Positions 1 through 64,000 are shown, counted from the first letter of the stretch. The stretch: DNA of 64,000 nt from Deltaproteobacteria bacterium HGW-Deltaproteobacteria-6 (GCA_002840435.1 PHAT01000005.1:36460-100459); one strand, 5' to 3'. Notes: a model not told the origin generated them from the letters alone. Made by a program: numbers and translations.

Positions 1-1
1 T

Positions 2-1348
2 ACAAAGGATATGGAAACCATCCAGCTTGCCGCCACCGATGAAGGTTATGCATATGCCGACGTCAATCCGAAAACCGTCACCCATGAAAAAGAGCAGCTG
101 GTGGATTTGAACTTCCAGCTCACCAAGGGCGAACTCATTTATATTTCCCGCATCGGCATATCCGGAAACACCATCACCCGCGACAAAGTCATCCGGCGGC
201 AGTTATCCATCGTGGAGGGAGATTTGTATTCCTCCAGCAAGCTGAAAAAAAGTTATTCCGGCTTGAACTATCTCCGGTATTTTGAAGAGATTGATTTCCA
301 GACGGAAAAAGCACCGGATAATAAGATGGACATCAATATCCGGGTGAAAGAAAAGAATACGGGGATGTTTATGATCGGCGCGGGGTACAGCGCCGTTGAC
401 AAGGCGATTATCATGGCGCAGATCTCCCAGCAGAATTTTCTGGGTTACGGACAGACGTTAAGCCTGAAAGCATCGCTTGGCTCCACAACCAATAATTATG
501 AACTGTCTTTTGTCGAACCATGGCTTTTTGATCTGCCGCTGTGGTGTAAAGCGGATCTCTGGAACTACAAAAGTTCATATGATTCCTACACCGTTGAAAC
601 AAAGGGAACCGGATTAACCCTGGGATATCCGATTTGGGACAGGGTTACCGGTTATGTCGGCTACAAGTTCAGCATCGACGCCATTAAGGATGTTAATCAG
701 GCAACCGCCACCAGCTATGTCAAGCGTCAGGAAGGTGAAAGATATACCAGTGCCATGACCTTCAGCCTTGTTTATGACACCACGGACGACAGCATGTTCC
801 CCACCAAGGGAATCAAGGCAAGCACTTCCGTGCAGCACGCCGGGGTGCCTTTTGGCGGCAACGTAGAGTTCACGAAATACGGGGGCGCCCTGGTCGGTTA
901 TTACTCGCTCTTCAAGGATATTGTTTTAGCCGGGAAAAGCAAAATCGGGTATCTGCAAAACAATGACGTAAGCGACGACAGACTCCCCCTTTATGAAAGA
1001 TATGTTCTGGGGGGCTTGAATTCTTTGCGCGGGCTGCGCTATGTCGGTCCGACCAATTCGGGGACCAGCGATGTCATCGGCGGTAAAACCATGGTAACCT
1101 TTACGGCGGAAATAGTATTCCCGCTGATCAAAGACGCCGGTATGAAAGGCGTCATATTTTATGACGCCGGCAATACCTGGGACAATAATTATTACCTCGA
1201 TGATTTGAGGCAAACCTGCGGCGCGGGTATCCGCTGGTATTCGCCCATCGGACCCTTGCGGCTGGAATACGGCTACGTGCTGGATCGCAGAGGATTGAAC
1301 GACGACAGCGTGGGCCGATTTGAATTCAGCATCGGCATGATGATGTAA
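2..1348 (+). CDS. bamA: Outer membrane protein assembly factor BamA, C-terminal part (5' end lies upstream of the window)
   Basis: The frame is open from the window edge. It has Omp85 barrel hallmarks (RYVLGGLNSLRGLRY, GVIFYDAGNTW, C-terminal RFEFSIG) and sits in the canonical bamA-skp-lpxD order. Confidence 0.85.
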   Translation, partial: TKDMETIQLAATDEGYAYADVNPKTVTHEKEQLVDLNFQLTKGELIYISRIGISGNTITRDKVIRRQLSIVEGDLYSSSKLKKSYSGLNYLRYFEEIDFQTEKAPDNKMDINIRVKEKNTGMFMIGAGYSAVDKAIIMAQISQQNFLGYGQTLSLKASLGSTTNNYELSFVEPWLFDLPLWCKADLWNYKSSYDSYTVETKGTGLTLGYPIWDRVTGYVGYKFSIDAIKDVNQATATSYVKRQEGERYTSAMTFSLVYDTTDDSMFPTKGIKASTSVQHAGVPFGGNVEFTKYGGALVGYYSLFKDIVLAGKSKIGYLQNNDVSDDRLPLYERYVLGGLNSLRGLRYVGPTNSGTSDVIGGKTMVTFTAEIVFPLIKDAGMKGVIFYDAGNTWDNNYYLDDLRQTCGAGIRWYSPIGPLRLEYGYVLDRRGLNDDSVGRFEFSIGMMM

Positions 1349-1411
1349 TGGATCAACGAAATGAACTTCATTGATTGATAATAGACTAACTAACCGAGAG
1401 GAGATTTTAAA

Positions 1412-1939
1412 ATGAAAAAAAATATTTGTCTGATTGCAGGATTGGTTCTGCTTATTTTTGTTTGGACGAACACGTCCTTTGCCGCCGATAAAATCGGGTT
1501 TATCAATATGCAGACGATCATTCAAACCTCGAACGCCGGTAAAAAGGCAGCCGAAGAATTTAAAAAAATCGTGGAAAAGAAACAGGCCGCCATCCAGGCC
1601 ATGGAAAACGACGTCAAGAAAGTAAAAGATGAACTGGACAAACAGGCTTCCGTCATGACGGCCAGCGCACGCAGTGATAAAGAAGCCGCTTATCAAAGAA
1701 AGCTGCGCGATTACCAGATCCTCGTCGATGACACCAACAAAGAACTCCAGAAGCGGGATCAGGAATATTCACAAAAAATGGTTCCTGAAATATTGAAAGT
1801 CGTCCGCAGCATTGCGGAAAAAGATAAATACACTCTGATTCTGGACTACAGCACCATGCCGCTGCCTTATCATGACAAGGCCAGCGATATCACCAAGAAA
1901 GTCGTCGATGAGTACAACAAAGCGAATACAAAAAAGTAA
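1412..1939 (+). CDS. skp: Periplasmic chaperone Skp (OmpH family)
   Basis: 175 aa with a signal peptide (MKKNICLIAGLVLLIFVWTNTSFA) and a K/E-rich coiled-coil body. RBS GAGAGGAG lies upstream. It sits between bamA and lpxD. Confidence 0.8.
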   Translation: MKKNICLIAGLVLLIFVWTNTSFAADKIGFINMQTIIQTSNAGKKAAEEFKKIVEKKQAAIQAMENDVKKVKDELDKQASVMTASARSDKEAAYQRKLRDYQILVDDTNKELQKRDQEYSQKMVPEILKVVRSIAEKDKYTLILDYSTMPLPYHDKASDITKKVVDEYNKANTKK

Positions 1940-1954
1940 ACGTGATTAGATAGC

Positions 1955-2998
1955 ATGAAAAAAAGCATTCAGGAAATAGCCGCCATGTTCGGCGGCTCCG
2001 TCATCGGCGATGAAAAGACGATGATCAGCGATATCCGGCCCATTGACGACGCAGGCGTTGATGATCTGACCTTTATCGCGAACCCGAAGTATTTTAAGAT
2101 GCTGAAAACGACCCGCGCAGCGGCAATCCTTGTTCCACCGGGAACCGTTGAACCAGGCAAAAATCTGATCGTCGTGGCCGAACCTTATACGGTCTTCGGG
2201 AAGCTTCTGGCATTGTTTTATCCGGTCGATCATGGTCCGGTCGGCATCAGTCCTGACGCTTATATCGAAGAAGGCGCCTCAGTTTCGACGGAGGCAACCG
2301 TCCTGCCCCGAGCTTTTATCGGCCGCGGCGCCAGGATTGAAAAAGGCGCCGTTATCTACCCCGGCGTGTTTATCGGCCGCGGAGCCTCGGTCGGTGAAGA
2401 TTCAATCCTTTATGCCAATGTCAGCGTTTATGCCAACTGCATCATCGGCAAACGGGTGACTTTGCATTCGGGTGTCGTGATCGGCGCGGACGGCTTCGGC
2501 TTTGCCGCGCCCGGCGCGGGCAACACCAAAATTCCCCAGGTCGGAATCGTGCAAATCGACGACGACGTGGAATTAGGCGCCAATACCACCGTTGACCGGG
2601 CCACCATGGGCAGGACCTGGATTCAGCGCAACGTGAAGATTGATAATCTTGTTCAGGTCGCCCATAATGTTGTGATCGGGGAAAATTCCGCCATTGCCGC
2701 ACAAACCGGCATTTCCGGATCCACCAAAATAGGACAAAGTGTCATCATCGGCGGACAGGTCGGCATCGTCGGCCATATTTCCGTCGGAGATCATGTCATG
2801 ATCGGCGCGTCATCGGGCGTTCACAAGAATATCCCCGCCGGAGAAATTGGCGGAGGAACACCGTTCCTTCCCTATAAAGATTTTCTGAAAGTGGAGTCCT
2901 GCAAGGTTAAACTCCCAGCCATGCGCGTAAAACTGCAAAATCTGGTCAAACAGGTGGCGCAACTTGAAGCAAAAATAAACAAAGCAGGTGAAGATTAA
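1955..2998 (+). CDS. lpxD: UDP-3-O-acylglucosamine N-acyltransferase LpxD
   Basis: 347 aa with an N-terminal LpxD-type domain followed by long hexapeptide (left-handed beta-helix) repeats ([28 protein letters not shown]). Follows skp. Confidence 0.9.
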
Positions 2999-3000
2999 AA

Positions 3001-3774
3001 ATGAAAATTCATCCCACAGCAATTATCGCTCCTGATGCTCAAATTGAGGAAGGCGTTGAAATCGGCCCGTACGCCGTGATTGGAAGCGATGTGAAAATCG
3101 GGAAAAATACCATTATCGGCCCGCATGCCGTTATTGAAGATTATACGCACATCGGAGAGGGCTGCCGTATCTATCAATTTGCTTCGATTGGCGCGGCTCC
3201 CCAGGATTTGAAGTTCGGCGGCGAAAAGACCCGGGTCATCATCGGCAACCACAATACGATTCGGGAGTTTGTGACGATTCACCGCGGGACCGCCGCGGAC
3301 ATCGGCATGACGTTTATCGGCAATCATAATCTGATTATGGCTTACTGCCATATTGCTCACAACTGCAAACTGGGAAACAATATCGTTCTGGCCAATGCCG
3401 CAACGCTTGCCGGTCACATTCACGTTGAAGACTTTGCCATTATCGGCGGATTGACAGGGGTGCATCAATTCTCGCGTATTGGCGCTCACTGTATCATTGG
3501 CGGCGCATCGGCCGTTCCGAAGGATGTGCCTCCTTATACGATGTCGTCCGGCAACCGGATTAAACTTTACGGTTTGAATCTCATCGGTTTGAAGAGAAGA
3601 AAATTCCCGGAAAAAAGCATCAAGGCGCTCAAAGAGGCGTATCGTATTATTTTCCGTTCCGGCATGCTTTTGGCGGAAGCCCTGAAAAAGGCCGAAGCAG
3701 AAGTTGAGGACTGCCCGGAAGTCCGGTATTTTATTAATTTCATCAGGGAGTCCAAACGAGGCATTTCCCGCTGA
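3001..3774 (+). CDS. lpxA: Acyl-ACP--UDP-GlcNAc O-acyltransferase LpxA
   Basis: 257 aa with hexapeptide repeats plus a helical C-domain ([14 protein letters not shown]). The ATG is 3 nt after the lpxD stop. Confidence 0.9.
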
Positions 3775-3819
3775 CGGGCATCTGATATTTAAAAAAAGAA
3801 GTGACCGATGTGAAAAAAT

Positions 3820-5001
3820 ATGCCTCCTAAAGAAATCAATCCATCCCCCGCGGAGACCACAGGAAGCAGGAAAACAAAGACGATCATGATTGTTGCCGGC
3901 GAAGCGTCCGGCGACATGCATGGCGCGGCACTTGTCCGCGAAATGGCCGGAATTAATCCCTCGCTCCATTTTTACGGCATCGGCGGCAGCCAGATGGAAA
4001 AAGCGGGAGTCACCCTTCTGGCCAATAATGCCTCGATGGCCGTTATGGGAATAACCGAGATCGTCACTAAACTGGGCAGCATCTTAAAGACGCTCAGTAT
4101 GATGAAGAAAGCCCTGGACAGCAACAGGCCTGACCTGGTCATTTTGATCGATTATGCCGACTTTAATCTCCGTTTGGCCAGGGCCGCGAAAAAGAAAGAC
4201 ATAAAGGTCTTCTACTATATCAGCCCGAAGGTCTGGGCCTGGCGCGGGGGGAGAATTGCGCAGATCAAAAAATTCGTCGATCGTATGGCCGTCATCTTTC
4301 CCTTTGAAGTCGATACCTATGCAGCCCACGGGTACACCGTCAATTATGTCGGTCATCCCTTAGTCGACATGGTCAAACCGCACGGCACAAAGCAGGATTC
4401 GAGAAAAAGCATTGGCGTTTCTGCAAACGAAACAACCATCGCGCTTTTGCCGGGCAGCCGGCTCGCGGAAGTAAACAAACTGCTGCCGGAAATGCTGCTG
4501 GCCGCTGAAATCATTTCGCAAAAAATACCGGGGGTTCAATTTGTTCTGCCGCTGGCTGATACCCTCGAAGAAAAAATCATATTGGATATCGGCAAAAATT
4601 CTCCGGTTAAAATTAAAGTGATTGCCGGCAAAACCTACGATGTTATTGCTTCCGCCGATCTGGCCATTGTTGCATCGGGGACGGCAACGCTGGAAACCGG
4701 CTTGCTGGGTGTCCCGATGATTATCATTTACAAGGTCTCGCTTTTTTCGGAGTTGATCGCCAGGATGTTTATCAGCATCCAGCACATGGGGCTGGTCAAT
4801 ATTATTGCGGGAAAAACAATCGCACCGGAGTTGATTCAATCGGATGTTAACGGTCAGCGCATGGCATCCGAGGCGCTGGCTATTTTATTAAACCATGAAA
4901 AAAAACAGGAAATGATCGCCGAGCTTCAGGACATCCGCGCCAGAATGGGTGAGCCGGGCGCAGCCGGAAGAGCAGCTCAAATCGCCTGTGATATGCTATA
5001 G
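3820..5001 (+). CDS. lpxB: Lipid-A-disaccharide synthase LpxB (GT19)
   Basis: 393 aa with IVAGEASGDMHGA near the N-terminus, and the LLPGSRLAEV and ASGTATLE motifs typical of LpxB. The start could instead be the ATG at 3886. Confidence 0.85.
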   Translation: MPPKEINPSPAETTGSRKTKTIMIVAGEASGDMHGAALVREMAGINPSLHFYGIGGSQMEKAGVTLLANNASMAVMGITEIVTKLGSILKTLSMMKKALDSNRPDLVILIDYADFNLRLARAAKKKDIKVFYYISPKVWAWRGGRIAQIKKFVDRMAVIFPFEVDTYAAHGYTVNYVGHPLVDMVKPHGTKQDSRKSIGVSANETTIALLPGSRLAEVNKLLPEMLLAAEIISQKIPGVQFVLPLADTLEEKIILDIGKNSPVKIKVIAGKTYDVIASADLAIVASGTATLETGLLGVPMIIIYKVSLFSELIARMFISIQHMGLVNIIAGKTIAPELIQSDVNGQRMASEALAILLNHEKKQEMIAELQDIRARMGEPGAAGRAAQIACDML

Positions 5002-5009
5002 GAACAAAA

Positions 5010-6767
5010 ATGGAAACTTTCAATCGATTGTTGTTAATGGCCAAGCAGTACTATTTGCGCTTTATCTTCGCCGCAATTTGCATGTTGATCGCCGGAGGCC
5101 TGCAATCCGCTCTGCCGCTGATTGCCAAGCCGGTGGTTGACGAGATATTCGTCCAAAAGGATGTTTCCGCGCTGAAATGGATCCCCTTTACAGTCATCGC
5201 CATTTTTTTCTTTAAGGGATTGTGCAACTACGCACAGAACATTTTAATGAGTTCCATCGGCCTGCGCATTGTTGCGGACCTGCGCAATAAACTCTATGAG
5301 CAAATTCAGAAACAATCCCTGTCCTTTTTTTCCGGACATTCCACCGGCCTTTTGATGTCGAGGATTACGAATGATGTTCAGTCCGTTCAAACCGCGTCAT
5401 CGGAAGCCGTGACTGCCCTGGTCAAGGACAGTTTTATGCTGGTGTGTCTGATCGGCGTAATCTTTTACACGGACTGGAAACTCGCACTCATCGCGATGGT
5501 CGTTTTTCCGCTGGCCATCTATCCCATTACCCTGTTCGGCAGGAAAATGCGCAAAGTGACGACATCCACGCAAATCACGATGGGAACCCTGAATTCTCTT
5601 TTACAGGAAACCATTTCCGGAACCCGCATTGTCAAGGCATTCGGAATGGAACAATACGAAAACAAAAGGTTCGCCGCGGAAAACGAGAGACTGTTCAAAC
5701 ATTACATTAAAGCCGTTTCCGTCAATTCCATTACCAGTCCCCTGATGGATTTTCTGGGCGGAATGGGAATTGCCGCCGTAATTTTTTACGGCGGATACAG
5801 CGTCCTGCAGGGCAATTCCACGCCCGGCACTTTCTTCTCTTTTATCGCCGCTCTGCTGATGCTTTACGAACCGGCTAAACGGCTTACCAATGTCAATAAT
5901 ACCATCAATCAGGGCATTGCCGGCGCCGACCGTATTTTCAGCATCATCGACCGGGTGCCGGACATTGAAGACAAACCCGATGCCGCCATACTGCCGCCCA
6001 TCAGCAAAAGTATTCACATGGAAAATGTAACCTTTTGCTATGAAGCCACACCCGTGCTGAAAAACATCAATCTCACCATCAGGGCGGGCGAGGTGGTCGC
6101 GTTTGTCGGCATGAGCGGCGGCGGAAAAACGTCGCTGGTCAATCTGATTCCCCGCTTTTACGACGTTTCCGAAGGGCGCGTCATGATTGACGGCCATGAT
6201 GTGCGTGATGTTACGCTGCAATCCCTGCGCCGGCAGATCGCCATCGTCACCCAGCAGACCATCCTTTTTAATGATACGGTGAAAAACAACATCGCTTATG
6301 GTGACATTGAAAGGACCGAAGAAGACATCATCAACGCCGCCCGCGCAGCCAACGCCCACGATTTCATCACCAAATTGCCTGACGGATACGACAGCAACAT
6401 CGGCGAACTGGGAACCAAACTCTCCGGTGGAGAGAAGCAAAGAATCTCCATTGCCCGCGCGCTGCTGAAAAATGCGCCCATATTAATTCTGGACGAAGCG
6501 ACCTCTTCTCTGGACACGGAAGCGGAAATCGAGGTGCAGGAAGCGCTGGACAATCTGATGAAAGGGCGCACGACGCTGGTCATCGCGCATCGTCTCTCCA
6601 CCATCCGCAATGCCGACCGCATCATTGCCCTGGTCAACGGAAAGATCGTGGAAGAAGGCAATCACGAAACCCTGCTGGCTAAAAGGGGCGAATATTACCG
6701 GTTGTATAATTTGCAGTTCAAAGATGAAGGAAATGGCAATGAGCGATTGGCAAAGGATCTGGAATAA
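5010..6767 (+). CDS. msbA: Lipid A export ABC transporter MsbA (fused TMD-NBD)
   Basis: 585 aa: a 6-TM exporter domain, Walker A GMSGGGKTS, signature LSGGEKQR, Walker B ILILDEATS. It sits in the lipid A operon and is overlapped by lpxK. Confidence 0.8.
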   Translation: METFNRLLLMAKQYYLRFIFAAICMLIAGGLQSALPLIAKPVVDEIFVQKDVSALKWIPFTVIAIFFFKGLCNYAQNILMSSIGLRIVADLRNKLYEQIQKQSLSFFSGHSTGLLMSRITNDVQSVQTASSEAVTALVKDSFMLVCLIGVIFYTDWKLALIAMVVFPLAIYPITLFGRKMRKVTTSTQITMGTLNSLLQETISGTRIVKAFGMEQYENKRFAAENERLFKHYIKAVSVNSITSPLMDFLGGMGIAAVIFYGGYSVLQGNSTPGTFFSFIAALLMLYEPAKRLTNVNNTINQGIAGADRIFSIIDRVPDIEDKPDAAILPPISKSIHMENVTFCYEATPVLKNINLTIRAGEVVAFVGMSGGGKTSLVNLIPRFYDVSEGRVMIDGHDVRDVTLQSLRRQIAIVTQQTILFNDTVKNNIAYGDIERTEEDIINAARAANAHDFITKLPDGYDSNIGELGTKLSGGEKQRISIARALLKNAPILILDEATSSLDTEAEIEVQEALDNLMKGRTTLVIAHRLSTIRNADRIIALVNGKIVEEGNHETLLAKRGEYYRLYNLQFKDEGNGNERLAKDLE

Positions 6768-7839
6768 TGATGATTCAATTCGCCGCATCAGTCCGACAAG
6801 AGCAATTCTCTATCTTTTATCCCTGCTCTACCGGCCGGTTGTCTTTTTGCGCAACCGGCTCTATGATCAACACATTCTGAAGTCCGTCAAACTTTCCTGT
6901 CCGGTGATCAGTGTCGGCAACATCACCGTCGGCGGCACGGGGAAAACCCCCTGCGTCATCGCACTGGCCGGAATGATTCAGCGCCGCGGTTTCCGCCCGG
7001 CCGTCATCAGCCGCGGTTACGGCGGTAAAAACCCGCGGCCCGTCAATGTTGTTTCCGACGGCAAAACCATCTTGCTTGATGCCGAAGAAGCCGGTGACGA
7101 GCCGCTGCTCATCGCCCGATCGCTGCCGGATATTCCGGTCATCACCGGCTCGAAGCGCCGTCTTACCGGACAGGCGGCTATCGATCGATTCGGGGCCAAT
7201 GTGCTGATCTGCGACGACGCATTTCAACACCGGCAAATCTTCCGGGATCTGGATATCGTTTTACTCGATGGCAGAAAACCGCTGGGCAACGGGCACCTCC
7301 TGCCGCGCGGTGAACTGCGCGAATCGCCGGGAGGGCTCAACCGGGCCGGCTGCATGATTCTGACGCGCGCGGATGAGACGGAGCCGTTACATCCCGGCAT
7401 CGCCTCGATCGCCCGATCATCCGGGATACCCGTTTTCCGGGCCGTTCATCGGTTCAGAGAAATAATTAAACCTGATCAGAGCGCATGGCCGCCCGTTGCA
7501 CTTCGAGGCAGGACAGTATGCGCCTTTTGCGGCATCGCCAGGCCGGATTCCTTTCAGAAAATGTTGAACAACGCCGAAGCGCAAATCCTGTCATTTATTC
7601 CGTTTCCCGATCATTATTCCTACAACCGGTATGATCTGGAGGACTTGCAAAACAATTTTATCCGCCTGCAGGCCGATTATCTGGTAACCACGGAAAAGGA
7701 CGCCATGCGCCTTCAAAGTCATCCTGAATTTTTAAAAATGATTTGCATTTTACGCATGGACATGGAAATAAAACCTTCTTCGCAGTCATTCGAAAACTTT
7801 ATAGCCGAGCGATTGACCGCTGTCGCTCAAAATGGATAG
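6739..7839 (+). CDS. lpxK: Tetraacyldisaccharide 4'-kinase LpxK
   Basis: P-loop GNITVGGTGKTP followed by SRGYGG. The ATG at 6739 is preceded by AGGA 7 nt upstream. The ORF-track start (6610) lies deep inside msbA. Confidence 0.8.
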   Translation: MSDWQRIWNNDDSIRRISPTRAILYLLSLLYRPVVFLRNRLYDQHILKSVKLSCPVISVGNITVGGTGKTPCVIALAGMIQRRGFRPAVISRGYGGKNPRPVNVVSDGKTILLDAEEAGDEPLLIARSLPDIPVITGSKRRLTGQAAIDRFGANVLICDDAFQHRQIFRDLDIVLLDGRKPLGNGHLLPRGELRESPGGLNRAGCMILTRADETEPLHPGIASIARSSGIPVFRAVHRFREIIKPDQSAWPPVALRGRTVCAFCGIARPDSFQKMLNNAEAQILSFIPFPDHYSYNRYDLEDLQNNFIRLQADYLVTTEKDAMRLQSHPEFLKMICILRMDMEIKPSSQSFENFIAERLTAVAQNG

Positions 7840-7848
7840 ATCCGGCAA

Positions 7849-8742
7849 ATGGAACCAGAAAAAACGTTTAACATAAAGATTGCAATTGTCGCCAATCGCC
7901 TGACGCCTCATTGGGTCAAACGATCTGCCGCTTTTTTGTTGTCCAGATTGATGTATTATCTGTCGCCCAAGCACCGGTTGATCGCGATTCATAATCTGAT
8001 CAGGGCATTTCCCGAGAAATCGCTGGACGACATACTGAATATCGTCAAAGCCTCCAACGAAAACTTTATCTTGTCCATGCTGGAATTTCCCGATCTGCTG
8101 AACGTGAATAAGGACAATATTCATCGCCTGGTCTCCATCAAGGGGCTGGAGCATTACGAAGCAGCCTGCCGCGAAGGCAAAGGGGTTTTGCTTTTCAGCG
8201 CTCATTTCGGCAGTTGGGAAGTCGGCAACGCCGCGCTGGCGATATTATCCAAGCCGCCGGTCTTCATGGCCCGTATTCTGGACAGCGCTTTTCTGGAGGA
8301 GGGCAGCACTTATGTGCGCGCCACCCTGGGAATCGGCAATATCCACAAGGAAAACGCCATGCGGCCGCTGCTTCGCCTGTTAAAAAAAGGAGAAGCCGTT
8401 AAATTACTGATCGATCAGAATGTCGCCGTCTATGAAGGGGTCTTCGTTGATTATTTCGGACGAACGGCCTGCACGACAACAGGCATCGCCCTTCTAGCGC
8501 TGCATACCGGCGCAGCGGTTCTGCCAATATTCACAACCCGCATGCCCGACGGCAAATACGTAACCGAGATCGGTCCGAAAGTGGAAACGGTCAACACCGG
8601 CGACCGGGATCAGGACGTCCGGATCAACACGCAAAACTATACGAAAGTCATTGAAGATCATGTTCGCCAATACCCGCATCAATGGCTCTGGGTGCATCAG
8701 CGATGGAAAACAAAGCCCTGCCAGGCCGAAAGAAATTCATGA
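7849..8742 (+). CDS. lpxL: Lipid A biosynthesis (Kdo)2-lipid IVA acyltransferase, LpxL/HtrB family
   Basis: 297 aa with the LPLAT catalytic motif SAHFGSWEVG (HxxxxE/D). Follows lpxK. Confidence 0.75.
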   Translation: MEPEKTFNIKIAIVANRLTPHWVKRSAAFLLSRLMYYLSPKHRLIAIHNLIRAFPEKSLDDILNIVKASNENFILSMLEFPDLLNVNKDNIHRLVSIKGLEHYEAACREGKGVLLFSAHFGSWEVGNAALAILSKPPVFMARILDSAFLEEGSTYVRATLGIGNIHKENAMRPLLRLLKKGEAVKLLIDQNVAVYEGVFVDYFGRTACTTTGIALLALHTGAAVLPIFTTRMPDGKYVTEIGPKVETVNTGDRDQDVRINTQNYTKVIEDHVRQYPHQWLWVHQRWKTKPCQAERNS

Positions 8743-8794
8743 AGCGTATGTCGTGGTTTGCGATTCACGAGATGCAAGATACGGGGAAAAATCC

Positions 8795-9847
8795 TTGATA
8801 CTGAAAAACAAAAAAAAATTACCCAAGAGCGGCCTCGACAGAATATTGCTCCGCGGCACCAACTGGATCGGAGACGCCATCATGACGTTGCCTGCGGTCG
8901 CCTCCGTGCGCGCGGCCTATCCGAAGGCTCATCTGGCCATTCTCGCCAAACCGCCAGTGACGGATATCTATAAACTGTTTTCAGCAGCCGATGAAATCAT
9001 TCCTTATGAGCAGAAATTTCAGAATCTCCCGGGCGTCCTTCGTCTGGCTTATGAGCTCAGGCGAAAAAAGTTTGACGCTGCCATTCTGCTCCAAAACGCC
9101 ATTGAAGCGGCGATTATCGCCGTGGTTGCAGGCATCGGCGTACGCGCCGGCTACAATTCCGACGGACGCGGTCTTTTGCTGACACACGCGATACGCCGCA
9201 CCAGGGAAATCCTGAAGGTTCATCAGATTGATTATTATCTGGAAATGGTGAAGGCCCTTGGTTGTGCAAATGTTGATCGCACCATGCACATGGAAACCTG
9301 CATCTCTTCCGCAACCGCGAAGGAAATTTTGCAGCAGTATGTGCCGGAAAGCGGCAAAACCATTATGGGCATTGCACCGGGGGCAACTTACGGACCGGCC
9401 AAACGATGGCTGCCGGAAAGATTTGCCCTGGCCGGGGATTGCCTCAGCCGGGATTTAAACGCTCAAGTCGTCCTCTTCGGCGGCCAGCCCGACTGGGAAA
9501 CGGCCGAACAGGTCCGGAAACAGTCACAAACCGGCATGCTGAATCTGGCCGGCAAAACGACTCTGCGCGAAGCGGTTTATCTCATATCGCAATGCCGGTT
9601 ATTTATCAGCAATGATTCCGGGTTAATGCATGTGGCCGGCGCTCTGAATATTCCCACCGTTGCCATTTTCGGTTCCACCAATCCGGTGACCACATCACCC
9701 GCCGGCGAAAAGACCGTCCTGGTGCGGAAGCCGGTGTCATGCAGTCCCTGCTTGAAGGAAACGTGCCCGACGGATTTCCGCTGCATGACGGAGATCACCG
9801 CCGACGATGTTGCCGCGGCGGCCAGCACGTTAGTGAAGAAAAGTTGA
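8795..9847 (+). CDS. Glycosyltransferase family 9 (LPS heptosyltransferase, WaaF-like)
   Basis: RILLRGTNWIGDAIMTLPA at the N-terminus and the GT9 signature SNDSGLMHVAGALNIPTVAIFGSTNP. Start is uncertain: TTG 8795 with GGGGA upstream, or GTG 8753. The track start at 8651 overlaps lpxL by 92 nt. Confidence 0.7.
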   Translation: MILKNKKKLPKSGLDRILLRGTNWIGDAIMTLPAVASVRAAYPKAHLAILAKPPVTDIYKLFSAADEIIPYEQKFQNLPGVLRLAYELRRKKFDAAILLQNAIEAAIIAVVAGIGVRAGYNSDGRGLLLTHAIRRTREILKVHQIDYYLEMVKALGCANVDRTMHMETCISSATAKEILQQYVPESGKTIMGIAPGATYGPAKRWLPERFALAGDCLSRDLNAQVVLFGGQPDWETAEQVRKQSQTGMLNLAGKTTLREAVYLISQCRLFISNDSGLMHVAGALNIPTVAIFGSTNPVTTSPAGEKTVLVRKPVSCSPCLKETCPTDFRCMTEITADDVAAAASTLVKKS

Positions 9848-9853
9848 GCCTTT

Positions 9854-10441
9854 ATGGGAAAAAGCATCGCCATATTTCTGGACCGCGACGGAACCATTAA
9901 TGAGGAAGTCGGATATATTGAAAATCTGAATAAGTTCAGAATCATTCCGGCCGCTTTTGAGGCGATCCGTTTAATCAATCTCAGCGGGTTGCAGGCCGTC
10001 GTCATCACCAATCAGGCGGCGATTGCCAAAGGCCTCATAACCGAAGCATTCGTAGGGCAGACGCACGAGCTTTTGCAGACGGAACTCAAACAAAAAGGCG
10101 CGGCCATCAACGCGTTCTATTACTGCCCGCATCATCCGACGGAAGGTTCTTCCGCCTACCGCAGAATTTGCGATTGCCGCAAGCCTGCGCCCGGGCTGCT
10201 ATTGCAGGCGGCGCGAGAAATGAACATCGACTTATCCTCATCTTACATGATTGGTGACCGGTATCGCGACATGGAGGCCGCTCACCGGGCCGGGGTAAAA
10301 GGCGTGCTGGTTAAAACAGGCTATGGTGCGGATGTGCTCGCCAACGCCGGTCCCGACGAGGAAACACCGGCGGGAAAACCCGAGTTTATTGCGGAGGACA
10401 TTCTTGAGGCGGTCCGCTGGATATTGAGGAGCCGGCAATGA
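9854..10441 (+). CDS. gmhB: D-glycero-D-manno-heptose 1,7-bisphosphate 7-phosphatase GmhB (HAD)
   Basis: 195 aa with HAD motif I FLDRDGTIN and the GmhB-type Zn loop CPHHP...CDCRKPAPGLL. It sits between two GT9 genes. Confidence 0.75.
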   Translation: MGKSIAIFLDRDGTINEEVGYIENLNKFRIIPAAFEAIRLINLSGLQAVVITNQAAIAKGLITEAFVGQTHELLQTELKQKGAAINAFYYCPHHPTEGSSAYRRICDCRKPAPGLLLQAAREMNIDLSSSYMIGDRYRDMEAAHRAGVKGVLVKTGYGADVLANAGPDEETPAGKPEFIAEDILEAVRWILRSRQ

Positions 10442-11469
10442 ATATCCTGATTGTCAAACTGAGCGCCATCGGCGACGTCATTCATACCCTGCCGTCGCTG
10501 ACCGCATTGCGTCGTCTTTTCCCGGACGCGCATATAACCTGGGCGGTGGAAGAAGCGGCGTCCGATCTGGTCATCCATCATCCCTGCCTGGATGAGGTCT
10601 TGATTTCCCGGCGAAAAAGCTGGATCAAAGATATTAAAGCGGGGAAATTCCCGTCAACCTGGCGCGAAATCCGTTCTTTCGTGAAGCAACTGCGTCAACG
10701 TCAATATGATATCGTCATCGATTTTCACGGGCTGCTGAAAAGTTCGGTCATCGTATTTTTGAGCCGAGGAAAAAGAAAACTGGGTTATGATTCTTGGCAG
10801 GAACTGAGCGGATTGTTTCTGAACGAAAAAATTCCGGAAGATATGAATAAGCATGCCGTTGACCGGTACCTGGATTTTGCACGGTATCTTGGAGCAAAAA
10901 CGGACCAAGTCGAATTTACACTGCCGCTGACGGACAAAACAAAGTCGGACGCAGAGCGGCTGCTGAATGCCTGCCGCCTGAAAGCAAAGCAATACATCGC
11001 CGTCAATCCCATTGCCTTCTGGGAAACCAAACTCTGGAACAATGAAAAATTTGCACGACTCGCGGATTTGATTCAGGAGAAATTAAAACTGGATGTGGTT
11101 TTTACGGGAAGCAACCAGGCAGACGCGGCAGATATCCTGTCGCGCATGACAAAGGGAGGGATAAATCTGGGAGGGCAAACCAGCCTGCTTACGCTGGCTG
11201 AAATATATAAAAACGCTTGTGCGGTTATCACGACCGATTCCGGCCCCATGCATCTGGCGGCGGCCGTGGGCACACCGGTCATCGCTCTTTTTGGTCCGAC
11301 CGATCCGGCAAGAACAGGGCCATACGGGGCAGGTCATTCCGTTGTTCGCTCCGGCCTGTCGTGCAGTCCTTGCCTGCTGAAAAAATGTTCAACCACACAA
11401 TGCATGAAGGACATTACGGAAGAACAGGTTTTAAATGCGCTGATCATAAAGCTGCGGCAGATGCCATGA
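10438..11469 (+). CDS. Glycosyltransferase family 9 (LPS heptosyltransferase, WaaC-like)
   Basis: 343 aa with MNILIVKLSAIGDVIHTLP at the N-terminus and the signature TTDSGPMHLAAAVGTPVIALFGPTDP. 4-nt overlap with gmhB. Confidence 0.7.
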   Translation: MNILIVKLSAIGDVIHTLPSLTALRRLFPDAHITWAVEEAASDLVIHHPCLDEVLISRRKSWIKDIKAGKFPSTWREIRSFVKQLRQRQYDIVIDFHGLLKSSVIVFLSRGKRKLGYDSWQELSGLFLNEKIPEDMNKHAVDRYLDFARYLGAKTDQVEFTLPLTDKTKSDAERLLNACRLKAKQYIAVNPIAFWETKLWNNEKFARLADLIQEKLKLDVVFTGSNQADAADILSRMTKGGINLGGQTSLLTLAEIYKNACAVITTDSGPMHLAAAVGTPVIALFGPTDPARTGPYGAGHSVVRSGLSCSPCLLKKCSTTQCMKDITEEQVLNALIIKLRQMP

Positions 11470-11519
11470 CCGAATGCTTTAACCCCGCAATCAAAAACTC
11501 CCGCAACATGAAATCATTA

Positions 11520-12083
11520 TTAATGAGTCACCCCTTCACGGCGCAACACCTTGAACAGCGTTAGAAAAAGTATTTTTAAGTCCAATTTCATTGAACAATT
11601 ATTAAGGTAATGGACATCAAAATCAACCTTAACCGGAATGGGAAGGTTGTCACGTCCGTTAATTTGCGCCCATCCGGTAACACCCGGCATTAAACGATGC
11701 ACGCCTTTTTGAGTTCGCAGCGCGATCAAATCATCCTGATTAAACAATGCCGGGCGGGGCCCGACAAAACTCATGTCTCCTTTGATGACACTCCATAATT
11801 GAGGCAATTCATCGAGACTTGATTTTCGCAAAAACTTGCCGATGGGCGTCAGATACACATCAGGATCATTCAAAAGATGCGTTGCTACAGCAGGCGTATC
11901 TGTGCGCATGGTGCGAAATTTGGGCATTCTGAATATCACGTTGTCTTTGCCAACCCTGTCGGACCAGTAAATAACGGGCCCCCTGGAGGTAGACTTTACC
12001 AGAAACGATACAGCCAGCAGAGGCAGAGAAAAAAAACAAAGGGCAACAAACGCTATCGCAATATCCAATAATCTTTTTAACAC
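11520..12083 (-). CDS. Small monotopic phosphoglycosyl transferase (bacterial sugar transferase, PglC/WbaP-C/CapM type)
   Basis: KRLLDIAIAF re-entrant helix, PKFRTM, GPRP, and the LDELPQLWSVIKGDMSFVGPRP motifs. A likely GTG start at 12083 follows AGGAA and overlaps the upstream stop (GTGTTAA). The track start at 12128 is a TTG. Confidence 0.8.
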   Translation of the reverse strand: MLKRLLDIAIAFVALCFFSLPLLAVSFLVKSTSRGPVIYWSDRVGKDNVIFRMPKFRTMRTDTPAVATHLLNDPDVYLTPIGKFLRKSSLDELPQLWSVIKGDMSFVGPRPALFNQDDLIALRTQKGVHRLMPGVTGWAQINGRDNLPIPVKVDFDVHYLNNCSMKLDLKILFLTLFKVLRREGVTH

Positions 12084-13078
12084 GGCAACGTTCCTGACTG
12101 TCTCATTTCCCGAACAGCATTTTGCCAACCGGTCGACAAATCATATTGCGGCACAAAACCAAGTTCATACTGAATGCGCCGGCTGTCCACCGCCACATCC
12201 TCCGTATATTTATCAACAGTCGCACGCACGATAGGCGGTTTAATGCCGGCGATCTTCGCCAGATCTTCAACAAGGCCGGCTGCAAAGCGCACCGGACCAA
12301 CCGGCAATGACAGACGGGGCAATTTCCTGTCCAAAGCCTGACACATGCTGGAAATAATATCATTTAAAGTGTGAAATTCACCGTCAGAAACGTTGAAGAT
12401 TTTTCCGGCGGCGGCGGAATGCTGTAAAGCCAGCACAGCAGCGCGCGCCACATCCTCATCATAAACCAATGTGCGTCTGTTGGAACCATCCCCGACCGGC
12501 AGGAAACGGCCTCTCGCCAGAGATTGTAAAAGACGTTCATAATTCCCTTTAATTCCTGAACCGTAAATCGCACCCAGACGCAAAACAGTCCCCATCCGCC
12601 TGCCATCCACATCTCTGGCATTCAGCACAATTCTTTCCGCCGCAAGCTTGGTCTGTGAATAAAAAGTATCCGGATGAGGCGGGGTCTCTTCGGTAACAAT
12701 CCGGCCGTGCGTGGATCCATAAACGGCAATGGTACTGAAATAAATAATGCGCCTGACTCGCGACTGCAAAGCTGCCTCAACGACCGTAGCCGTCCCTCCC
12801 ACATTAATCCGTTCGTATTTCTTTTGCAGGGCGGGCGGCGGATTTACAATATGCAGCAGAGCCGCCAGATGAATAACCGAATCAATGTCACAAACGACGG
12901 CTTGAACGGCCGCAGCATCCGTTACGTCGCCAATAACAACTTCTACACCTTCGGGCCATAAACCAACCCGGGGTGGATCAATCGACAAGGTGCGAACGCG
13001 GTAGCCCGCATTGCACAACGCAGTGACAACGCGCGGGCCAACGGCGCCCGTGGCGCCCGTTACTAAGATTTTTTGCAT
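12077..13078 (-). CDS. NAD-dependent sugar epimerase/dehydratase (SDR; CapN/WbjF-like position)
   Basis: MQKILVTGATGAVGPRV Rossmann motif and YSQTK catalytic motif. It sits between a WbuB-like GT and the PGT. ATG at 13078. Confidence 0.75.
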   Translation of the reverse strand: MQKILVTGATGAVGPRVVTALCNAGYRVRTLSIDPPRVGLWPEGVEVVIGDVTDAAAVQAVVCDIDSVIHLAALLHIVNPPPALQKKYERINVGGTATVVEAALQSRVRRIIYFSTIAVYGSTHGRIVTEETPPHPDTFYSQTKLAAERIVLNARDVDGRRMGTVLRLGAIYGSGIKGNYERLLQSLARGRFLPVGDGSNRRTLVYDEDVARAAVLALQHSAAAGKIFNVSDGEFHTLNDIISSMCQALDRKLPRLSLPVGPVRFAAGLVEDLAKIAGIKPPIVRATVDKYTEDVAVDSRRIQYELGFVPQYDLSTGWQNAVREMRQSGTLPC

Positions 13079-13103
13079 GCGCTGATCGAATCTGCTCAAA
13101 AAG

Positions 13104-14342
13104 TCAATTTCCGGTTTTACGTCCGTGGGCCACGTCCTGCATCCAGCCTTCCAATTTCGTCATCAGCATGTCTCTGTCAAAATTTTCCACACAATAATGA
13201 ATGCCGCATTTGCCCATTTTTTCTCTTTGGTCCCTCGGCATTTGATACATGGCAAGCACAGCAGCGGCCAGGGCATCGGCATCCTCGGCAGGCGAAGACA
13301 AACCTGCGCCGGATTCCGAAACCAGACGGCCGCCTTCCCCGTCAAGAGCGGCTATAATCGGTTTCCCACAAGCCATGTAGGATTGAATTTTTGCGGGAAT
13401 GGTTAATGCAAAGATCGGATCTCTTTTCAGGGTGACCAACAGAACATCGGCAAATGAAAAATAATAGGGCATGGTTTCCATCGGGTGTCTGCCCAGCAGA
13501 TGGAAGCAATCGGAGATCCCCTGCTTTGCAATCTGCCCTTCTACCCAACGTCGCGAACGGCCGTCACCCAGAATAATCCACTGGATGTCTTTATACTCCC
13601 GAAGTTTTACTGCAGCAGCAAGAATGGATTCAAAATCCTGAGCGGCGCCGATATTGCCGGCAAACATGATTCGAAAGCCGGAAGGTAATCGCTGCAGCCC
13701 CTCAAAACCCGATTCTGCAGGCATCGGTTTGTATATTTTTTCAACGCTGTTGGGGAAGTAGATAATCCTCCCGGGGGCAACCCGATATTCTTCTATCATG
13801 GGGATAAAGGCAGTGGATTGCACCAATATCCTGTCGCAGCGTTCATAAATAAATCTTACCAGCCTCTTGACGCCATCAAGAATTGTCCGCGAATGGACAG
13901 CGCCCGTAGCGGATAGACTTTCCGGCCATAAATCCTGCACCCAGAAAAAGAGGGGAATCCCCTTCAGCTTTTTCAGTACCACCGCCGGAATACCGACGGT
14001 TACCGGTGAAGGCTCATAAACCAATATTACATCGAAGTTCCCGCGGCAAAAAAAAGGCGCCATCATGCTTGCGAAAAAAGCAAATGACGCATAATTGAGC
14101 ATCAAACGTAATCGGCCGCCTGCGCCGCGCGCTATTAATGGAACGCGTATTATTCTTACACCGCAGTAATCCTGTCGAAGGTTCCTGAACAGGCTGTAGC
14201 CGGGGAAAAAGTGTCCGTCAGGATAGTTCGGTATCCCGGTAAGAACCGTCACCTCGTGGCCCCTTTCCACCAGACCGGCACCCAAGTCATTGATGCGAAA
14301 GTTTTCCGGCCAGAAATACTGGGATATTATCAGAATTTTCAT
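13104..14342 (-). CDS. Glycosyltransferase family 4, WbuB/WcaI-like (putative L-FucNAc transferase)
   Basis: MKILIISQYFWPENFRINDL N-terminus typical of the WbuB/WcaI group, with a GT-B C-terminal half. Immediately downstream of the fnlABC-like genes. Confidence 0.7.
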   Translation of the reverse strand: MKILIISQYFWPENFRINDLGAGLVERGHEVTVLTGIPNYPDGHFFPGYSLFRNLRQDYCGVRIIRVPLIARGAGGRLRLMLNYASFAFFASMMAPFFCRGNFDVILVYEPSPVTVGIPAVVLKKLKGIPLFFWVQDLWPESLSATGAVHSRTILDGVKRLVRFIYERCDRILVQSTAFIPMIEEYRVAPGRIIYFPNSVEKIYKPMPAESGFEGLQRLPSGFRIMFAGNIGAAQDFESILAAAVKLREYKDIQWIILGDGRSRRWVEGQIAKQGISDCFHLLGRHPMETMPYYFSFADVLLVTLKRDPIFALTIPAKIQSYMACGKPIIAALDGEGGRLVSESGAGLSSPAEDADALAAAVLAMYQMPRDQREKMGKCGIHYCVENFDRDMLMTKLEGWMQDVAHGRKTGN

Positions 14343-14353
14343 CAACTACATAT

Positions 14354-15484
14354 TCACTGCTTCTTCCATACCGTCCGGTTGACATAGTCGGTATAGCTCA
14401 GGATGATCCGCAGAACTTTCCGGGAGACATTATCCGTATCGTAATCCGACACCAGTCTGAATGGCCGGGACGATAACGCCTGCTGGCAGGTTACGACATC
14501 AATCGCATCGATAACCGACTCAGCCTGCAACCCGCACATGATCAGGGTCCCCTCATCCATCCCTTCGGGCCGCTCATGGGCCTGACGAATGGTAACCGCC
14601 GGGAAATTAAGAATGGTCGACTCCTCGGTAATGGTGCCGCTGTCGGAAATGACGCAGGCGGCGTTCATCTGCAACTTCACGTAATCGAAGAATCCAAGCG
14701 GTTTCAGAAAATGAATATGCGGGTTAAAACCGCCGGAACCCATATCCTCCAGCCGCTTTCTCGTACGGGGATGAGTGGAAAAGATGATGGGACGGCCATA
14801 TTTCGCCGCAATGGCATTCAGGGAGGCGAGAAGATTGGCAAAATTATCTTTGCTATCCACGTTTTCTTCGCGATGTGCACTTACGACAAAGTATTCTCCT
14901 TTTTTTACCTGGAGTCTGTTCAACGCGTCAGAGGACTCAATTTGAGGCAGGTAATAATCCAGCACCTCCTTCATCGGGGAACCGCTCTTAATCACCGTTT
15001 CCGGCTTTATCCCCTCCGCCAGCAGATAACGGCGGGCATGCTCGGTATTGGTCATATTGATATCACTGGTGTGGTCAACAATTTTCCGGTTGATTTCTTC
15101 CGGCACCCTCAGATCAAAGGATCGGTTTCCCGCCTCCATATGGAAAATAGGTATCTTGCGCCGTTTGGCCGATATAACTGAGAGGCAGCTGTTGGTATCA
15201 CCGTAAAGCAAAACGGCATCCGGTTTTTCTTTTCCCATGACCTCATCAGATTTCGCTATAATATTACCGATCGTCTGTGCCAGCGTTTTACCTACCGAAT
15301 TAAGGAAATGGTCGGGCTTGCGAATCCCCATCTCCTTGAAAAATATCTCGTTTAATTCGTAGTCATAATTCTGCCCCGTATGCACCAGCATATGCTCCAG
15401 ATGTTTTTCCAATTCATACACCACGCGGCTCAGTTTTATGATCTCAGGCCGGGTACCGACTATCGTCATCACTTTTAAAGCCAT
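14354..15484 (-). CDS. UDP-N-acetylglucosamine 2-epimerase, non-hydrolysing (FnlC/CapG/WecB family)
   Basis: 376 aa with VMTIVGTRPEIIKL, HTGQNYD, GDTNS and SDSGTITEE motifs of the WecB-type epimerase fold. Confidence 0.85.
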   Translation of the reverse strand: MALKVMTIVGTRPEIIKLSRVVYELEKHLEHMLVHTGQNYDYELNEIFFKEMGIRKPDHFLNSVGKTLAQTIGNIIAKSDEVMGKEKPDAVLLYGDTNSCLSVISAKRRKIPIFHMEAGNRSFDLRVPEEINRKIVDHTSDINMTNTEHARRYLLAEGIKPETVIKSGSPMKEVLDYYLPQIESSDALNRLQVKKGEYFVVSAHREENVDSKDNFANLLASLNAIAAKYGRPIIFSTHPRTRKRLEDMGSGGFNPHIHFLKPLGFFDYVKLQMNAACVISDSGTITEESTILNFPAVTIRQAHERPEGMDEGTLIMCGLQAESVIDAIDVVTCQQALSSRPFRLVSDYDTDNVSRKVLRIILSYTDYVNRTVWKKQ

Positions 15485-15514
15485 ATAAATTCTCCTTGCA
15501 TTCTGCCGTCCTGA

Positions 15515-16447
15515 TTATCCCGGCAGGACTTCATTTTTGTTGTGAGACTGCCATTGCTCGTAGGGCGTTTGATCGGCGGCCATGTCCAACATCATCCGGC
15601 GCCAGGATGGGCATTTAAAACCCGTGGCCCTGACAAATTTTTCACCGTTGAGATTACGTTTGCATTCAAATTGATCGTCACGATCTATTTCAATGTCAAT
15701 TTTATAGGCTTCTTTCATCAGATGAAGCAGGTCATATTTGGAAACTGTTTCGCTGGAAACGTGGTACAATCCATGCAGATCCGGAAATTTCTCTATCAGT
15801 TCGCTCACCAGCTCGGCAAGGCGGTTCGTGGTAAGACCGGTAAACAACGCTTTACTGTAGCCGCTCACCCGCTGGCCCTCCCTGGCCAGGAACCATTCAA
15901 GAAGTTCCGTGCCGCCGAAGATTTCGCGGCCGATAAAAGAAGATCTGATCGTCAGGGCGTTAGGTGATTGGACGTCACCGAGCGCCTTTGTCATCCCGTA
16001 AAGATCCCGCGCATCCGGAGGACTATTCTCGTCATAATTTCCCGACTTGCCTTCAAAAACACAGACGGTGCTGAAATGAATGAGCCGGGCGGCATTTTCA
16101 GCACACCATTTGGCCAGCACATGCGGAAGCAAGGCGTTGACGGCAATATTAGAGAGTTTATCATCCGCCTCTTGGCTCCGCAGCGTTACGCCGGCACAAT
16201 TTATAATGACCGAGGGGCGAATGTCTTTGAGGACGGCTGCCAGTTGTTTAAAATCGCGAAGATCAAGACATTCAATAACATTGGTCCCGTAAAACAAATT
16301 GCAATTTTCGTAATAGGTTTTTGCTTTTCGTATGGAAACATAGGTATCGGGGAATTTTTCCGGCAGTCTTTGCCAAAGCTTGTGACCGAGCGCCCCCCCC
16401 CCGCCTGTAATCAGTATGCGTTCGGCCTTATTCACTTGATATCCCAT
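15515..16447 (-). CDS. SDR reductase, FnlB/CapF-position (RmlD-like substrate-binding fold)
   Basis: 310 aa with ILITGGGGALG and YGMTK motifs. Its position between fnlA-like and fnlC-like genes supports the call. It is shorter than typical FnlB/CapF (about 370 aa) and contains the G10 tract. Confidence 0.6.
   Translation of the reverse strand: MGYQVNKAERILITGGGGALGHKLWQRLPEKFPDTYVSIRKAKTYYENCNLFYGTNVIECLDLRDFKQLAAVLKDIRPSVIINCAGVTLRSQEADDKLSNIAVNALLPHVLAKWCAENAARLIHFSTVCVFEGKSGNYDENSPPDARDLYGMTKALGDVQSPNALTIRSSFIGREIFGGTELLEWFLAREGQRVSGYSKALFTGLTTNRLAELVSELIEKFPDLHGLYHVSSETVSKYDLLHLMKEAYKIDIEIDRDDQFECKRNLNGEKFVRATGFKCPSWRRMMLDMAADQTPYEQWQSHNKNEVLPG
16393..16402 (-). repeat. Homopolymeric G10 tract (C10 on the + strand) inside the fnlB-like CDS
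   Basis: Read directly: cgCCCCCCCCCCgcc. It encodes the GGGG of the Rossmann motif as GGC GGG GGG GGG GCG. Confidence 0.9.
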
Positions 16448-17454
16448 GAGGCAAGTTCCTGTTGAATATAATCTAATCTCAGCAATTTTTCCGTCACCTC
16501 ATCAACGGCAAGCCTGTGCGTATTATGTGAATTATAATCGTCCATCCTGGATATCTGTTCCGTACCTTCGGTAAAATATTTGTTGTAATTCAGATCGCGG
16601 TCATCTGGAATAATTCTGAAATAATGTTCAAGTTCTTCGGCCTTGGCAAGCTCTTCCCGGGTCAGCAGCGTCTCATAAAGCTTTTCGCCATGCCGCGTTC
16701 CGATAATCTTTATGTCATTATCGCTTTTAAATATCTTTTTTAACGCCATCGCCAGATCATGAATCGTACAGGCAGGGGCTTTTTGAACAAATATATCACC
16801 CTGCCGGGCATGCTGAAAAGCATATACCACCAAATCCACCGCATCATCCAAAGACATCAGAAATCTCGTCATCTTAGGATCTGTTACGGTCAGCGGCTTT
16901 CCCTCCTTGATTTGCTTGATGAACAGCGGAATAATGGACCCCCGGGATGCCATGACATTTCCATAACGCGTGCCGCAAAATACCGTTTTGTTGTTGCCTA
17001 TTGTTCTGGTTTTCGCCACCATCAGTTTTTCCATCATGGCTTTCGAGATCCCCATGGCATTAATCGGATAAACCGCTTTATCCGTGCTCAACACAATTAC
17101 TTTTTTTACGTGATTAGCCAGCGCGGCATTTAAAACGTTCTCCGCACCCAGAATATTGGTTCTGACCGCTTCCATCGGATAAAATTCACAGGACGGAACC
17201 TGCTTCAAGGCAGCGGCATGAAAAATAAAATCGACGCCATCCATAGCAAAATTCAAGCTGTCGTAATGGCGGACATCCCCGATATAAAACTTCACCTTCG
17301 GATTATTCAGTTCAATACGCATGTCTTCCTGTTTTTTCTCATCCCGACTGAAAACACGGATTTCCTTAATATCGGTGTTGAGAAATCGTTTTAAGACAGC
17401 ATTGCCAAATGAACCGGTGCCGCCGGTGATCAGAATGTTTTTACCTTTAAACAT
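16432..17454 (-). CDS. fnlA: UDP-GlcNAc 4,6-dehydratase/5-epimerase (FnlA/CapE/WbjB family)
   Basis: 340 aa with MFKGKNILITGGTGSFGNAVLKRFL, STDKAV, and the MEK-type catalytic motif (ISKAMMEKL) typical of CapE/FnlA. Confidence 0.8.
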   Translation of the reverse strand: MFKGKNILITGGTGSFGNAVLKRFLNTDIKEIRVFSRDEKKQEDMRIELNNPKVKFYIGDVRHYDSLNFAMDGVDFIFHAAALKQVPSCEFYPMEAVRTNILGAENVLNAALANHVKKVIVLSTDKAVYPINAMGISKAMMEKLMVAKTRTIGNNKTVFCGTRYGNVMASRGSIIPLFIKQIKEGKPLTVTDPKMTRFLMSLDDAVDLVVYAFQHARQGDIFVQKAPACTIHDLAMALKKIFKSDNDIKIIGTRHGEKLYETLLTREELAKAEELEHYFRIIPDDRDLNYNKYFTEGTEQISRMDDYNSHNTHRLAVDEVTEKLLRLDYIQQELASWDIK

Positions 17455-17607
17455 CTTTCATCTCCTAAAAGCAAAATCAGCGCTTCTTACTGTTCCAACA
17501 GCGCCTGGTCCCTGAGAAATCGTGAAAAAACACTGCGCCATAAAAATCAACCGTTAATTTTGCAGCCTTCATCCTATCCCCATTATTCAAAACACTTCGT
17601 CCTTTAA

Positions 17608-18762
17608 TCATGTCAAAACATTTTGCTTTTTGTGCTTCGCGATCGTTTCCGGCGACCACCATTCCCCTGTGTCTATTGTTGACATCATCCTTTCAAACTG
17701 CCCGGCAAGAAGTTCCGATGTCTCCTGCCCGAAAGAAAACCGTTGAAAGGGGCTGGCGAAAAAGAACCGCACAAAATTATCGTCCCTGACCATCTCTTTG
17801 TATCGTTCGAGATTGATGTCCGTATTCACAATCAGATAGGGCTTGTCGTTGAATTCCGCCATCGTGGCCATACCGGAGGATGATCCCATGTGCAGAGCCG
17901 ACTCGTGAATCATGGCCAGTTCCAGTTCAAGATTCGTGTACCGATCTTTGGCGATGATCACATTTGAGCATTCGCGGAGTCTGCTGTCTACTTCAGAAAG
18001 AGCACAGATTACAACGAATTTTACAGGATATCTGTTCCGGCATCCGTTAAAAAATTCTATCCAGCTGTCTATGTGCGCGTTCCGATGGGTACCATAAGAT
18101 GGATTATTGCGCATCTGGACGGTAACCGGAATATCCGGCCACACGTGATGATAGAAAAAATCAAGGGCCGCATCCCGCAAAAAGGGTCGGCACTCCAACC
18201 GCGGGATAGAACCATGGATTTGATAGTAGTCATACAACACTTCATTAAAAATGACGTAATTCAAGTAAATGCCGGACGCGTATTTCCCTGCCGAAGGCCA
18301 GACCACATAACGACTTTCATTGTCCGCTACATATTTTTCCAGTTGCGCATGTGAATTAAAAATCATGACGGATCCGAGAAATGAATTGACCTGAAGGACC
18401 GGCAGCAGGGAAGAAAGATAGTGATGGACATTGTCCCGGTTGATGCCGGCGTAAGCCTCATCAACGGGTGACGGATTATGATGGTCATAGACCATCGCGA
18501 AATCGATCATCCCAACGCCGTGCGTTTCGCGAAGCGCCAGCGCGGCTTCCTGGACATGGATGATGTCGCCGATGCTGTATGGCTGGTAGGACAAATCATA
18601 AACGACCAATAATCTCCGTTCGCCTTCCTGAGACGTGGGAAGGACCCAGGCAACGAAACGAAACAGCCGCCATGATGAAACAGCCCATACCCAAAAACGC
18701 ATCAGGCGCCCGGAGCGGCGCGCCAGGGGGCCTGCAACCTTACGAAGAACGCTCTTGATCAT
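17608..18762 (-). CDS. Uncharacterised protein, paralog 1 of 3; putative GT-B (GT9-like) glycosyltransferase
   Basis: 384 aa. Shares VVYDLSYQPYSIGD, IPRLECRP and HMGSSSGMATMAEFNDKPYLIVNTD blocks with the 19798-20820 protein. The last block mimics the GT9 NDSGxMHxAAA...P motif. Confidence 0.55.
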   Translation of the reverse strand: MIKSVLRKVAGPLARRSGRLMRFWVWAVSSWRLFRFVAWVLPTSQEGERRLLVVYDLSYQPYSIGDIIHVQEAALALRETHGVGMIDFAMVYDHHNPSPVDEAYAGINRDNVHHYLSSLLPVLQVNSFLGSVMIFNSHAQLEKYVADNESRYVVWPSAGKYASGIYLNYVIFNEVLYDYYQIHGSIPRLECRPFLRDAALDFFYHHVWPDIPVTVQMRNNPSYGTHRNAHIDSWIEFFNGCRNRYPVKFVVICALSEVDSRLRECSNVIIAKDRYTNLELELAMIHESALHMGSSSGMATMAEFNDKPYLIVNTDINLERYKEMVRDDNFVRFFFASPFQRFSFGQETSELLAGQFERMMSTIDTGEWWSPETIAKHKKQNVLT

Positions 18763-19801
18763 AGGCTCTTACACATGTATAAAAATGACGGAACTGTTCA
18801 TATAAATCCGCCGACGCCGGCACATGAACACGGCCAGGCGGATCATTTTTTTGCCCGATCCGTATCATGGCACCGGACTTCCAATACTCAGCACCAGCTT
18901 CATGATCATTCTCTCCGGTTATATAAAAAGGTTTTTCGCGGCCGATCACTGCCATGGCATACTTGCTAAAAGAGCCCATATACATGTCGGATAATTGACA
19001 AAGCGCGTACTCTTCAATGAAATTGTATCCTAAGCTTTTTGTCACCGTGATATTCGGCAGCCCGGTTTGAAAATCTTCTTTAGCCGCAATTGCCTTGTCA
19101 AACAGGATAAAGTGAATCCAAGGGAAGTCCTGCCACGCCTTCAGAAAAAAATCCCGCCACTGAGATGATGAAAAAGCAGAGAAACCACCCATGTCCATTG
19201 CCACCAAGAACGTCAGGGGCGAATGCATTTTGATAATATTTTTCGCCCAGACCCGCAAATTCACATGAAGCCGTGTGCAGTTCCCGTGGATACGTTTTAT
19301 GTCCTGCCGATAAAGAAATTTTTGATCAAAGACAACCAGTAATTCATCTGAAACATTCATATTATCTTTTCGAATAAACTTTTCCGCATGCTCACGCATC
19401 AGCAGCAGCGGCATCCGGTGAAATTCTATATCTCTGACTGACGGGTACAACTGTAGACATGAAAAAAGCTCAGCAAACTGCTGATATTGATTCTCCTCGC
19501 CAAGGTAAATGTGAAGTTGATCCAGAATGGCTTCGGGAGACCCAAGGCTGCCGATCATCTGGTCTAAGGCGATCATTGCGTCTCTGACACATTGCGGAGA
19601 GTCCTTTATGATGTAAATTTCTCCGGTATGGAGCGGGTGATTCGAGATTTCATCAAATCTCAAAATCATAGAAATAACCGTTCTGATGGAATTTTTTATC
19701 AGAAGAGCCCCCGGCCTAACGACATAGATTACCCGGGCTGTCTGCAGCAACCGATGCCACCATTTCCGGCTCGTAGTTACTATTGTTGTAAAGATATTCA
19801 T
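18740..19801 (-). CDS. Uncharacterised protein, divergent paralog 2 of 3
   Basis: 353 aa. The C-terminal half aligns by eye with its neighbours (W.DFF...P, LGYNFIEEYALCQLSDMYMGSFSKYAMAVIGREKPFYITGEND). Overlaps both flanking genes. Confidence 0.5.
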   Translation of the reverse strand: MNIFTTIVTTSRKWWHRLLQTARVIYVVRPGALLIKNSIRTVISMILRFDEISNHPLHTGEIYIIKDSPQCVRDAMIALDQMIGSLGSPEAILDQLHIYLGEENQYQQFAELFSCLQLYPSVRDIEFHRMPLLLMREHAEKFIRKDNMNVSDELLVVFDQKFLYRQDIKRIHGNCTRLHVNLRVWAKNIIKMHSPLTFLVAMDMGGFSAFSSSQWRDFFLKAWQDFPWIHFILFDKAIAAKEDFQTGLPNITVTKSLGYNFIEEYALCQLSDMYMGSFSKYAMAVIGREKPFYITGENDHEAGAEYWKSGAMIRIGQKNDPPGRVHVPASADLYEQFRHFYTCVRAYDQERSS

Positions 19802-20820
19802 TGTGTTTTCAGCATCTGATACGTGGGTTCAAATAAAGACAGCAGTAATTCAACTGTTTCTTTTTCCCAACTGATAATCTGATTGTCCAGTGCAAATGGG
19901 TAGGACAGAGCTCCGATGGGCAGATCGACATACTTGGCCGCAGCATGGTCAAAATTGGTGATGATATAGGGAATTTCACTGAAAGTTGCCAGGGCGGAAA
20001 AGCCGCTGGATGTGCCCATAAAAAGATCCGTCTGATGAAACAGCGTAATTTCATGAGCGAGATTATATCCCATCGCTCTGGGAATCAACACATTTTCAAA
20101 TGTATATAATTCCTTTTCCCATTCCGCATACCCACCGAAAGCAAGGAACAACACATCCGGATATTTTTTACGGACCACTTTAAAGAAACGATACCATTCG
20201 TGCAATGGCGAATCCCGGCGGATAACCCCTGACGCCTGCCCTGCAAAGCCTAAATCGGCATAATTTGCCCGCTGCCTGATGTTTACAGAGACCAGAAAGC
20301 GTCCGCTGCAGTGCTCCTTCAGAAAATCATCCATGCTGTTTTCATAACCCCGCGGTGTTTTTAATCGGGGAATATAATGATTTTCCTGAAAGAATTTATC
20401 GATTTTTTTATGGGAATAGTAATCCAGCTGCTCCATGGTATGGATTAACAGGTTTGGCCACGTGTGAAACCCGCTTAAAACTTTCTTCAACAAATAATAG
20501 TCAAAAGCGTGTCTGTTGGCAAACAGCTTCAACGACATCTCCAGCGGATTGCATAAAAAAGCCGGGAATAAATTGGATATATAGTCCCTGTAGTTTTCCC
20601 GGTTAATGTGTGGTTGAAGACGACCGGAGGGCCTTCGCGGATCAACAACCAGGCTGTGAATCACAGTATCGATGCCTTTATCCAGCGCTCCAATCGCCAC
20701 ATTAACCTGCCAGGTAAACGCATCTCCCAGCGCGTAAGGCGCATAAGAAAAATCGTAAATACCGATGAAGGGATACTTTATTTCTTTCTTTTGAATTTGA
20801 AAAGACATTATTTCTTTCAT
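19798..20820 (-). CDS. Uncharacterised protein, paralog 3 of 3; putative GT-B (GT9-like) glycosyltransferase
   Basis: 340 aa with GIYDFSYAPYALGD, IPRLKTPR and LFMGTSSGFSALATFSEIPYIITNFD blocks. 4-nt overlap with the downstream gene. Confidence 0.55.
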   Translation of the reverse strand: MKEIMSFQIQKKEIKYPFIGIYDFSYAPYALGDAFTWQVNVAIGALDKGIDTVIHSLVVDPRRPSGRLQPHINRENYRDYISNLFPAFLCNPLEMSLKLFANRHAFDYYLLKKVLSGFHTWPNLLIHTMEQLDYYSHKKIDKFFQENHYIPRLKTPRGYENSMDDFLKEHCSGRFLVSVNIRQRANYADLGFAGQASGVIRRDSPLHEWYRFFKVVRKKYPDVLFLAFGGYAEWEKELYTFENVLIPRAMGYNLAHEITLFHQTDLFMGTSSGFSALATFSEIPYIITNFDHAAAKYVDLPIGALSYPFALDNQIISWEKETVELLLSLFEPTYQMLKTQ

Positions 20821-20836
20821 TTCAAACCGGACATGA

Positions 20837-21943
20837 TTAGTCCGGCCTTCCTTTTATTAAGAAATCTCGAACTCGCAGCACCTCTTGATTTTTCATTAAC
20901 TCGGAATATAGTTTTTTCTGCCTCCATTTCCGTTCAAGATACGATTTAATCCTTCTGTAGGCGTAAGACGGGTAATGCTGCTTTGTCAGCACAAGATCCG
21001 CACCCGAAGCAAACACATAATTATTGTCAACTTCTTTCAACAAGTCATTTATTAAGACGGGGGCAATATATTTTCGATACCCCTTCTTAATATTATTCAT
21101 GGCATCTTCCAGACTGATGCCGTCTTGAGCAGATATAATTGAAGCGACCGCATTGTTGAAGTTCACAAAATCATCCGACCATGATTCCAAAAGGACTCTG
21201 TCAAAACGATCCATTAACGAGTCCTCCCTGGTGCAGTTTGTATTAAAATGGTGCTGCCGGAGAAGATACGGGACGGAAAGTGTTTTGATTTTTCCTGATG
21301 CAACAGCCATCAGGCTCGTTAAGAGTTCAGCAATCGTTACATCTTTGGGATATAAATCACGTAACGCATCAAAATAGCATCTAACATCTTCAATGTGATG
21401 GACGTCGTAGTAGGTTGTTGAATACGCTGCGAAGTGCGATATAATACGGTCTGAAGCCTTATCCTCCTCAAGGGAAACCGCTGATTGCACGAGGCAGCGA
21501 TCAATGCTTCCATAAGCTCCGTTTGCATCCGGCGCAATGGTAAACGCATACACTTGTCCTTTGCATGTTTTATAGTCATTGTTTTCCGAAAGAAATTTCA
21601 CCGATTGGCGGAGACCATCAACGATATAAAAATCATCATTATCTGCAAAAACAACAAAGGGTGTTTTTACTCTGGATAAAACATCCACTTTCTTTTCATG
21701 ATAAATTAAATAGGTCGCATCATAAGGGTAACGGATATACTCATAATCCAGATGAGGATAGGTATTCGCGCTGGATAAGACTTCGGTAATTTTCTTGTCT
21801 GATCCACCGTCCGCGATGAGTATCTTAAAGGGAAAGCGGCTTTCGTTGGCGTAAGCCATCCACCGATAGGTAAATGGCACACGGTCTTTGAGCGTGAGAA
21901 TGACCGTTAAATTCTTATCAAATTCGTTTTGCATAGACCTCAT
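20837..21943 (-). CDS. GT-A (GT2-like) glycosyltransferase domain protein, paralog A
   Basis: 368 aa with LTVILTLKDRVPF...ILIADGG and a DxD-like FADNDDF. About 60% identical by eye to the 24332-25465 protein. Confidence 0.6.
   Translation of the reverse strand: MRSMQNEFDKNLTVILTLKDRVPFTYRWMAYANESRFPFKILIADGGSDKKITEVLSSANTYPHLDYEYIRYPYDATYLIYHEKKVDVLSRVKTPFVVFADNDDFYIVDGLRQSVKFLSENNDYKTCKGQVYAFTIAPDANGAYGSIDRCLVQSAVSLEEDKASDRIISHFAAYSTTYYDVHHIEDVRCYFDALRDLYPKDVTIAELLTSLMAVASGKIKTLSVPYLLRQHHFNTNCTREDSLMDRFDRVLLESWSDDFVNFNNAVASIISAQDGISLEDAMNNIKKGYRKYIAPVLINDLLKEVDNNYVFASGADLVLTKQHYPSYAYRRIKSYLERKWRQKKLYSELMKNQEVLRVRDFLIKGRPD
21800..21943. repeat. Near-identical 5' coding segment shared with 25320-25465 (dispersed direct repeat about 3.5 kb apart)
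   Basis: By-eye alignment gives roughly 85% nt identity, including an identical 24-mer ggcacacggtctttgagcgtgaga at 21876-21899 and 25398-25421. Confidence 0.8.
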
Positions 21944-22036
21944 TAATTTCCCCGGATTATTAAATACTTACCAAAGAGATGGCAACCAGTCAACTGAATG
22001 ATGTTCATTCTATCCATAATGGGTAACCGTATCTTC

Positions 22037-24277
22037 TCAAATCAGCAACTTTCTATTCAGATAATTATGGGGCTTCCATAAACTGATATTCAAGCGTGGA
22101 TGTTTATGTCTTTCCAGAATGATCTTCTGCTGGCGAAGAATGAATTTATTGATGAATAATCGCATCAACAGGACATTGGAAAGCCTGCTGTTCGAGATAT
22201 TAATCATAACATCCCAATCATTGGAGAATATCGCGCTCACCGGAAGAATATCAACCCCCGACGGATTCTTTTTTCCGATCTGTTTATCATCAACAGCCCC
22301 GGCAATGATACATCCATCTATGGTTCTTAATTTTTCCATAATGTAATGAAGACAGCGACCCGCACCCATCAACAGAATCTTTTTATTTTGCAGTAATTTT
22401 TCAGGAAACACATCCGGCATTAACGGCAACAATCTTTCTTTATTGACCAGATTTTCAGTCGCCATCAAATCGCAGGCATCCTGGAAATACATATCTGTTA
22501 TCAGAACAAGGTCTGGTTTCAGCTCCTTGATTTCGCCCAGCCTATATTGAGGATAGAAAAAGAATTTTTTCGATTCTGGCGTGCCGCCTGAACCAACAAA
22601 GCCGATGATTTTATTCATATCAAACCCCGGAAGGCCGAACGCCAGGATGCTTTTGGCGTTCATGCCCGTACCCAGAATCAGGACCTTCTCCACCCCCTGC
22701 AATGCCTCACTCAACCTGTCAACTGATTCCGGTGATCCAATCCTGGAAAATGAAACATTGAAACAGTGTGGACAAACCAATCTTATGACAAGGCCGTCCC
22801 ATCTCCAGTTCCCGAATTCCTTGCCGATTTCGCTGCTTTTTTTACAGATGGGACACCGGGCAGAATACTGATAACCCCCTTCGGCAACCTCCAGTTGGAG
22901 ATCACATTTGAATCTGCCGGAAAGGAATCCCAGATAGCGCCGGACTTCTTTCATAATCCCGTTGTGAAGGTCTTCCGTACCGGGAAAATCACTGACATTT
23001 AAATAATTTTTTTCGGCAATGCGTTCATCGTCCAATCCAATGTATTGCAGCTTTGTTAAATACTCATACTCGTCTTCGATAATTTTTTTTTCTCTGGCAT
23101 GTCTGTAAATCAATGTGCCGGGGTAGGCAATTGTCAGATTAATATTGGAAAACATCTCTTCCTCGATCAGCAGATTGAATGTTTCCCGCAAATCTTCCCC
23201 ACCTTCTCCCTCGCTCCCAACCATCACATTGCATTCCTGCGGCATTTTAGTTGCTTTGAGTTCATGAAGGAATGTCTGAATAGTTTTTCTGTTAACGCCC
23301 TTATTCATCCGTTTGAGGATTTTATCGGAGCCGCTTTCCGCGCCGATGGACACACCGATGCAACCTGATTCTTTCATCACCTTGAGGATAGCCGGATCCA
23401 CATCCAGTCTGAGACTGCAAAACCATTCCTTCGGCGGTCCTTCCGCTGAATACCGCCGACAGAATTCGACAATTTCCTCATGGTGGGCAAACAGCACTTC
23501 CGTCATGACGCCGAAAACCGAAAAATCATATGTTTCACTCATCCTCCACATCTCCTTGAGGATGTTATTGATTTTTCGCGATCTGAATTGTCCCATTGTG
23601 GGCCGGCAAAAAGAACAATGCCCCGTACACCCGCGTCCGGTCATAACAGGAAAAAACGTCCGTCCGGGAAAGCTGTGATGGCAGCTGTGCAGATATTTCT
23701 CCATGTCCAAATGATGCCAGGCAGGTTCCCGATCATCTGAATCCAGATTCAGCCTTAAAGATGCTTTCCTGTGGATTGTTCCGGATTTTCTATCCCGAAA
23801 CATGACGCCCGGAAGGTCATCGAAAAATTTTTCGCTTCGTTCCAGACGGCGTAATAAACCGGCAAAGGCTGTCTCCGCTTCTCCCAGCACGGCATAGTCT
23901 ATCCCGAAACGGTCGAATAGAATATCCGGATTAACGCACTGGGTAATGTTACCGCCCAGAATAAACGGCATGCTTTCTCCGTATTTTTTTATACGCCCGG
24001 CTAACTCAAGAAAGAAAGGTGCGTCACCCACAAGACCGCCTGTTGCCACGGCCAGATAGTCGTTCTGAGCGAAAAGTTTTTTATAATTTACCTTTTGAAA
24101 AAAAGAATCTATAAAATCAAAAGGAATACCATTTCTATCCATATCCGCCATGACATAAGCCAGACCGATCGGGAAAAACCCGTAATTGGGTTTTATCAGC
24201 AGGATTTTGCGGGAAAACGGATTTTGTTTTTCAACCATCTCCGATTTATACTTTTCTTTCTGATGAATATCTATCAA
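22037..24277 (-). CDS. B12-binding domain / radical SAM protein with a C-terminal Zn-ribbon and Rossmann-like extension
   Basis: 746 aa: an N-terminal cobalamin-domain-like ILLIKPNYGFFPIGLAYV, a CxxxCxxC cluster (GCTGHCSFC), then CPICKK...CPHC and two G-rich modules (KVLILGTGMNAKS, KKILLMGAGRCLHY). Confidence 0.75.
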   Translation of the reverse strand: MIDIHQKEKYKSEMVEKQNPFSRKILLIKPNYGFFPIGLAYVMADMDRNGIPFDFIDSFFQKVNYKKLFAQNDYLAVATGGLVGDAPFFLELAGRIKKYGESMPFILGGNITQCVNPDILFDRFGIDYAVLGEAETAFAGLLRRLERSEKFFDDLPGVMFRDRKSGTIHRKASLRLNLDSDDREPAWHHLDMEKYLHSCHHSFPGRTFFPVMTGRGCTGHCSFCRPTMGQFRSRKINNILKEMWRMSETYDFSVFGVMTEVLFAHHEEIVEFCRRYSAEGPPKEWFCSLRLDVDPAILKVMKESGCIGVSIGAESGSDKILKRMNKGVNRKTIQTFLHELKATKMPQECNVMVGSEGEGGEDLRETFNLLIEEEMFSNINLTIAYPGTLIYRHAREKKIIEDEYEYLTKLQYIGLDDERIAEKNYLNVSDFPGTEDLHNGIMKEVRRYLGFLSGRFKCDLQLEVAEGGYQYSARCPICKKSSEIGKEFGNWRWDGLVIRLVCPHCFNVSFSRIGSPESVDRLSEALQGVEKVLILGTGMNAKSILAFGLPGFDMNKIIGFVGSGGTPESKKFFFYPQYRLGEIKELKPDLVLITDMYFQDACDLMATENLVNKERLLPLMPDVFPEKLLQNKKILLMGAGRCLHYIMEKLRTIDGCIIAGAVDDKQIGKKNPSGVDILPVSAIFSNDWDVMINISNSRLSNVLLMRLFINKFILRQQKIILERHKHPRLNISLWKPHNYLNRKLLI

Positions 24278-24331
24278 CGGAAATTGATCCGGGTTAAATG
24301 CGCAAGTAAGAATAATTCACGCTTTTTATCA

Positions 24332-25465
24332 TCATGTGTTTTTAAAACCGCTCAATAGAAATTCCCTGATACGGGATACTTCTTGATCATGATTCAAATC
24401 CGGACAGAAATCATTTTGATTTAAAACCTGCCTGGCATCCGGATTTATTTTCGTGCCTTTTCCCGCACCCGTTAATTTAGCTTTAAGTGCTTCATAACTT
24501 TTGAATAGATATAATTTTATAGATGTATTGGAAGGCGGCGGCTGTTGTATGGTGTTTTTCAAGATGCTATTTAAAATAACCGGATCAATAAATCTGCGAT
24601 AGCCTTTTTTTATATGTTGAATCGCACTTTCAACACTTATATTGTCCCTGATCCCGCAGATTGCGGCAACTGCCTTTACAAATGCTGTAAAATCATCCGA
24701 CCAGGATTCTAAAAGCATTCTGTCAAAACGATCAACCAATATGTCCTCTTTAGCGCAATTTGTATTCATGTGATACTGCCTGAGAAGATACGGATGAGCT
24801 ATTTTCTTTACTTTTCCTGATGCAACCGTCATAAAGCTTGTTAATAGTTCGGCGATGGTCACATCTTTTATATCAAAGTCATGTAACGCTTTAAAATTTT
24901 CTCTGATGTCTTCAATCCGATGGACATCATAATATGTAGTTGAGTACTTTTCAAAGTGTCTGGAAATGCGTTCTAACGCCCTCTCTTCTTCAAGCGATGC
25001 AGCCTCGTATAATGAAAACTGGATTGCATTTCCGTAAAGAGCATTTAAGTCAGGACTCAAAATAAAACTATACGTCTCTCCTCTGCAGGTACAATAATCA
25101 CGGTTTGCCGTCAAAAACTTCATAGCTTCACGAAGACCGTCATAAATGAGAAAATCGTCATTATCCGTAAATACGGCGAACTGCGTTTTAACTTTTGTCA
25201 AAACATCAGCTTTTTTTGCATGATATATGGAATATGTTTCGTCATAAGGATATCGAATATAATCATAATCGAGGTTGGGGTAGTTGCTTCTATTTGATAA
25301 TATTTCAGTTATCTGCTTATCCAGGCCGCCGTCCGCTATGAGAATTTTAAAAGGAAAGCGGCTTTCATTGGCGTAGGCCATCCATCTATATGTAAACGGC
25401 ACACGGTCTTTGAGCGTGAGAACGACTGTCAGATTCTTATCCAATTCTTTTTGTGTTGAGCTCAT
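24332..25465 (-). CDS. GT-A (GT2-like) glycosyltransferase domain protein, paralog B
   Basis: 377 aa with LTVVLTLKDRVPFTYRWMAYANESRFPFKILIADGG and FTDNDDF. The C-terminal ~70 aa are unrelated to paralog A. Confidence 0.6.
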   Translation of the reverse strand: MSSTQKELDKNLTVVLTLKDRVPFTYRWMAYANESRFPFKILIADGGLDKQITEILSNRSNYPNLDYDYIRYPYDETYSIYHAKKADVLTKVKTQFAVFTDNDDFLIYDGLREAMKFLTANRDYCTCRGETYSFILSPDLNALYGNAIQFSLYEAASLEEERALERISRHFEKYSTTYYDVHRIEDIRENFKALHDFDIKDVTIAELLTSFMTVASGKVKKIAHPYLLRQYHMNTNCAKEDILVDRFDRMLLESWSDDFTAFVKAVAAICGIRDNISVESAIQHIKKGYRRFIDPVILNSILKNTIQQPPPSNTSIKLYLFKSYEALKAKLTGAGKGTKINPDARQVLNQNDFCPDLNHDQEVSRIREFLLSGFKNT

Positions 25466-25534
25466 CTATCTTTTTTCAGGATTGATGGGGGGGCTGGCTG
25501 ATCTAAGCGGAGCAGTCGAATCATTTTCCGCCGT

Positions 25535-26452
25535 TCAACCCGGTAAAGGATAGCCGTACTTTTTCAGATCAAGTCCATACTCATGCATCAATTTCGCGTT
25601 GTCTTCCTGATAGAGTTCAATAACCCGCTTCCTCCAGGCATCCGACATAAAACCTTCGGCTGGCGGGCCTGACTGAACATAATTTCTGGCCATATCCTTC
25701 AGGGCGGCGCCGGGAATGTATTGTATGATATCACGGCCTCCAAAATGGTCACAGAATCGATGATACTGCCATTGACGCATGGTGTTCCTCGTCCTTTCAC
25801 GCCGCGATGAAACAAGCCCAATGGCCTCATCGGCATCTATGCGCAAAATCGCGCAAAGATCCTTGATGAAGCCGGGCGGGTTAGAAATAAAATCTTCATA
25901 GAACAAGATTTTAACTTTCTTTCTGTCAAAGTATTGTGTAAAGCCACAAAGGATTCTATGATAAAAATAACTGCCGATGAGACTGTATTTGATAAAATTT
26001 GTGGAATGATCCATCCATTCATCAAACGAAACAAATCGTTTCCAGTACCGGCGCGGAACATTCCTCAGGTAGGCGCCATGGTTGGCATACATCGACGGAA
26101 CAGCCGTCAGCTGATTTCTTACAACCAGTAATATTTCAGCGTCCGGAAGATAGCCGGAAAGACGTTTTGCGCACAATGCAGGAATATGGCTGGTCATGAT
26201 ATCTTCGCTGGAAAACAGCAGCGTCTTATCCCCGGCCGTTTCTTTCTTGCGCTTGAAAAGATCTTCAGCTTCGCGGGCTTTGAAATAGATATCATCATCC
26301 GAAATAAGAGAAAGGATGGTATCCTGATGTTCCGCATAATCATCACCATCCTCACCGATATAGACGAGATCTTTACTTTTTGAAAACAAGCAACGCTGAA
26401 GCGTTGTTGAACCGGTTTTATTGGCGCCGATATGAATGACGTTTTTTGACAT
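25535..26452 (-). CDS. PAPS-dependent sulfotransferase
   Basis: 305 aa with a 5'-PSB loop IHIGANKTGSTTL and a 3'-PB-like LLVVRNQLTAVPSMY. cysD/cysNC lie in the same transcription unit. Confidence 0.7.
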   Translation of the reverse strand: MSKNVIHIGANKTGSTTLQRCLFSKSKDLVYIGEDGDDYAEHQDTILSLISDDDIYFKAREAEDLFKRKKETAGDKTLLFSSEDIMTSHIPALCAKRLSGYLPDAEILLVVRNQLTAVPSMYANHGAYLRNVPRRYWKRFVSFDEWMDHSTNFIKYSLIGSYFYHRILCGFTQYFDRKKVKILFYEDFISNPPGFIKDLCAILRIDADEAIGLVSSRRERTRNTMRQWQYHRFCDHFGGRDIIQYIPGAALKDMARNYVQSGPPAEGFMSDAWRKRVIELYQEDNAKLMHEYGLDLKKYGYPLPG

Positions 26453-26453
26453 G

Positions 26454-27242
26454 TTAATCCCTGAGCGTTGGCGATCCGAAGATCAAGTTACATTTCCGTT
26501 CCAAGCGATATTCCGATGGAAAATTTTGCATGGGCAGAAGTTGAATCTTTCCGAGGAAGGAAAATTCCAGGAGTGATTTGTAGATAAGGTGATAACCCCG
26601 TGATTGTACATATTCCGTCACTTCACTGATATTCCAGAACCAGACGGGAATCTTCTCTCCGTAATAATTCTGAAAGGATACAAACGTTTTAATATCTCCG
26701 GCATTCAGCGCATTGAGCATCAGGACATCAGGTTGATAATTCAGGAGTTGCTTCAAGAGCCCACGCCAGTCACGGATATAATGAAGTGCTGCTGCTATAT
26801 GAACAATGTGAAACCTGCTTTCGCCAACAGGTAAAGAATCATGATAGTAAATATTATTGAAGTTCGCATATATTTCTCGACCCTTTTCACAAATTCTTTT
26901 CCCTTCCACAATGTGATACTCTATTTTTTGCGGGTCGGGCAACGAATGAATACAGGCCATAAAACTGTTTCCACTGCCGCCGCCAAAATCAAGAATACGC
27001 AGGGGTGAATCGGTTTTGTAAGTCGCGAGTAATGCCGCAATCGGAGGCAGGGGATACTCATGAACCAGGCTCAATTCAGAAGGCGCGGTTTTATTGGCGC
27101 CACCAATAGCGCCGGGTGACGATAAAGCTTTAAACACTGACGTGACCCAACGCTCGGAATCCCAAACGTGATCAGATTCCGATTCCGGAAACGCATCGAC
27201 TATTCCATCCCAGACGCAGGGACTTTCCTGATCAGTGCTCAT
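26454..27242 (-). CDS. Class I SAM-dependent methyltransferase
   Basis: Motif I ILDFGGGSGNSF. ATG at 27242 (MSTDQES) overlaps the upstream stop by 11 nt. The track start at 27314 is too long. Confidence 0.6.
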   Translation of the reverse strand: MSTDQESPCVWDGIVDAFPESESDHVWDSERWVTSVFKALSSPGAIGGANKTAPSELSLVHEYPLPPIAALLATYKTDSPLRILDFGGGSGNSFMACIHSLPDPQKIEYHIVEGKRICEKGREIYANFNNIYYHDSLPVGESRFHIVHIAAALHYIRDWRGLLKQLLNYQPDVLMLNALNAGDIKTFVSFQNYYGEKIPVWFWNISEVTEYVQSRGYHLIYKSLLEFSFLGKIQLLPMQNFPSEYRLERKCNLIFGSPTLRD

Positions 27243-28173
27243 GATTGCAATTTCCAAGCAATGCAATTGTTTCTTCGATATCTTTCGCAATGGATCCGGA
27301 ATAGCGAAAACCATGATTCATGAAGCGCTGACTGGAAACCTCATAAGAAAGCTGATTCATGATTTCATTATCAACGTACTTAATCGATACATGTGGAATA
27401 TGCGCGGCAATATTCTGAACAATGTCGTTGACCGTTAGATTATCGGTTAAAACATTATAGATCTGATTATCATACAATCCGCTTTGAATGATAAACTGAT
27501 ACGCCTTCATGGCGTCCTGCAGGGACAGATACGGACGTTTCTGATGCAAGGCGGTTGTCCAGACCGTCAGGGGCTGTCTCATAACGGCCTGCCAGCAGAA
27601 TTTGTTGACAGCCGTGTGAAATCTCATGCCCGGAGAAATTCCGCATATCGTGCCGAAACGACAGACAATAAATTTCAAGCCTTTGGACCGGCCCAGTTCG
27701 AAGAGATAGTCTTCCTCTTTAAGTTTTGTTTCGGCATAAGGACTCTGGGGCTTTAAATCTTCGAGCGTACAGCATTCGTCGACCAGGTTTTTCTGCGTCC
27801 CGTAAACACTGGTGGAGGACATATGAATCATCGGGCAGCCGAGACCGGCGCAGGCTTCAGCAACCCTGGCTGTCGCGTTAAAGTTATTCGTTTCGACCTG
27901 CTCTTTATTGTTGAAACTTCCGGCGGCATCGGTAATAGCCGCCAGATGGATAACCACATCCGCCCCATCGATCACGGAAAACAGATCGGCATTTAACACA
28001 TTCATTTCCAAAAACCGGTAACGGCTTTCCGCGGGAAGGTTGAATAATGAGGCATAGCGATTGGTCAGCATATTATCGATCATCACAACTTCCAGCCCCC
28101 GAAAAGCGGCGGGCAGCTCCCTGATCAATCGGGATCCGATATGTCCTAATGCTCCGGTTACAATGATTTTCAT
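27232..28173 (-). CDS. NAD-dependent sugar epimerase/reductase (SDR)
   Basis: 313 aa with MKIIVTGALGHIGSRLI and YAETK motifs. Confidence 0.7.
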   Translation of the reverse strand: MKIIVTGALGHIGSRLIRELPAAFRGLEVVMIDNMLTNRYASLFNLPAESRYRFLEMNVLNADLFSVIDGADVVIHLAAITDAAGSFNNKEQVETNNFNATARVAEACAGLGCPMIHMSSTSVYGTQKNLVDECCTLEDLKPQSPYAETKLKEEDYLFELGRSKGLKFIVCRFGTICGISPGMRFHTAVNKFCWQAVMRQPLTVWTTALHQKRPYLSLQDAMKAYQFIIQSGLYDNQIYNVLTDNLTVNDIVQNIAAHIPHVSIKYVDNEIMNQLSYEVSSQRFMNHGFRYSGSIAKDIEETIALLGNCNHEH

Positions 28174-28178
28174 TTTAT

Positions 28179-29156
28179 TTACGCCAAATAATGTTTGAGA
28201 TGTTTTTTGTAATATTCCCTGGTTACGACAAGCCCGGCATCCAAATCAAATTGGGGCGCCCAATTAAGATACTCTTTAATTTTTTTGTTGCTGATCACGG
28301 CATTGCCCACCTCCGTCGATTTTCTGTCCTTGGGCCATTCGATATATTTTATGCTTCCACTGCCCATGCACTTCATCGTTTTTTCCGCAATCTCCGCAAC
28401 GGTGTAATGATGATCTCCCACGGCAAAAAGCGCCTGCCCCTGTGTTTTTTCCGAAAGAGCGGCGGCAATCAATGCATTGACGGCATCATCGACAAAAATC
28501 ACATTTCTCAGTTGGTTCCCTTCGCCGAAAATATCAATATTCTTACCCTGCATGGCAAGTCCCACGAAATAATTGTTAAAAGTAAAACCGGCGCTGTGGA
28601 TACTGGCTCTCGGACCATACACGTTTGACAAGCGGACGACCGCCGCGCGCAGCATGTAAGCATTCGCATAGATAAGAACATATTTCTCCGACACGGATTT
28701 ATTGGCAGAGTATATATCGGTGGGGAATTCGGGGTGTTTTTCATCTGCGGGCTCGTATTGCAATTTACCCAACTGCGTACTTGTTCCGAGTTGAATAAAT
28801 TTCACATCGGCGTTGAATCGACGAACGGCTTCCAATAAATTAATGACGCCGCGCACATTGACGTCCATATCAATCCAGGGTTCCCGCATGGAAAAGGGAT
28901 GAGATGTCGAGGCCGCGCAGTTAAAAATAATATCTTTCTTAACCACTCTTTCTACGATTTGGTCATAGTCCAAGATATCATGATAGCAGAGCTCCACGGA
29001 ATCTTTTATATCATGGATATTATAAAGCTTACCGCCCGAGCGTGTATCCAGGCAATCATAAATTGTGACATCCGCCCCCATAGCCAGGCACTGATGTGCG
29101 AGGTTGCTGCCGATAAAGCCCAATCCGCCGGTGATTAAAACCTTTTTTCCTTTCAT
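28179..29156 (-). CDS. NAD-dependent sugar epimerase/dehydratase (SDR)
   Basis: MKGKKVLITGGLGFIGSNL and YSANK motifs. ATG at 29156 is preceded by GAAGGAG. The track start at 29213 overlaps the upstream gene. Confidence 0.75.
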   Translation of the reverse strand: MKGKKVLITGGLGFIGSNLAHQCLAMGADVTIYDCLDTRSGGKLYNIHDIKDSVELCYHDILDYDQIVERVVKKDIIFNCAASTSHPFSMREPWIDMDVNVRGVINLLEAVRRFNADVKFIQLGTSTQLGKLQYEPADEKHPEFPTDIYSANKSVSEKYVLIYANAYMLRAAVVRLSNVYGPRASIHSAGFTFNNYFVGLAMQGKNIDIFGEGNQLRNVIFVDDAVNALIAAALSEKTQGQALFAVGDHHYTVAEIAEKTMKCMGSGSIKYIEWPKDRKSTEVGNAVISNKKIKEYLNWAPQFDLDAGLVVTREYYKKHLKHYLA

Positions 29157-29184
29157 AAAAACTCCTTCAATTTCCCGGAACAGA

Positions 29185-29820
29185 TTATGACGATTTTTTC
29201 CTGGCTCTGACAAATATCATGAGGTTCCGATCACCTTTCCAGTTAAAACGGGACAATTCATCCACTTCAAATCCGATTCTATGCAAAAGCGCACGAATTT
29301 TATTTTCGGTATAACAATTCTTATGGAACTGCCCTTCGCTGTTCTGGGGTCCGAATATACTGGCGGTCAAGTATCCCCATCGACTTTCCGTTGAATATGA
29401 ATATTGACCAAACCAGTGCTGAGCGGCAATTGCCTCCGGATCATTGCGGAAAAAATCCTTCCATTCGTCCTTTGCCTGCAACCAAAGCCGGACGGTTTCT
29501 TCGAAATCCGGGACCGAAAATTCGAAACAGCCGCCGGGAGACAATACGCGCTTTACTTCCTGGAAAATTTTACTTTCCTCCAGAAAAGACAGATGCTCCA
29601 GCAGAGAATCGGCCCGAATCAGCGCAACGCTGCCGTCGGGAAAAGGGAGATTGAAGATGTCATACTGGTATACTTCAACACCCTCCGGAAATACAGTGCC
29701 CGGGTAACGCACTTTCATTTGTTCTATTGTATCCAAATCAACATTGATATATCCCGGCAGGGGACGGCCACCGCAGCCCAGATTGATTCTAATATCGCTT
29801 TTCGGTATTTTATTTTCCAT
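29185..29820 (-). CDS. Class I SAM-dependent methyltransferase (Methyltransf_11-like)
   Basis: 211 aa with INLGCGGRPLPGYINVD motif I and LSPGGCFEFSVP post-I motifs. Confidence 0.65.
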   Translation of the reverse strand: MENKIPKSDIRINLGCGGRPLPGYINVDLDTIEQMKVRYPGTVFPEGVEVYQYDIFNLPFPDGSVALIRADSLLEHLSFLEESKIFQEVKRVLSPGGCFEFSVPDFEETVRLWLQAKDEWKDFFRNDPEAIAAQHWFGQYSYSTESRWGYLTASIFGPQNSEGQFHKNCYTENKIRALLHRIGFEVDELSRFNWKGDRNLMIFVRARKKSS

Positions 29821-29887
29821 TGCAATTCCACCTTCTCTGAGAAATGATCGTGTTATCAGGCTGTCCGCCTCTGGACATAGATGAATC

Positions 29888-31009
29888 TTACTTTCTTTTC
29901 AACACCTTTTTAATTCCGTCGCAAACTCTGACAATCTGGTCTTCCGTGAGATTTCCGGCGCAGGGAAGATTGACGCCCCTTGGCGAAATATCATAACAGT
30001 TGACATTCCGCTTTTCATATTTTTCCTGAAACCCGGGATAAGCCGGCATGGAGGATAATGGATAGAAAAAAGGCCGGCAGGGTATTTCCAGTTCAGCCAT
30101 TTTCCTGATCACATCATTTTTATCCATCTTATAGGATTTGCCGATAATAATCGTCGGCATCCAGGCTCCATGGATTCCTTCCACCGGATCCGGATTGATT
30201 TCAATATCGTCGACATCCCGGAGGTTCTCCCTGTAAAGCCTGAGCTGGTTTCTCTTATTGATCAGCAGTTCCTCAATTCTTTGAAACTGCGCGTAGCCCA
30301 GAGAGGCTGACAGATTGTTCGGCATGTATTTATACGTCACCTCGTAATTATAATACATGCCGACCTCGGTTCTTCTGCCATGATCGCGGAGAAATTTGCA
30401 CCGCTCGAATAATTTGTCATCATCAATAAGCAGCATTCCCCCCTCGCCGGTCGTGATGGTCTTGGTCCGGTGAAAGCTGAACGTGGAGGCAATTCCGAAT
30501 TTTCCAGCCTTAACGCCTTTATATGTCGAGCCAAGGGCCTCAGCGGCATCTTCAACCAGGGGCAGGCCATGTTCACTGGCAATCTGAAGCAATTCATCCA
30601 TCAGCGGCATATTGCCGAATAATCCCACCGCCATGATCGCTTTGGTTTTCGGCGTAATGCTTTTTCTCACCGACTCGGGATCCAAGCACCAGTGCACGGG
30701 ATCGATGTCACAAAAGACCGGGATGCCTCTCAGATAGGTAATTCCCGCGCCGGTCGCAATCCAGGTGCAATCGGGAAGAATAACTTCGTCCCCATCGGAA
30801 ATCCCCATTCCAGTCAATAACAGGTGAATGGCCGTCGTGCAGCTGGGCGTCATCAATCCGTATTTTCGATTATGATATGCCGCAAATTCCTTTTCGAATT
30901 TCTCACAATAGTCAAAAGGGTGTTCATACCAGCCGTTGCGCATCATGTCTTCCACGACCTTTATTTCGTGCTCCGTAATCCAGGGTCCCGCAAAAAATAT
31001 TTTATCCAT
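29888..31009 (-). CDS. DegT/DnrJ/EryC1/StrS-family PLP-dependent sugar aminotransferase
   Basis: 373 aa with fold-type I aminotransferase features (SCTTAIHL, FSFHRTKTITTGEGG with the PLP lysine). Confidence 0.8.
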   Translation of the reverse strand: MDKIFFAGPWITEHEIKVVEDMMRNGWYEHPFDYCEKFEKEFAAYHNRKYGLMTPSCTTAIHLLLTGMGISDGDEVILPDCTWIATGAGITYLRGIPVFCDIDPVHWCLDPESVRKSITPKTKAIMAVGLFGNMPLMDELLQIASEHGLPLVEDAAEALGSTYKGVKAGKFGIASTFSFHRTKTITTGEGGMLLIDDDKLFERCKFLRDHGRRTEVGMYYNYEVTYKYMPNNLSASLGYAQFQRIEELLINKRNQLRLYRENLRDVDDIEINPDPVEGIHGAWMPTIIIGKSYKMDKNDVIRKMAELEIPCRPFFYPLSSMPAYPGFQEKYEKRNVNCYDISPRGVNLPCAGNLTEDQIVRVCDGIKKVLKRK

Positions 31010-31047
31010 GGCCTTATCCTTTAATCCTTATCCTTTAGAAAAACACC

Positions 31048-31524
31048 CTACCGTATTCTAATGCCTTCCGTCCAATCATAGTTGATTTCCGGATCATCAT
31101 GCGGAATTCTAACCTCATCGCCCGTATCGTATGTACCGGATGTCACATAGATGATATGCATGGGTCCGTTGATACACCGGTATCCATGTAAAATGCCCGG
31201 CGGAAATCCGTATGCCTGCGGCACCTGATAATCACCGGAAAGAAACTCCATTTTTTGACGATAGGTGGGAGACTCTTTCCGCATGTCGTACAATACAACC
31301 TTAATCAGACCCGACAGCACGTAATTCCACTGTGTTTGAATTTTATGGGCATGCCACGCTTTAACAGTCCCCGCATAAACGAGCGAATGGCTCACCTGAC
31401 CGATAATCGTGGAATCTTCACCGCAGCCGCAAATAATTTCCCTGAAAAATCCCCTGTCATCGGTGTGTGTTTCAATCTTTTTAAAGACGACACCCGCTAT
31501 AGCGGCATCAATATGATTCATCAT
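31048..31524 (-). CDS. RmlC-like cupin (NDP-4-keto-sugar epimerase or ketoisomerase)
   Basis: 158 aa with HTDDRGFFRE and KAWHAHK motifs resembling the dTDP-4-dehydrorhamnose 3,5-epimerase fold. It sits between two DegT genes. Confidence 0.6.
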   Translation of the reverse strand: MMNHIDAAIAGVVFKKIETHTDDRGFFREIICGCGEDSTIIGQVSHSLVYAGTVKAWHAHKIQTQWNYVLSGLIKVVLYDMRKESPTYRQKMEFLSGDYQVPQAYGFPPGILHGYRCINGPMHIIYVTSGTYDTGDEVRIPHDDPEINYDWTEGIRIR

Positions 31525-31552
31525 CTCACGACAGCCTCCTGTTCCGTCCTCT

Positions 31553-32689
31553 TCATCTTTTAAAGAAACGTTTTACCGCACCGATAACCACAGATATTTC
31601 CTCCATACTCAATTCAGGGTACATGGGTAAGGACAGAATTTCGGTTGCCGCCCTTTCGGTGCGGGAAAGATCGTACCGCTGCAGATCGGACGATTGGTTG
31701 AATGCCGGCTGCAAATGCACGGGAGTCGGATAATGGATGGCGGCCATAATGCCCTCTGCCTTCAAATACGACAGCAACTGGTTCCGTTCATGACTTTTCA
31801 CGACATACAGATGATAGACGTGACCATCCCCGGGACGTCGGGCAGGGACCATACAATCCGTTTCGGCCAGCCCGCTGTTATAGGCATCCGCGATTTGAAG
31901 ACGTTTGCCATTATCTTCATCCAGATGCCGCAGCTTGACGCGCAGTATCGCCGCCTGAAGCTCATCCAGCCTGCTGTTCCATCCAAAAGACTTACTGACG
32001 TAACGCTCTTTCCACCCGTATTGCCTTAATTGCCGGACCTTTTCGGCCAGCTCGACATTATCGGTCACGACCATTCCGCCATCACCGATGGCCCCCAGAT
32101 TTTTTGTGGGATAGAAACTGAAACACCCCATATCGCCATAGGCGCCGCACCTTTTATACGATCCGCGGCCGCCGCCATGCGCTTGCATGTTCCCGCAAAA
32201 CGCACCATGCGCCTGCGCGCAGTCTTCGATGACCCGCAGATGATGTTTTTGAGCAACAGCAAGAATGTCTTTCATCAGGGCGGCCTGCCCGTAAATATGG
32301 ACCGGAACCATTGCTTTTGTTTTTGCCGTTACGGCCTGCTCAATTTTCCCCGGATCGATGGTGAAGTACTCATTTTCGATATCGACGAAGACAGGCTTTG
32401 CTCCGGCCAGGATAATAGCCGTTATCGTCGCCACCGCCGTGTGCGAAACAGTTATCACTTCATCCCCCGGACCGATGCCGCACGCGGTCAATGCGAGATG
32501 CAGGGCTTCCGTACCACTTCCGACGCCAATGGCGCAGGAGACACCGGTAAAAGACGCAAATTCCTGCTCAAAAGCGCTTACTTCATCTCCGAGAATATAA
32601 TATCCCCCATCAAGCACAGCGGCAATGGCTGAGTCGATTTCCTCTTTATAAGCAACATACTGGGCTTTGGGGTTAGCGCATAAAATCAT
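31553..32689 (-). CDS. DegT/DnrJ/EryC1/StrS-family sugar aminotransferase
   Basis: 378 aa with GSGTEALHLAL and FSFYPTKNLGAIGDGG (PLP lysine) motifs. Confidence 0.8.
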   Translation of the reverse strand: MILCANPKAQYVAYKEEIDSAIAAVLDGGYYILGDEVSAFEQEFASFTGVSCAIGVGSGTEALHLALTACGIGPGDEVITVSHTAVATITAIILAGAKPVFVDIENEYFTIDPGKIEQAVTAKTKAMVPVHIYGQAALMKDILAVAQKHHLRVIEDCAQAHGAFCGNMQAHGGGRGSYKRCGAYGDMGCFSFYPTKNLGAIGDGGMVVTDNVELAEKVRQLRQYGWKERYVSKSFGWNSRLDELQAAILRVKLRHLDEDNGKRLQIADAYNSGLAETDCMVPARRPGDGHVYHLYVVKSHERNQLLSYLKAEGIMAAIHYPTPVHLQPAFNQSSDLQRYDLSRTERAATEILSLPMYPELSMEEISVVIGAVKRFFKR

Positions 32690-32719
32690 TGTAAAGGTCC
32701 AATCGTCCGTTAAAGTGAA

Positions 32720-33946
32720 TTACTCTCTGATTTTAATCTCCGGAACATAAACGATCCATTTGCCGCCGGAAGCCATAAAGTCACTCTCTTTCGCCATAAT
32801 CTCCTTTTCATGATTGTAGGCAAACAGCAGCGCATAATCCGGATAATGCTCTTTGAAATATTGATGGGACAGAACCGGTATATGGGCTCCCGGACTGAAT
32901 TTCCCCTGTTTGATCGGTGTCGTGTCGCAGATATAGTCAATATGTTTGTCGGTGATGCCGCAGAAGTTAATGATGGTCGTGCTCTTGGATGTCGCCGCAT
33001 ATCCGACGATGCTTTTCCCCTTTCCCCGGATGTCATTCAGAATCGTCATCAGGTCCGTGCGAAACCGATCGCAGTTGATTTTGAATTGATCGTACGTTTC
33101 ACGCCGGTTGAGGCCCAGATGCTCCTCTTTTGCCAGTTGGCGGGACAGGCGGGGAGATATTGTTCTCTTTCCCTTCCCCGCAATATAATACCGCATGGAC
33201 CCCCCGTGAGTGATTTGCGGTTCGACGTCAAATATTTCCATATCATGCTTTTTCAGGAGATATTGGATTGACGAAACGCAAAACAGGAAAACGTGTTCAT
33301 CATAAATTTGATCATAGGTTGTATTTTCGATAACATCCCCGAGATAAGGGTCTTCAAACACAACGACGCCCTCCGGCTTCAAGAGCTGTTTCATCCCCGC
33401 GATAATGGAATGCAGATAGGGGATATGGCACATGACGTTGGCGGCCAGGATGGCATCGGCAGGTCCATATTCAGTCAATATTTTTTTTGCAAGATCTTCG
33501 TCAAAGAAAGCTGAAATTGTATTAATGCCGTTTTCCCGGGCAACCAAGGCCACGTTTGCGGAAGGCTCAATGCCCAGATGGCGGATGCCGGCTTTCGCGA
33601 AATTCTGGAGCATGATGCCGTCATTGCTTCCGATTTCCACAACAAAGGGATCTGACGATTGGATGTAATCCCGCCGGACATTTTCCGCAAACATCCGGAA
33701 ATGATTAATCATGCCTTGAGAGGTCTGCGAAAAAAATGCGTAATTTTCATTGAACATGATTTCGCGTTCAGGTTGATTCAATAATTGAAACATGTTGCAG
33801 TTTGAACATACCCCTGCTTCCATCTCATAAAAATACTCATCAGAAAATTGGCTTTGCGTCAAAAAGCCATTGGCAATCGGCATTTTGCCAAACGACATAA
33901 ACGGTTCATAGGGTTCACCACATATTCTGCAATGGTTAACGGCCAC
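32720..33946 (-). CDS. NDP-hexose C-methyltransferase-like protein (Zn-ribbon + SAM MTase + C-terminal sugar-nucleotide domain; TylC3 type)
   Basis: CRICG...CSNC Zn domain, VVEIGSNDG motif I, and a C-terminal IVGYAATSKSTT module. GTG at 33946 is preceded by GGAGG immediately after the wzt stop. The track start at 34036 lies inside wzt. Confidence 0.7.
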   Translation of the reverse strand: MAVNHCRICGEPYEPFMSFGKMPIANGFLTQSQFSDEYFYEMEAGVCSNCNMFQLLNQPEREIMFNENYAFFSQTSQGMINHFRMFAENVRRDYIQSSDPFVVEIGSNDGIMLQNFAKAGIRHLGIEPSANVALVARENGINTISAFFDEDLAKKILTEYGPADAILAANVMCHIPYLHSIIAGMKQLLKPEGVVVFEDPYLGDVIENTTYDQIYDEHVFLFCVSSIQYLLKKHDMEIFDVEPQITHGGSMRYYIAGKGKRTISPRLSRQLAKEEHLGLNRRETYDQFKINCDRFRTDLMTILNDIRGKGKSIVGYAATSKSTTIINFCGITDKHIDYICDTTPIKQGKFSPGAHIPVLSHQYFKEHYPDYALLFAYNHEKEIMAKESDFMASGGKWIVYVPEIKIRE

Positions 33947-33957
33947 GGTTTGCCTCC

Positions 33958-35316
33958 TTAATCTATAAAAGAATTTTTTAATGGATAGGTCTGGTTTGTC
34001 CACTCCAATAATGGGCGGACAGCGGCAGGCGGCCACTCCTGCACGTAATTCCTGCGAACACCATCCGGATCCATCGCGTCCAGAACATTAAACGAAACAC
34101 AGGCCTTATCGAGAAAATAAACTTCCAGTTCATCCGTAACCGCCACCTGAACGATAACCTGTCCATCATTCATCAGGTCCGGCGGAATCCGGCAGGTTGA
34201 AACATAAAATCCGGGCGAGCACTTTCTCTGCTCCGGAGGCCGGTCTATGGAATCATTTCGTGAATGAAATATTATTTCCCCCCGATGGTTAAAAAAACAA
34301 CAAGATGTGTTGATGCTGTTCATGTCCCGAAGGACTGCATATTTGATTTCAATGGCAATGGGATCACGAACATCATAATTTGTGCACGTCCTGCCCTCCC
34401 GATCGACAACACGCACGGAATTGACTCTCACATAATCATTTCCCGGTGCCTTTTTGATATCCGGCCATATTTTTTCTCCAGCGGCGTGGAAGTCTTCCGA
34501 CATATAGCGTGAAACCACCTGAGTGGCAGGTCCGTCTGATTTGATCTGTCCGTCACTGAGCAGAATGACCCTCCCGCAAAGGCTTTGAATGGCCCCCATA
34601 TTGTGACTCACGAACAGGATGGTCCTCCCGCCCTCTTCCGAGATATCCTTCATTTTCCCCAGACATTTTTTTTGAAACTCAGAATCCCCGACAGCCAGCA
34701 CCTCATCAATAACAAGAATTTCCGGTTCCAGATGTGCGGCAACGGCAAAAGCAAGGCGGACATACATCCCGCTGGAATATCTCTTAACCGGCGTATCGAT
34801 GAACATCTCTACCCCGGAGAAATCAACGATTTCATCAAATTTCGACGCAATCTCCGCCTTCGTCATACCCAGAATGGCGCCATTGAGATAGATATTTTCT
34901 CTGCCCGTCAACTCCGGATGAAAACCTGTCCCGACTTCCAGCAGCGAGGCAACCCGTCCTTTGAGTTTAACAACGCCTCTCGTCGGCGATGTAATCCTGG
35001 ATATTATTTTCAGGAGAGTCGACTTGCCGGCGCCGTTACGCCCGATGATGCCAATCCGCTCTCCATAGTTCACCGAGAAATTAATGTCCTTCAGCGCTAA
35101 AAAGGTGCCGTCATCATAGGTGCCGGAGCCATCAACATGATTGGCCTGATACCGGCCTGTCGAATTCAGATTGATTTTCAGATTGGGATCATCTTTTCCT
35201 CTGATTCGGGCCCACCATGACTGGATATCGCGAAAAAGATATTGATGCCCGATAATACCCAGACGATATTGTTTTGATAAATTTTCAACCTTAAGAACAA
35301 TGTTGGACATAACCAA
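33958..35316 (-). CDS. wzt: O-antigen/polysaccharide ABC exporter ATP-binding protein Wzt with a C-terminal carbohydrate-binding domain
   Basis: 452 aa with Walker A GRNGAGKST, signature YSSGMYVRL and Walker B ILVIDEVL, plus a ~170-aa beta-rich C-terminal extension. Confidence 0.8.
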   Translation of the reverse strand: MVMSNIVLKVENLSKQYRLGIIGHQYLFRDIQSWWARIRGKDDPNLKINLNSTGRYQANHVDGSGTYDDGTFLALKDINFSVNYGERIGIIGRNGAGKSTLLKIISRITSPTRGVVKLKGRVASLLEVGTGFHPELTGRENIYLNGAILGMTKAEIASKFDEIVDFSGVEMFIDTPVKRYSSGMYVRLAFAVAAHLEPEILVIDEVLAVGDSEFQKKCLGKMKDISEEGGRTILFVSHNMGAIQSLCGRVILLSDGQIKSDGPATQVVSRYMSEDFHAAGEKIWPDIKKAPGNDYVRVNSVRVVDREGRTCTNYDVRDPIAIEIKYAVLRDMNSINTSCCFFNHRGEIIFHSRNDSIDRPPEQRKCSPGFYVSTCRIPPDLMNDGQVIVQVAVTDELEVYFLDKACVSFNVLDAMDPDGVRRNYVQEWPPAAVRPLLEWTNQTYPLKNSFID

Positions 35317-35328
35317 ACCCTGGGCACA

Positions 35329-36192
35329 TCAGATGGTATCTGAAAATGTCTTCTCGACCCTGTTAAATAATAATAACCCGACGAAAAAAATAACGACCGT
35401 CATCATGATGCTGATCATCCAATGGCCGGGATGAACTATTCCATTACCTAAAAAAGCGAACCTGAACATATCAATTATCGGCGCCATCGGATTAAGCATG
35501 TATAAAAAAAGATAGCGATCCGGAACGCTGGAAACAGGGTAAACAATAGGCGAGGCATACATCCAAAGCGAGACGACAAAACCGACGGCAAAATTCAAAT
35601 CCCGGTATTTCGTTGTTAATGACGATACCAGAATACCGATTCCCAGGCCGAGAAAAGCCATCTGGATAATCAACAACGGAACGATTATGAGCCACTTATT
35701 GGGATAGATGGGAGCCCCCTTCGCGATGAAGAAGAAATAAAAGCAAAGAAACAATATAAACTGAATGAAAAACTGGATCATATTGATCAGTGCAACTGAT
35801 AAAGGCACGGTTAATCTGGGGAAATAGACTTTGCCGAAAATATTCGCATTCGTAATAAAAGTACTGGATGTGTTTTTCAGGCAGTCTGCAAAATAATTCC
35901 AGGCAACAATTCCGGATAAGTAAAAAAGAAAAGGCGGAATCCCATCCGTTGGTATCTTTGCAACTTTGCCGAACACAACGGTAAAAACAATGGTCGTAAA
36001 AAGAGGCTGGATAACATACCATAAAGGCCCCAAAACCGTCTGCTTATAGAAAGCGCTGAAGTCCCTTTTTACAAAAAACAGCACCAGATCTCTGTAATTC
36101 CAGAGTTCCCTGAAATGAAGATCAAACCAGCCTGTCTTCGGTCTGATAATCTGATCCCATGTTTGATTTTCAATTTGGTTGGTCATCATCAT
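35329..36192 (-). CDS. wzm: ABC-2 type polysaccharide exporter permease Wzm
   Basis: 287 aa with about 6 TM segments and the ABC-2 N-terminal motif (LFFVKRDFSAFYKQTVLGPLWYVIQP). Directly upstream of wzt. Confidence 0.8.
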   Translation of the reverse strand: MMMTNQIENQTWDQIIRPKTGWFDLHFRELWNYRDLVLFFVKRDFSAFYKQTVLGPLWYVIQPLFTTIVFTVVFGKVAKIPTDGIPPFLFYLSGIVAWNYFADCLKNTSSTFITNANIFGKVYFPRLTVPLSVALINMIQFFIQFILFLCFYFFFIAKGAPIYPNKWLIIVPLLIIQMAFLGLGIGILVSSLTTKYRDLNFAVGFVVSLWMYASPIVYPVSSVPDRYLFLYMLNPMAPIIDMFRFAFLGNGIVHPGHWMISIMMTVVIFFVGLLLFNRVEKTFSDTI

Positions 36193-36257
36193 TCCTTATC
36201 ATGAAGGAGAGAGGGCGTGCCATTTTACTTGAAATTTGCAGAGCCCTTCCGGCTTGG

Positions 36258-38171
36258 TCAGTTTCGGTGTCGTTCGGATATAATTCCGTCCGCAAGCAGT
36301 TTTTCCAGAATGCCGCCGACAATATCTTCAGGGCTGAATATCTCCGTTTCGGCCACCATCTCGGCATTGGCCGGCTCCTCATACGGCGAGGATATTCCCG
36401 TAAAATTGTTGATGGCGCCGCTCATGGACTTCTTATACAGGCCATTGGGATCACGACGCACGCATATATCCAGATCGCACTTGACGTAAATTTCATAAAA
36501 GCGATCCGGCGGGAAAAGGGATCTGGCAAACAGTCTGTCTTTTGCAAAGGGGGAAATGAAAGTACAAATAACGATGTTCCCGGACTCAAAAAAGAGTTTC
36601 GCTGTTTCTCCAACCCGGCGGATATTTTCATGCCGATCATTTTCCGAGAAACCCAGATCGCCGCACAAGCCGTGCCGGATATTGTCGCCGTCAAGCAGCA
36701 CCGTCTGGCATCCCGCCTGATAGAGCTTCTTCTCCAGATTTTTGGCAATAGTCGATTTTCCGGAGCCTGAGTATCCGGTCAGCCACAGCACAGCGGCCCG
36801 GTGTCCGTTTCTGGTTTCCCTCTGCTCACGGGGGATGTTCCATCCGCCCCAGACGATATGGGGCGACTTGGGCCGATGAGCGTCTTCGGTTTCCTTTTTT
36901 TCACGGATATCATCGATCGCCCTGGCAACCCCGCGGATCATGCCGCCGGCGACGGTGTGGTTGGTCAATGGATCGATCAAAATGAAACTGCCCGTACTGT
37001 GATTCATCTTGTATGCATCGAAAAACACCGGGGACACCGTTACAATGTTGACCCGTCCGATTTCATTGAGCATCAGTGTATCCGTTGATTCCCGATGAAG
37101 CGTATTGACGTCTATCTTGTACAGAATGCCGGCGATATGCGCTTTTACGGAATTGGTTGTCTGCTTGAGGATATAGGTCGAGCCGGGAATCATGGTCTGT
37201 TCATCCATCCAGCAAATCACAGCTTCAAAGGAATGGCCGACCTGGGGGATGTTATTTTTTCTGACGATCATGTCCCCCCGGCTGATGTCAATCTCATCAT
37301 CCATGGTTAAGACGACGGATTGCGGCGCAAAGGCCTCCTGCAGTTCACCATCGAAAGTCTGAATGGCTTTAATCGTTGTGGACTGACCGGACGGCAGAGC
37401 AATGACAGCCTCTCCCGGACAAATGGTGCCGGACACAATCCGTCCCGCAAAGCCCCTGAAATTAAGATCGGGCCTGATCACGTACTGAACAGGGAAACGG
37501 AAATCAACCAGGTTTCGGTCCGCCGACACATGAAGGTTCTCCAGATAGTGCAGCAGAGTTCCCCCTTCATACCAGGGCATGTTGGCGCTTTTTTCAACAA
37601 CATTATCGCCTTTCAAGGCGGAAACCGGAATGAAGGTGACGTCATGTATTTCCAGTTTTTCAGAAAAATCCCGATATTCGTCGACAATGCGGTTATAGAT
37701 GTCTTCGGAATAGTCCACGAGATCCATTTTGTTGACCGCAACAACCATGTGGGGAATCTGAAGCAGGGATGCAATAAAGCCATGCCGCTTGGATTGTGTT
37801 AATACGCCGTTTCTGGCGTCGATCAGGATGATGGAGCAATCAGCGGTCGACGCTCCGGTAACCATGTTTCGGGTATACTGGGTATGACCGGGTGTATCCG
37901 CGATGATGAATTTTCTCGTCGGGGTTTCAAAATAGCGATAAGCCACATCAATGGTAATGCCCTGCTCGCGTTCGGCAGAAAGACCGTCAAGGAGAAGGGC
38001 CAGATCGACATCTCTGTACCCTTTCTTGATGGACGTTTTCTTGATGGCATCATACTGATCTTCAAAGATGGATTTCGTTTCAAAAAGCAGACGGCCGATC
38101 AGTGTGGACTTTCCATCATCCACGCTCCCCGTTGTCGTGAAACGCAGCAGAGATTTTTCCCGGTATTTCAT
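36258..38171 (-). CDS. cysNC: Bifunctional sulfate adenylyltransferase subunit 1 (GTPase) / adenylylsulfate kinase (CysN-CysC fusion, NodQ-like)
   Basis: 637 aa with G1 [20 protein letters not shown] and NKMD motifs. The C-terminal APS kinase domain has the P-loop [11 protein letters not shown]. Confidence 0.9.
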
Positions 38172-39097
38172 TAAAAATATCCCTCTTTCTTTTTCTGTTC
38201 CATAGAGGAATCACTGGTAAGATCGATGATGCGGTTTTCCCGTTCCGATTTTCGCGCCGCCTCCACCTCTCCAATGATATCATCAATCGTGCTGGCTGAC
38301 GAGGCTACGGCGCCGGTGCAAGGAATGCAACCCAGGCTGCGAAAACGGCATAAAAGCATTTCAACATCTTCCCCGGCAATCATCGTTTTTTTGCTGAGCT
38401 TCGCGCTGGAAACGGATGATGCCGGCACGAGGATGCCGTCGCGTTTCACAACTTCGCGTTTCTGCGCAAAATAAATAGGAACAATGGGTATGCGTTCTTT
38501 CTTGATATATTGCCAGATATCCTGCTCCGTCCAGTTGCTTAAAGGAAAAACACGAACAGTCTGCCCTTCATTGATCCTCGTGTTATACAAATCCCAGAGT
38601 TCCGGGCGCTGATTCTTCGGATTCCACTGCCCATGCGCGTCACGAAGAGAAAAGATTCTCTCCTTTGCCCGTGATTTCTCTTCTTCCCGCCGTGCGCCGC
38701 CGAAAGCCGCGTCAAACCCGTGCTTCCTGATCGCGTCCAGCAAGGCGCCTGTCTTTAAATAGCTGCAGCATTTATCCACGCCGATGTCCAGGGGATGACA
38801 GCCCCTGGCAATCCATTCTTCATTTCGCTCGATAATGAGCCGCGCGCCGATTTCTTTGCAGAATTTATCGCGAAAGACATACATTTCAGGAAATTTATAC
38901 CCCGTATCCACGTGCATCAGGGGAAAGGGAAAGGGGCCGGGATAGAAAGCTTTTTGAGCTATTCTGACCATGACACTGGAATCTTTTCCAACGGAATACA
39001 ACATAACCGGATTCTTGAATTCAGCCACTGTTTCACGCATGATGTGAATTGATTCCGATTCAAGCTGGTTAAGGTATGAAAGACTGTATGAACTCAT
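38171..39097 (-). CDS. cysD: Sulfate adenylyltransferase subunit 2 CysD (NodP-like)
   Basis: 308 aa with PAPS-reductase-fold motifs ([23 protein letters not shown]). 1-nt overlap with cysNC. Confidence 0.9.
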
Positions 39098-39111
39098 TAC
39101 ATCCTCAAAAG

Positions 39112-39960
<849 letters not shown>

Positions 39961-39970
39961 GTTATACCAT

Positions 39971-40825
39971 CTACTTTATGATGTATTTTGAAGATCGCCA
40001 GGACAGGATGCGCGAAACAATGTTAACCATCAGGACGATGAACAACAATATTAAGGCAGCCGTATAGGCACGATCCTGAACTTCCGGAATCGGCGTCCCG
40101 GCCTGAAAGAAAACGGCAAGCGGCAAAGAGGCCACCGGTTCAAAAAGGGATCGCGGCAAATAATCCGTGTAGCCGGCGGTAAAAAGTATCGAAGCGGCAT
40201 CGCCGATACCGCGGCCGAAAGCCAGCAGAACAGCGGTAATAATTCCCGGCAGCGCTTGTCTCATTACGACGGCCAGTGTTGTTTCAATTCTTGTAGCGCC
40301 GAGCGCATAGGACGTTTCTTTCAGCGTCAGAGGAACCGTTCTGATGACTTCTTCCATGGATCGGATCATGATCGGCAACATCAGGAGCGTCAGCACGATA
40401 ATCCCCCCCAGAAGGGATGCCCTGATCCCGAAATAGACCATGATGATGAAGCCAAAGGCGCCATAGACAATCGAAGGCGTCCCCCAGAGAACGTCCAGCA
40501 GCAATCGGGTAAAATTTGCAAATTTCCGGCTGCTGAAATCCTGCTGAAGGGCAAAAGCCGCGGGCAGGCTAATTAAAATGGAAATTACCGTGGCACTGGC
40601 AGCAAGATAAAAAGACCCCACGATCGCATTGGCAATGCCGCCGCCCTTGCCCAGATAATACCCTCCCTTGGGTGTTTCAACCAGCATGGCCCATGATAGG
40701 GATGATGCTCCTTTCATGGTGATGACAATAACAATGCCGGCCAGAACCGACAAAATCAGCAGCAGTGAAACAACCATCAGCCCTTTGAATAAGGTTTCTT
40801 CCGCTTTGCGCGCTTTCGTCTTCAT
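39971..40825 (-). CDS. pstA: PstA-type ABC permease
   Basis: 284 aa polytopic protein with the EAA-loop region (ETSYALGATRIET) typical of PstA. Gene order is pstS-C-A-B. Confidence 0.75.
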   Translation of the reverse strand: MKTKARKAEETLFKGLMVVSLLLILSVLAGIVIVITMKGASSLSWAMLVETPKGGYYLGKGGGIANAIVGSFYLAASATVISILISLPAAFALQQDFSSRKFANFTRLLLDVLWGTPSIVYGAFGFIIMVYFGIRASLLGGIIVLTLLMLPIMIRSMEEVIRTVPLTLKETSYALGATRIETTLAVVMRQALPGIITAVLLAFGRGIGDAASILFTAGYTDYLPRSLFEPVASLPLAVFFQAGTPIPEVQDRAYTAALILLFIVLMVNIVSRILSWRSSKYIIK

Positions 40826-40826
40826 T

Positions 40827-41741
40827 TTATCGGCTCTTCCATCCCATACGCAGCAAAGTGAAATGAGCGGTCAGACTGAAAATTCCCACCACCAGCATCA
40901 GCACCAGAGCCGCCAGCAGAAGCGCCGAATCATAAAGGGGAATGGACATCATTTCCCCATAATTATTCGCAATGAGAGCGGGCAGCGGGTAGGCGGGATC
41001 AAATAATGTCTGGGGAACGGCGGCCACATTTCCCACAACCATAAGTACCGCGATCGTTTCGCCAAAAGCCCGTGAAAAACCAAGAACAACGGCGGCAATA
41101 ATACCGCGCAGGGAACTTTTCAGGACAACGTACTTAATGGCTTCCCATTTCGTGGCCCCCAGTGCAAGCGTGCTTTCTCTTGCTTCGAAAGGGACGGATC
41201 TGAGAACTTCCACCGAAACGGAAATAATGAAGGGTGAAACCATCACCGCGAGGACGATGCCGCCGGACAGAAGACTGTAGCCCGTCGTCTGGTATCCCAG
41301 GAGCTGGCCAATATATTTCACAAAGGGCACCACAACAATAACCCCGCAGAGGCCGTACACAACAGACGGAATACCCGCAAGAATATCAATGATAAGGCGG
41401 AGAAATTCGCGAATACGGGCATGGGCGTATTCAGAAAGAAAAATCGCCGCCAGCAGACAGACCGGTATCGCCAGCGTCATCGCAATTGTCGTAACCTCGA
41501 TTGTGCTGATGATGAACGGATAAAATCCGAACTCCCCCTTGAGAGGATGCCAGGAAGAGGAAAGCAGCAACTCGCCGAGGGATGTCTTATCAAGAATCGG
41601 CAGGGACTTTATGAAAAGCCCTGCCAGAATAACGATGGCCACCGCATTCACAAAAATGAGGCTCGAGCGCATAACCCCGGATGCAATACAATCCTTCCAT
41701 TTTCTAAAACCGGGATAAGAAGACCTTTTCAAAAATGCCAT
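40827..41741 (-). CDS. pstC: PstC-type ABC permease
   Basis: 304 aa polytopic protein with the EAA loop ESTLALGATKWE. Follows the pstS-like gene. Confidence 0.75.
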   Translation of the reverse strand: MAFLKRSSYPGFRKWKDCIASGVMRSSLIFVNAVAIVILAGLFIKSLPILDKTSLGELLLSSSWHPLKGEFGFYPFIISTIEVTTIAMTLAIPVCLLAAIFLSEYAHARIREFLRLIIDILAGIPSVVYGLCGVIVVVPFVKYIGQLLGYQTTGYSLLSGGIVLAVMVSPFIISVSVEVLRSVPFEARESTLALGATKWEAIKYVVLKSSLRGIIAAVVLGFSRAFGETIAVLMVVGNVAAVPQTLFDPAYPLPALIANNYGEMMSIPLYDSALLLAALVLMLVVGIFSLTAHFTLLRMGWKSR

Positions 41742-41762
41742 GCTGTTATCGAACCTGAACCA

Positions 41763-42770
41763 TCATTTGATGTTTTGATCTTCCATCTTGGCCAGAGCGG
41801 TTTTAATTTTATCGTCGGCCGGTTTGATATAACCTACTTCTTCAACAAATTTTTGTCCATCCGTCAAAATCCATTTAACAAATTCTTTAGAAAGGCCTTT
41901 AAATTTTCCATTGGAAAGAATATAGAGATCTCTCGCCGGCGGTGACGGATAACTTCCGGACATGACAGCCTGCATCGCCTGCTTTTTATTGCTCAATTTT
42001 TCCTCGTCATCAACCCGTCCATTCTCATTAACATCGATGGGTATGACCTGAATCCCCTTCAGGGGAAGACCGGTCTTTGCATCGTAAGCATAATTCAGGT
42101 TGTTGAAACCGATGCCGAAAGCGTCTTTTTTAACCGCTTCGGCAACACCGGGGTCTCCGTAAACACCAACACCTTTGAGATCTTCCTGTTTCTTGCCCTC
42201 CAGATACTTTGCCCATATTTCAGCGGCACCGCAGGAGTCGGATCTGGTATAAACCTGAATTCTATCTTTGGACGGCATACCGGCAACGTCGCCCCAGGTC
42301 ATAGTTTTGCCCGTAATCCAGAGATCATAAAATGTTTTCTTTTTAAGACCTTTGACCAGCAATCCCTTGGCCAGAACTGGATTAGCTTCATTCACCGTCG
42401 CAAACACGGCATCTTTTACGACAGGAACATAAAAGGCATTCTTCTGAATCTCTTCGGGGCTGATCTCCCTCGAGACCATTCCGATATCGACAAGACCGGC
42501 CAGGGCATCAGCGACGCCTTTTCCCGCGCCGCCGGCCGATACGTCAACGCGAACCTCCGGATGAATTTTCGAAAATTCTTCAGCCCATTTCACCATCATG
42601 GGATAAAGAGCCCAGGCGCCGGAAACCCGGATGGTTCCCTGAAGCTTTTGACCAGCAGAGGAAATTGATTGTTTCGCGTTGTCTTCTTTTTTTGATTCAC
42701 AGCCCGCACAGACCATGCCCATGATGAACAATATGGATAATACACACAAAGCCCTTTTAATATTTTTCAT
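41763..42770 (-). CDS. PstS-family (PBP_like_2) periplasmic anion-binding lipoprotein
   Basis: 335 aa with a signal peptide and a Cys-containing lipobox-like MVCAGC. IRVSGAWALYP, DIGMVSREIS and RSDSCGAAE blocks correspond to PstS anion-binding segments but are variant. Confidence 0.65.
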   Translation of the reverse strand: MKNIKRALCVLSILFIMGMVCAGCESKKEDNAKQSISSAGQKLQGTIRVSGAWALYPMMVKWAEEFSKIHPEVRVDVSAGGAGKGVADALAGLVDIGMVSREISPEEIQKNAFYVPVVKDAVFATVNEANPVLAKGLLVKGLKKKTFYDLWITGKTMTWGDVAGMPSKDRIQVYTRSDSCGAAEIWAKYLEGKKQEDLKGVGVYGDPGVAEAVKKDAFGIGFNNLNYAYDAKTGLPLKGIQVIPIDVNENGRVDDEEKLSNKKQAMQAVMSGSYPSPPARDLYILSNGKFKGLSKEFVKWILTDGQKFVEEVGYIKPADDKIKTALAKMEDQNIK

Positions 42771-43840
42771 TGATTCACTGCTCCTTTTAGATTCATGTCA
42801 ATCAGGCAGCGTCCGGCTATTTCGCCGGAACGCATTTTACTGATGGCCATGTTGATATCCGCAAGATCAAAGCAATCCGTAATCAAACCGTCAAGCCGGA
42901 GTTTTCCCGCCTGATGGAGTTTCATGTATTTAGGAATGTCAACCGCTGGCTCGGCTTCGCCGCCATGCGATCCGGTCATTATTTTTCCAAAATGAAGCGG
43001 CAGAGAATAAATGGATATCTTGTTTCCCTTTCGGGGAACGCCGACCAGAATGGTTCTGCCCTGCGCCGCCGTCAGTTCATAGGCCATGGCAATGATGTCC
43101 GTGTTCCCTGTGTTATCGATAACCACATCGGCGCCCTGCGCTCCGACAATTTTCAGAATTTCCGACCGTGCATCCTGTTTTCCTGAATGGATGAGATGTG
43201 TCGCTCCGAAGGTTCTCGCAAGTTCCAGTTTGTTATCATAAAGATCAACCCCGATAATCGGATACGCAGACGACAGGGAAGCTCCCTGGATAACGTTGAG
43301 GCCGACCCCCCCCGCGCCGAAAACCACAACGGACTCACCCATCTTCACTTTGGCGTTGTTGGAAACAACACCGAGACCTGTGGTCAGGGCACATCCGAAA
43401 AGCGTGGCCAGCCTTGGATCAAAATCTTCGGGCATGACCGTCACACGATTCTCCGAAACAACGGCATACTCGTTAAACGTCGTCACGAAACCCGCATTGA
43501 GCGGTTTGCCCCGCCACGAATACCGTGGAGTCGCGGCTTCATGGCCTTTCCCGGGCCGCCAGTGCATAATCACCTGATCACCAGTCCGCACATGACGAAC
43601 GCCCGGACCGATTGCCATGACCTCGCCTGAACCCTCATGGCCAAGCAGGTGAGGCAGAAACCTGTCTTCGCCTTTGGCGCCGTCAATTTCACCGATCTGC
43701 GATCCGCAGATCCCGCTGAAGAAAATCCGGACCAGAACCTGTCCGTAATCCAGCGTTTCCGGCAGTTCAACCTCATCCACAATCAACGGCTTCTTCTGTT
43801 CGACAAGGATCGCTGCACGCATCTTTCTGGGTATTTCCAT
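42767..43840 (-). CDS. Zinc-dependent medium-chain alcohol/polyol dehydrogenase
   Basis: 357 aa with GICGSQ, GHEGSGEV and GAGGVGLN motifs. Its stop overlaps the pstS-like start (ATGA). Confidence 0.75.
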   Translation of the reverse strand: MEIPRKMRAAILVEQKKPLIVDEVELPETLDYGQVLVRIFFSGICGSQIGEIDGAKGEDRFLPHLLGHEGSGEVMAIGPGVRHVRTGDQVIMHWRPGKGHEAATPRYSWRGKPLNAGFVTTFNEYAVVSENRVTVMPEDFDPRLATLFGCALTTGLGVVSNNAKVKMGESVVVFGAGGVGLNVIQGASLSSAYPIIGVDLYDNKLELARTFGATHLIHSGKQDARSEILKIVGAQGADVVIDNTGNTDIIAMAYELTAAQGRTILVGVPRKGNKISIYSLPLHFGKIMTGSHGGEAEPAVDIPKYMKLHQAGKLRLDGLITDCFDLADINMAISKMRSGEIAGRCLIDMNLKGAVNQ

Positions 43841-43863
43841 AATTAAAACCTCACTCCTGATCT

Positions 43864-45033
43864 TTATAGTGGTGGGGGAATAATAAAGCGATCCCCGTAA
43901 ATATTAAGGCGCGCGGCAATCCCGCCGGCAATCTTATGAGGCAAAGGAATAAACACCTGCCCCTGGTTCGGCAGTTTTCGCGGATGATACACTTTTCGTT
44001 CCAGGAAAGATCTGCCGATCCGCGCTTCATCTTCATCAACAAAAAAGGAAACGCGCTCCGGGATTTCATTATACAGCCAGACCCCGGCAATAGACGTTCC
44101 GAATATTCCTAACTCTTCATGGTCGGCAATTCTTGTGGCACAGGCAATATTTTCTATCAGCCACGCAATCGCTTCCGAGAGCCGGCGCTGAGAATCCTGC
44201 ACGCTGGTCATACGGGTCGTTTCTTTGACTTCATCATTGACCCTGGCCAACACGGTTATTTCCTTAGAGACAAATTCGGTCGATACAAGAACCGGTTCGA
44301 ATCCGCATTGTTCCAGAAGCTGCCGAATGGCGCAGACATCAAAATGCGTGCAGTGGTCGGCAATAACCAGATCAAAAGGATTTTGCGTGTAATCAGGAAT
44401 TTCAATCAGGACCATTCCATCACGATTCAGTTTTTCCTTCACGAGCAGAAGAAACCGGCGGGGATCGGAGATATGCTCCAGGCAATGAATCATGGAAATC
44501 AAATCAAAGCTTGCGGGGACTTTCGAGAGATCGCAGCTGTAAAACTGATCGACATGCGCGATCGCCTCGACAGCGTTCCGGTTTTTTTCGTCAAATTCCA
44601 GCCCGGACAGCGACCATTGCGGACAATGTTTGGAAAATGATTTCAACAGATTGCCGTTCCCGCACCCGACATCCAGCAGCGTTCCTGAAAAAGGGAGTTT
44701 ATTCTCTTTCAACAACTGAGCCAGGATCGATTCCGACCGGGACATGGAAAGGCCGCGTGATTGGTCAAAAACCTTTTGCTCTTCGCCGCCCGCCTGATAA
44801 TATACCTCGTAACTTCTATAGATGGCCTCGCAATCGCGCAAGAAGGCATCATCCGTAATTTTTTGCACAAAACCGCAGGACAGGCAAATGCCGAGCTGTC
44901 CCCCTCTTTTCCAGGGACGGCAATCCGAAGTGACTTGCGCCAATGAAGAAAATTCTCCAATAACCTGCATATCAGGGGATTGGCAAACATGGCATGTTTT
45001 ATCGGACTGAACCGCAATTTCAGGCTTCATCAT
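43864..45033 (-). CDS. SAM-dependent methyltransferase with an N-terminal Zn-ribbon and a C-terminal extra domain
   Basis: 389 aa with CHVCQS...CLSCG, motif I LLDVGCGNGNLL, and a ~130-aa C-terminal domain. Confidence 0.65.
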   Translation of the reverse strand: MMKPEIAVQSDKTCHVCQSPDMQVIGEFSSLAQVTSDCRPWKRGGQLGICLSCGFVQKITDDAFLRDCEAIYRSYEVYYQAGGEEQKVFDQSRGLSMSRSESILAQLLKENKLPFSGTLLDVGCGNGNLLKSFSKHCPQWSLSGLEFDEKNRNAVEAIAHVDQFYSCDLSKVPASFDLISMIHCLEHISDPRRFLLLVKEKLNRDGMVLIEIPDYTQNPFDLVIADHCTHFDVCAIRQLLEQCGFEPVLVSTEFVSKEITVLARVNDEVKETTRMTSVQDSQRRLSEAIAWLIENIACATRIADHEELGIFGTSIAGVWLYNEIPERVSFFVDEDEARIGRSFLERKVYHPRKLPNQGQVFIPLPHKIAGGIAARLNIYGDRFIIPPPL

Positions 45034-45078
45034 GCAACACCGGATGCAAAGTAAATAGTTTCATCATGACCATTGGAT

Positions 45079-46248
45079 TCATTGAACCCCATACGATGAT
45101 TGTACTGGATTGATCTTCAGCGATGTTCTTTTCGAGGCCATTTCCGACGATCGGATAATACCTTTTTTCTGCAGATAATCGGCCACACGGTCGGCGGCGA
45201 TTTCCGTTCCTCTGGCATTCCAGTGCGTATCCGTACGAAAATACAGGCCAAGGTTTTTATTGGCCAGGAAGTCATCCTGCAGATCCACTGCATGAACGCC
45301 TTTCGCCTCCAGCAATCGGATCAATCGGGGGAAATAGCTCTTTGTGAAATCATCCATGGAATCCGCATACAACAGATCCCTGCGTGGAACGAGTACCAGA
45401 ACATAAACATAACCCAACTTTTTCAGGCGCTGGTTGTATTGGTCGATCATATCGATTTGCTTTGCCATATCATTCTCGATATCCGGATCACCGGTAAGAA
45501 CAATTTTATTCCGGTCCTGATCAAAATAAGGAATGCGATACTCTTTTTCACACATATACTCATTAATCCCTTTGGCCCCTACGAAAACATCATGCACTAA
45601 ACCTTTGATCATGCGCATTAATATGGCAAACGGATTGAACCGTTTTACGGTCACCGGCCAAACAGCTTTACGTAAAGGAACATATTCTTTTATTGTGAAA
45701 TTAGCGGGAAAGTAGCTTTTGATGGAAACCGCATAACTTTGCACAACATCGATAATGATTCTCGCATCTTTAAGCTCTTGCTTAGCGAGAAGACTTTCGG
45801 GGGTATTACTTCTTGTCCCGTTGAAGACAGGTTTCCCCAGTTTTACAGCAAGTTTCCAGGGAAATGTTTCGTGATCACTCAGACCGGAACCAAACCCTTG
45901 TGAATCGCCGTATGCGACAATTTCGTAACGATTCGTTTCATAAGGAACGCGGCGAAAACCGTCAGCATCAATGGACACGCGCGTATGGCGCGGTTCCTGA
46001 AAGCGAAACAGATAACTTCTGGACATATCGCCCAGTTCCACTCCTTCCCAGACCTGAGGCATGTTCGGGTTGGGGTGTAAAACTTCCATCAGATATTCCC
46101 ACGCCCGGAAATAGAAAAGAGAAGGTTGATAACGGAAAAGCGCGTAGGAAACAGCAATCGGCATAAAGATCAAAATAATAAGACCGACGGCATACAGGCG
46201 ATGCTTCTTTTCGTTTTCAAAACTGATAATAGAGAAACTCCCGGACAT
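45079..46248 (-). CDS. AlgJ/AlgX-type SGNH-like polysaccharide O-acetyltransferase partner (membrane-anchored)
   Basis: 389 aa with an N-terminal TM anchor, a GDSQGFGSG block, and the RTDTHWN (DxHW) signature of AlgJ/AlgX-like proteins. Overlaps the MBOAT gene by 32 nt. Confidence 0.65.
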   Translation of the reverse strand: MSGSFSIISFENEKKHRLYAVGLIILIFMPIAVSYALFRYQPSLFYFRAWEYLMEVLHPNPNMPQVWEGVELGDMSRSYLFRFQEPRHTRVSIDADGFRRVPYETNRYEIVAYGDSQGFGSGLSDHETFPWKLAVKLGKPVFNGTRSNTPESLLAKQELKDARIIIDVVQSYAVSIKSYFPANFTIKEYVPLRKAVWPVTVKRFNPFAILMRMIKGLVHDVFVGAKGINEYMCEKEYRIPYFDQDRNKIVLTGDPDIENDMAKQIDMIDQYNQRLKKLGYVYVLVLVPRRDLLYADSMDDFTKSYFPRLIRLLEAKGVHAVDLQDDFLANKNLGLYFRTDTHWNARGTEIAADRVADYLQKKGIIRSSEMASKRTSLKINPVQSSYGVQ

Positions 46249-47782
46249 TATCCAGATCGCTCAGACAGAAAGCGGCAATCAGCAGAATAAATGCGAACCA
46301 GGGCAGGCTGGGCCTCCAGCGTAAACGCTGCAGGAAAGCGCCCTTTTTTATGTTCAAGGAATTAAGAACCGGTTTAAAATCAGACATCAATTCACTTGTA
46401 TTAGGCAGAAACCAGACGACTAATACTGTAATGAGAATTACTAAAAACGCGTAATAGAACCAATTAGACGGCAGCGATGAAATAATATTGGGAAAAGCCT
46501 CTACGATTATTCCACCGGGTTTAACTATCTTACCTATCAAAAACATCGGCAGGTTAACAAGGTCATAGGTCATACCCTTGAATATCACCATGGCTTCGGA
46601 AAAGGATTTGGCGCGGAAAGGCACCCAGGCAAATACCACAGCAATAAACGTTAGAGCGCGAGCACAAAATCCGGTCAGCCATTGCCATCGTTCCGGCACC
46701 CGGACGCCGATTCGGCCGGCAATTTTATGCCAGGCCTGATTGATGACCAAATATCCCCCATGCAGACCGCCCCAGAAGACAAAAGTCCAGCCGGCACCGT
46801 GCCACAGACCGGCCAGAAGCATTGTAACCATGACATTGATGTAGCGCCGCAGAGTGCTCTTACGGTTCCCGCCCAATGGAATATACAGATAGTCCCTCAG
46901 GAAGCGGGAAAGCGTTACATGCCAGCAGCGCCAGAATTCAATGATACTTTTTGCTTTGTACGGAGAGAAGAAATTGAGGGGCAGAACAATGTTAAACATG
47001 CGGGCCAGGCCGATGGCCATGTCCGAATAACCGGAAAAATCAAAATAAAGCTGAAACGTAAAAGCAAGAGCTCCCAGCCAGGCTTCAGCTGATGTGAGGT
47101 TGACCCCTTTGCCCGCCGCTTCAAAGACCACATTGGCATAAACGGCAATATTGTCGGCCAGAATAACCTTTTTAAAAAGACCGATAAAAAAAATGGTTAA
47201 TCCGACGGACAGATTGATGAAATGCAGACGGTGGTTTTCCGTTTCTTTAAACTGCGGAATAATCTCCTGATAACGGACAATCGGCCCGGCCGTCAGTTGG
47301 GGAAAAAAACAGACAAAGATGCAATATTCGAGAAAACTGCCCCCTTTGATTTCGCCCCGGTAACTATCCACCAGACAGGCAATCTGCGTGAAAATATAAA
47401 AACTGAGACCAATGGGCACAATGACATGCTGCAAAAGAAAAAACGAATTAGTAACATTATTGACGTTTCCGATAAAAAAATCGGCGTATTTATAATATCC
47501 CAGCACCCCCAGATTAAAAACGATTCCGGCGGTCAGCACCCATTTTGCGTGAACCGGGCGGCTGTCGCGGGGACGCGTCAGCCATCTGAAAAATCCATAA
47601 TTAACGACAATGGAAGCAAGGATAAGAAGGACAAAGGCACGATTCCACCAGCCGTAAAAAAAAAGGGAAGCGCCAAACAGCCAGAAGAGCGCGGCATTTT
47701 TATGCAGCCTGCCAATCAGGAAGAATCCGAGCAGGACAGCGGGCAGGAAGGCAAATATGAAGACGTAGGAGTTAAACAGCAT
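46217..47782 (-). CDS. MBOAT-family membrane O-acyltransferase (AlgI/DltB-like)
   Basis: 521 aa polytopic protein with an MLFNSYVFIFAFLP N-terminus, RCWHVTLSRFLRDYLYIPLGGNR, and a conserved His in AGLWHGAGW. Confidence 0.8.
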   Translation of the reverse strand: MLFNSYVFIFAFLPAVLLGFFLIGRLHKNAALFWLFGASLFFYGWWNRAFVLLILASIVVNYGFFRWLTRPRDSRPVHAKWVLTAGIVFNLGVLGYYKYADFFIGNVNNVTNSFFLLQHVIVPIGLSFYIFTQIACLVDSYRGEIKGGSFLEYCIFVCFFPQLTAGPIVRYQEIIPQFKETENHRLHFINLSVGLTIFFIGLFKKVILADNIAVYANVVFEAAGKGVNLTSAEAWLGALAFTFQLYFDFSGYSDMAIGLARMFNIVLPLNFFSPYKAKSIIEFWRCWHVTLSRFLRDYLYIPLGGNRKSTLRRYINVMVTMLLAGLWHGAGWTFVFWGGLHGGYLVINQAWHKIAGRIGVRVPERWQWLTGFCARALTFIAVVFAWVPFRAKSFSEAMVIFKGMTYDLVNLPMFLIGKIVKPGGIIVEAFPNIISSLPSNWFYYAFLVILITVLVVWFLPNTSELMSDFKPVLNSLNIKKGAFLQRLRWRPSLPWFAFILLIAAFCLSDLDNVREFLYYQF

Positions 47783-47817
47783 AATTCTTCCGGCTTAAAC
47801 GCCGGTCGTGCACCCTC

Positions 47818-48681
47818 TCAGATAATGACTTCATCAAGCGTATCCCAGACCGACGGTGCGGTTATATTCAGTTCGCCTTTCAATCTTGATGCATCCAGTG
47901 TCGTATGTTCCGGTATGGTTTCCATGGTCAGGCCTGATTCACATGCCTTAACCGGCGCAATCAGTGACTGCGGCGCCCCTATTTTACGGGCCAGATGCCT
48001 GGCCATTTCCTCGTACGTCACATCTTCGGCGGCGGAAACCTGCCAGATGCCGTAGCTTTTTTTTTGCATGACGGCCAGAATGATCTCCGTAGCAAAGCGA
48101 AGCGACACGGGCGCTAAAACCATATCGGAAAAAGGATGAATTGTCGTTCCATTCCGGAGGTCGTTGGCCCAGTTCGTCAGAAGTGTCATGCCGGGTCCGA
48201 TGATTTTGGAAAAACGGATCACGGCAGCCTTATCCGTTAAGGCCGCGAGGCCCTGTTCCGTTGCAACCTTTTGCCGTCCATATTCACATTGGGGATTCGT
48301 CGCATCGGTTGATTTTCGGAAAGGAATGCTTCCGTCAAAAACAAGATTGGTGGAAGGGAAGAACAGGGCGGCACCCGTTTCTGATAGTAGGCGGGCCAGC
48401 GCCAGGGTGTTTTCGACGTTTACTTTGCGGCATACGTCGGGTTGCGTCCGACAGACCTCCGTCGATGTAATGGCGGCACAGAAAAAAGCGTCGGCAAATT
48501 TTCCGGGAACGGGCCACCGGGACATATCTTTGCTGATGTCCAGGTAAATTTCATCCCGGGCGGGCTGATCCTTCAAAAAAATTGTGGACAAAACCGGTCT
48601 GCCTCTCTCTTTTAAAAGAGTGGCCAGATTCGCTCCCAGTTGGCCGTCGCCGCCGAAGATGATGGAACTGCTTGCTGTCAT
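47818..48681 (-). CDS. RmlD-like NAD(P)H-dependent 4-ketosugar reductase
   Basis: 287 aa with IIFGGDGQLG Rossmann and YGRQK motifs. It could complete the dTDP-L-rhamnose pathway with rmlABC at 60.4-62.9 kb. Confidence 0.55.
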   Translation of the reverse strand: MTASSSIIFGGDGQLGANLATLLKERGRPVLSTIFLKDQPARDEIYLDISKDMSRWPVPGKFADAFFCAAITSTEVCRTQPDVCRKVNVENTLALARLLSETGAALFFPSTNLVFDGSIPFRKSTDATNPQCEYGRQKVATEQGLAALTDKAAVIRFSKIIGPGMTLLTNWANDLRNGTTIHPFSDMVLAPVSLRFATEIILAVMQKKSYGIWQVSAAEDVTYEEMARHLARKIGAPQSLIAPVKACESGLTMETIPEHTTLDASRLKGELNITAPSVWDTLDEVII

Positions 48682-49571
48682 TCCTTTACGAAATACCGGA
48701 CGGTTCCGTCAACAAAGTGGATATAAGGCCGGATCCCGATCTCCTCAAAGTATTCTTCACAGGCCGTACGGCATCCTTTCAAACCCCAGTCGTCAATAAT
48801 TACGAACCCACCCCGGATAACCAGGGGATATAGATGCCGAAGGCAGACCAGAGTGCTCTCGTATAGATCGCCGTCGAGACGCAGCAAAGCGACAGGCCCC
48901 ATGGATTTGGCGGCGAGGGGAACCGTGTTTTGAAACCACCCCACATGAAAGGTCGCCAGTGCTTCGGGATATTGGGCAATGGAAAAAATCGCTTCCTCCG
49001 CGTCGGCTTTTGCGGCGATCAAGGCGCCGCTGGAAATCATTTTTCCGTCGCAATCCTTTGCGGTGATTCCCCAGTCCCACTTCATCCATTCGCAGTAGTC
49101 TTTTTCTTTGATCGGCCTGGGCAGGCCTTCAAAAGAATCAAAAAGATGCAGATGCCGGCGGGTCTTTCCCCATTTGAGAGAAACCATGGCCATTAATGCG
49201 GAACTGCCGCCCTGACAGACGCCTGTTTCGACAAATGCACCGGGAACCTGCCCTTCTTCGAGATAACGAACGATAGCAGCCAAATTTGCAAGAGCGTCAT
49301 AGGAGCACATCGTGTTGAAACGGATTTTTTGGACGGTCTCCTTGATGAAAATTTCATCGTCATAACCCCGGCGAAGATGCTTCCAGTTCTTTTGTGTAAA
49401 CGGATCGTTGGTATGAATGTACATGGAATGAAAACAAAAATCATTGGGTAATTGGGGGTGCCTGCGAAACAGCTCCCGCCGCTTTATTAATAGGAATTCG
49501 TATGCTTTAATGATCCATGAATATTTTTTAAGACGTTCTTTAATTTTATAATAAAATTTCCACATGTGCAC
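48678..49571 (-). CDS. TylF/MycF/NovP-family sugar O-methyltransferase
   Basis: 297 aa with GAFVETGVCQGGSSALMA and LRLDGDLYESTLVCLRHLYPLVIRGGFVIIDDWG (metal-dependent TylF signature). Confidence 0.75.
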   Translation of the reverse strand: MHMWKFYYKIKERLKKYSWIIKAYEFLLIKRRELFRRHPQLPNDFCFHSMYIHTNDPFTQKNWKHLRRGYDDEIFIKETVQKIRFNTMCSYDALANLAAIVRYLEEGQVPGAFVETGVCQGGSSALMAMVSLKWGKTRRHLHLFDSFEGLPRPIKEKDYCEWMKWDWGITAKDCDGKMISSGALIAAKADAEEAIFSIAQYPEALATFHVGWFQNTVPLAAKSMGPVALLRLDGDLYESTLVCLRHLYPLVIRGGFVIIDDWGLKGCRTACEEYFEEIGIRPYIHFVDGTVRYFVKE

Positions 49572-49630
49572 TCGCTTGAACCATATGAGACTGAGGCATT
49601 GTTTTCTGCGCCCCTTGATTTTTCATGAAT

Positions 49631-50302
49631 CTATTCAAAATAAATAAAAGAATGATCGCCGGTATATCCGCAGAGATCAAACCACCACTGCCATTCTTCC
49701 GGAGTATTGAATGCTTCGCAGGTGACCTGCCAGTAAAGCAGGTTGGCTTTTTCGATTTCGTTCCGATAGGATTCAACACAGAGGTATTTTTTGTCTCTGC
49801 CGACCCGCTGCATTTCGCGAAGGGCCTTGTCCAGGTCATAACAATGCAGGTTGTGCAATGTTGTAATGGAGTAAACAAAATCAAAATAGTTGTCGGGAAA
49901 GGGCAACTGGTTTGCATTTCCGACTTTCAGGCGATCTTTGATTTCTTCCTTGGCATTAGCGATCGCGTAATCGGATATGTCGATCCCGTAAATTTCGACG
50001 CCGGGGACCAGCAGCGAAATCTCATAGAGTAAAAAGCCCTTGCCGCAGCCGATATCCAGAATTTTATCACCCGGCTTAATGCCGTAGTGATCGATCATTG
50101 CTTTGGCTACGGGAGCCCAGCGCCCCGCCATATAACGGTAGCCGCCGTAACAGATTCTGCGGTCGCCGTCCCAGTAGTCGAAGGCCCATCTCTTGGCCAG
50201 TTCGGCCGCTTTGGCCTTGGGATACTCCGGATCGTTGACCCGGGCCAGGTAATCTCTCTTTGTGCTTTTGTGAATTACGGACAAAAAATCAATATAGGAC
50301 AT
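49631..50302 (-). CDS. Class I SAM-dependent methyltransferase
   Basis: 223 aa with motif I ILDIGCGKGFLLYEI. It starts 4 nt downstream of the kinase gene. Confidence 0.65.
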   Translation of the reverse strand: MSYIDFLSVIHKSTKRDYLARVNDPEYPKAKAAELAKRWAFDYWDGDRRICYGGYRYMAGRWAPVAKAMIDHYGIKPGDKILDIGCGKGFLLYEISLLVPGVEIYGIDISDYAIANAKEEIKDRLKVGNANQLPFPDNYFDFVYSITTLHNLHCYDLDKALREMQRVGRDKKYLCVESYRNEIEKANLLYWQVTCEAFNTPEEWQWWFDLCGYTGDHSFIYFE

Positions 50303-50306
50303 ATTG

Positions 50307-51410
50307 CTAATTCCTTTTTCTCCCGGCGTCCAATTGTTGAAGCGATGTCAGCAATTGTTTGGCCTTGGTCAGCTGTTCTTTTTTTTGTTTACCCGCCGCG
50401 CCCTGAGCAAAGATCCTCCTGTCTGAGGCGACAGGAAGAAAATGATTAAGCAGGATACAGCACCATTTAATGCGATAGACCGGCAGCAGAAGGGTCATTC
50501 TTCTCAGCGTCGACTCGCGTTCGGAAAAAATATCGGCGATGGAATCCAGCACCTCATCCTTATACATGACGGGAACCGGCACCGCCACCTGACTGAAAAA
50601 ATCTCCGGTCAGCTTGGCCGGATCATCCCAACCCGCGTATTCAAAATCCAGGAAGGCAATCGTGCCGTCCGGACGCCGCAAAGCATTGTGAAATCCGAAA
50701 TCCGAAGGAGAGATCACGCGCTGCTCCGGCAACAATTCGGCATCCGGCTCCATACCTTCCTCCGTTAGTTGCAGAAGTATTTTCTCCGTAATCTGTCCGA
50801 AAGCCGGCGCAAGCTCCGCCCGCACAAATGCCAGGGCTTCCCGGTCTATCGGCAGGGCAGGATTGATTCCATTGATCCGGTCAATTCTTCTTTTAACTAC
50901 GGCTAAATGTTGATGGATGGAAAAACAGGCTTCGGACCCCAGGGGAAGTTCACGGGCTTCCGGCGTCTCCCGGAAACGGTTCAATGAGGCAATAAACGCC
51001 CGGGCCTGACCGATGTCTGTCCGGGAAAGTGTTCCCGGAAGGATTCGCTCCCCATCAATGAATTCGAAAAGACCAAGTCCTTCCGTCGTGTCGCAGGCGA
51101 TCGCTTCAGGAATACAGCGCAATCCATTGGTCCAGGCAAATCTGGCCAGCGCGAATTCCGACCCCAGGCGGTCGCGGGTATCTCCGGGATGACGAAAATA
51201 TTCTTTGAGAACATAAGTCCGGGAGCCGGCTTCCACGCGGTAAATCCGGTTGTTCCCCCCCAGGCCCAGCGGAACCAGTTCAGTGCCTGCTGCGGCGCCG
51301 ATCGAGGAAAAAAGCCGTGCGGCCCGGGAACACACGTCAAGGAGTGCCTTATCCGACTTATCCTGCATTCCGGCCCCGGAAGTAGTCAGCAATTTCTTCC
51401 CAGGAAGCAA
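50307..51410 (-). CDS. APH/choline-kinase-fold phosphotransferase
   Basis: 367 aa with a nucleotide-lobe GGNNRIYRV...VLKEY and a catalytic region SPSDFGFHNAL...IAFLDFEYAGWDDP. The start may be the ATG at 51368. Confidence 0.6.
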   Translation of the reverse strand: MLPGKKLLTTSGAGMQDKSDKALLDVCSRAARLFSSIGAAAGTELVPLGLGGNNRIYRVEAGSRTYVLKEYFRHPGDTRDRLGSEFALARFAWTNGLRCIPEAIACDTTEGLGLFEFIDGERILPGTLSRTDIGQARAFIASLNRFRETPEARELPLGSEACFSIHQHLAVVKRRIDRINGINPALPIDREALAFVRAELAPAFGQITEKILLQLTEEGMEPDAELLPEQRVISPSDFGFHNALRRPDGTIAFLDFEYAGWDDPAKLTGDFFSQVAVPVPVMYKDEVLDSIADIFSERESTLRRMTLLLPVYRIKWCCILLNHFLPVASDRRIFAQGAAGKQKKEQLTKAKQLLTSLQQLDAGRKRN

Positions 51411-51966
51411 ACCTCAACATCCCGCAGGCAACGGTCTGCGCGTCCGGTGAAAACAACATCCGCGCCGTATTGGCGGGAAAGCCTTCAGCACACAGGATTT
51501 CGGGGAGATCGTCAATGAAATGCGTGCATCCCGCCGCGCCGATTCTGGACAATTTTTCTTCTTTGGTCAGTTCAAAAAAAACCTGGTCCATGACGAGGCC
51601 CGCCGTTTCGAGAAATCCGCTGGATGCCAGCCAGTTTCGTGCCGCCTCGTGAAGATCGTAGCGATTTCCACGATAGGGATAACGCGTTTTGTGACTGATG
51701 ATATAAACTGTGGCTCCCCGATTGGTCAGGCTTCTGATGCAATCGGCAGCACCCTTAAAGGTCTCCACCGTTTCCATGCGGGAGCCATAAACATACCCCT
51801 GCAATTCGGTCCAGCTGTCTTCCTTCCCGATACGTCTCAGATAATCGCGAACATGCCCTTTGGTAACCGGTGTATCCGGCGGAATCAGTCGCTGCTCGCA
51901 GGCCGCCTGATGAAAAGCCCCGTCGTAACAAACGATGGTATTATCGAAATCAATCCCTACGATCAT
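51358..51966 (-). CDS. HAD-superfamily phosphatase
   Basis: 202 aa with motif I VGIDFDNTIV, and ISHKT and FIDD motifs. Confidence 0.6.
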   Translation of the reverse strand: MIVGIDFDNTIVCYDGAFHQAACEQRLIPPDTPVTKGHVRDYLRRIGKEDSWTELQGYVYGSRMETVETFKGAADCIRSLTNRGATVYIISHKTRYPYRGNRYDLHEAARNWLASSGFLETAGLVMDQVFFELTKEEKLSRIGAAGCTHFIDDLPEILCAEGFPANTARMLFSPDAQTVACGMLRFASWEEIADYFRGRNAG

Positions 51967-52891
51967 TGATTGCTTTCAGACGATATTCCACGTCGCCTGC
52001 GATCCCGTCCGGCGTGAGGCCAAAGTGTTCGCGTGCATAATCCTGCTTGCCTGCCATACAAAAGAACTGATCGGAAACCCCCTTGCAGAGCAGGCGCGCC
52101 CGTTTCGCCGGACCCCGGGAAAGCCATTCCGCCACGGCACTGCCGAAGCCGCCGATCAAATTATGTTCTTCCACGGTCGCGACCAGCCGGACTTCGGAAA
52201 ATACCCGGTCCAGCAGGGACTCATCCAGGGGTTTGAGGGTGTGAAAATTAATAACTTTTGTGGAGATTCCCCGGGCTTCCAACGCCGCTGCCGCCGCCAG
52301 CACCACAGACATGATCGTACCGGTCCCGAGCAGACAGACATCTTTTCCTTCCCGCATGACGACGCCGCTGCCGATGGCAAAGGAAGGTTCCGCATCATAG
52401 AGAGCGGGCTCGCCTTTTTTCCCCAACCGTAAATAAACCGGTTGATCCTGCCGCAAGGCCGCGCGCAGGGCCAGACGGGCTTCCAAGGGGTCCGCCGGAT
52501 TGATAATCTGCATATTGGGCAGACTGCGCAGACAGGCAATGTCTTCGCAGGAGTGGTGCGTCGCCCCAAGTTCCGCATAAGACAGACCGCTGCCCACACC
52601 GGCAACAATCACCGGGAGATTGTGGTAGGCGATATCGATTTTAATCTGTTCGAAACAGCGGATCGTGTTGAAGGCCGTAATAGTATAGGTAATCGGCCGC
52701 AGTCCGCTCATAGCCATGCCCGCAGCCATGCTGGTCATATTCGCCTCGGCAACGCCGCAATTGTAAAAACGATCCGGAAAGTTCTTCTTGTAATCATCAA
52801 AGAGGCGGTTCCCGATGTCGCCGGAAAGCAATACGATGCGACTGTCTTCTCCCGCCAGTCTGGTCAGTTCCTTCGCAAAGGCATTTCTCAT
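51950..52891 (-). CDS. Transketolase, C-terminal (pyrimidine-binding) subunit
   Basis: 313 aa with CGVAEANMTSMAAGMA and THHSCEDIA motifs typical of split transketolase subunit B. Confidence 0.8.
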   Translation of the reverse strand: MRNAFAKELTRLAGEDSRIVLLSGDIGNRLFDDYKKNFPDRFYNCGVAEANMTSMAAGMAMSGLRPITYTITAFNTIRCFEQIKIDIAYHNLPVIVAGVGSGLSYAELGATHHSCEDIACLRSLPNMQIINPADPLEARLALRAALRQDQPVYLRLGKKGEPALYDAEPSFAIGSGVVMREGKDVCLLGTGTIMSVVLAAAAALEARGISTKVINFHTLKPLDESLLDRVFSEVRLVATVEEHNLIGGFGSAVAEWLSRGPAKRARLLCKGVSDQFFCMAGKQDYAREHFGLTPDGIAGDVEYRLKAINDRRD

Positions 52892-53712
52892 GTCAGACGC
52901 AGCTCCTTTCTGGCTTTCAGGACTTCTTCCGCCGTGGGGATACGGTAGTGCCAGTTATTGTCGTCTTCCATAAACGATACACCCTTCCCCTTTACCGTAT
53001 GAGCAATGATGACGGTCGGTCTGCCGCTGCCATCGGGCAACCCCTTCAGAGTCTCAACGAGGGCGGTCAAGTCGTGTCCGTCCACTTCATAAGCGCTCCA
53101 TCCGAATGCTTCCCATTTTTCTTTCAAAGGGTCGATGGCCATGACTTCGCGGCTTCGTCCGGTCGCCTGCCATTTATTGAAATCGATAACGGCAACAACG
53201 TTGCCGATACGCTGTGCCGGAGCGAACATGGCCGCCTCCCAGACGGAACCTTCATTACACTCACCATCGCTCATGAGGACATAAACATTATAGGACTGTT
53301 TCTGAATGCGGCCGGCCAGTGCCATTCCCAGTCCCAGAGACAGGCCGTGCCCCAGAGAACCCGTGGCCGCTTCCACACCCGGGACACAATGCGGACTCGG
53401 GTGCTCCGGCAGGCAGCTTCCATGACAGGCGTAATCCGCAAGCGTCTCCAGAGGGAAAAATCCCCGCCTGGCCAATGTTACATAGAGGGCCGTGGCCGCG
53501 TGCCCCTTGCTGAGAATAAAGCGGTCGCGCAGAGGATCATCGGGCTTCGCGGGATTAATGGACAGCTTTTGCCAGAAGAGCGCCACCATGATATCCACGC
53601 AGGAAAGCGCCGATCCCAGGTGGGCGCCGCCGGTCCGGTGGGACATTTCCACCAGCATACCCCTGATTTCCCGGGCTGTCTGGTCCAACTGATCGATTGA
53701 TAATGACGTCAT
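52888..53712 (-). CDS. Transketolase, N-terminal (ThDP-binding) subunit
   Basis: 274 aa with HLGSALSCVDI, GSLGHGLS, and the ThDP motif SDGECNEGSVWEA. 4-nt overlap with the C-subunit gene. Confidence 0.8.
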   Translation of the reverse strand: MTSLSIDQLDQTAREIRGMLVEMSHRTGGAHLGSALSCVDIMVALFWQKLSINPAKPDDPLRDRFILSKGHAATALYVTLARRGFFPLETLADYACHGSCLPEHPSPHCVPGVEAATGSLGHGLSLGLGMALAGRIQKQSYNVYVLMSDGECNEGSVWEAAMFAPAQRIGNVVAVIDFNKWQATGRSREVMAIDPLKEKWEAFGWSAYEVDGHDLTALVETLKGLPDGSGRPTVIIAHTVKGKGVSFMEDDNNWHYRIPTAEEVLKARKELRLT

Positions 53713-53717
53713 GTGAT

Positions 53718-54662
53718 TTATTCCAGATTCTCAATTTGTTTCATGGTTCTGATATTATACCAGAGGTCGCGGTCTTTCAGATCACCGGCCCGGAAAGCCT
53801 CGATGATTCCCAGAATTGCATCATTCACCGTGTACTTCTGAGTAAAACCCGTTGACAGCAGCTTATCGGAATTAATGCGATAGGATCGGGGATCATTTGA
53901 TTCCGAAACAATAATTTCCGCGGGCACATGCTCCGTCACCCGCTTGGCGATGTCCAGAATCGATATGTTTTCAAATCCGGCATTGAAAACGCCCGGCGCC
54001 TTGTCGCCAAGATTCAGGAAATGAATAAAGACATTGGTAATGTCCTGAATGTGAATATTGGGACGCGTCTGGTCCCCGCCGAAAACGGTGATTCGTCCGT
54101 TGGTCAGGGCCTGCATGGTCAGCATGTTTACGGAAACGTCAAGACGCATGCGGGGCGAGAAACCGCAGACCGTTGCGGGACGGACACATTGAACGGTGAT
54201 GAGATCTTTGTAACTCAGCAGGACCCGCTCACTGATCATTTTTGTCTTGTTGTAGTCGGAAATCGGAACCAGGGAAAGGTCTTCCGTTACCTTTAGTTCA
54301 TCCTTAACGCCGTAGACACTGCCGGAGCTGGATAAGATAAATTGTTTTACCTTATGCGCAATGGCCTTTTCCACCATGCCCATGGTTGCCAGAACATTGA
54401 CCTCCCATGCTAATTTCGCATTAAGATCCCCGCAGGGGTCGTTGGCAATATTGGCCAGATGGATGATGGCATCGATGCCCTCCATGGGGATCTCATCCGT
54501 GTTGCGGATATCGCCCCGGATAACTTTTAAATTCTTATGTTCGGGAAGGAAATTGCCGAACCATTGAATGTCATAAACGGTCACGCTGTGACCCAGGTTT
54601 AAGAGTTTCGGTGTTAAAACACTGCCGATATAGCCGCAACCACCTGTTACTAGAATATGCAT
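53718..54662 (-). CDS. NAD-dependent sugar epimerase/reductase (SDR)
   Basis: 314 aa with MHILVTGGCGYIGS and YNKTK motifs. Confidence 0.7.
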   Translation of the reverse strand: MHILVTGGCGYIGSVLTPKLLNLGHSVTVYDIQWFGNFLPEHKNLKVIRGDIRNTDEIPMEGIDAIIHLANIANDPCGDLNAKLAWEVNVLATMGMVEKAIAHKVKQFILSSSGSVYGVKDELKVTEDLSLVPISDYNKTKMISERVLLSYKDLITVQCVRPATVCGFSPRMRLDVSVNMLTMQALTNGRITVFGGDQTRPNIHIQDITNVFIHFLNLGDKAPGVFNAGFENISILDIAKRVTEHVPAEIIVSESNDPRSYRINSDKLLSTGFTQKYTVNDAILGIIEAFRAGDLKDRDLWYNIRTMKQIENLE

Positions 54663-54671
54663 TTTCGCTCC

Positions 54672-55670
54672 TTATGGTTTATGAATATAGTCAAAAGGTT
54701 GTCTCTTGATTTCTTCCAGATTGTCTTTTACCCAGGCAATCGTTTCTTCAATACCCTGCTCGAGGCTGATTTTGTCCTGCCATTGCAGTTTTTCTCTGGC
54801 GCTGGTACTGTCCAGCGTGTAGGCGGCGTCCTTACCCAGGCGTTCACCCACAACTTCCACATTCTCGTCGAACGACGCCCCTAGCTGAGCGGCAATCATT
54901 TCCACGAGATTCCTGATGGAAAGGTTTCTGGCCGTCGAAAAGTGATATATTTCCCCCGGCGACGCCTGTCTTGCGACACGGAGCGTTCCATCGGCAACGT
55001 CACGGAAGTGAATAAAAGAACGGATGGAATGCCCTCCGCCATGCAGTTGAAGTTTCCGGCCGATCAGAAAAAATAGAATCGTCCTGGGAATAATTCGATA
55101 AAGTTGCTGTCCCGGTCCGTAAACATTGGCTGCCCGGGTAAACGCCACCGGGAAACCATAGGCTTTTTGAAAGCTCATCAAACTCATATCCGCCGCGGCG
55201 CGGGAAACGGCATAGGGTGTGCTGGGATTGTAGTTCGTGCTTTCCCTGACGAGTCCCTCGCAGGAACCGTAAACTTCCGGGGTGGAGACATGAACATATT
55301 TCTTCAAAAAGTCTCTCTTACGCAATTCATCATGGAGTTGAATGGTGGCGACAACATTGGTCTGAAACCAGTGGACCGGATTTCGCCAGCTTTCCGCCAC
55401 CATGGATTGGGCGGCAAAGTTTACCACGTAGTCCGGGCGCTGCTCGTCGATGATTTTCATAATCCTGTCCAGATCGCGATTGAGATCCAGCTCAAAGAAC
55501 CGGAATCCGGATGTGTCTCTTTTCTTGTAGGGAAGGAATACAGCGTGGGGCTCCGGTGAACGGCTGATCCCAATCGTTTCAATTCCTTCTCCCAGGAGAT
55601 AATCCACAAAACTGGCGCCGGAGAACGAATTGCTCCCTATGACCATTACTTTTTCACTCATCTGTTTCAA
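54672..55670 (-). CDS. NDP-sugar 4,6-dehydratase-like extended SDR with an atypical YxxxR
   Basis: 332 aa with VMVIGSNSFSG (a variant of GxxGxxG) and VSTPEVYG. The catalytic position reads YAVSR instead of YxxxK. Confidence 0.6.
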   Translation of the reverse strand: MKQMSEKVMVIGSNSFSGASFVDYLLGEGIETIGISRSPEPHAVFLPYKKRDTSGFRFFELDLNRDLDRIMKIIDEQRPDYVVNFAAQSMVAESWRNPVHWFQTNVVATIQLHDELRKRDFLKKYVHVSTPEVYGSCEGLVRESTNYNPSTPYAVSRAAADMSLMSFQKAYGFPVAFTRAANVYGPGQQLYRIIPRTILFFLIGRKLQLHGGGHSIRSFIHFRDVADGTLRVARQASPGEIYHFSTARNLSIRNLVEMIAAQLGASFDENVEVVGERLGKDAAYTLDSTSAREKLQWQDKISLEQGIEETIAWVKDNLEEIKRQPFDYIHKP

Positions 55671-56245
55671 ATAGAATTCCTTTCCACGATTTTATCGATC
55701 CAATGGTGCAGAATGGCGGCATGGCATGTTTCGGCGGAACCGTAAGTTGTTGCCGAAACATAAAAATTTATCAATCCCCTGCCGGACAAAGGATTATCCG
55801 GGTGCATCGCCGAAAGCGTCACCACGGTGCCTCCCAATCTCGCTGCTTCGTCCGCGGCTTTGAGGACATTCATGGACCGCCCGGAACTACTGATGGCGAC
55901 CAGCATGTCGCCCTTTCTCATTCGACGGCGCAAGGGTTCGGCAAAGACTTCGTCATAACTGACGTCATTCGCGATCGCCGTAATCAACGATAAATCGGAA
56001 AATACTTCCGTATGAACATGGCCGTTCTTTGCCAAGTCGGCCGCAACATGGCTGGCCATGGAAGCACTGGCGCCGTTGCCGATCAGAAATATGGTATTTT
56101 GCCTGTCTCTGATATTCAGCGCCAAATCGATCCACCGGCCAAAAGCGTCATCTGCGGGCATGCTGTTCTTGTCGCCGTCCAAAGCGGACAGACACCGGAG
56201 ACGTTGTGTTATTTCATCGACATTTGATAACCAGTTCATCTTCAT
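55667..56245 (-). CDS. SIS-domain sugar-phosphate isomerase (GmhA-like sedoheptulose-7-P isomerase)
   Basis: 192 aa with IFLIGNGASASMASHVAADL and VAISSSGRSMNV motifs of the GmhA-type SIS fold. Confidence 0.7.
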   Translation of the reverse strand: MKMNWLSNVDEITQRLRCLSALDGDKNSMPADDAFGRWIDLALNIRDRQNTIFLIGNGASASMASHVAADLAKNGHVHTEVFSDLSLITAIANDVSYDEVFAEPLRRRMRKGDMLVAISSSGRSMNVLKAADEAARLGGTVVTLSAMHPDNPLSGRGLINFYVSATTYGSAETCHAAILHHWIDKIVERNSI

Positions 56246-56985
56246 ATCCCTGTGTTTTCGGCCAATTGATTTTTGTATTGATTGCTTACGGCCGGATACT
56301 CCCGGCAGGCTGCTTCGTAACTTTCGATCGTACCGATATCCCGGTGATAAATATCGTTATGGAATGTGTTGATGCGACCGATATAATGGGGAATGACTTC
56401 CGTGCTGAAGTCAATAAATTCCTTTTTCAGACCCTCAAGATATGTAAACAGGGACGGTTCGATGATATAAACGGCTCCGTTGGCCCTGTCGCCGGGAGGG
56501 TTGGCTACCTTTTCATAAAAAGCCTGGACACACCCTTGATGATCCGTTTCGATAATGCCGCAGCTTTGGGGCGTGGGAGTTTTAAATGTCATCATGGTTA
56601 TTTCACACCCTGCAGGACGGTTCTGATGGCTGTCGATAAATGCCCGCACATCGAATACGGAAAGGTTATCAGCATGGACAAGCATCATCGCCTCATTGCC
56701 GAAAAACTCCCGATTTTTTAAAAGCGTCCCCCCGGTGCCCAATAATTTATCTTCATGGATTGTAGCAACATATTTTTTTAACGGACTCTGATCAATAAAA
56801 TGAGCAACTTTATCCGCATGGTGATAAAGATTTACCAGCATGGGATATACGCCGCTCTCATAAAGCATGGTCATCCAGTAATACAAAAGTGGCTTGCCGT
56901 CAATCGCAATGAGACATTTGGGAATATCATTGGTTAACGGCCGCAAACGCGTACCCAGTCCCGCTGCAAGCAGTAGCGCTCTCAT
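56242..56985 (-). CDS. Sugar-1-phosphate nucleotidyltransferase (HddC/ManC-like)
   Basis: 247 aa with MRALLLAAGLGTRLRPLT signature and LGTGG. 4-nt overlaps on both sides. Confidence 0.75.
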   Translation of the reverse strand: MRALLLAAGLGTRLRPLTNDIPKCLIAIDGKPLLYYWMTMLYESGVYPMLVNLYHHADKVAHFIDQSPLKKYVATIHEDKLLGTGGTLLKNREFFGNEAMMLVHADNLSVFDVRAFIDSHQNRPAGCEITMMTFKTPTPQSCGIIETDHQGCVQAFYEKVANPPGDRANGAVYIIEPSLFTYLEGLKKEFIDFSTEVIPHYIGRINTFHNDIYHRDIGTIESYEAACREYPAVSNQYKNQLAENTGI

Positions 56986-58505
56986 GGTACAACCTTCTTC
57001 CCGTTGATTTCCATTTTTAAATCATGCGTGGTCAGGGGAATATTGCCAATCCGCCCTATCTGACAGGCGGAGGCCAGTGACCCGATATAGGAACTTTTCC
57101 AGATATCGGCGCCTACCGCCATGGACATGGAGGTACAGGTCAAATAGGAATCGCCGGCTCCCGATACATCCTTGGGGGCCGTATTGAAAGCGGGAAGTCT
57201 GTCGGTTAACCAGTCGCTTGCCTTTTCCGTTTCCGCATGGATCAGAACGCCCTCTTCATCCAGGGTAATGATGACGTTTCTGGCGCTTGCTTTTTTTCTT
57301 AATTTCTCCGCAAGAACCACAAGACCTGACTCAAAATCATGTACGGCAAAACGGGCCTCCCGTTCGGTGGGCGTTACCAGCATCATTCCCTGAAACCGCG
57401 ACACGTCGCCAACCTGCGAGGATGATTGACTATCCGCAACCATCATAATCCCTTTTTGAAGACAAAATGATGTAACCTGATCCACGAGCGGTTGCGGAAG
57501 GCAGCCATAATTGAAGTCCGAAAATATGATCAGATCCATACCATCAAGAACATCCAACATATCCCTGTAGAATCGTTCTCTGATTTCACTGGAAATCGCA
57601 TGCTGACGCAAATGACTGACTCTCAGCAACGTTTTCTGCCGGGCACGGAATCTTTGCTTCAGTGTTGTCGGCCTGCTTTCATCCGGGAACAAATGGGCAT
57701 TGACACCCAGCGCGGTCAGCTTTTCTTTCGCATAATCAGCTGTTTCATCTTTGCCGACAACGGAAAAGAAGTGAACATCGGCGCCCAATCCTCTGGCATG
57801 GAGAGCAACAATTCCCGCCCCTCCGAGAAATTTCTCGTGCGCTACGGGCGTGACCACAATCGTGGGATCTTCCTGCGACATGCCGAGGGCATCGCAGGTA
57901 ATATATTCGTCAACTATCGTATCTCCCAGGACGCAGACTTTCAAATCCCTCATTTTGTCGGCAATGCCGGCTAATTCACGGAAACTGAAATTATGCCGCT
58001 TGGGATAGTCAACGGGTTTTTTAATGGATGAAACGGACAACTCTTTCCACTCGGTGTTCATTAAATCCACTGAAGAAAAACTGATTTCACCGGAACCGAA
58101 TATTAATTTCCCGCCATTGCGACTGAGAACATCCTTCTCCGGATTATCCATTTCCTCGTGCTCTTTTCCCTTGACCACAAAAGCCGGTTTAAGTTTTTCA
58201 ATAAAGGCGATAACCGGCTCATGGAGGATGAATGAATAGTCCACCCAGGCGATAGCTTGAATGCTCTCCAGACGCAGTTGTTCATCGACAAAAGAACCGG
58301 GGGATTTATTGTCCAGCACACCCACAACCAGATAATCACCACATTCCCTTGCAAATCGAAGCAGCCGGAGATGCCCCGGATGGATAATATTAAAATTACC
58401 GGAAACAAAGACGATTTTTTTCTTTAGCGTTTGCTTTTTTATCTGTTTTAATTCAATGCTGTTGCTCATAGTCCAATCCCGTTCATTTGAAATTTGTCCG
58501 GACAA
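56982..58505 (-). CDS. Bifunctional HldE-like protein with reversed domain order (N-terminal cytidylyl/adenylyltransferase, C-terminal PfkB sugar kinase)
   Basis: 507 aa. The N-terminal part has GNFNIIHPGHLRLLRFA (HxGH) aligning to RfaE domain II. The C-terminal part has VLGDTIVDEY...EDP...GGAG...DVSGAGDS aligning to RfaE domain I. Confidence 0.7.
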   Translation of the reverse strand: MSGQISNERDWTMSNSIELKQIKKQTLKKKIVFVSGNFNIIHPGHLRLLRFARECGDYLVVGVLDNKSPGSFVDEQLRLESIQAIAWVDYSFILHEPVIAFIEKLKPAFVVKGKEHEEMDNPEKDVLSRNGGKLIFGSGEISFSSVDLMNTEWKELSVSSIKKPVDYPKRHNFSFRELAGIADKMRDLKVCVLGDTIVDEYITCDALGMSQEDPTIVVTPVAHEKFLGGAGIVALHARGLGADVHFFSVVGKDETADYAKEKLTALGVNAHLFPDESRPTTLKQRFRARQKTLLRVSHLRQHAISSEIRERFYRDMLDVLDGMDLIIFSDFNYGCLPQPLVDQVTSFCLQKGIMMVADSQSSSQVGDVSRFQGMMLVTPTEREARFAVHDFESGLVVLAEKLRKKASARNVIITLDEEGVLIHAETEKASDWLTDRLPAFNTAPKDVSGAGDSYLTCTSMSMAVGADIWKSSYIGSLASACQIGRIGNIPLTTHDLKMEINGKKVVP

Positions 58506-58506
58506 C

Positions 58507-59631
58507 TCATGAAATCAATTCCCCGACATGCTTCCCGATAGCCAGACACGATGTCATCCCGGGCGATTCGATGCCAATCAGGTTTATTAAACCGTGCATT
58601 CCACAGTCGCTTTCTTCCCGGATGACAAAATCCATCGCCGGGTCGCCGGGTCCCTGAATCTTGGGTCGTATGCCGCTCATGTCCGGGGTCAGAGCATCCA
58701 GGGAAACACCGGGAAGATATCTTTGGATCGACTCGTGAAAAGCTGTTTTCAGGCCTTCATCCACGGCATAGTCGAACGCCCTGTCATCGGACAAATAGCG
58801 GCTGTCAGGACCGAAGCGCACACGCCCGGAAAGATCAAGTGTTGCGTGGATACCGAGGCCAACGTTATTTTTCACGGGAACAGGGTAGATGAGATGATGA
58901 ATCCGGGGTGATGGCGCCGCTGTGAAATAATTCCCTTTACAGGGCTTTAACCGGTAGCCCGCCGCATCAATGTCTATGCCGGTAAGAGCGGCAATAAGAT
59001 CGGCGGAAAGTCCGGCGCTGTTGATAAGAGTTTTTGTGCTGATGCGGTACTCGCCGTTATTAATCTCCAAATCCCAGACGGACCCGTCGAAATGAATGGC
59101 CGTCACTTCCGACCGATAGGTAATGATGGCCTCTTTTTTCCCGGCGCTTGCCAGCAGTGTTTGCATCAGCCGATGTGTGTCAATGATCCCGGTATCGGGA
59201 GAGAACAGAGCCGCCACGGCATTCACTTCCGGCTCTTTGGATTTGAGTTGCACCCGTCCCAGAAGCTCAAGTTTTTCGACACCATTATCATGTGCCGTTA
59301 TTTTGATTCGTTCCAGATCGGCACATTCCGCTTCGTTGGTCGCCACGATCAGCTTGCCAATCCGCCGATGAGGAACATGATGCTTTTCACACCAGCTGTA
59401 AAGAAGACGGTTGCCTTGAAGGCAAAGGTGGCTTTTCAGGAATTCTTTCGGGTAATAGATCCCCGCATGAATAACTTCACTGTTGCGGGAACTTGTTTCC
59501 TGGCCGAAGGAATTGTTTTTTTCCAGGACGACAACCTGACGGTTTCTTACCGCCACGGCTTCGGCAATCGCCAAGCCGACAACTCCTGCGCCAACGATGA
59601 CAATATCAACTGTTTCGTTCATCTGCATCAA
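58507..59631 (-). CDS. FAD-dependent oxidoreductase (DAO family; L-2-hydroxyglutarate/glycerol-3-P oxidase-like)
   Basis: 374 aa with the dinucleotide motif VDIVIVGAGVVGLAIA. The track start is a TTG; an ATG follows one codon later. Confidence 0.7.
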   Translation of the reverse strand: MMQMNETVDIVIVGAGVVGLAIAEAVAVRNRQVVVLEKNNSFGQETSSRNSEVIHAGIYYPKEFLKSHLCLQGNRLLYSWCEKHHVPHRRIGKLIVATNEAECADLERIKITAHDNGVEKLELLGRVQLKSKEPEVNAVAALFSPDTGIIDTHRLMQTLLASAGKKEAIITYRSEVTAIHFDGSVWDLEINNGEYRISTKTLINSAGLSADLIAALTGIDIDAAGYRLKPCKGNYFTAAPSPRIHHLIYPVPVKNNVGLGIHATLDLSGRVRFGPDSRYLSDDRAFDYAVDEGLKTAFHESIQRYLPGVSLDALTPDMSGIRPKIQGPGDPAMDFVIREESDCGMHGLINLIGIESPGMTSCLAIGKHVGELIS

Positions 59632-59906
59632 TGTTTCATCTTCGATTAGGGTGCGTTTTCAATCAATCCCTGAATTTGATCGCCGCTGGGATGTTCATTC
59701 ATAAGTTTTTTAATCGTCAAGACTGAAAGGAAAGATCCTGGATTTTGAAGAATTGTTACTTTTCAAGTTGTCTTTTGCTTTCCCTAACCCTGCGTTATAC
59801 AGCTCCGCCCTCTGAGTTACGCATGGGCTGCCTACACAGGGTTGAACAACATTCTATTTATGGTGCTTCCAATGCACGATGACCATGTTCAAAAGCAACT
59901 TCCAGA
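59632..59906 (-). promoter_or_regulatory. 275-nt intergenic leader/promoter region for the downstream gene train
   Basis: This is the largest non-coding gap in the minus-strand array. It holds AT-rich stretches and an ops-like GGCGGAGCTGT (minus strand, 59799-59809). No promoter could be mapped. Confidence 0.3.
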
Positions 59907-60284
59907 CTATTTCACCGGAAATTGCTTTGAATTAACTTCCTGCTCCAACTGCCGGATTTCTTCCTCCAGCCTTTCATATTCTGCCAGTTTCAACTTTAGA
60001 AAGCGATAAGTGATCTTTGCTTTTTCTTCGATGCCCCTTGGCGTCAGGTAATACAGGTATGCAATTTTATTATTGGAGTTTTTAAAATTATTTGCTTTGA
60101 CAAAACCCTTTTCAATCATAGCCTTCATTAAAAAATTGATTTTGCCGAGACTTAAGCCCAGGTGAGACGACAGCTCACGCTGTGTCATTTGCGGATTCGT
60201 ATCGATGACCCGCATAAGCATGAGAGACTCTTCCGTATCTATTTTTAATCTCTGATTCATAGTCATGTCCGTCGTGTTCATCAC
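59907..60284 (-). CDS. MarR-like winged-helix transcriptional regulator (EPS-associated type)
   Basis: 125 aa with the wHTH MTQRELSSHLGLSLGKINFLMKAMIEKGFV and a C-terminal coiled coil. It lies within a polysaccharide locus. Confidence 0.65.
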   Translation of the reverse strand: MMNTTDMTMNQRLKIDTEESLMLMRVIDTNPQMTQRELSSHLGLSLGKINFLMKAMIEKGFVKANNFKNSNNKIAYLYYLTPRGIEEKAKITYRFLKLKLAEYERLEEEIRQLEQEVNSKQFPVK

Positions 60285-60378
60285 TTGAACACAGCGGACA
60301 TTATCAAATTATATCACAATGTCAAGGGATAAAAGCGCAACACAATCAGGAGAAATGCCGGTTCCTATTCCGCATCCT

Positions 60379-60924
60379 TCATTTAAAATATTCCGCCTTT
60401 TTGAAGGATACACCATCGCGGTCTTTTGTCGAGAGTACCGGCTGTTGTTCCAACGGCCATTGGATAGCCAGATCCGGGTCGTTCCAGATAATCGTGCGTT
60501 CGTATCGGGGCGCCCAGTAGTCTGTCGTTTTATAGAGAAATTCGGCAAAGTCGGTTAACACCAGAAATCCATGGGCAAAGCCTTCGGGGATCCACAGCTG
60601 GCGGTGATTATCTTCGGAAAGCTCAGTGCTTACCCACCGGCCAAAGTCCGGCGATGACCGGCGAATATCCACCGCGACATCGAACACTTTACCCCTGACA
60701 ACGCGCACCAGTTTGCCCTGGGGTTGCTGAATCTGGTAGTGCAGACCTCGCAGTACATGGCGTTCAGAACGGGAATGATTGTCCTGAACAAAAGTCGTCC
60801 GCAGACCGGTTTTCTCCTGCCAATCTTTCTGGTTGAAGCTTTCAAAGAAAAATCCCCTCGCGTCGCCGAAGACACGCGGTTCTATAATGAGGACATCGGG
60901 AAGATCGGTCTTAATAATATTCAT
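60379..60924 (-). CDS. rmlC: dTDP-4-dehydrorhamnose 3,5-epimerase
   Basis: 181 aa with [18 protein letters not shown] and VFDVAVDIR motifs. Confidence 0.9.
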
Positions 60925-61804
60925 GGTACGATTTTTCCTTCAGGATTCTTTCCAGATAATCCCGATAAGACGATTTGGGTGTTTCTTCTATCACCTGTTT
61001 CATCTTCTTCTTATCCACAAATCCCATGCGAAAAGCGATTTCTTCCAGGCAGGCAATTTTCAATCCCTGCCGCGCCTCCAGAGTTCCGATAAAATGACTG
61101 GCCTCTAAAAGGCTGGTGTGCGTGCCTGTATCCAGCCAGGCAATGCCGCGTCCCAGGGGAACCACGTGCAGGCCGCCGCGCCGCAAATATTCCATATTGA
61201 CATCCGTGATTTCCAATTCACCGCGCGCCGACGGCTTCATGGTTTTGGCGATCTGCGTGATGCTTTGATCATAAAGATACAATCCGGGCACGGCGTAATT
61301 GGACTTGGGTTTCGCCGGTTTCTCTTCAATGCTGATGGCTTTCCCCACCGGGTCAAATTCCACAACGCCATAGCGTTCCGGGTCGTTGACGTAATAGCCG
61401 AAAATGACCGCGCCGTTTTGAAATTCTTTGACGATTTTATGAAGTCCCAGATTGCCGTAAAAGATATTGTCTCCCAGGATCAGACAAACGGCATCTCCGG
61501 CAATAAAGTCTTCACCGACCAGAAACGCCTGGGCAATCCCCTTGGGCTCCGGTTGCACTTTATAAGAGAGCTTGATACCCCAGCGGCTGCCGTCGCCCAG
61601 CAGGGCTTCAAAGCGGGGCGTATCCTGCGGCGTGGAAATAATCAGAATTTCACGAATCCCCGCCATCATGAGCGTGGACAGAGGATAGTAAATCATCGGT
61701 TTATCATAAACCGGCTGTAATTGTTTGCTGGCCACCAGCGTCAGCGGATAAAGTCTGCTGCCCGCGCCGCCGGCCAGAATGATGCCTTTTTGAATGCCTG
61801 TCAT
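60911..61804 (-). CDS. rmlA: Glucose-1-phosphate thymidylyltransferase
   Basis: 297 aa with [25 protein letters not shown] and YGVVEFD motifs. Confidence 0.9.
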
Positions 61805-61807
61805 CGA

Positions 61808-62890
61808 TTAATCCTTCCCGTACATTTTTTCATAATACTCGCGGTAGCTGCCGTCGGTCACGGAGGCAATCCAGTCTTGATGATCCAGATACCATTCAAC
61901 GGTCTTGCGCATCCCGTCCTTAAAATTTACCCGGGGATTCCATCCGAGCTGCGTGCGGATCTTTGTGGCGTCAATGGCGTAGCGGCGATCATGTCCGGCG
62001 CGGTCTTTGACGTAGGTAACCAGCGTTCTTCTGTTCTTGCCGCCGGACAATAGGCCGACTTTTTCATCCAGAAGATCACAGATCGTGTGGACGATTTCAA
62101 TGTTTTGTTTTTCGCTGTTTCCGCCGATGTTGTAAGTTTCGCCAGCCAGCCCGCGGGCAATGACGGTTAGAATCGCCTCACAATGATCAGCAACATAGAG
62201 CCAATCCCGGACATTTTTGCCGTCGCCGTAAACCGGCAAAGACTTCCCCTGCAGGGCGTTGTTGATGATCAGCGGGATGAGCTTTTCCGGAAACTGGTAG
62301 GGTCCGTAATTGTTGGAACAATTGGTAATCAGCGTCGGCAGGCCATAGGTATGAAAATACGCACTGACCAGATGGTCGGAAGATGCCTTGCTGGCGGAAT
62401 AAGGCGACCGGGGATCATAGGGGGTGGTCTCCTGAAAAGCGCCGGTGTCGCCAAGAGATCCGTAAACCTCATCGGTGCTGACATGCAGAAATCGACAGCC
62501 CTTGTCCGACGGGTTGCCCGAAGAATCGGAGAGCCATGAGTCGCGCGCCGCTTCCAGAAGGTTGAAGGTTCCCATAATATTGGTCTGTACAAATTCAGCC
62601 GGTCCGGTAATGCTGCGATCCACATGAGACTCAGCGGCAAAATGAATGACGGTATCGATCTGTTCGTCGGCAAAGATTTTTCTGACCAAAGCGGCATCGC
62701 CGATATCGCCCTTCACAAAGCGATACCGCGGACTCCTTTCAATATCCGTCAAATTGCCGGGATTGCCGGCGTAAGTCAGCTTGTCCAGATTGGTCAGGTG
62801 ACAATCGGGATAATGCTCCAGCATGTGGCGGACAAAATTTGATCCGATAAAACCGCATCCGCCTGTTATCAGTACTCGCTTCACTATCAA
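61808..62890 (-). CDS. rmlB: dTDP-glucose 4,6-dehydratase
   Basis: 360 aa with [23 protein letters not shown] and [11 protein letters not shown] motifs. Confidence 0.9.
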
Positions 62891-62902
62891 CCTCCTGTAT
62901 CT

Positions 62903-64000
62903 TTAAAGAACGCTATCGTTTTCCTGCGGTGCAAACTCAGGCACAATTTCCTTGAGTTTTGCTTTAATGCTTTTTGCGTCGTGACGCTCCGCCATCTTCA
63001 CCAGTTCATCGATTTCACGATAAAGATTTTCTTTAGCGTCATCGGGATTCGCCGCACCGCTGAAGAGGCTGTCTGAACGCAAAACCATGACTTTTTTATG
63101 CCCGGTAGGCAGAATATCTTCCCCCTCCGTAATCAGCTCTTCATATAACTTTTCACCTTCCCGCAAACCGGTAAAAACAATTTTAATGTCCACATCCGGT
63201 TCTTTACCCGAAAGACGAATTAGATCCCGTGCCATATCGATGATTTTGACGGGGGTTCCCATTTTTAGAATGAAGATTTCACCGCCCTCCCCCATCGTAC
63301 CGGCCTGCAGGATCATTTGCGACGCTTCGGGAATGGTCATGAAGAAACGGTTTACTTCCGGATGCGTGACGGTGACCGGCCCGCCCTGTTCGATCTGACG
63401 GCGGAAAAAAGGAATTACGGACCCGGACGAACCAACCACATTGCCGAATCTTACCGCCATAAACCGGGTGCCATTTCCCTTTTGGCATTGCATAATCAAT
63501 TCCGTCACCCGCTTACTGGCGCCCATGACGTTCGTCGGGCGAACGGCTTTATCGGTCGAAACCAATACAAATCGATCCACGTGGTGCCGCACAGCCGTCT
63601 CCATAATCACACGGCTCCCGATAATATTATTATAAACGGCCTGCCAGGGATTTTTCTCCATCATGGGCACATGCTTATAGGCCGCCGCGTGAAATACAAC
63701 ATCGGGTTTGTACTTCTCAAAAACAGTATTCATCAAAACTTCGTCCTGCACCTGTCCCAAAACGGCTTCACAGCGGCGGCAGTAATTTTCGTTTTGCATT
63801 TCCATCTGAATGCTGAAAAGACTGGACTCACTGGAGTCAATCAAAATCAGATTGCGGGGCTGATATTTGACCACCTGCCGGCAAAGCTCGGAACCGATGG
63901 AGCCGCCGCAGCCGGTAATCAAAATGATTTTGCCGTCAAGATAGCTGCGGATGCCTTCAGTATCAAGTTGGACGGGCGACCGTCCCAGCAGATCCTCGTA
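62903..64000 (-). CDS. Polysaccharide biosynthesis protein CapD/WbpM/PglF-type NDP-GlcNAc 4,6-dehydratase (5' part lies beyond the window)
   Basis: The frame stays open to the window edge (YEDLLGRSPVQLDTEGIRSYLDGKIILITGCGGSIGSEL). VSTDKAVRPTNVMGASKR motif present. The track start at 63922 is an internal Met. Confidence 0.8.
   Translation of the reverse strand, partial: YEDLLGRSPVQLDTEGIRSYLDGKIILITGCGGSIGSELCRQVVKYQPRNLILIDSSESSLFSIQMEMQNENYCRRCEAVLGQVQDEVLMNTVFEKYKPDVVFHAAAYKHVPMMEKNPWQAVYNNIIGSRVIMETAVRHHVDRFVLVSTDKAVRPTNVMGASKRVTELIMQCQKGNGTRFMAVRFGNVVGSSGSVIPFFRRQIEQGGPVTVTHPEVNRFFMTIPEASQMILQAGTMGEGGEIFILKMGTPVKIIDMARDLIRLSGKEPDVDIKIVFTGLREGEKLYEELITEGEDILPTGHKKVMVLRSDSLFSGAANPDDAKENLYREIDELVKMAERHDAKSIKAKLKEIVPEFAPQENDSVL

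Follow-up and report, generated by a model that had tools for sequence, protein, structure and literature searches.

Gene Content of the Locus

The window analyzed here is a 64,000-nucleotide stretch of DNA from Deltaproteobacteria bacterium HGW-Deltaproteobacteria-6. According to the gene calls, positions 50307–59631 of the minus strand are filled by ten tightly packed ORFs, with overlaps or gaps of only a few bases between neighbors. A first-pass annotation had counted eleven overlapping genes; the block itself is real, but the ORF calls give ten, as does that annotation's own list. From the upper coordinate downward, it encodes an FAD-dependent oxidoreductase of the DAO family (58507–59631; Pfam DAO, E = 1.7e-64); a fusion of an N-terminal cytidylyltransferase-like (CT) domain with a C-terminal PfkB kinase, a "reversed HldE" (56982–58505; Pfam CTP_transf_like, 34–116, and PfkB, 189–489); an HddC-like sugar-1-phosphate nucleotidyltransferase (NTase; 56242–56985; Pfam NTP_transferase); a GmhA-like SIS sugar-phosphate isomerase (55667–56245; Pfam SIS_2); SDR1, which is RmlB-like and orthologous to Bradyrhizobium "gdh" (54672–55670; TIGR01181, 207 bits, below the cut-off of 365); SDR2, an extended SDR (53718–54662; Pfam Epimerase); the 274 aa N-terminal, ThDP-binding subunit of a split transketolase (TK-N; 52888–53712; Pfam Transketolase_N) and its 313 aa C-terminal, pyrimidine-binding subunit (TK-C; 51950–52891; Pfam Transket_pyr and Transketolase_C); a HAD-superfamily enzyme (51358–51966); and an APH/choline-kinase-fold small-molecule kinase (50307–51410; Pfam APH). 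Pfam and NCBIfam profiles back these assignments, except for the HAD enzyme, which had no match in searches of either collection and was recognized by its motifs. Since none of the block proteins reached the NCBIfam curated cut-offs, they are, judged by sequence, divergent relatives of the enzymes after which they are named.

The limits originally drawn around the block proved too narrow. Two further minus-strand genes belong to the conserved set: a class I SAM methyltransferase, MT223 (49631–50302; Pfam Methyltransf_31/11/25, with a weak UbiE match), and a Zn-dependent alcohol dehydrogenase (Zn-ADH; 42767–43840; Pfam ADH_N and ADH_zinc_N). An MBOAT membrane O-acyltransferase gene (46217–47782, minus strand; Pfam MBOAT) flanks the block. 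The identical gene set and order were found again in distant phyla, and the grouping is therefore more than chance: the block is a copy of a conserved cassette that has spread horizontally and comprises eleven gene families, namely the CT-PfkB fusion, NTase, SIS isomerase, SDR1, SDR2, Zn-ADH, TK-N, TK-C, HAD, APH kinase and methyltransferase. The copy in the window carries one extra gene, that of the FAD oxidoreductase, whose nearest NCBIfam families, L-2-hydroxyglutarate oxidase and type 2 glycerol-3-phosphate oxidase, both scored below cut-off. Only about 3 of 79 loci have a close homologue next to the cassette (L003/L007, 73%; L017, 50%), and the gene is an accessory one, outside the eleven-gene core.

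On the plus strand lies a lipid A/core operon with lpxD, lpxA, lpxB, msbA, lpxK, lpxL, two GT9 heptosyltransferase genes and gmhB, which encodes a heptose-1,7-bisphosphate 7-phosphatase (9854–10441; TIGR00213, 150.0 bits against a cut-off of 149.6). Inspection of its gene content bore out the earlier description, in that the operon contains no gmhA, hldE or hldD within the window. This GmhB may also serve the minus-strand module, which sits in an O-antigen cluster.

Heptose-Type Activation Enzymes

In the CT-PfkB fusion, the domain order is opposite to that in HldE. Its start is probably near 58469, giving a protein of 495 aa. The best NCBIfam matches are rfaE_dom_I (192 bits) and rfaE_dom_II (62 bits), both below cut-off, and the best solved structure is that of heptose-7-phosphate kinase (4e84); the CT domain also matches ethanolamine-phosphate cytidylyltransferase in the PDB. 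The HPGH and GAGD motifs are invariant. Relatives of the fusion occur in at least 586 species genomes, the closest being MAGs of Syntrophales, Deltaproteobacteria and Negativicutes. The NTase, with a LAAGLGTRLRPLT motif at its N-terminus, is closest in structure to HddC (6jq8/5xhw). All solved-structure matches of the SIS isomerase are phosphoheptose isomerases or DiaA, with GmhA the closest; it retains the GNG.S..A.H, IAND..YD.VF and ISSSG.S motifs and has Asp at the position of the catalytic Glu. The set of heptose-type enzymes recognized in the first-pass annotation (GmhA-like isomerase, HldA-like kinase, HldC-like and HddC-like transferases, and HAD) is thus present.

The module shares with the ADP-L-glycero-β-D-manno-heptose pathway (GmhA, HldE or HldA plus HldC, GmhB, HldD) the GmhA-like isomerase, the HldA-like PfkB domain and the HldC-like domain, and gmhB is found elsewhere in the window; however, the domain order is reversed, all scores fall well short of the curated cut-offs and the module has no HldD. 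Where heptose nucleotidyltransferases have an (F/L)xxGxSTT motif (PMC11461863), the fusion reads FGSGDISFSS. The succession of an HddC-like transferase, a dehydratase-like SDR and a second SDR resembles the GDP-D-glycero-α-D-manno-heptose/6-deoxyheptose pathway (GmhA, HddA, GmhB, HddC, DmhA, DmhB), but the kinase of the module has an APH fold rather than being a GHMP-type HddA, and SDR1 is RmlB-like, not GMD-like, and lacks the dehydratase Asp.

The pairs of kinases and nucleotidyltransferases had been taken to indicate two differently activated products. Co-occurrence does not support this reading: in 65 of the 79 loci, the NTase gene comes immediately after the fusion gene, and the two form a near-obligatory adjacent pair whether or not an APH kinase is present.

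The Split Transketolase

Both transketolase subunits have their best structural match in the split enzyme of Carboxydothermus hydrogenoformans (TK-N with 6yak, E = 5.5e-68; TK-C with 6yaj, E = 7.8e-60), with which they share the split architecture. In the cassette copies of TK-N, the GDG ThDP motif is conserved, as are the donor-side histidines H31, H71 and H255 (17/17) and, in 13 of 17, H104. TK-C is different. In human numbering, H416 is replaced by Gly and D424 by Leu in all 21 cassette copies, R474 by Lys in 19 and S345 by Arg or Lys in 17, while R318 is retained. The C. hydrogenoformans enzyme, by contrast, keeps the canonical His, Asp, Arg and Ser at these four positions. In a normal transketolase, the His and Asp bind the phosphate and the C2-OH of the acceptor. 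The cassette enzyme has a remodeled acceptor pocket, with the cofactor and donor-side residues kept.

The transketolase genes are present in only 18 of the 79 loci, and thus absent from most cassettes. Where they occur, they travel as a block with the HAD, APH kinase and methyltransferase genes and not with the isomerase. In sister cassettes, they are replaced by ThDP enzymes of the pyruvate dehydrogenase E1 (E1-α/β) or YerE type, which to our knowledge cannot make sedoheptulose-7-phosphate. YerE-type enzymes add acyl groups to NDP-4-keto sugars (PMC9306805).

The suggestion that this is not a housekeeping transketolase is supported, but the role first offered for it, to guarantee the supply of sedoheptulose-7-phosphate for ordinary or 6-deoxy NDP-heptose, with the duplicated enzymes yielding ADP-β and GDP-α forms, now appears improbable. 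The heptose-type enzymes, the similarity to a biochemically active split transketolase and a core operon that encodes GmhB and heptosyltransferases and lacks gmhA and hldE are consistent with such a role. However, the residues that would bind the phosphate and C2-OH of ribose-5-phosphate are gone from every cassette transketolase, and the enzyme is exchanged for E1 and YerE types in sister cassettes; for both reasons a heptose supply fed by this transketolase is unlikely. The non-GHMP kinase and the failure of every protein to reach the curated cut-offs for GmhA, HldE and HddC also argue against it.

The presence of a ThDP enzyme beside a 4-oxidizing SDR in a sugar cluster recalls the systems that branch NDP-4-keto sugars (YerE, ErwE, MMAR_2332 and the AviB1/B2-type E1 pairs), of which YerE-like and E1-like genes take the place of the transketolase in sister cassettes. 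The pair in the window is, however, a true transketolase-family pair, and would be expected to transfer glycolaldehyde, taken from a ketose or from hydroxypyruvate, rather than an acyl group from a 2-oxo acid. We know of no transketolase described as acting on a nucleotide sugar.

SDRs, Zn-ADH, Methyltransferase and the HAD–Kinase Pair

Across the cassette family, SDR1 has STPEVYG and YxxxR in place of the STDEVYG and YxxxK of true RmlB. It lacks the Asp by which a true 4,6-dehydratase expels the 6-OH, and these active-site changes fit an oxidation without 6-deoxygenation. SDR2 has a canonical YNKTK motif and could be an epimerase or a reductase. The Cys-His-Cys zinc ligands of the Zn-ADH are invariant; its gene is the third most common neighbor of the fusion gene (33 loci) and usually lies directly upstream of the fusion gene or directly after MT223, but is displaced by ≈5.8 kb in the window. 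About 20 loci have MT223 after the APH gene (66–86% identity).

The HAD motifs (DxDxT, D6–T10; S91; K138; DD152–153) are invariant in 16 orthologues, with an insertion of ≈80 residues after motif I, and the protein is probably a phosphatase. In some relatives, it is fused to the APH kinase in a protein of ≈547 aa. The kinase itself, with a probable start near 51368, has invariant SPSDFGFHN and DFEYAGWDDPAK motifs, and many of its relatives also match PF01633 (choline kinase). A model of the kinase (pLDDT 93) found its best fold matches among choline/ethanolamine kinases, LicA and antibiotic kinases, at non-discriminating TM scores of ≈0.5–0.57.

These resemblances raise the possibility of two unrelated outputs, in which the fusion, NTase, isomerase and SDRs would make an NDP-heptose derivative, while the transketolase, HAD, APH kinase and methyltransferase would produce a small alcohol, phosphorylated and methylated, that is activated by one of the transferases and serves as a decoration resembling phosphocholine or phosphoglycerol. 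The choline/ethanolamine-kinase motifs, the match of the CT domain to ethanolamine-phosphate cytidylyltransferase and the weak resemblance of MT223 to phosphoethanolamine N-methyltransferases are in keeping with this. Nevertheless, the fold and sequence matches are generic, and no gene for an aminotransferase or a LicD-like phosphotransferase travels with the block. A search seeded with the kinase placed the block beside the CT-PfkB and SDR genes in all three contexts, two of them also beside SIS, and the Bradyrhizobium O-antigen is reported to be a pure bradyrhizose homopolymer. We consider such a division very improbable.

Match to the Bradyrhizobium gdh Operon

One metagenome locus (L118) encodes an SDR1 with the same sequence as ABQ37593.1 of Bradyrhizobium sp. 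BTAi1. At this place, the BTAi1 chromosome (L129) has a co-directional run of exactly eleven genes, in the order CT-PfkB, NTase, SDR2, SIS, SDR1, TK-N, TK-C, Zn-ADH, HAD, APH, MT. Proteins of the window match all eleven at 41–65% identity (fusion, 54%; SDR1, 57%; SDR2, 65%; MT223, 58%; Zn-ADH, 42%). The BTAi1 TK-C has the same pocket signature as the other copies, and the SDR1 signature is likewise common to both. The window MBOAT is 42% identical over its full length to one encoded just upstream of the BTAi1 operon; TylF-type methyltransferases are found near both operons, and both lie in an LPS O-antigen setting. The two differ in that the gene order is partly shuffled, with the Zn-ADH set apart and the FAD oxidoreductase, for which the BTAi1 operon has no gene, heading the window block. 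The host is a different organism (≈48% GC), and the cluster around its operon has, in addition, sulfation, several methyltransferases and Wzm/Wzt export.

The gdh primers used in strain ORS285 map inside the BTAi1 SDR1 gene, with two mismatches and one mismatch, ≈380 bp apart. That work placed gdh in a cluster of 11 genes whose synteny extends over six photosynthetic strains, and disruption of gdh in ORS285 led to the loss of the O-antigen, a homopolymer of bradyrhizose (Busset 2016, PMC4743980). The operon (ORS285, ORS278, BTAi1) was proposed to make bradyrhizose (PMC4743980). This sugar has ten carbons and an "inositol-fused" bicyclic structure, and closure on C1 is possible through OH-4, OH-5 or OH-9 (PMC9912281). 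The link between operon and sugar is genetic and indirect, because a strain lacking a primer or adaptor sugar would likewise be without a homopolymeric O-antigen, and the gdh insertions may be polar.

A Proposed Pathway

Given the gene-by-gene correspondence with the operon linked to bradyrhizose, the most likely role of the transketolase is to construct the carbon skeleton of the sugar, not to provide a precursor of the ordinary heptose type. We favor, with a probability of roughly 55%, a model in which the cassette makes a nucleotide-activated, bradyrhizose-type higher sugar for O-antigen, derived from heptose, extended by two carbons and C-methylated. An NDP-heptose would arise from sedoheptulose-7-phosphate through the isomerase, the PfkB domain, GmhB or the HAD enzyme as phosphatase, and one or the other nucleotidyltransferase. 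SDR1 would oxidize C4, and the Zn-ADH would generate a terminal aldehyde on the side chain, to which the transketolase would add a two-carbon glycolaldehyde unit. With one carbon from the methyltransferase, this would give 7 + 2 + 1 = 10 carbons. Aldol closure between the new α-hydroxy-ketone end and the C4 ketone would form an inositol-like second ring; the kinase/HAD pair possibly provides the attacking carbon with a phosphate and takes it off again, comparable to myo-inositol-1-phosphate synthase followed by a phosphatase. The product would go into the O-antigen, which the cluster exports through its Wzm/Wzt system. We infer the carbon arithmetic, the site of transketolase action and the cyclization, as well as the order of the steps and the reason for two kinases and two nucleotidyltransferases; the model gives the second nucleotidyltransferase no clear job.

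The main rival, which we regard as unlikely but well ahead of those above, was the second option of the first-pass annotation: the transketolase would act early, on free sugar phosphates, and make an unusual long ketose-phosphate, for example by two-carbon transfer onto the C1 aldehyde of heptose-7-phosphate or hexose-6-phosphate. The SIS isomerase, APH kinase, HAD phosphatase and HddC-like transferase would then activate it in the manner of the heptose and lincosamide-octose pathways, and the SDRs, Zn-ADH and methyltransferase would tailor the NDP-sugar later. The lincosamide octose pathway (LmbR, LmbN, LmbP, LmbK, LmbO), set beside the module by description, follows the same logic of a C–C bond former, isomerase, kinase, HAD phosphatase and nucleotidyltransferase, although it uses a transaldolase and a GHMP kinase. 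A kinase and a phosphatase are the signature of making a sugar-1-phosphate from a terminal phosphate ester, and the genes for the transketolase, HAD and APH kinase travel as a unit, the latter two sometimes fused; such a pair adjoining the transketolase is expected if the skeleton is built at the sugar-phosphate level, and counts against the bradyrhizose-type model. Moreover, the pocket keeps R2 and gains Arg or Lys at two positions, and may still bind a more distant phosphate, while Leu in place of Asp could correspond to an acceptor whose C2-OH is manno-configured. On the other hand, a start from sedoheptulose-7-phosphate would call for two ketose/aldose conversions with a single isomerase. 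The NTase pairs with CT-PfkB even in cassettes without APH or HAD, and is thus not specifically the partner of the APH kinase. The replacements in sister cassettes include the YerE type, which acts on NDP-keto sugars.

Under the bradyrhizose-type model, the sugar made here may still differ from bradyrhizose itself, given the identities of only 41–65%, the displaced Zn-ADH and the added DAO gene. All eleven families occur together in Alphaproteobacteria, Syntrophales and Omnitrophota; the set is nearly complete in Betaproteobacteria, Desulfobacterota and Bacteroidota, and partial in the cyanobacterium Microcoleus. The cassette is thus found in many phyla.

Organization of the Gene Block

Domain searches identified ten minus-strand ORFs between positions 50307 and 59631, with adjacent ORFs overlapping or sitting a few bases apart. 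Read along the minus strand, these encode a DAO-type FAD oxidoreductase (DAO, 58507–59631), a fusion protein in which a cytidylyltransferase-like domain is followed by a PfkB kinase domain (CT-PfkB, 56982–58505), an NTP_transferase-type nucleotidyltransferase (NTase, 56242–56985), a SIS isomerase (55667–56245), an RmlB-like short-chain dehydrogenase (SDR1, 54672–55670), a second SDR (SDR2, 53718–54662), the N and C subunits of a split transketolase (TK-N, 52888–53712; TK-C, 51950–52891), a 202-aa HAD protein (51358–51966) and an APH-fold kinase (50307–51410). The HAD protein had no match in Pfam or NCBIfam and was identified through its motifs alone. None of the ten proteins reached an NCBIfam curated cut-off. 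The gene calls of the first-pass annotation were thus borne out, except that it had counted eleven genes in this span. The span also left out two genes of the eleven-family cassette to which the block belongs: a class I methyltransferase (MT, 49631–50302), contiguous with the ten genes on the minus strand, and a Zn-alcohol dehydrogenase (Zn-ADH, 42767–43840), located on the same strand 5.8 kb downstream of the contiguous run, beyond five other genes. The block was thus correctly observed, although both its limits and the number of its genes have to be corrected. A small winged-helix (HTH_24) protein (59907–60284), whose gene lies between rmlC and DAO, the leading gene of the module, could be a local regulator.

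The block lies within one very long minus-strand polysaccharide cluster (≈11.5–64 kb) that also encodes Wzm/Wzt export, rmlABC and RmlD-like reductases, several methyltransferases, an MBOAT/AlgX pair and aminotransferases. The plus-strand operon at 11–11469 encodes BamA, LpxD, LpxA, LpxB, MsbA, LpxK, LpxL, two GT9 heptosyltransferases and GmhB, with no gmhA, hldE or hldD in it, in agreement with the remark of the first-pass annotation on this operon. Several other features of the cluster deserve mention. A CysD-like PAPS_reduct protein, a CysN/CysC fusion, a sulfate/phosphate-type ABC importer and a sulfotransferase (36258–42770 and 25535–26452) point to a sulfated O-antigen. Five consecutive ORFs of 340–384 aa (17608–21943 and 24332–25465) had no Pfam match at E 1e-6 and possibly encode new kinds of glycosyltransferase or proteins resembling polymerases. 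The cluster further encodes a B12-binding radical-SAM protein of 746 aa (22037–24277); in related Nitrospirota cassettes (such as locus L001), two or three genes of this type adjoin the E1 pair, which suggests C-methylation of the sugar.

Correspondence to the Bradyrhizobium gdh Operon

Insertions in gdh of Bradyrhizobium ORS285, a gene annotated as dTDP-glucose 4,6-dehydratase, abolish the O-antigen, a bradyrhizose homopolymer; gdh belongs to an eleven-gene cluster whose synteny is perfectly kept across six photosynthetic strains (Busset et al. 2016, PMC4743980). As of 2016, no other genes of bradyrhizose synthesis were known, and the eleven-gene operon had only been proposed as the source of the sugar (PMC4743980). 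We found no later work on the enzymology of this operon in the searchable literature.

The gene-specific parts of the ORS285 gdh primers encode DAFLPYK and DMSLRTYF. The corresponding motifs, FLPY and DMSL, are present in most cassette SDR1 proteins and absent from true RmlB. An exact scan of metagenomes with the forward primer gave no match. A degenerate metagenome scan with the reverse primer returned 40 loci, all of them SDR1 genes, and cassette genes flanked SDR1 wherever there was sufficient flanking sequence. The SDR1 of one of these loci was identical to ABQ37593.1 from Bradyrhizobium sp. BTAi1. On the BTAi1 chromosome (CP000494.1, 5865969–5886967), this gene belongs to one run of exactly eleven co-directional genes, in the order CT-PfkB, NTase, SDR2, SIS, SDR1, TK-N, TK-C, Zn-ADH, HAD, APH and MT, with an MBOAT gene upstream and three TylF-like genes downstream. 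The ORS285 primers map within the BTAi1 SDR1 gene, ≈380 bp apart, with two mismatches and one mismatch, respectively.

When the window proteins were compared with the BTAi1 locus by tblastn, all eleven were matched at 41–65% identity (E 1.8e-13 to 7e-153). The identities were highest for SDR2 (65%) and TK-N (62%), followed by MT (58%), SDR1 and TK-C (57% each), CT-PfkB (54%), HAD (49%), NTase (47%), SIS and Zn-ADH (42% each) and APH (41%); the flanking MBOAT protein matched at 42%. The window proteins also carry the cassette signatures, a Gly and a Leu in TK-C and the (S/T)TPEVYG and YxxxR motifs in SDR1, and the Gly/Leu pair recurs in the BTAi1 TK-C. The two modules share the same eleven families, but the window adds DAO and displaces Zn-ADH. 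This gene-for-gene match and the shared signatures place the window module, as a new member, in a known operon family of uncharacterised biochemistry. Since the identities to the Bradyrhizobium genes are moderate, its product may be related to bradyrhizose without being identical to it. The gdh mutants themselves may be polar, or the insertions could in principle have affected a primer sugar instead of bradyrhizose itself.

Conservation and Architecture of the Cassette

The CT-PfkB fusion protein is unusually well conserved, with 60–88% identity across phyla, and at least 586 species genomes were confirmed to carry a relative. To describe its neighborhood, all ORFs were clustered within 10 kb on each side of the fusion gene in the 79 loci that best matched the window protein; because of this sampling and reach, the resulting counts are lower bounds from a biased sample. 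The NTase follows the fusion gene in 65 of the 79 loci, and Zn-ADH is the next commonest neighbor (33 loci), while TK-N, TK-C, HAD, APH and MT travel as a single block in 18–20. Two architectures could be distinguished. Type A has the order CT-PfkB, NTase, SIS, SDR1, SDR2, TK-N, TK-C, HAD, APH, MT, Zn-ADH, found exactly so in one locus (L006). Type B comprises SIS, SDR1, in some cases SDR2, pyruvate-dehydrogenase-like E1 alpha and beta subunits, a short-chain reductase, a YerE-like ThDP enzyme, an FkbM methyltransferase, Zn-ADH, CT-PfkB and NTase. Comparison of the loci thus shows that the transketolase is exchanged for other predicted ThDP enzymes in sister cassettes.

We considered the possibility that the transketolase block and the heptose genes were separable modules, and rejected it: a search from the kinase side found the fusion gene in all three contexts recovered (Herbaspirillum seropedicae, Microcoleus and a Bacteroidota contig). 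Literature on Herbaspirillum O-antigen structures yielded no usable sugar data. Overall, copies of the cassette are spread over Alpha-, Beta- and Deltaproteobacteria, Nitrospirota, Omnitrophota, Bacteroidota, Acidobacteriota, cyanobacteria and Leptospira.

In a CGA009-type Rhodopseudomonas palustris locus (L086, 1–21038), the E1/YerE variant directly follows flagellar hook-associated and flagellin genes and precedes a TPR/GT41-like protein; its role there may be in the glycosylation of flagellin and not in LPS. The C6-branched O-antigen sugar of CGA009 has been assigned by the Mueller laboratory to a different, aldolase-containing cluster (PMC9306805). For both reasons, a link between the cassette and this sugar was dropped.

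Two further observations concern the window copy. A 389-aa methyltransferase (43864–45033) lies beside Zn-ADH; its homologues adjoin the cassette in 11 other loci, which makes it a possible facultative twelfth gene of the cassette. Between 50000 and 54000, the part encoding TK, HAD and APH, the GC content is 0.54–0.55, compared to 0.40–0.50 in most of the cluster, which fits a mosaic, horizontally acquired cassette.

The Transketolase Acceptor Site

The nearest solved structure to both transketolase subunits is the split transketolase of Carboxydothermus hydrogenoformans. Scored separately against NF004559, the halves reached 277 bits (TK-N) and 179 bits (TK-C), below a cut-off of 488 that applies to the whole enzyme. 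The ThDP-binding GDG...N motif and the donor-side histidines of canonical transketolase (EC 2.2.1.1) are present in TK-N: D149, G150, E151, E154, G155, H31, H71 and H255 were invariant in 17 of 17 sequences, and position 104 was His in 13 of the 17.

The acceptor side is different. In an alignment of 21 TK-C subunits from cassettes to human TK and to the C. hydrogenoformans enzyme, we inspected the acceptor- and phosphate-binding residues S345, H416, D424 and R474 of the human enzyme (S385, H461, D469 and R520 in E. coli). His416 is replaced by Gly and Asp424 by Leu in all 21 subunits, Arg474 by Lys in 19 and Ser345 by Arg or Lys in 17, while Arg318 is retained; the window TK-C has R29, G100, L108 and K158 at the four positions. 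These are the residues that hold the phosphate and the C2-hydroxyl of the acceptor. The alignment shows a systematic rebuilding of the predicted pocket, and this TK is an unusual one. With the donor side kept and the acceptor side altered, the enzyme should still load a glycolaldehyde unit onto ThDP, but would pass it to a different acceptor.

The first-pass annotation had headlined the pathway as transketolase-fed, with the first of its two options being that TK could guarantee the supply of sedoheptulose-7-phosphate. Plain supply of this kind is unlikely, both because of the rebuilt acceptor pocket and because the E1/YerE enzymes that replace TK in type B cassettes are unable to make sedoheptulose-7-phosphate. 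Its proposals of heptose-type chemistry and of an unusual transketolase held up, but the headline itself is probably wrong. No description of this cassette was found in literature on transketolase in O-antigen, rfb or heptose clusters.

Activation and Tailoring Enzymes

In CT-PfkB, the transferase domain precedes the kinase domain, the opposite of the order in HldE, where the kinase is N-terminal and the transferase C-terminal. The protein scored 156 bits against the HldE equivalog NF008454 (cut-off 521), and the nearest solved structure to its PfkB domain is a heptose-7-phosphate kinase. The nearest solved structure to the NTase is HddC, although it reached only 71 bits against the HddC equivalog NF049965 (cut-off 300). 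The SIS protein is nearest to GmhA among solved structures and scored 65.8 bits against TIGR00441 (cut-off 209); it keeps the phosphate-binding and His motifs, with an Asp at the position of the catalytic Glu. At the level of sequence, the putative activation enzymes therefore show heptose-type affinities.

SDR1 scored 207 bits against TIGR01181 (RmlB), below the cut-off of 365. Its motifs are (S/T)TPEVYG and YxxxR, compared to STDEVYG and YxxxK in the true RmlB of the same window (61808–62890), so that the catalytic Thr-Asp-Glu and Tyr-xxx-Lys of dTDP-glucose 4,6-dehydratase become Thr-Pro-Glu and Tyr-xxx-Arg. RmlB uses this lost Asp to protonate the 6-OH as it leaves. Both the replacement of the near-universal SDR catalytic Lys by Arg and that of the RmlB Asp by Pro are found across the SDR1 family (positions 10001–10999 of the BTAi1 locus, L129, for example), whose glycine-rich motif is GSNSFSG instead of GxxGxxG. 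Database labels for these proteins are dTDP-glucose or GDP-mannose 4,6-dehydratase. The 90%-identity clusters that contain SDR1 (those of P0242 and P0390) also list unrelated proteins, a peptide deformylase of 175 aa and a “transketolase” of 282 aa; this seems to be an artefact of how the collection was clustered or its records kept, and not a biological signal.

HAD superfamily motifs I–IV are intact in the HAD protein, with D6, D8 and T10 (DxDxT), S91, K138, D152 and D153 invariant in 16 orthologues. Besides the cassette HAD, Microcoleus encodes a separate 191-aa HAD hydrolase immediately behind the fusion gene (L085, 4339–4914), hinting that the cassette HAD is not the heptose 7-phosphatase. 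In some relatives, HAD and APH are fused into one protein of ≈547 aa. The APH family profile had no match among PDB sequences, and a Foldseek search with the APH model (pLDDT 93) returned only generic APH and choline-kinase folds (TM 0.5–0.57), allowing no substrate call. A separate phospho-alcohol decoration is suggested by the resemblances to choline kinase and ethanolamine-phosphate transferase; these are generic, and are the sole basis for this alternative. The MT matched only generic class I enzymes in the PDB.

A Proposed Pathway

Bradyrhizose is a bicyclic, inositol-fused ten-carbon sugar, and ring closure on C1 is possible from OH-4, from OH-5 or from OH-9 (PMC9912281). By our reading, this implies a C4–C9 bond. 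The gdh operon is required for the bradyrhizose O-antigen (PMC4743980), and we propose, as its most likely mode of action, that the cassette provides a route to carbocycle-fused ten-carbon sugars. The isomerase, the kinase domain, a phosphatase and one transferase would produce an NDP-heptose. SDR1 would then oxidise C4 with retention of the 6-OH, and Zn-ADH would convert the terminal C7 alcohol to an aldehyde. TK would add C8 and C9, MT would add C10 by C-methylation, and attack of C9 on the C4 ketone would close the carbocycle. The APH/HAD pair may place a phosphate on C9 and later remove it, analogous to the action of myo-inositol-1-phosphate synthase followed by a phosphatase, and SDR2 would reduce or epimerise the product. 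The carbon count (7 + 2 + 1 = 10) uses each tailoring enzyme once, leaving the second nucleotidyltransferase and DAO without an assigned role. In its most far-reaching form, in which the closure is a phosphate-assisted aldol of the inositol-phosphate-synthase type served by a dedicated APH/HAD pair, the route would be a previously undescribed one, at a probability of roughly 0.3.

The main rival places TK at the start, acting on free sugar phosphates, with the isomerase, APH, HAD and NTase then activating the new long sugar, which was the second option of the first-pass annotation. The pairing of a kinase with a phosphatase (APH/HAD) is what such a route would need, and the lincosamide octose pathway follows the same logic, in which the long sugar is built and then activated. 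That pathway has a transaldolase (LmbR) and a GHMP kinase, whereas the module has neither domain and instead has TK and APH. Against the rival, the NTase pairs with the fusion gene even in the absence of APH and HAD, there is only a single isomerase, and type B cassettes use YerE-type enzymes, which are known to act on NDP-keto sugars.

The sharing of the cassette and the rebuilt transketolase pocket together yield a concrete, testable scheme for bradyrhizose (C7 + C2 + C1) and narrow the enzymes for reconstitution to a few. The bradyrhizose polymer does not trigger plant innate immunity, and its chemical synthesis has been possible only via a 26-step route. The interest of the cassette lies in its specialised transketolase, in a biosynthetic scheme open to test and in its wide spread, the same cassette being common to very distant bacteria. 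If the proposed route is correct, this would be the first transketolase in nucleotide-sugar tailoring, and, since the cassette spans many phyla, sugars of the bradyrhizose kind would be widespread and no mere peculiarity of photosynthetic Bradyrhizobium.
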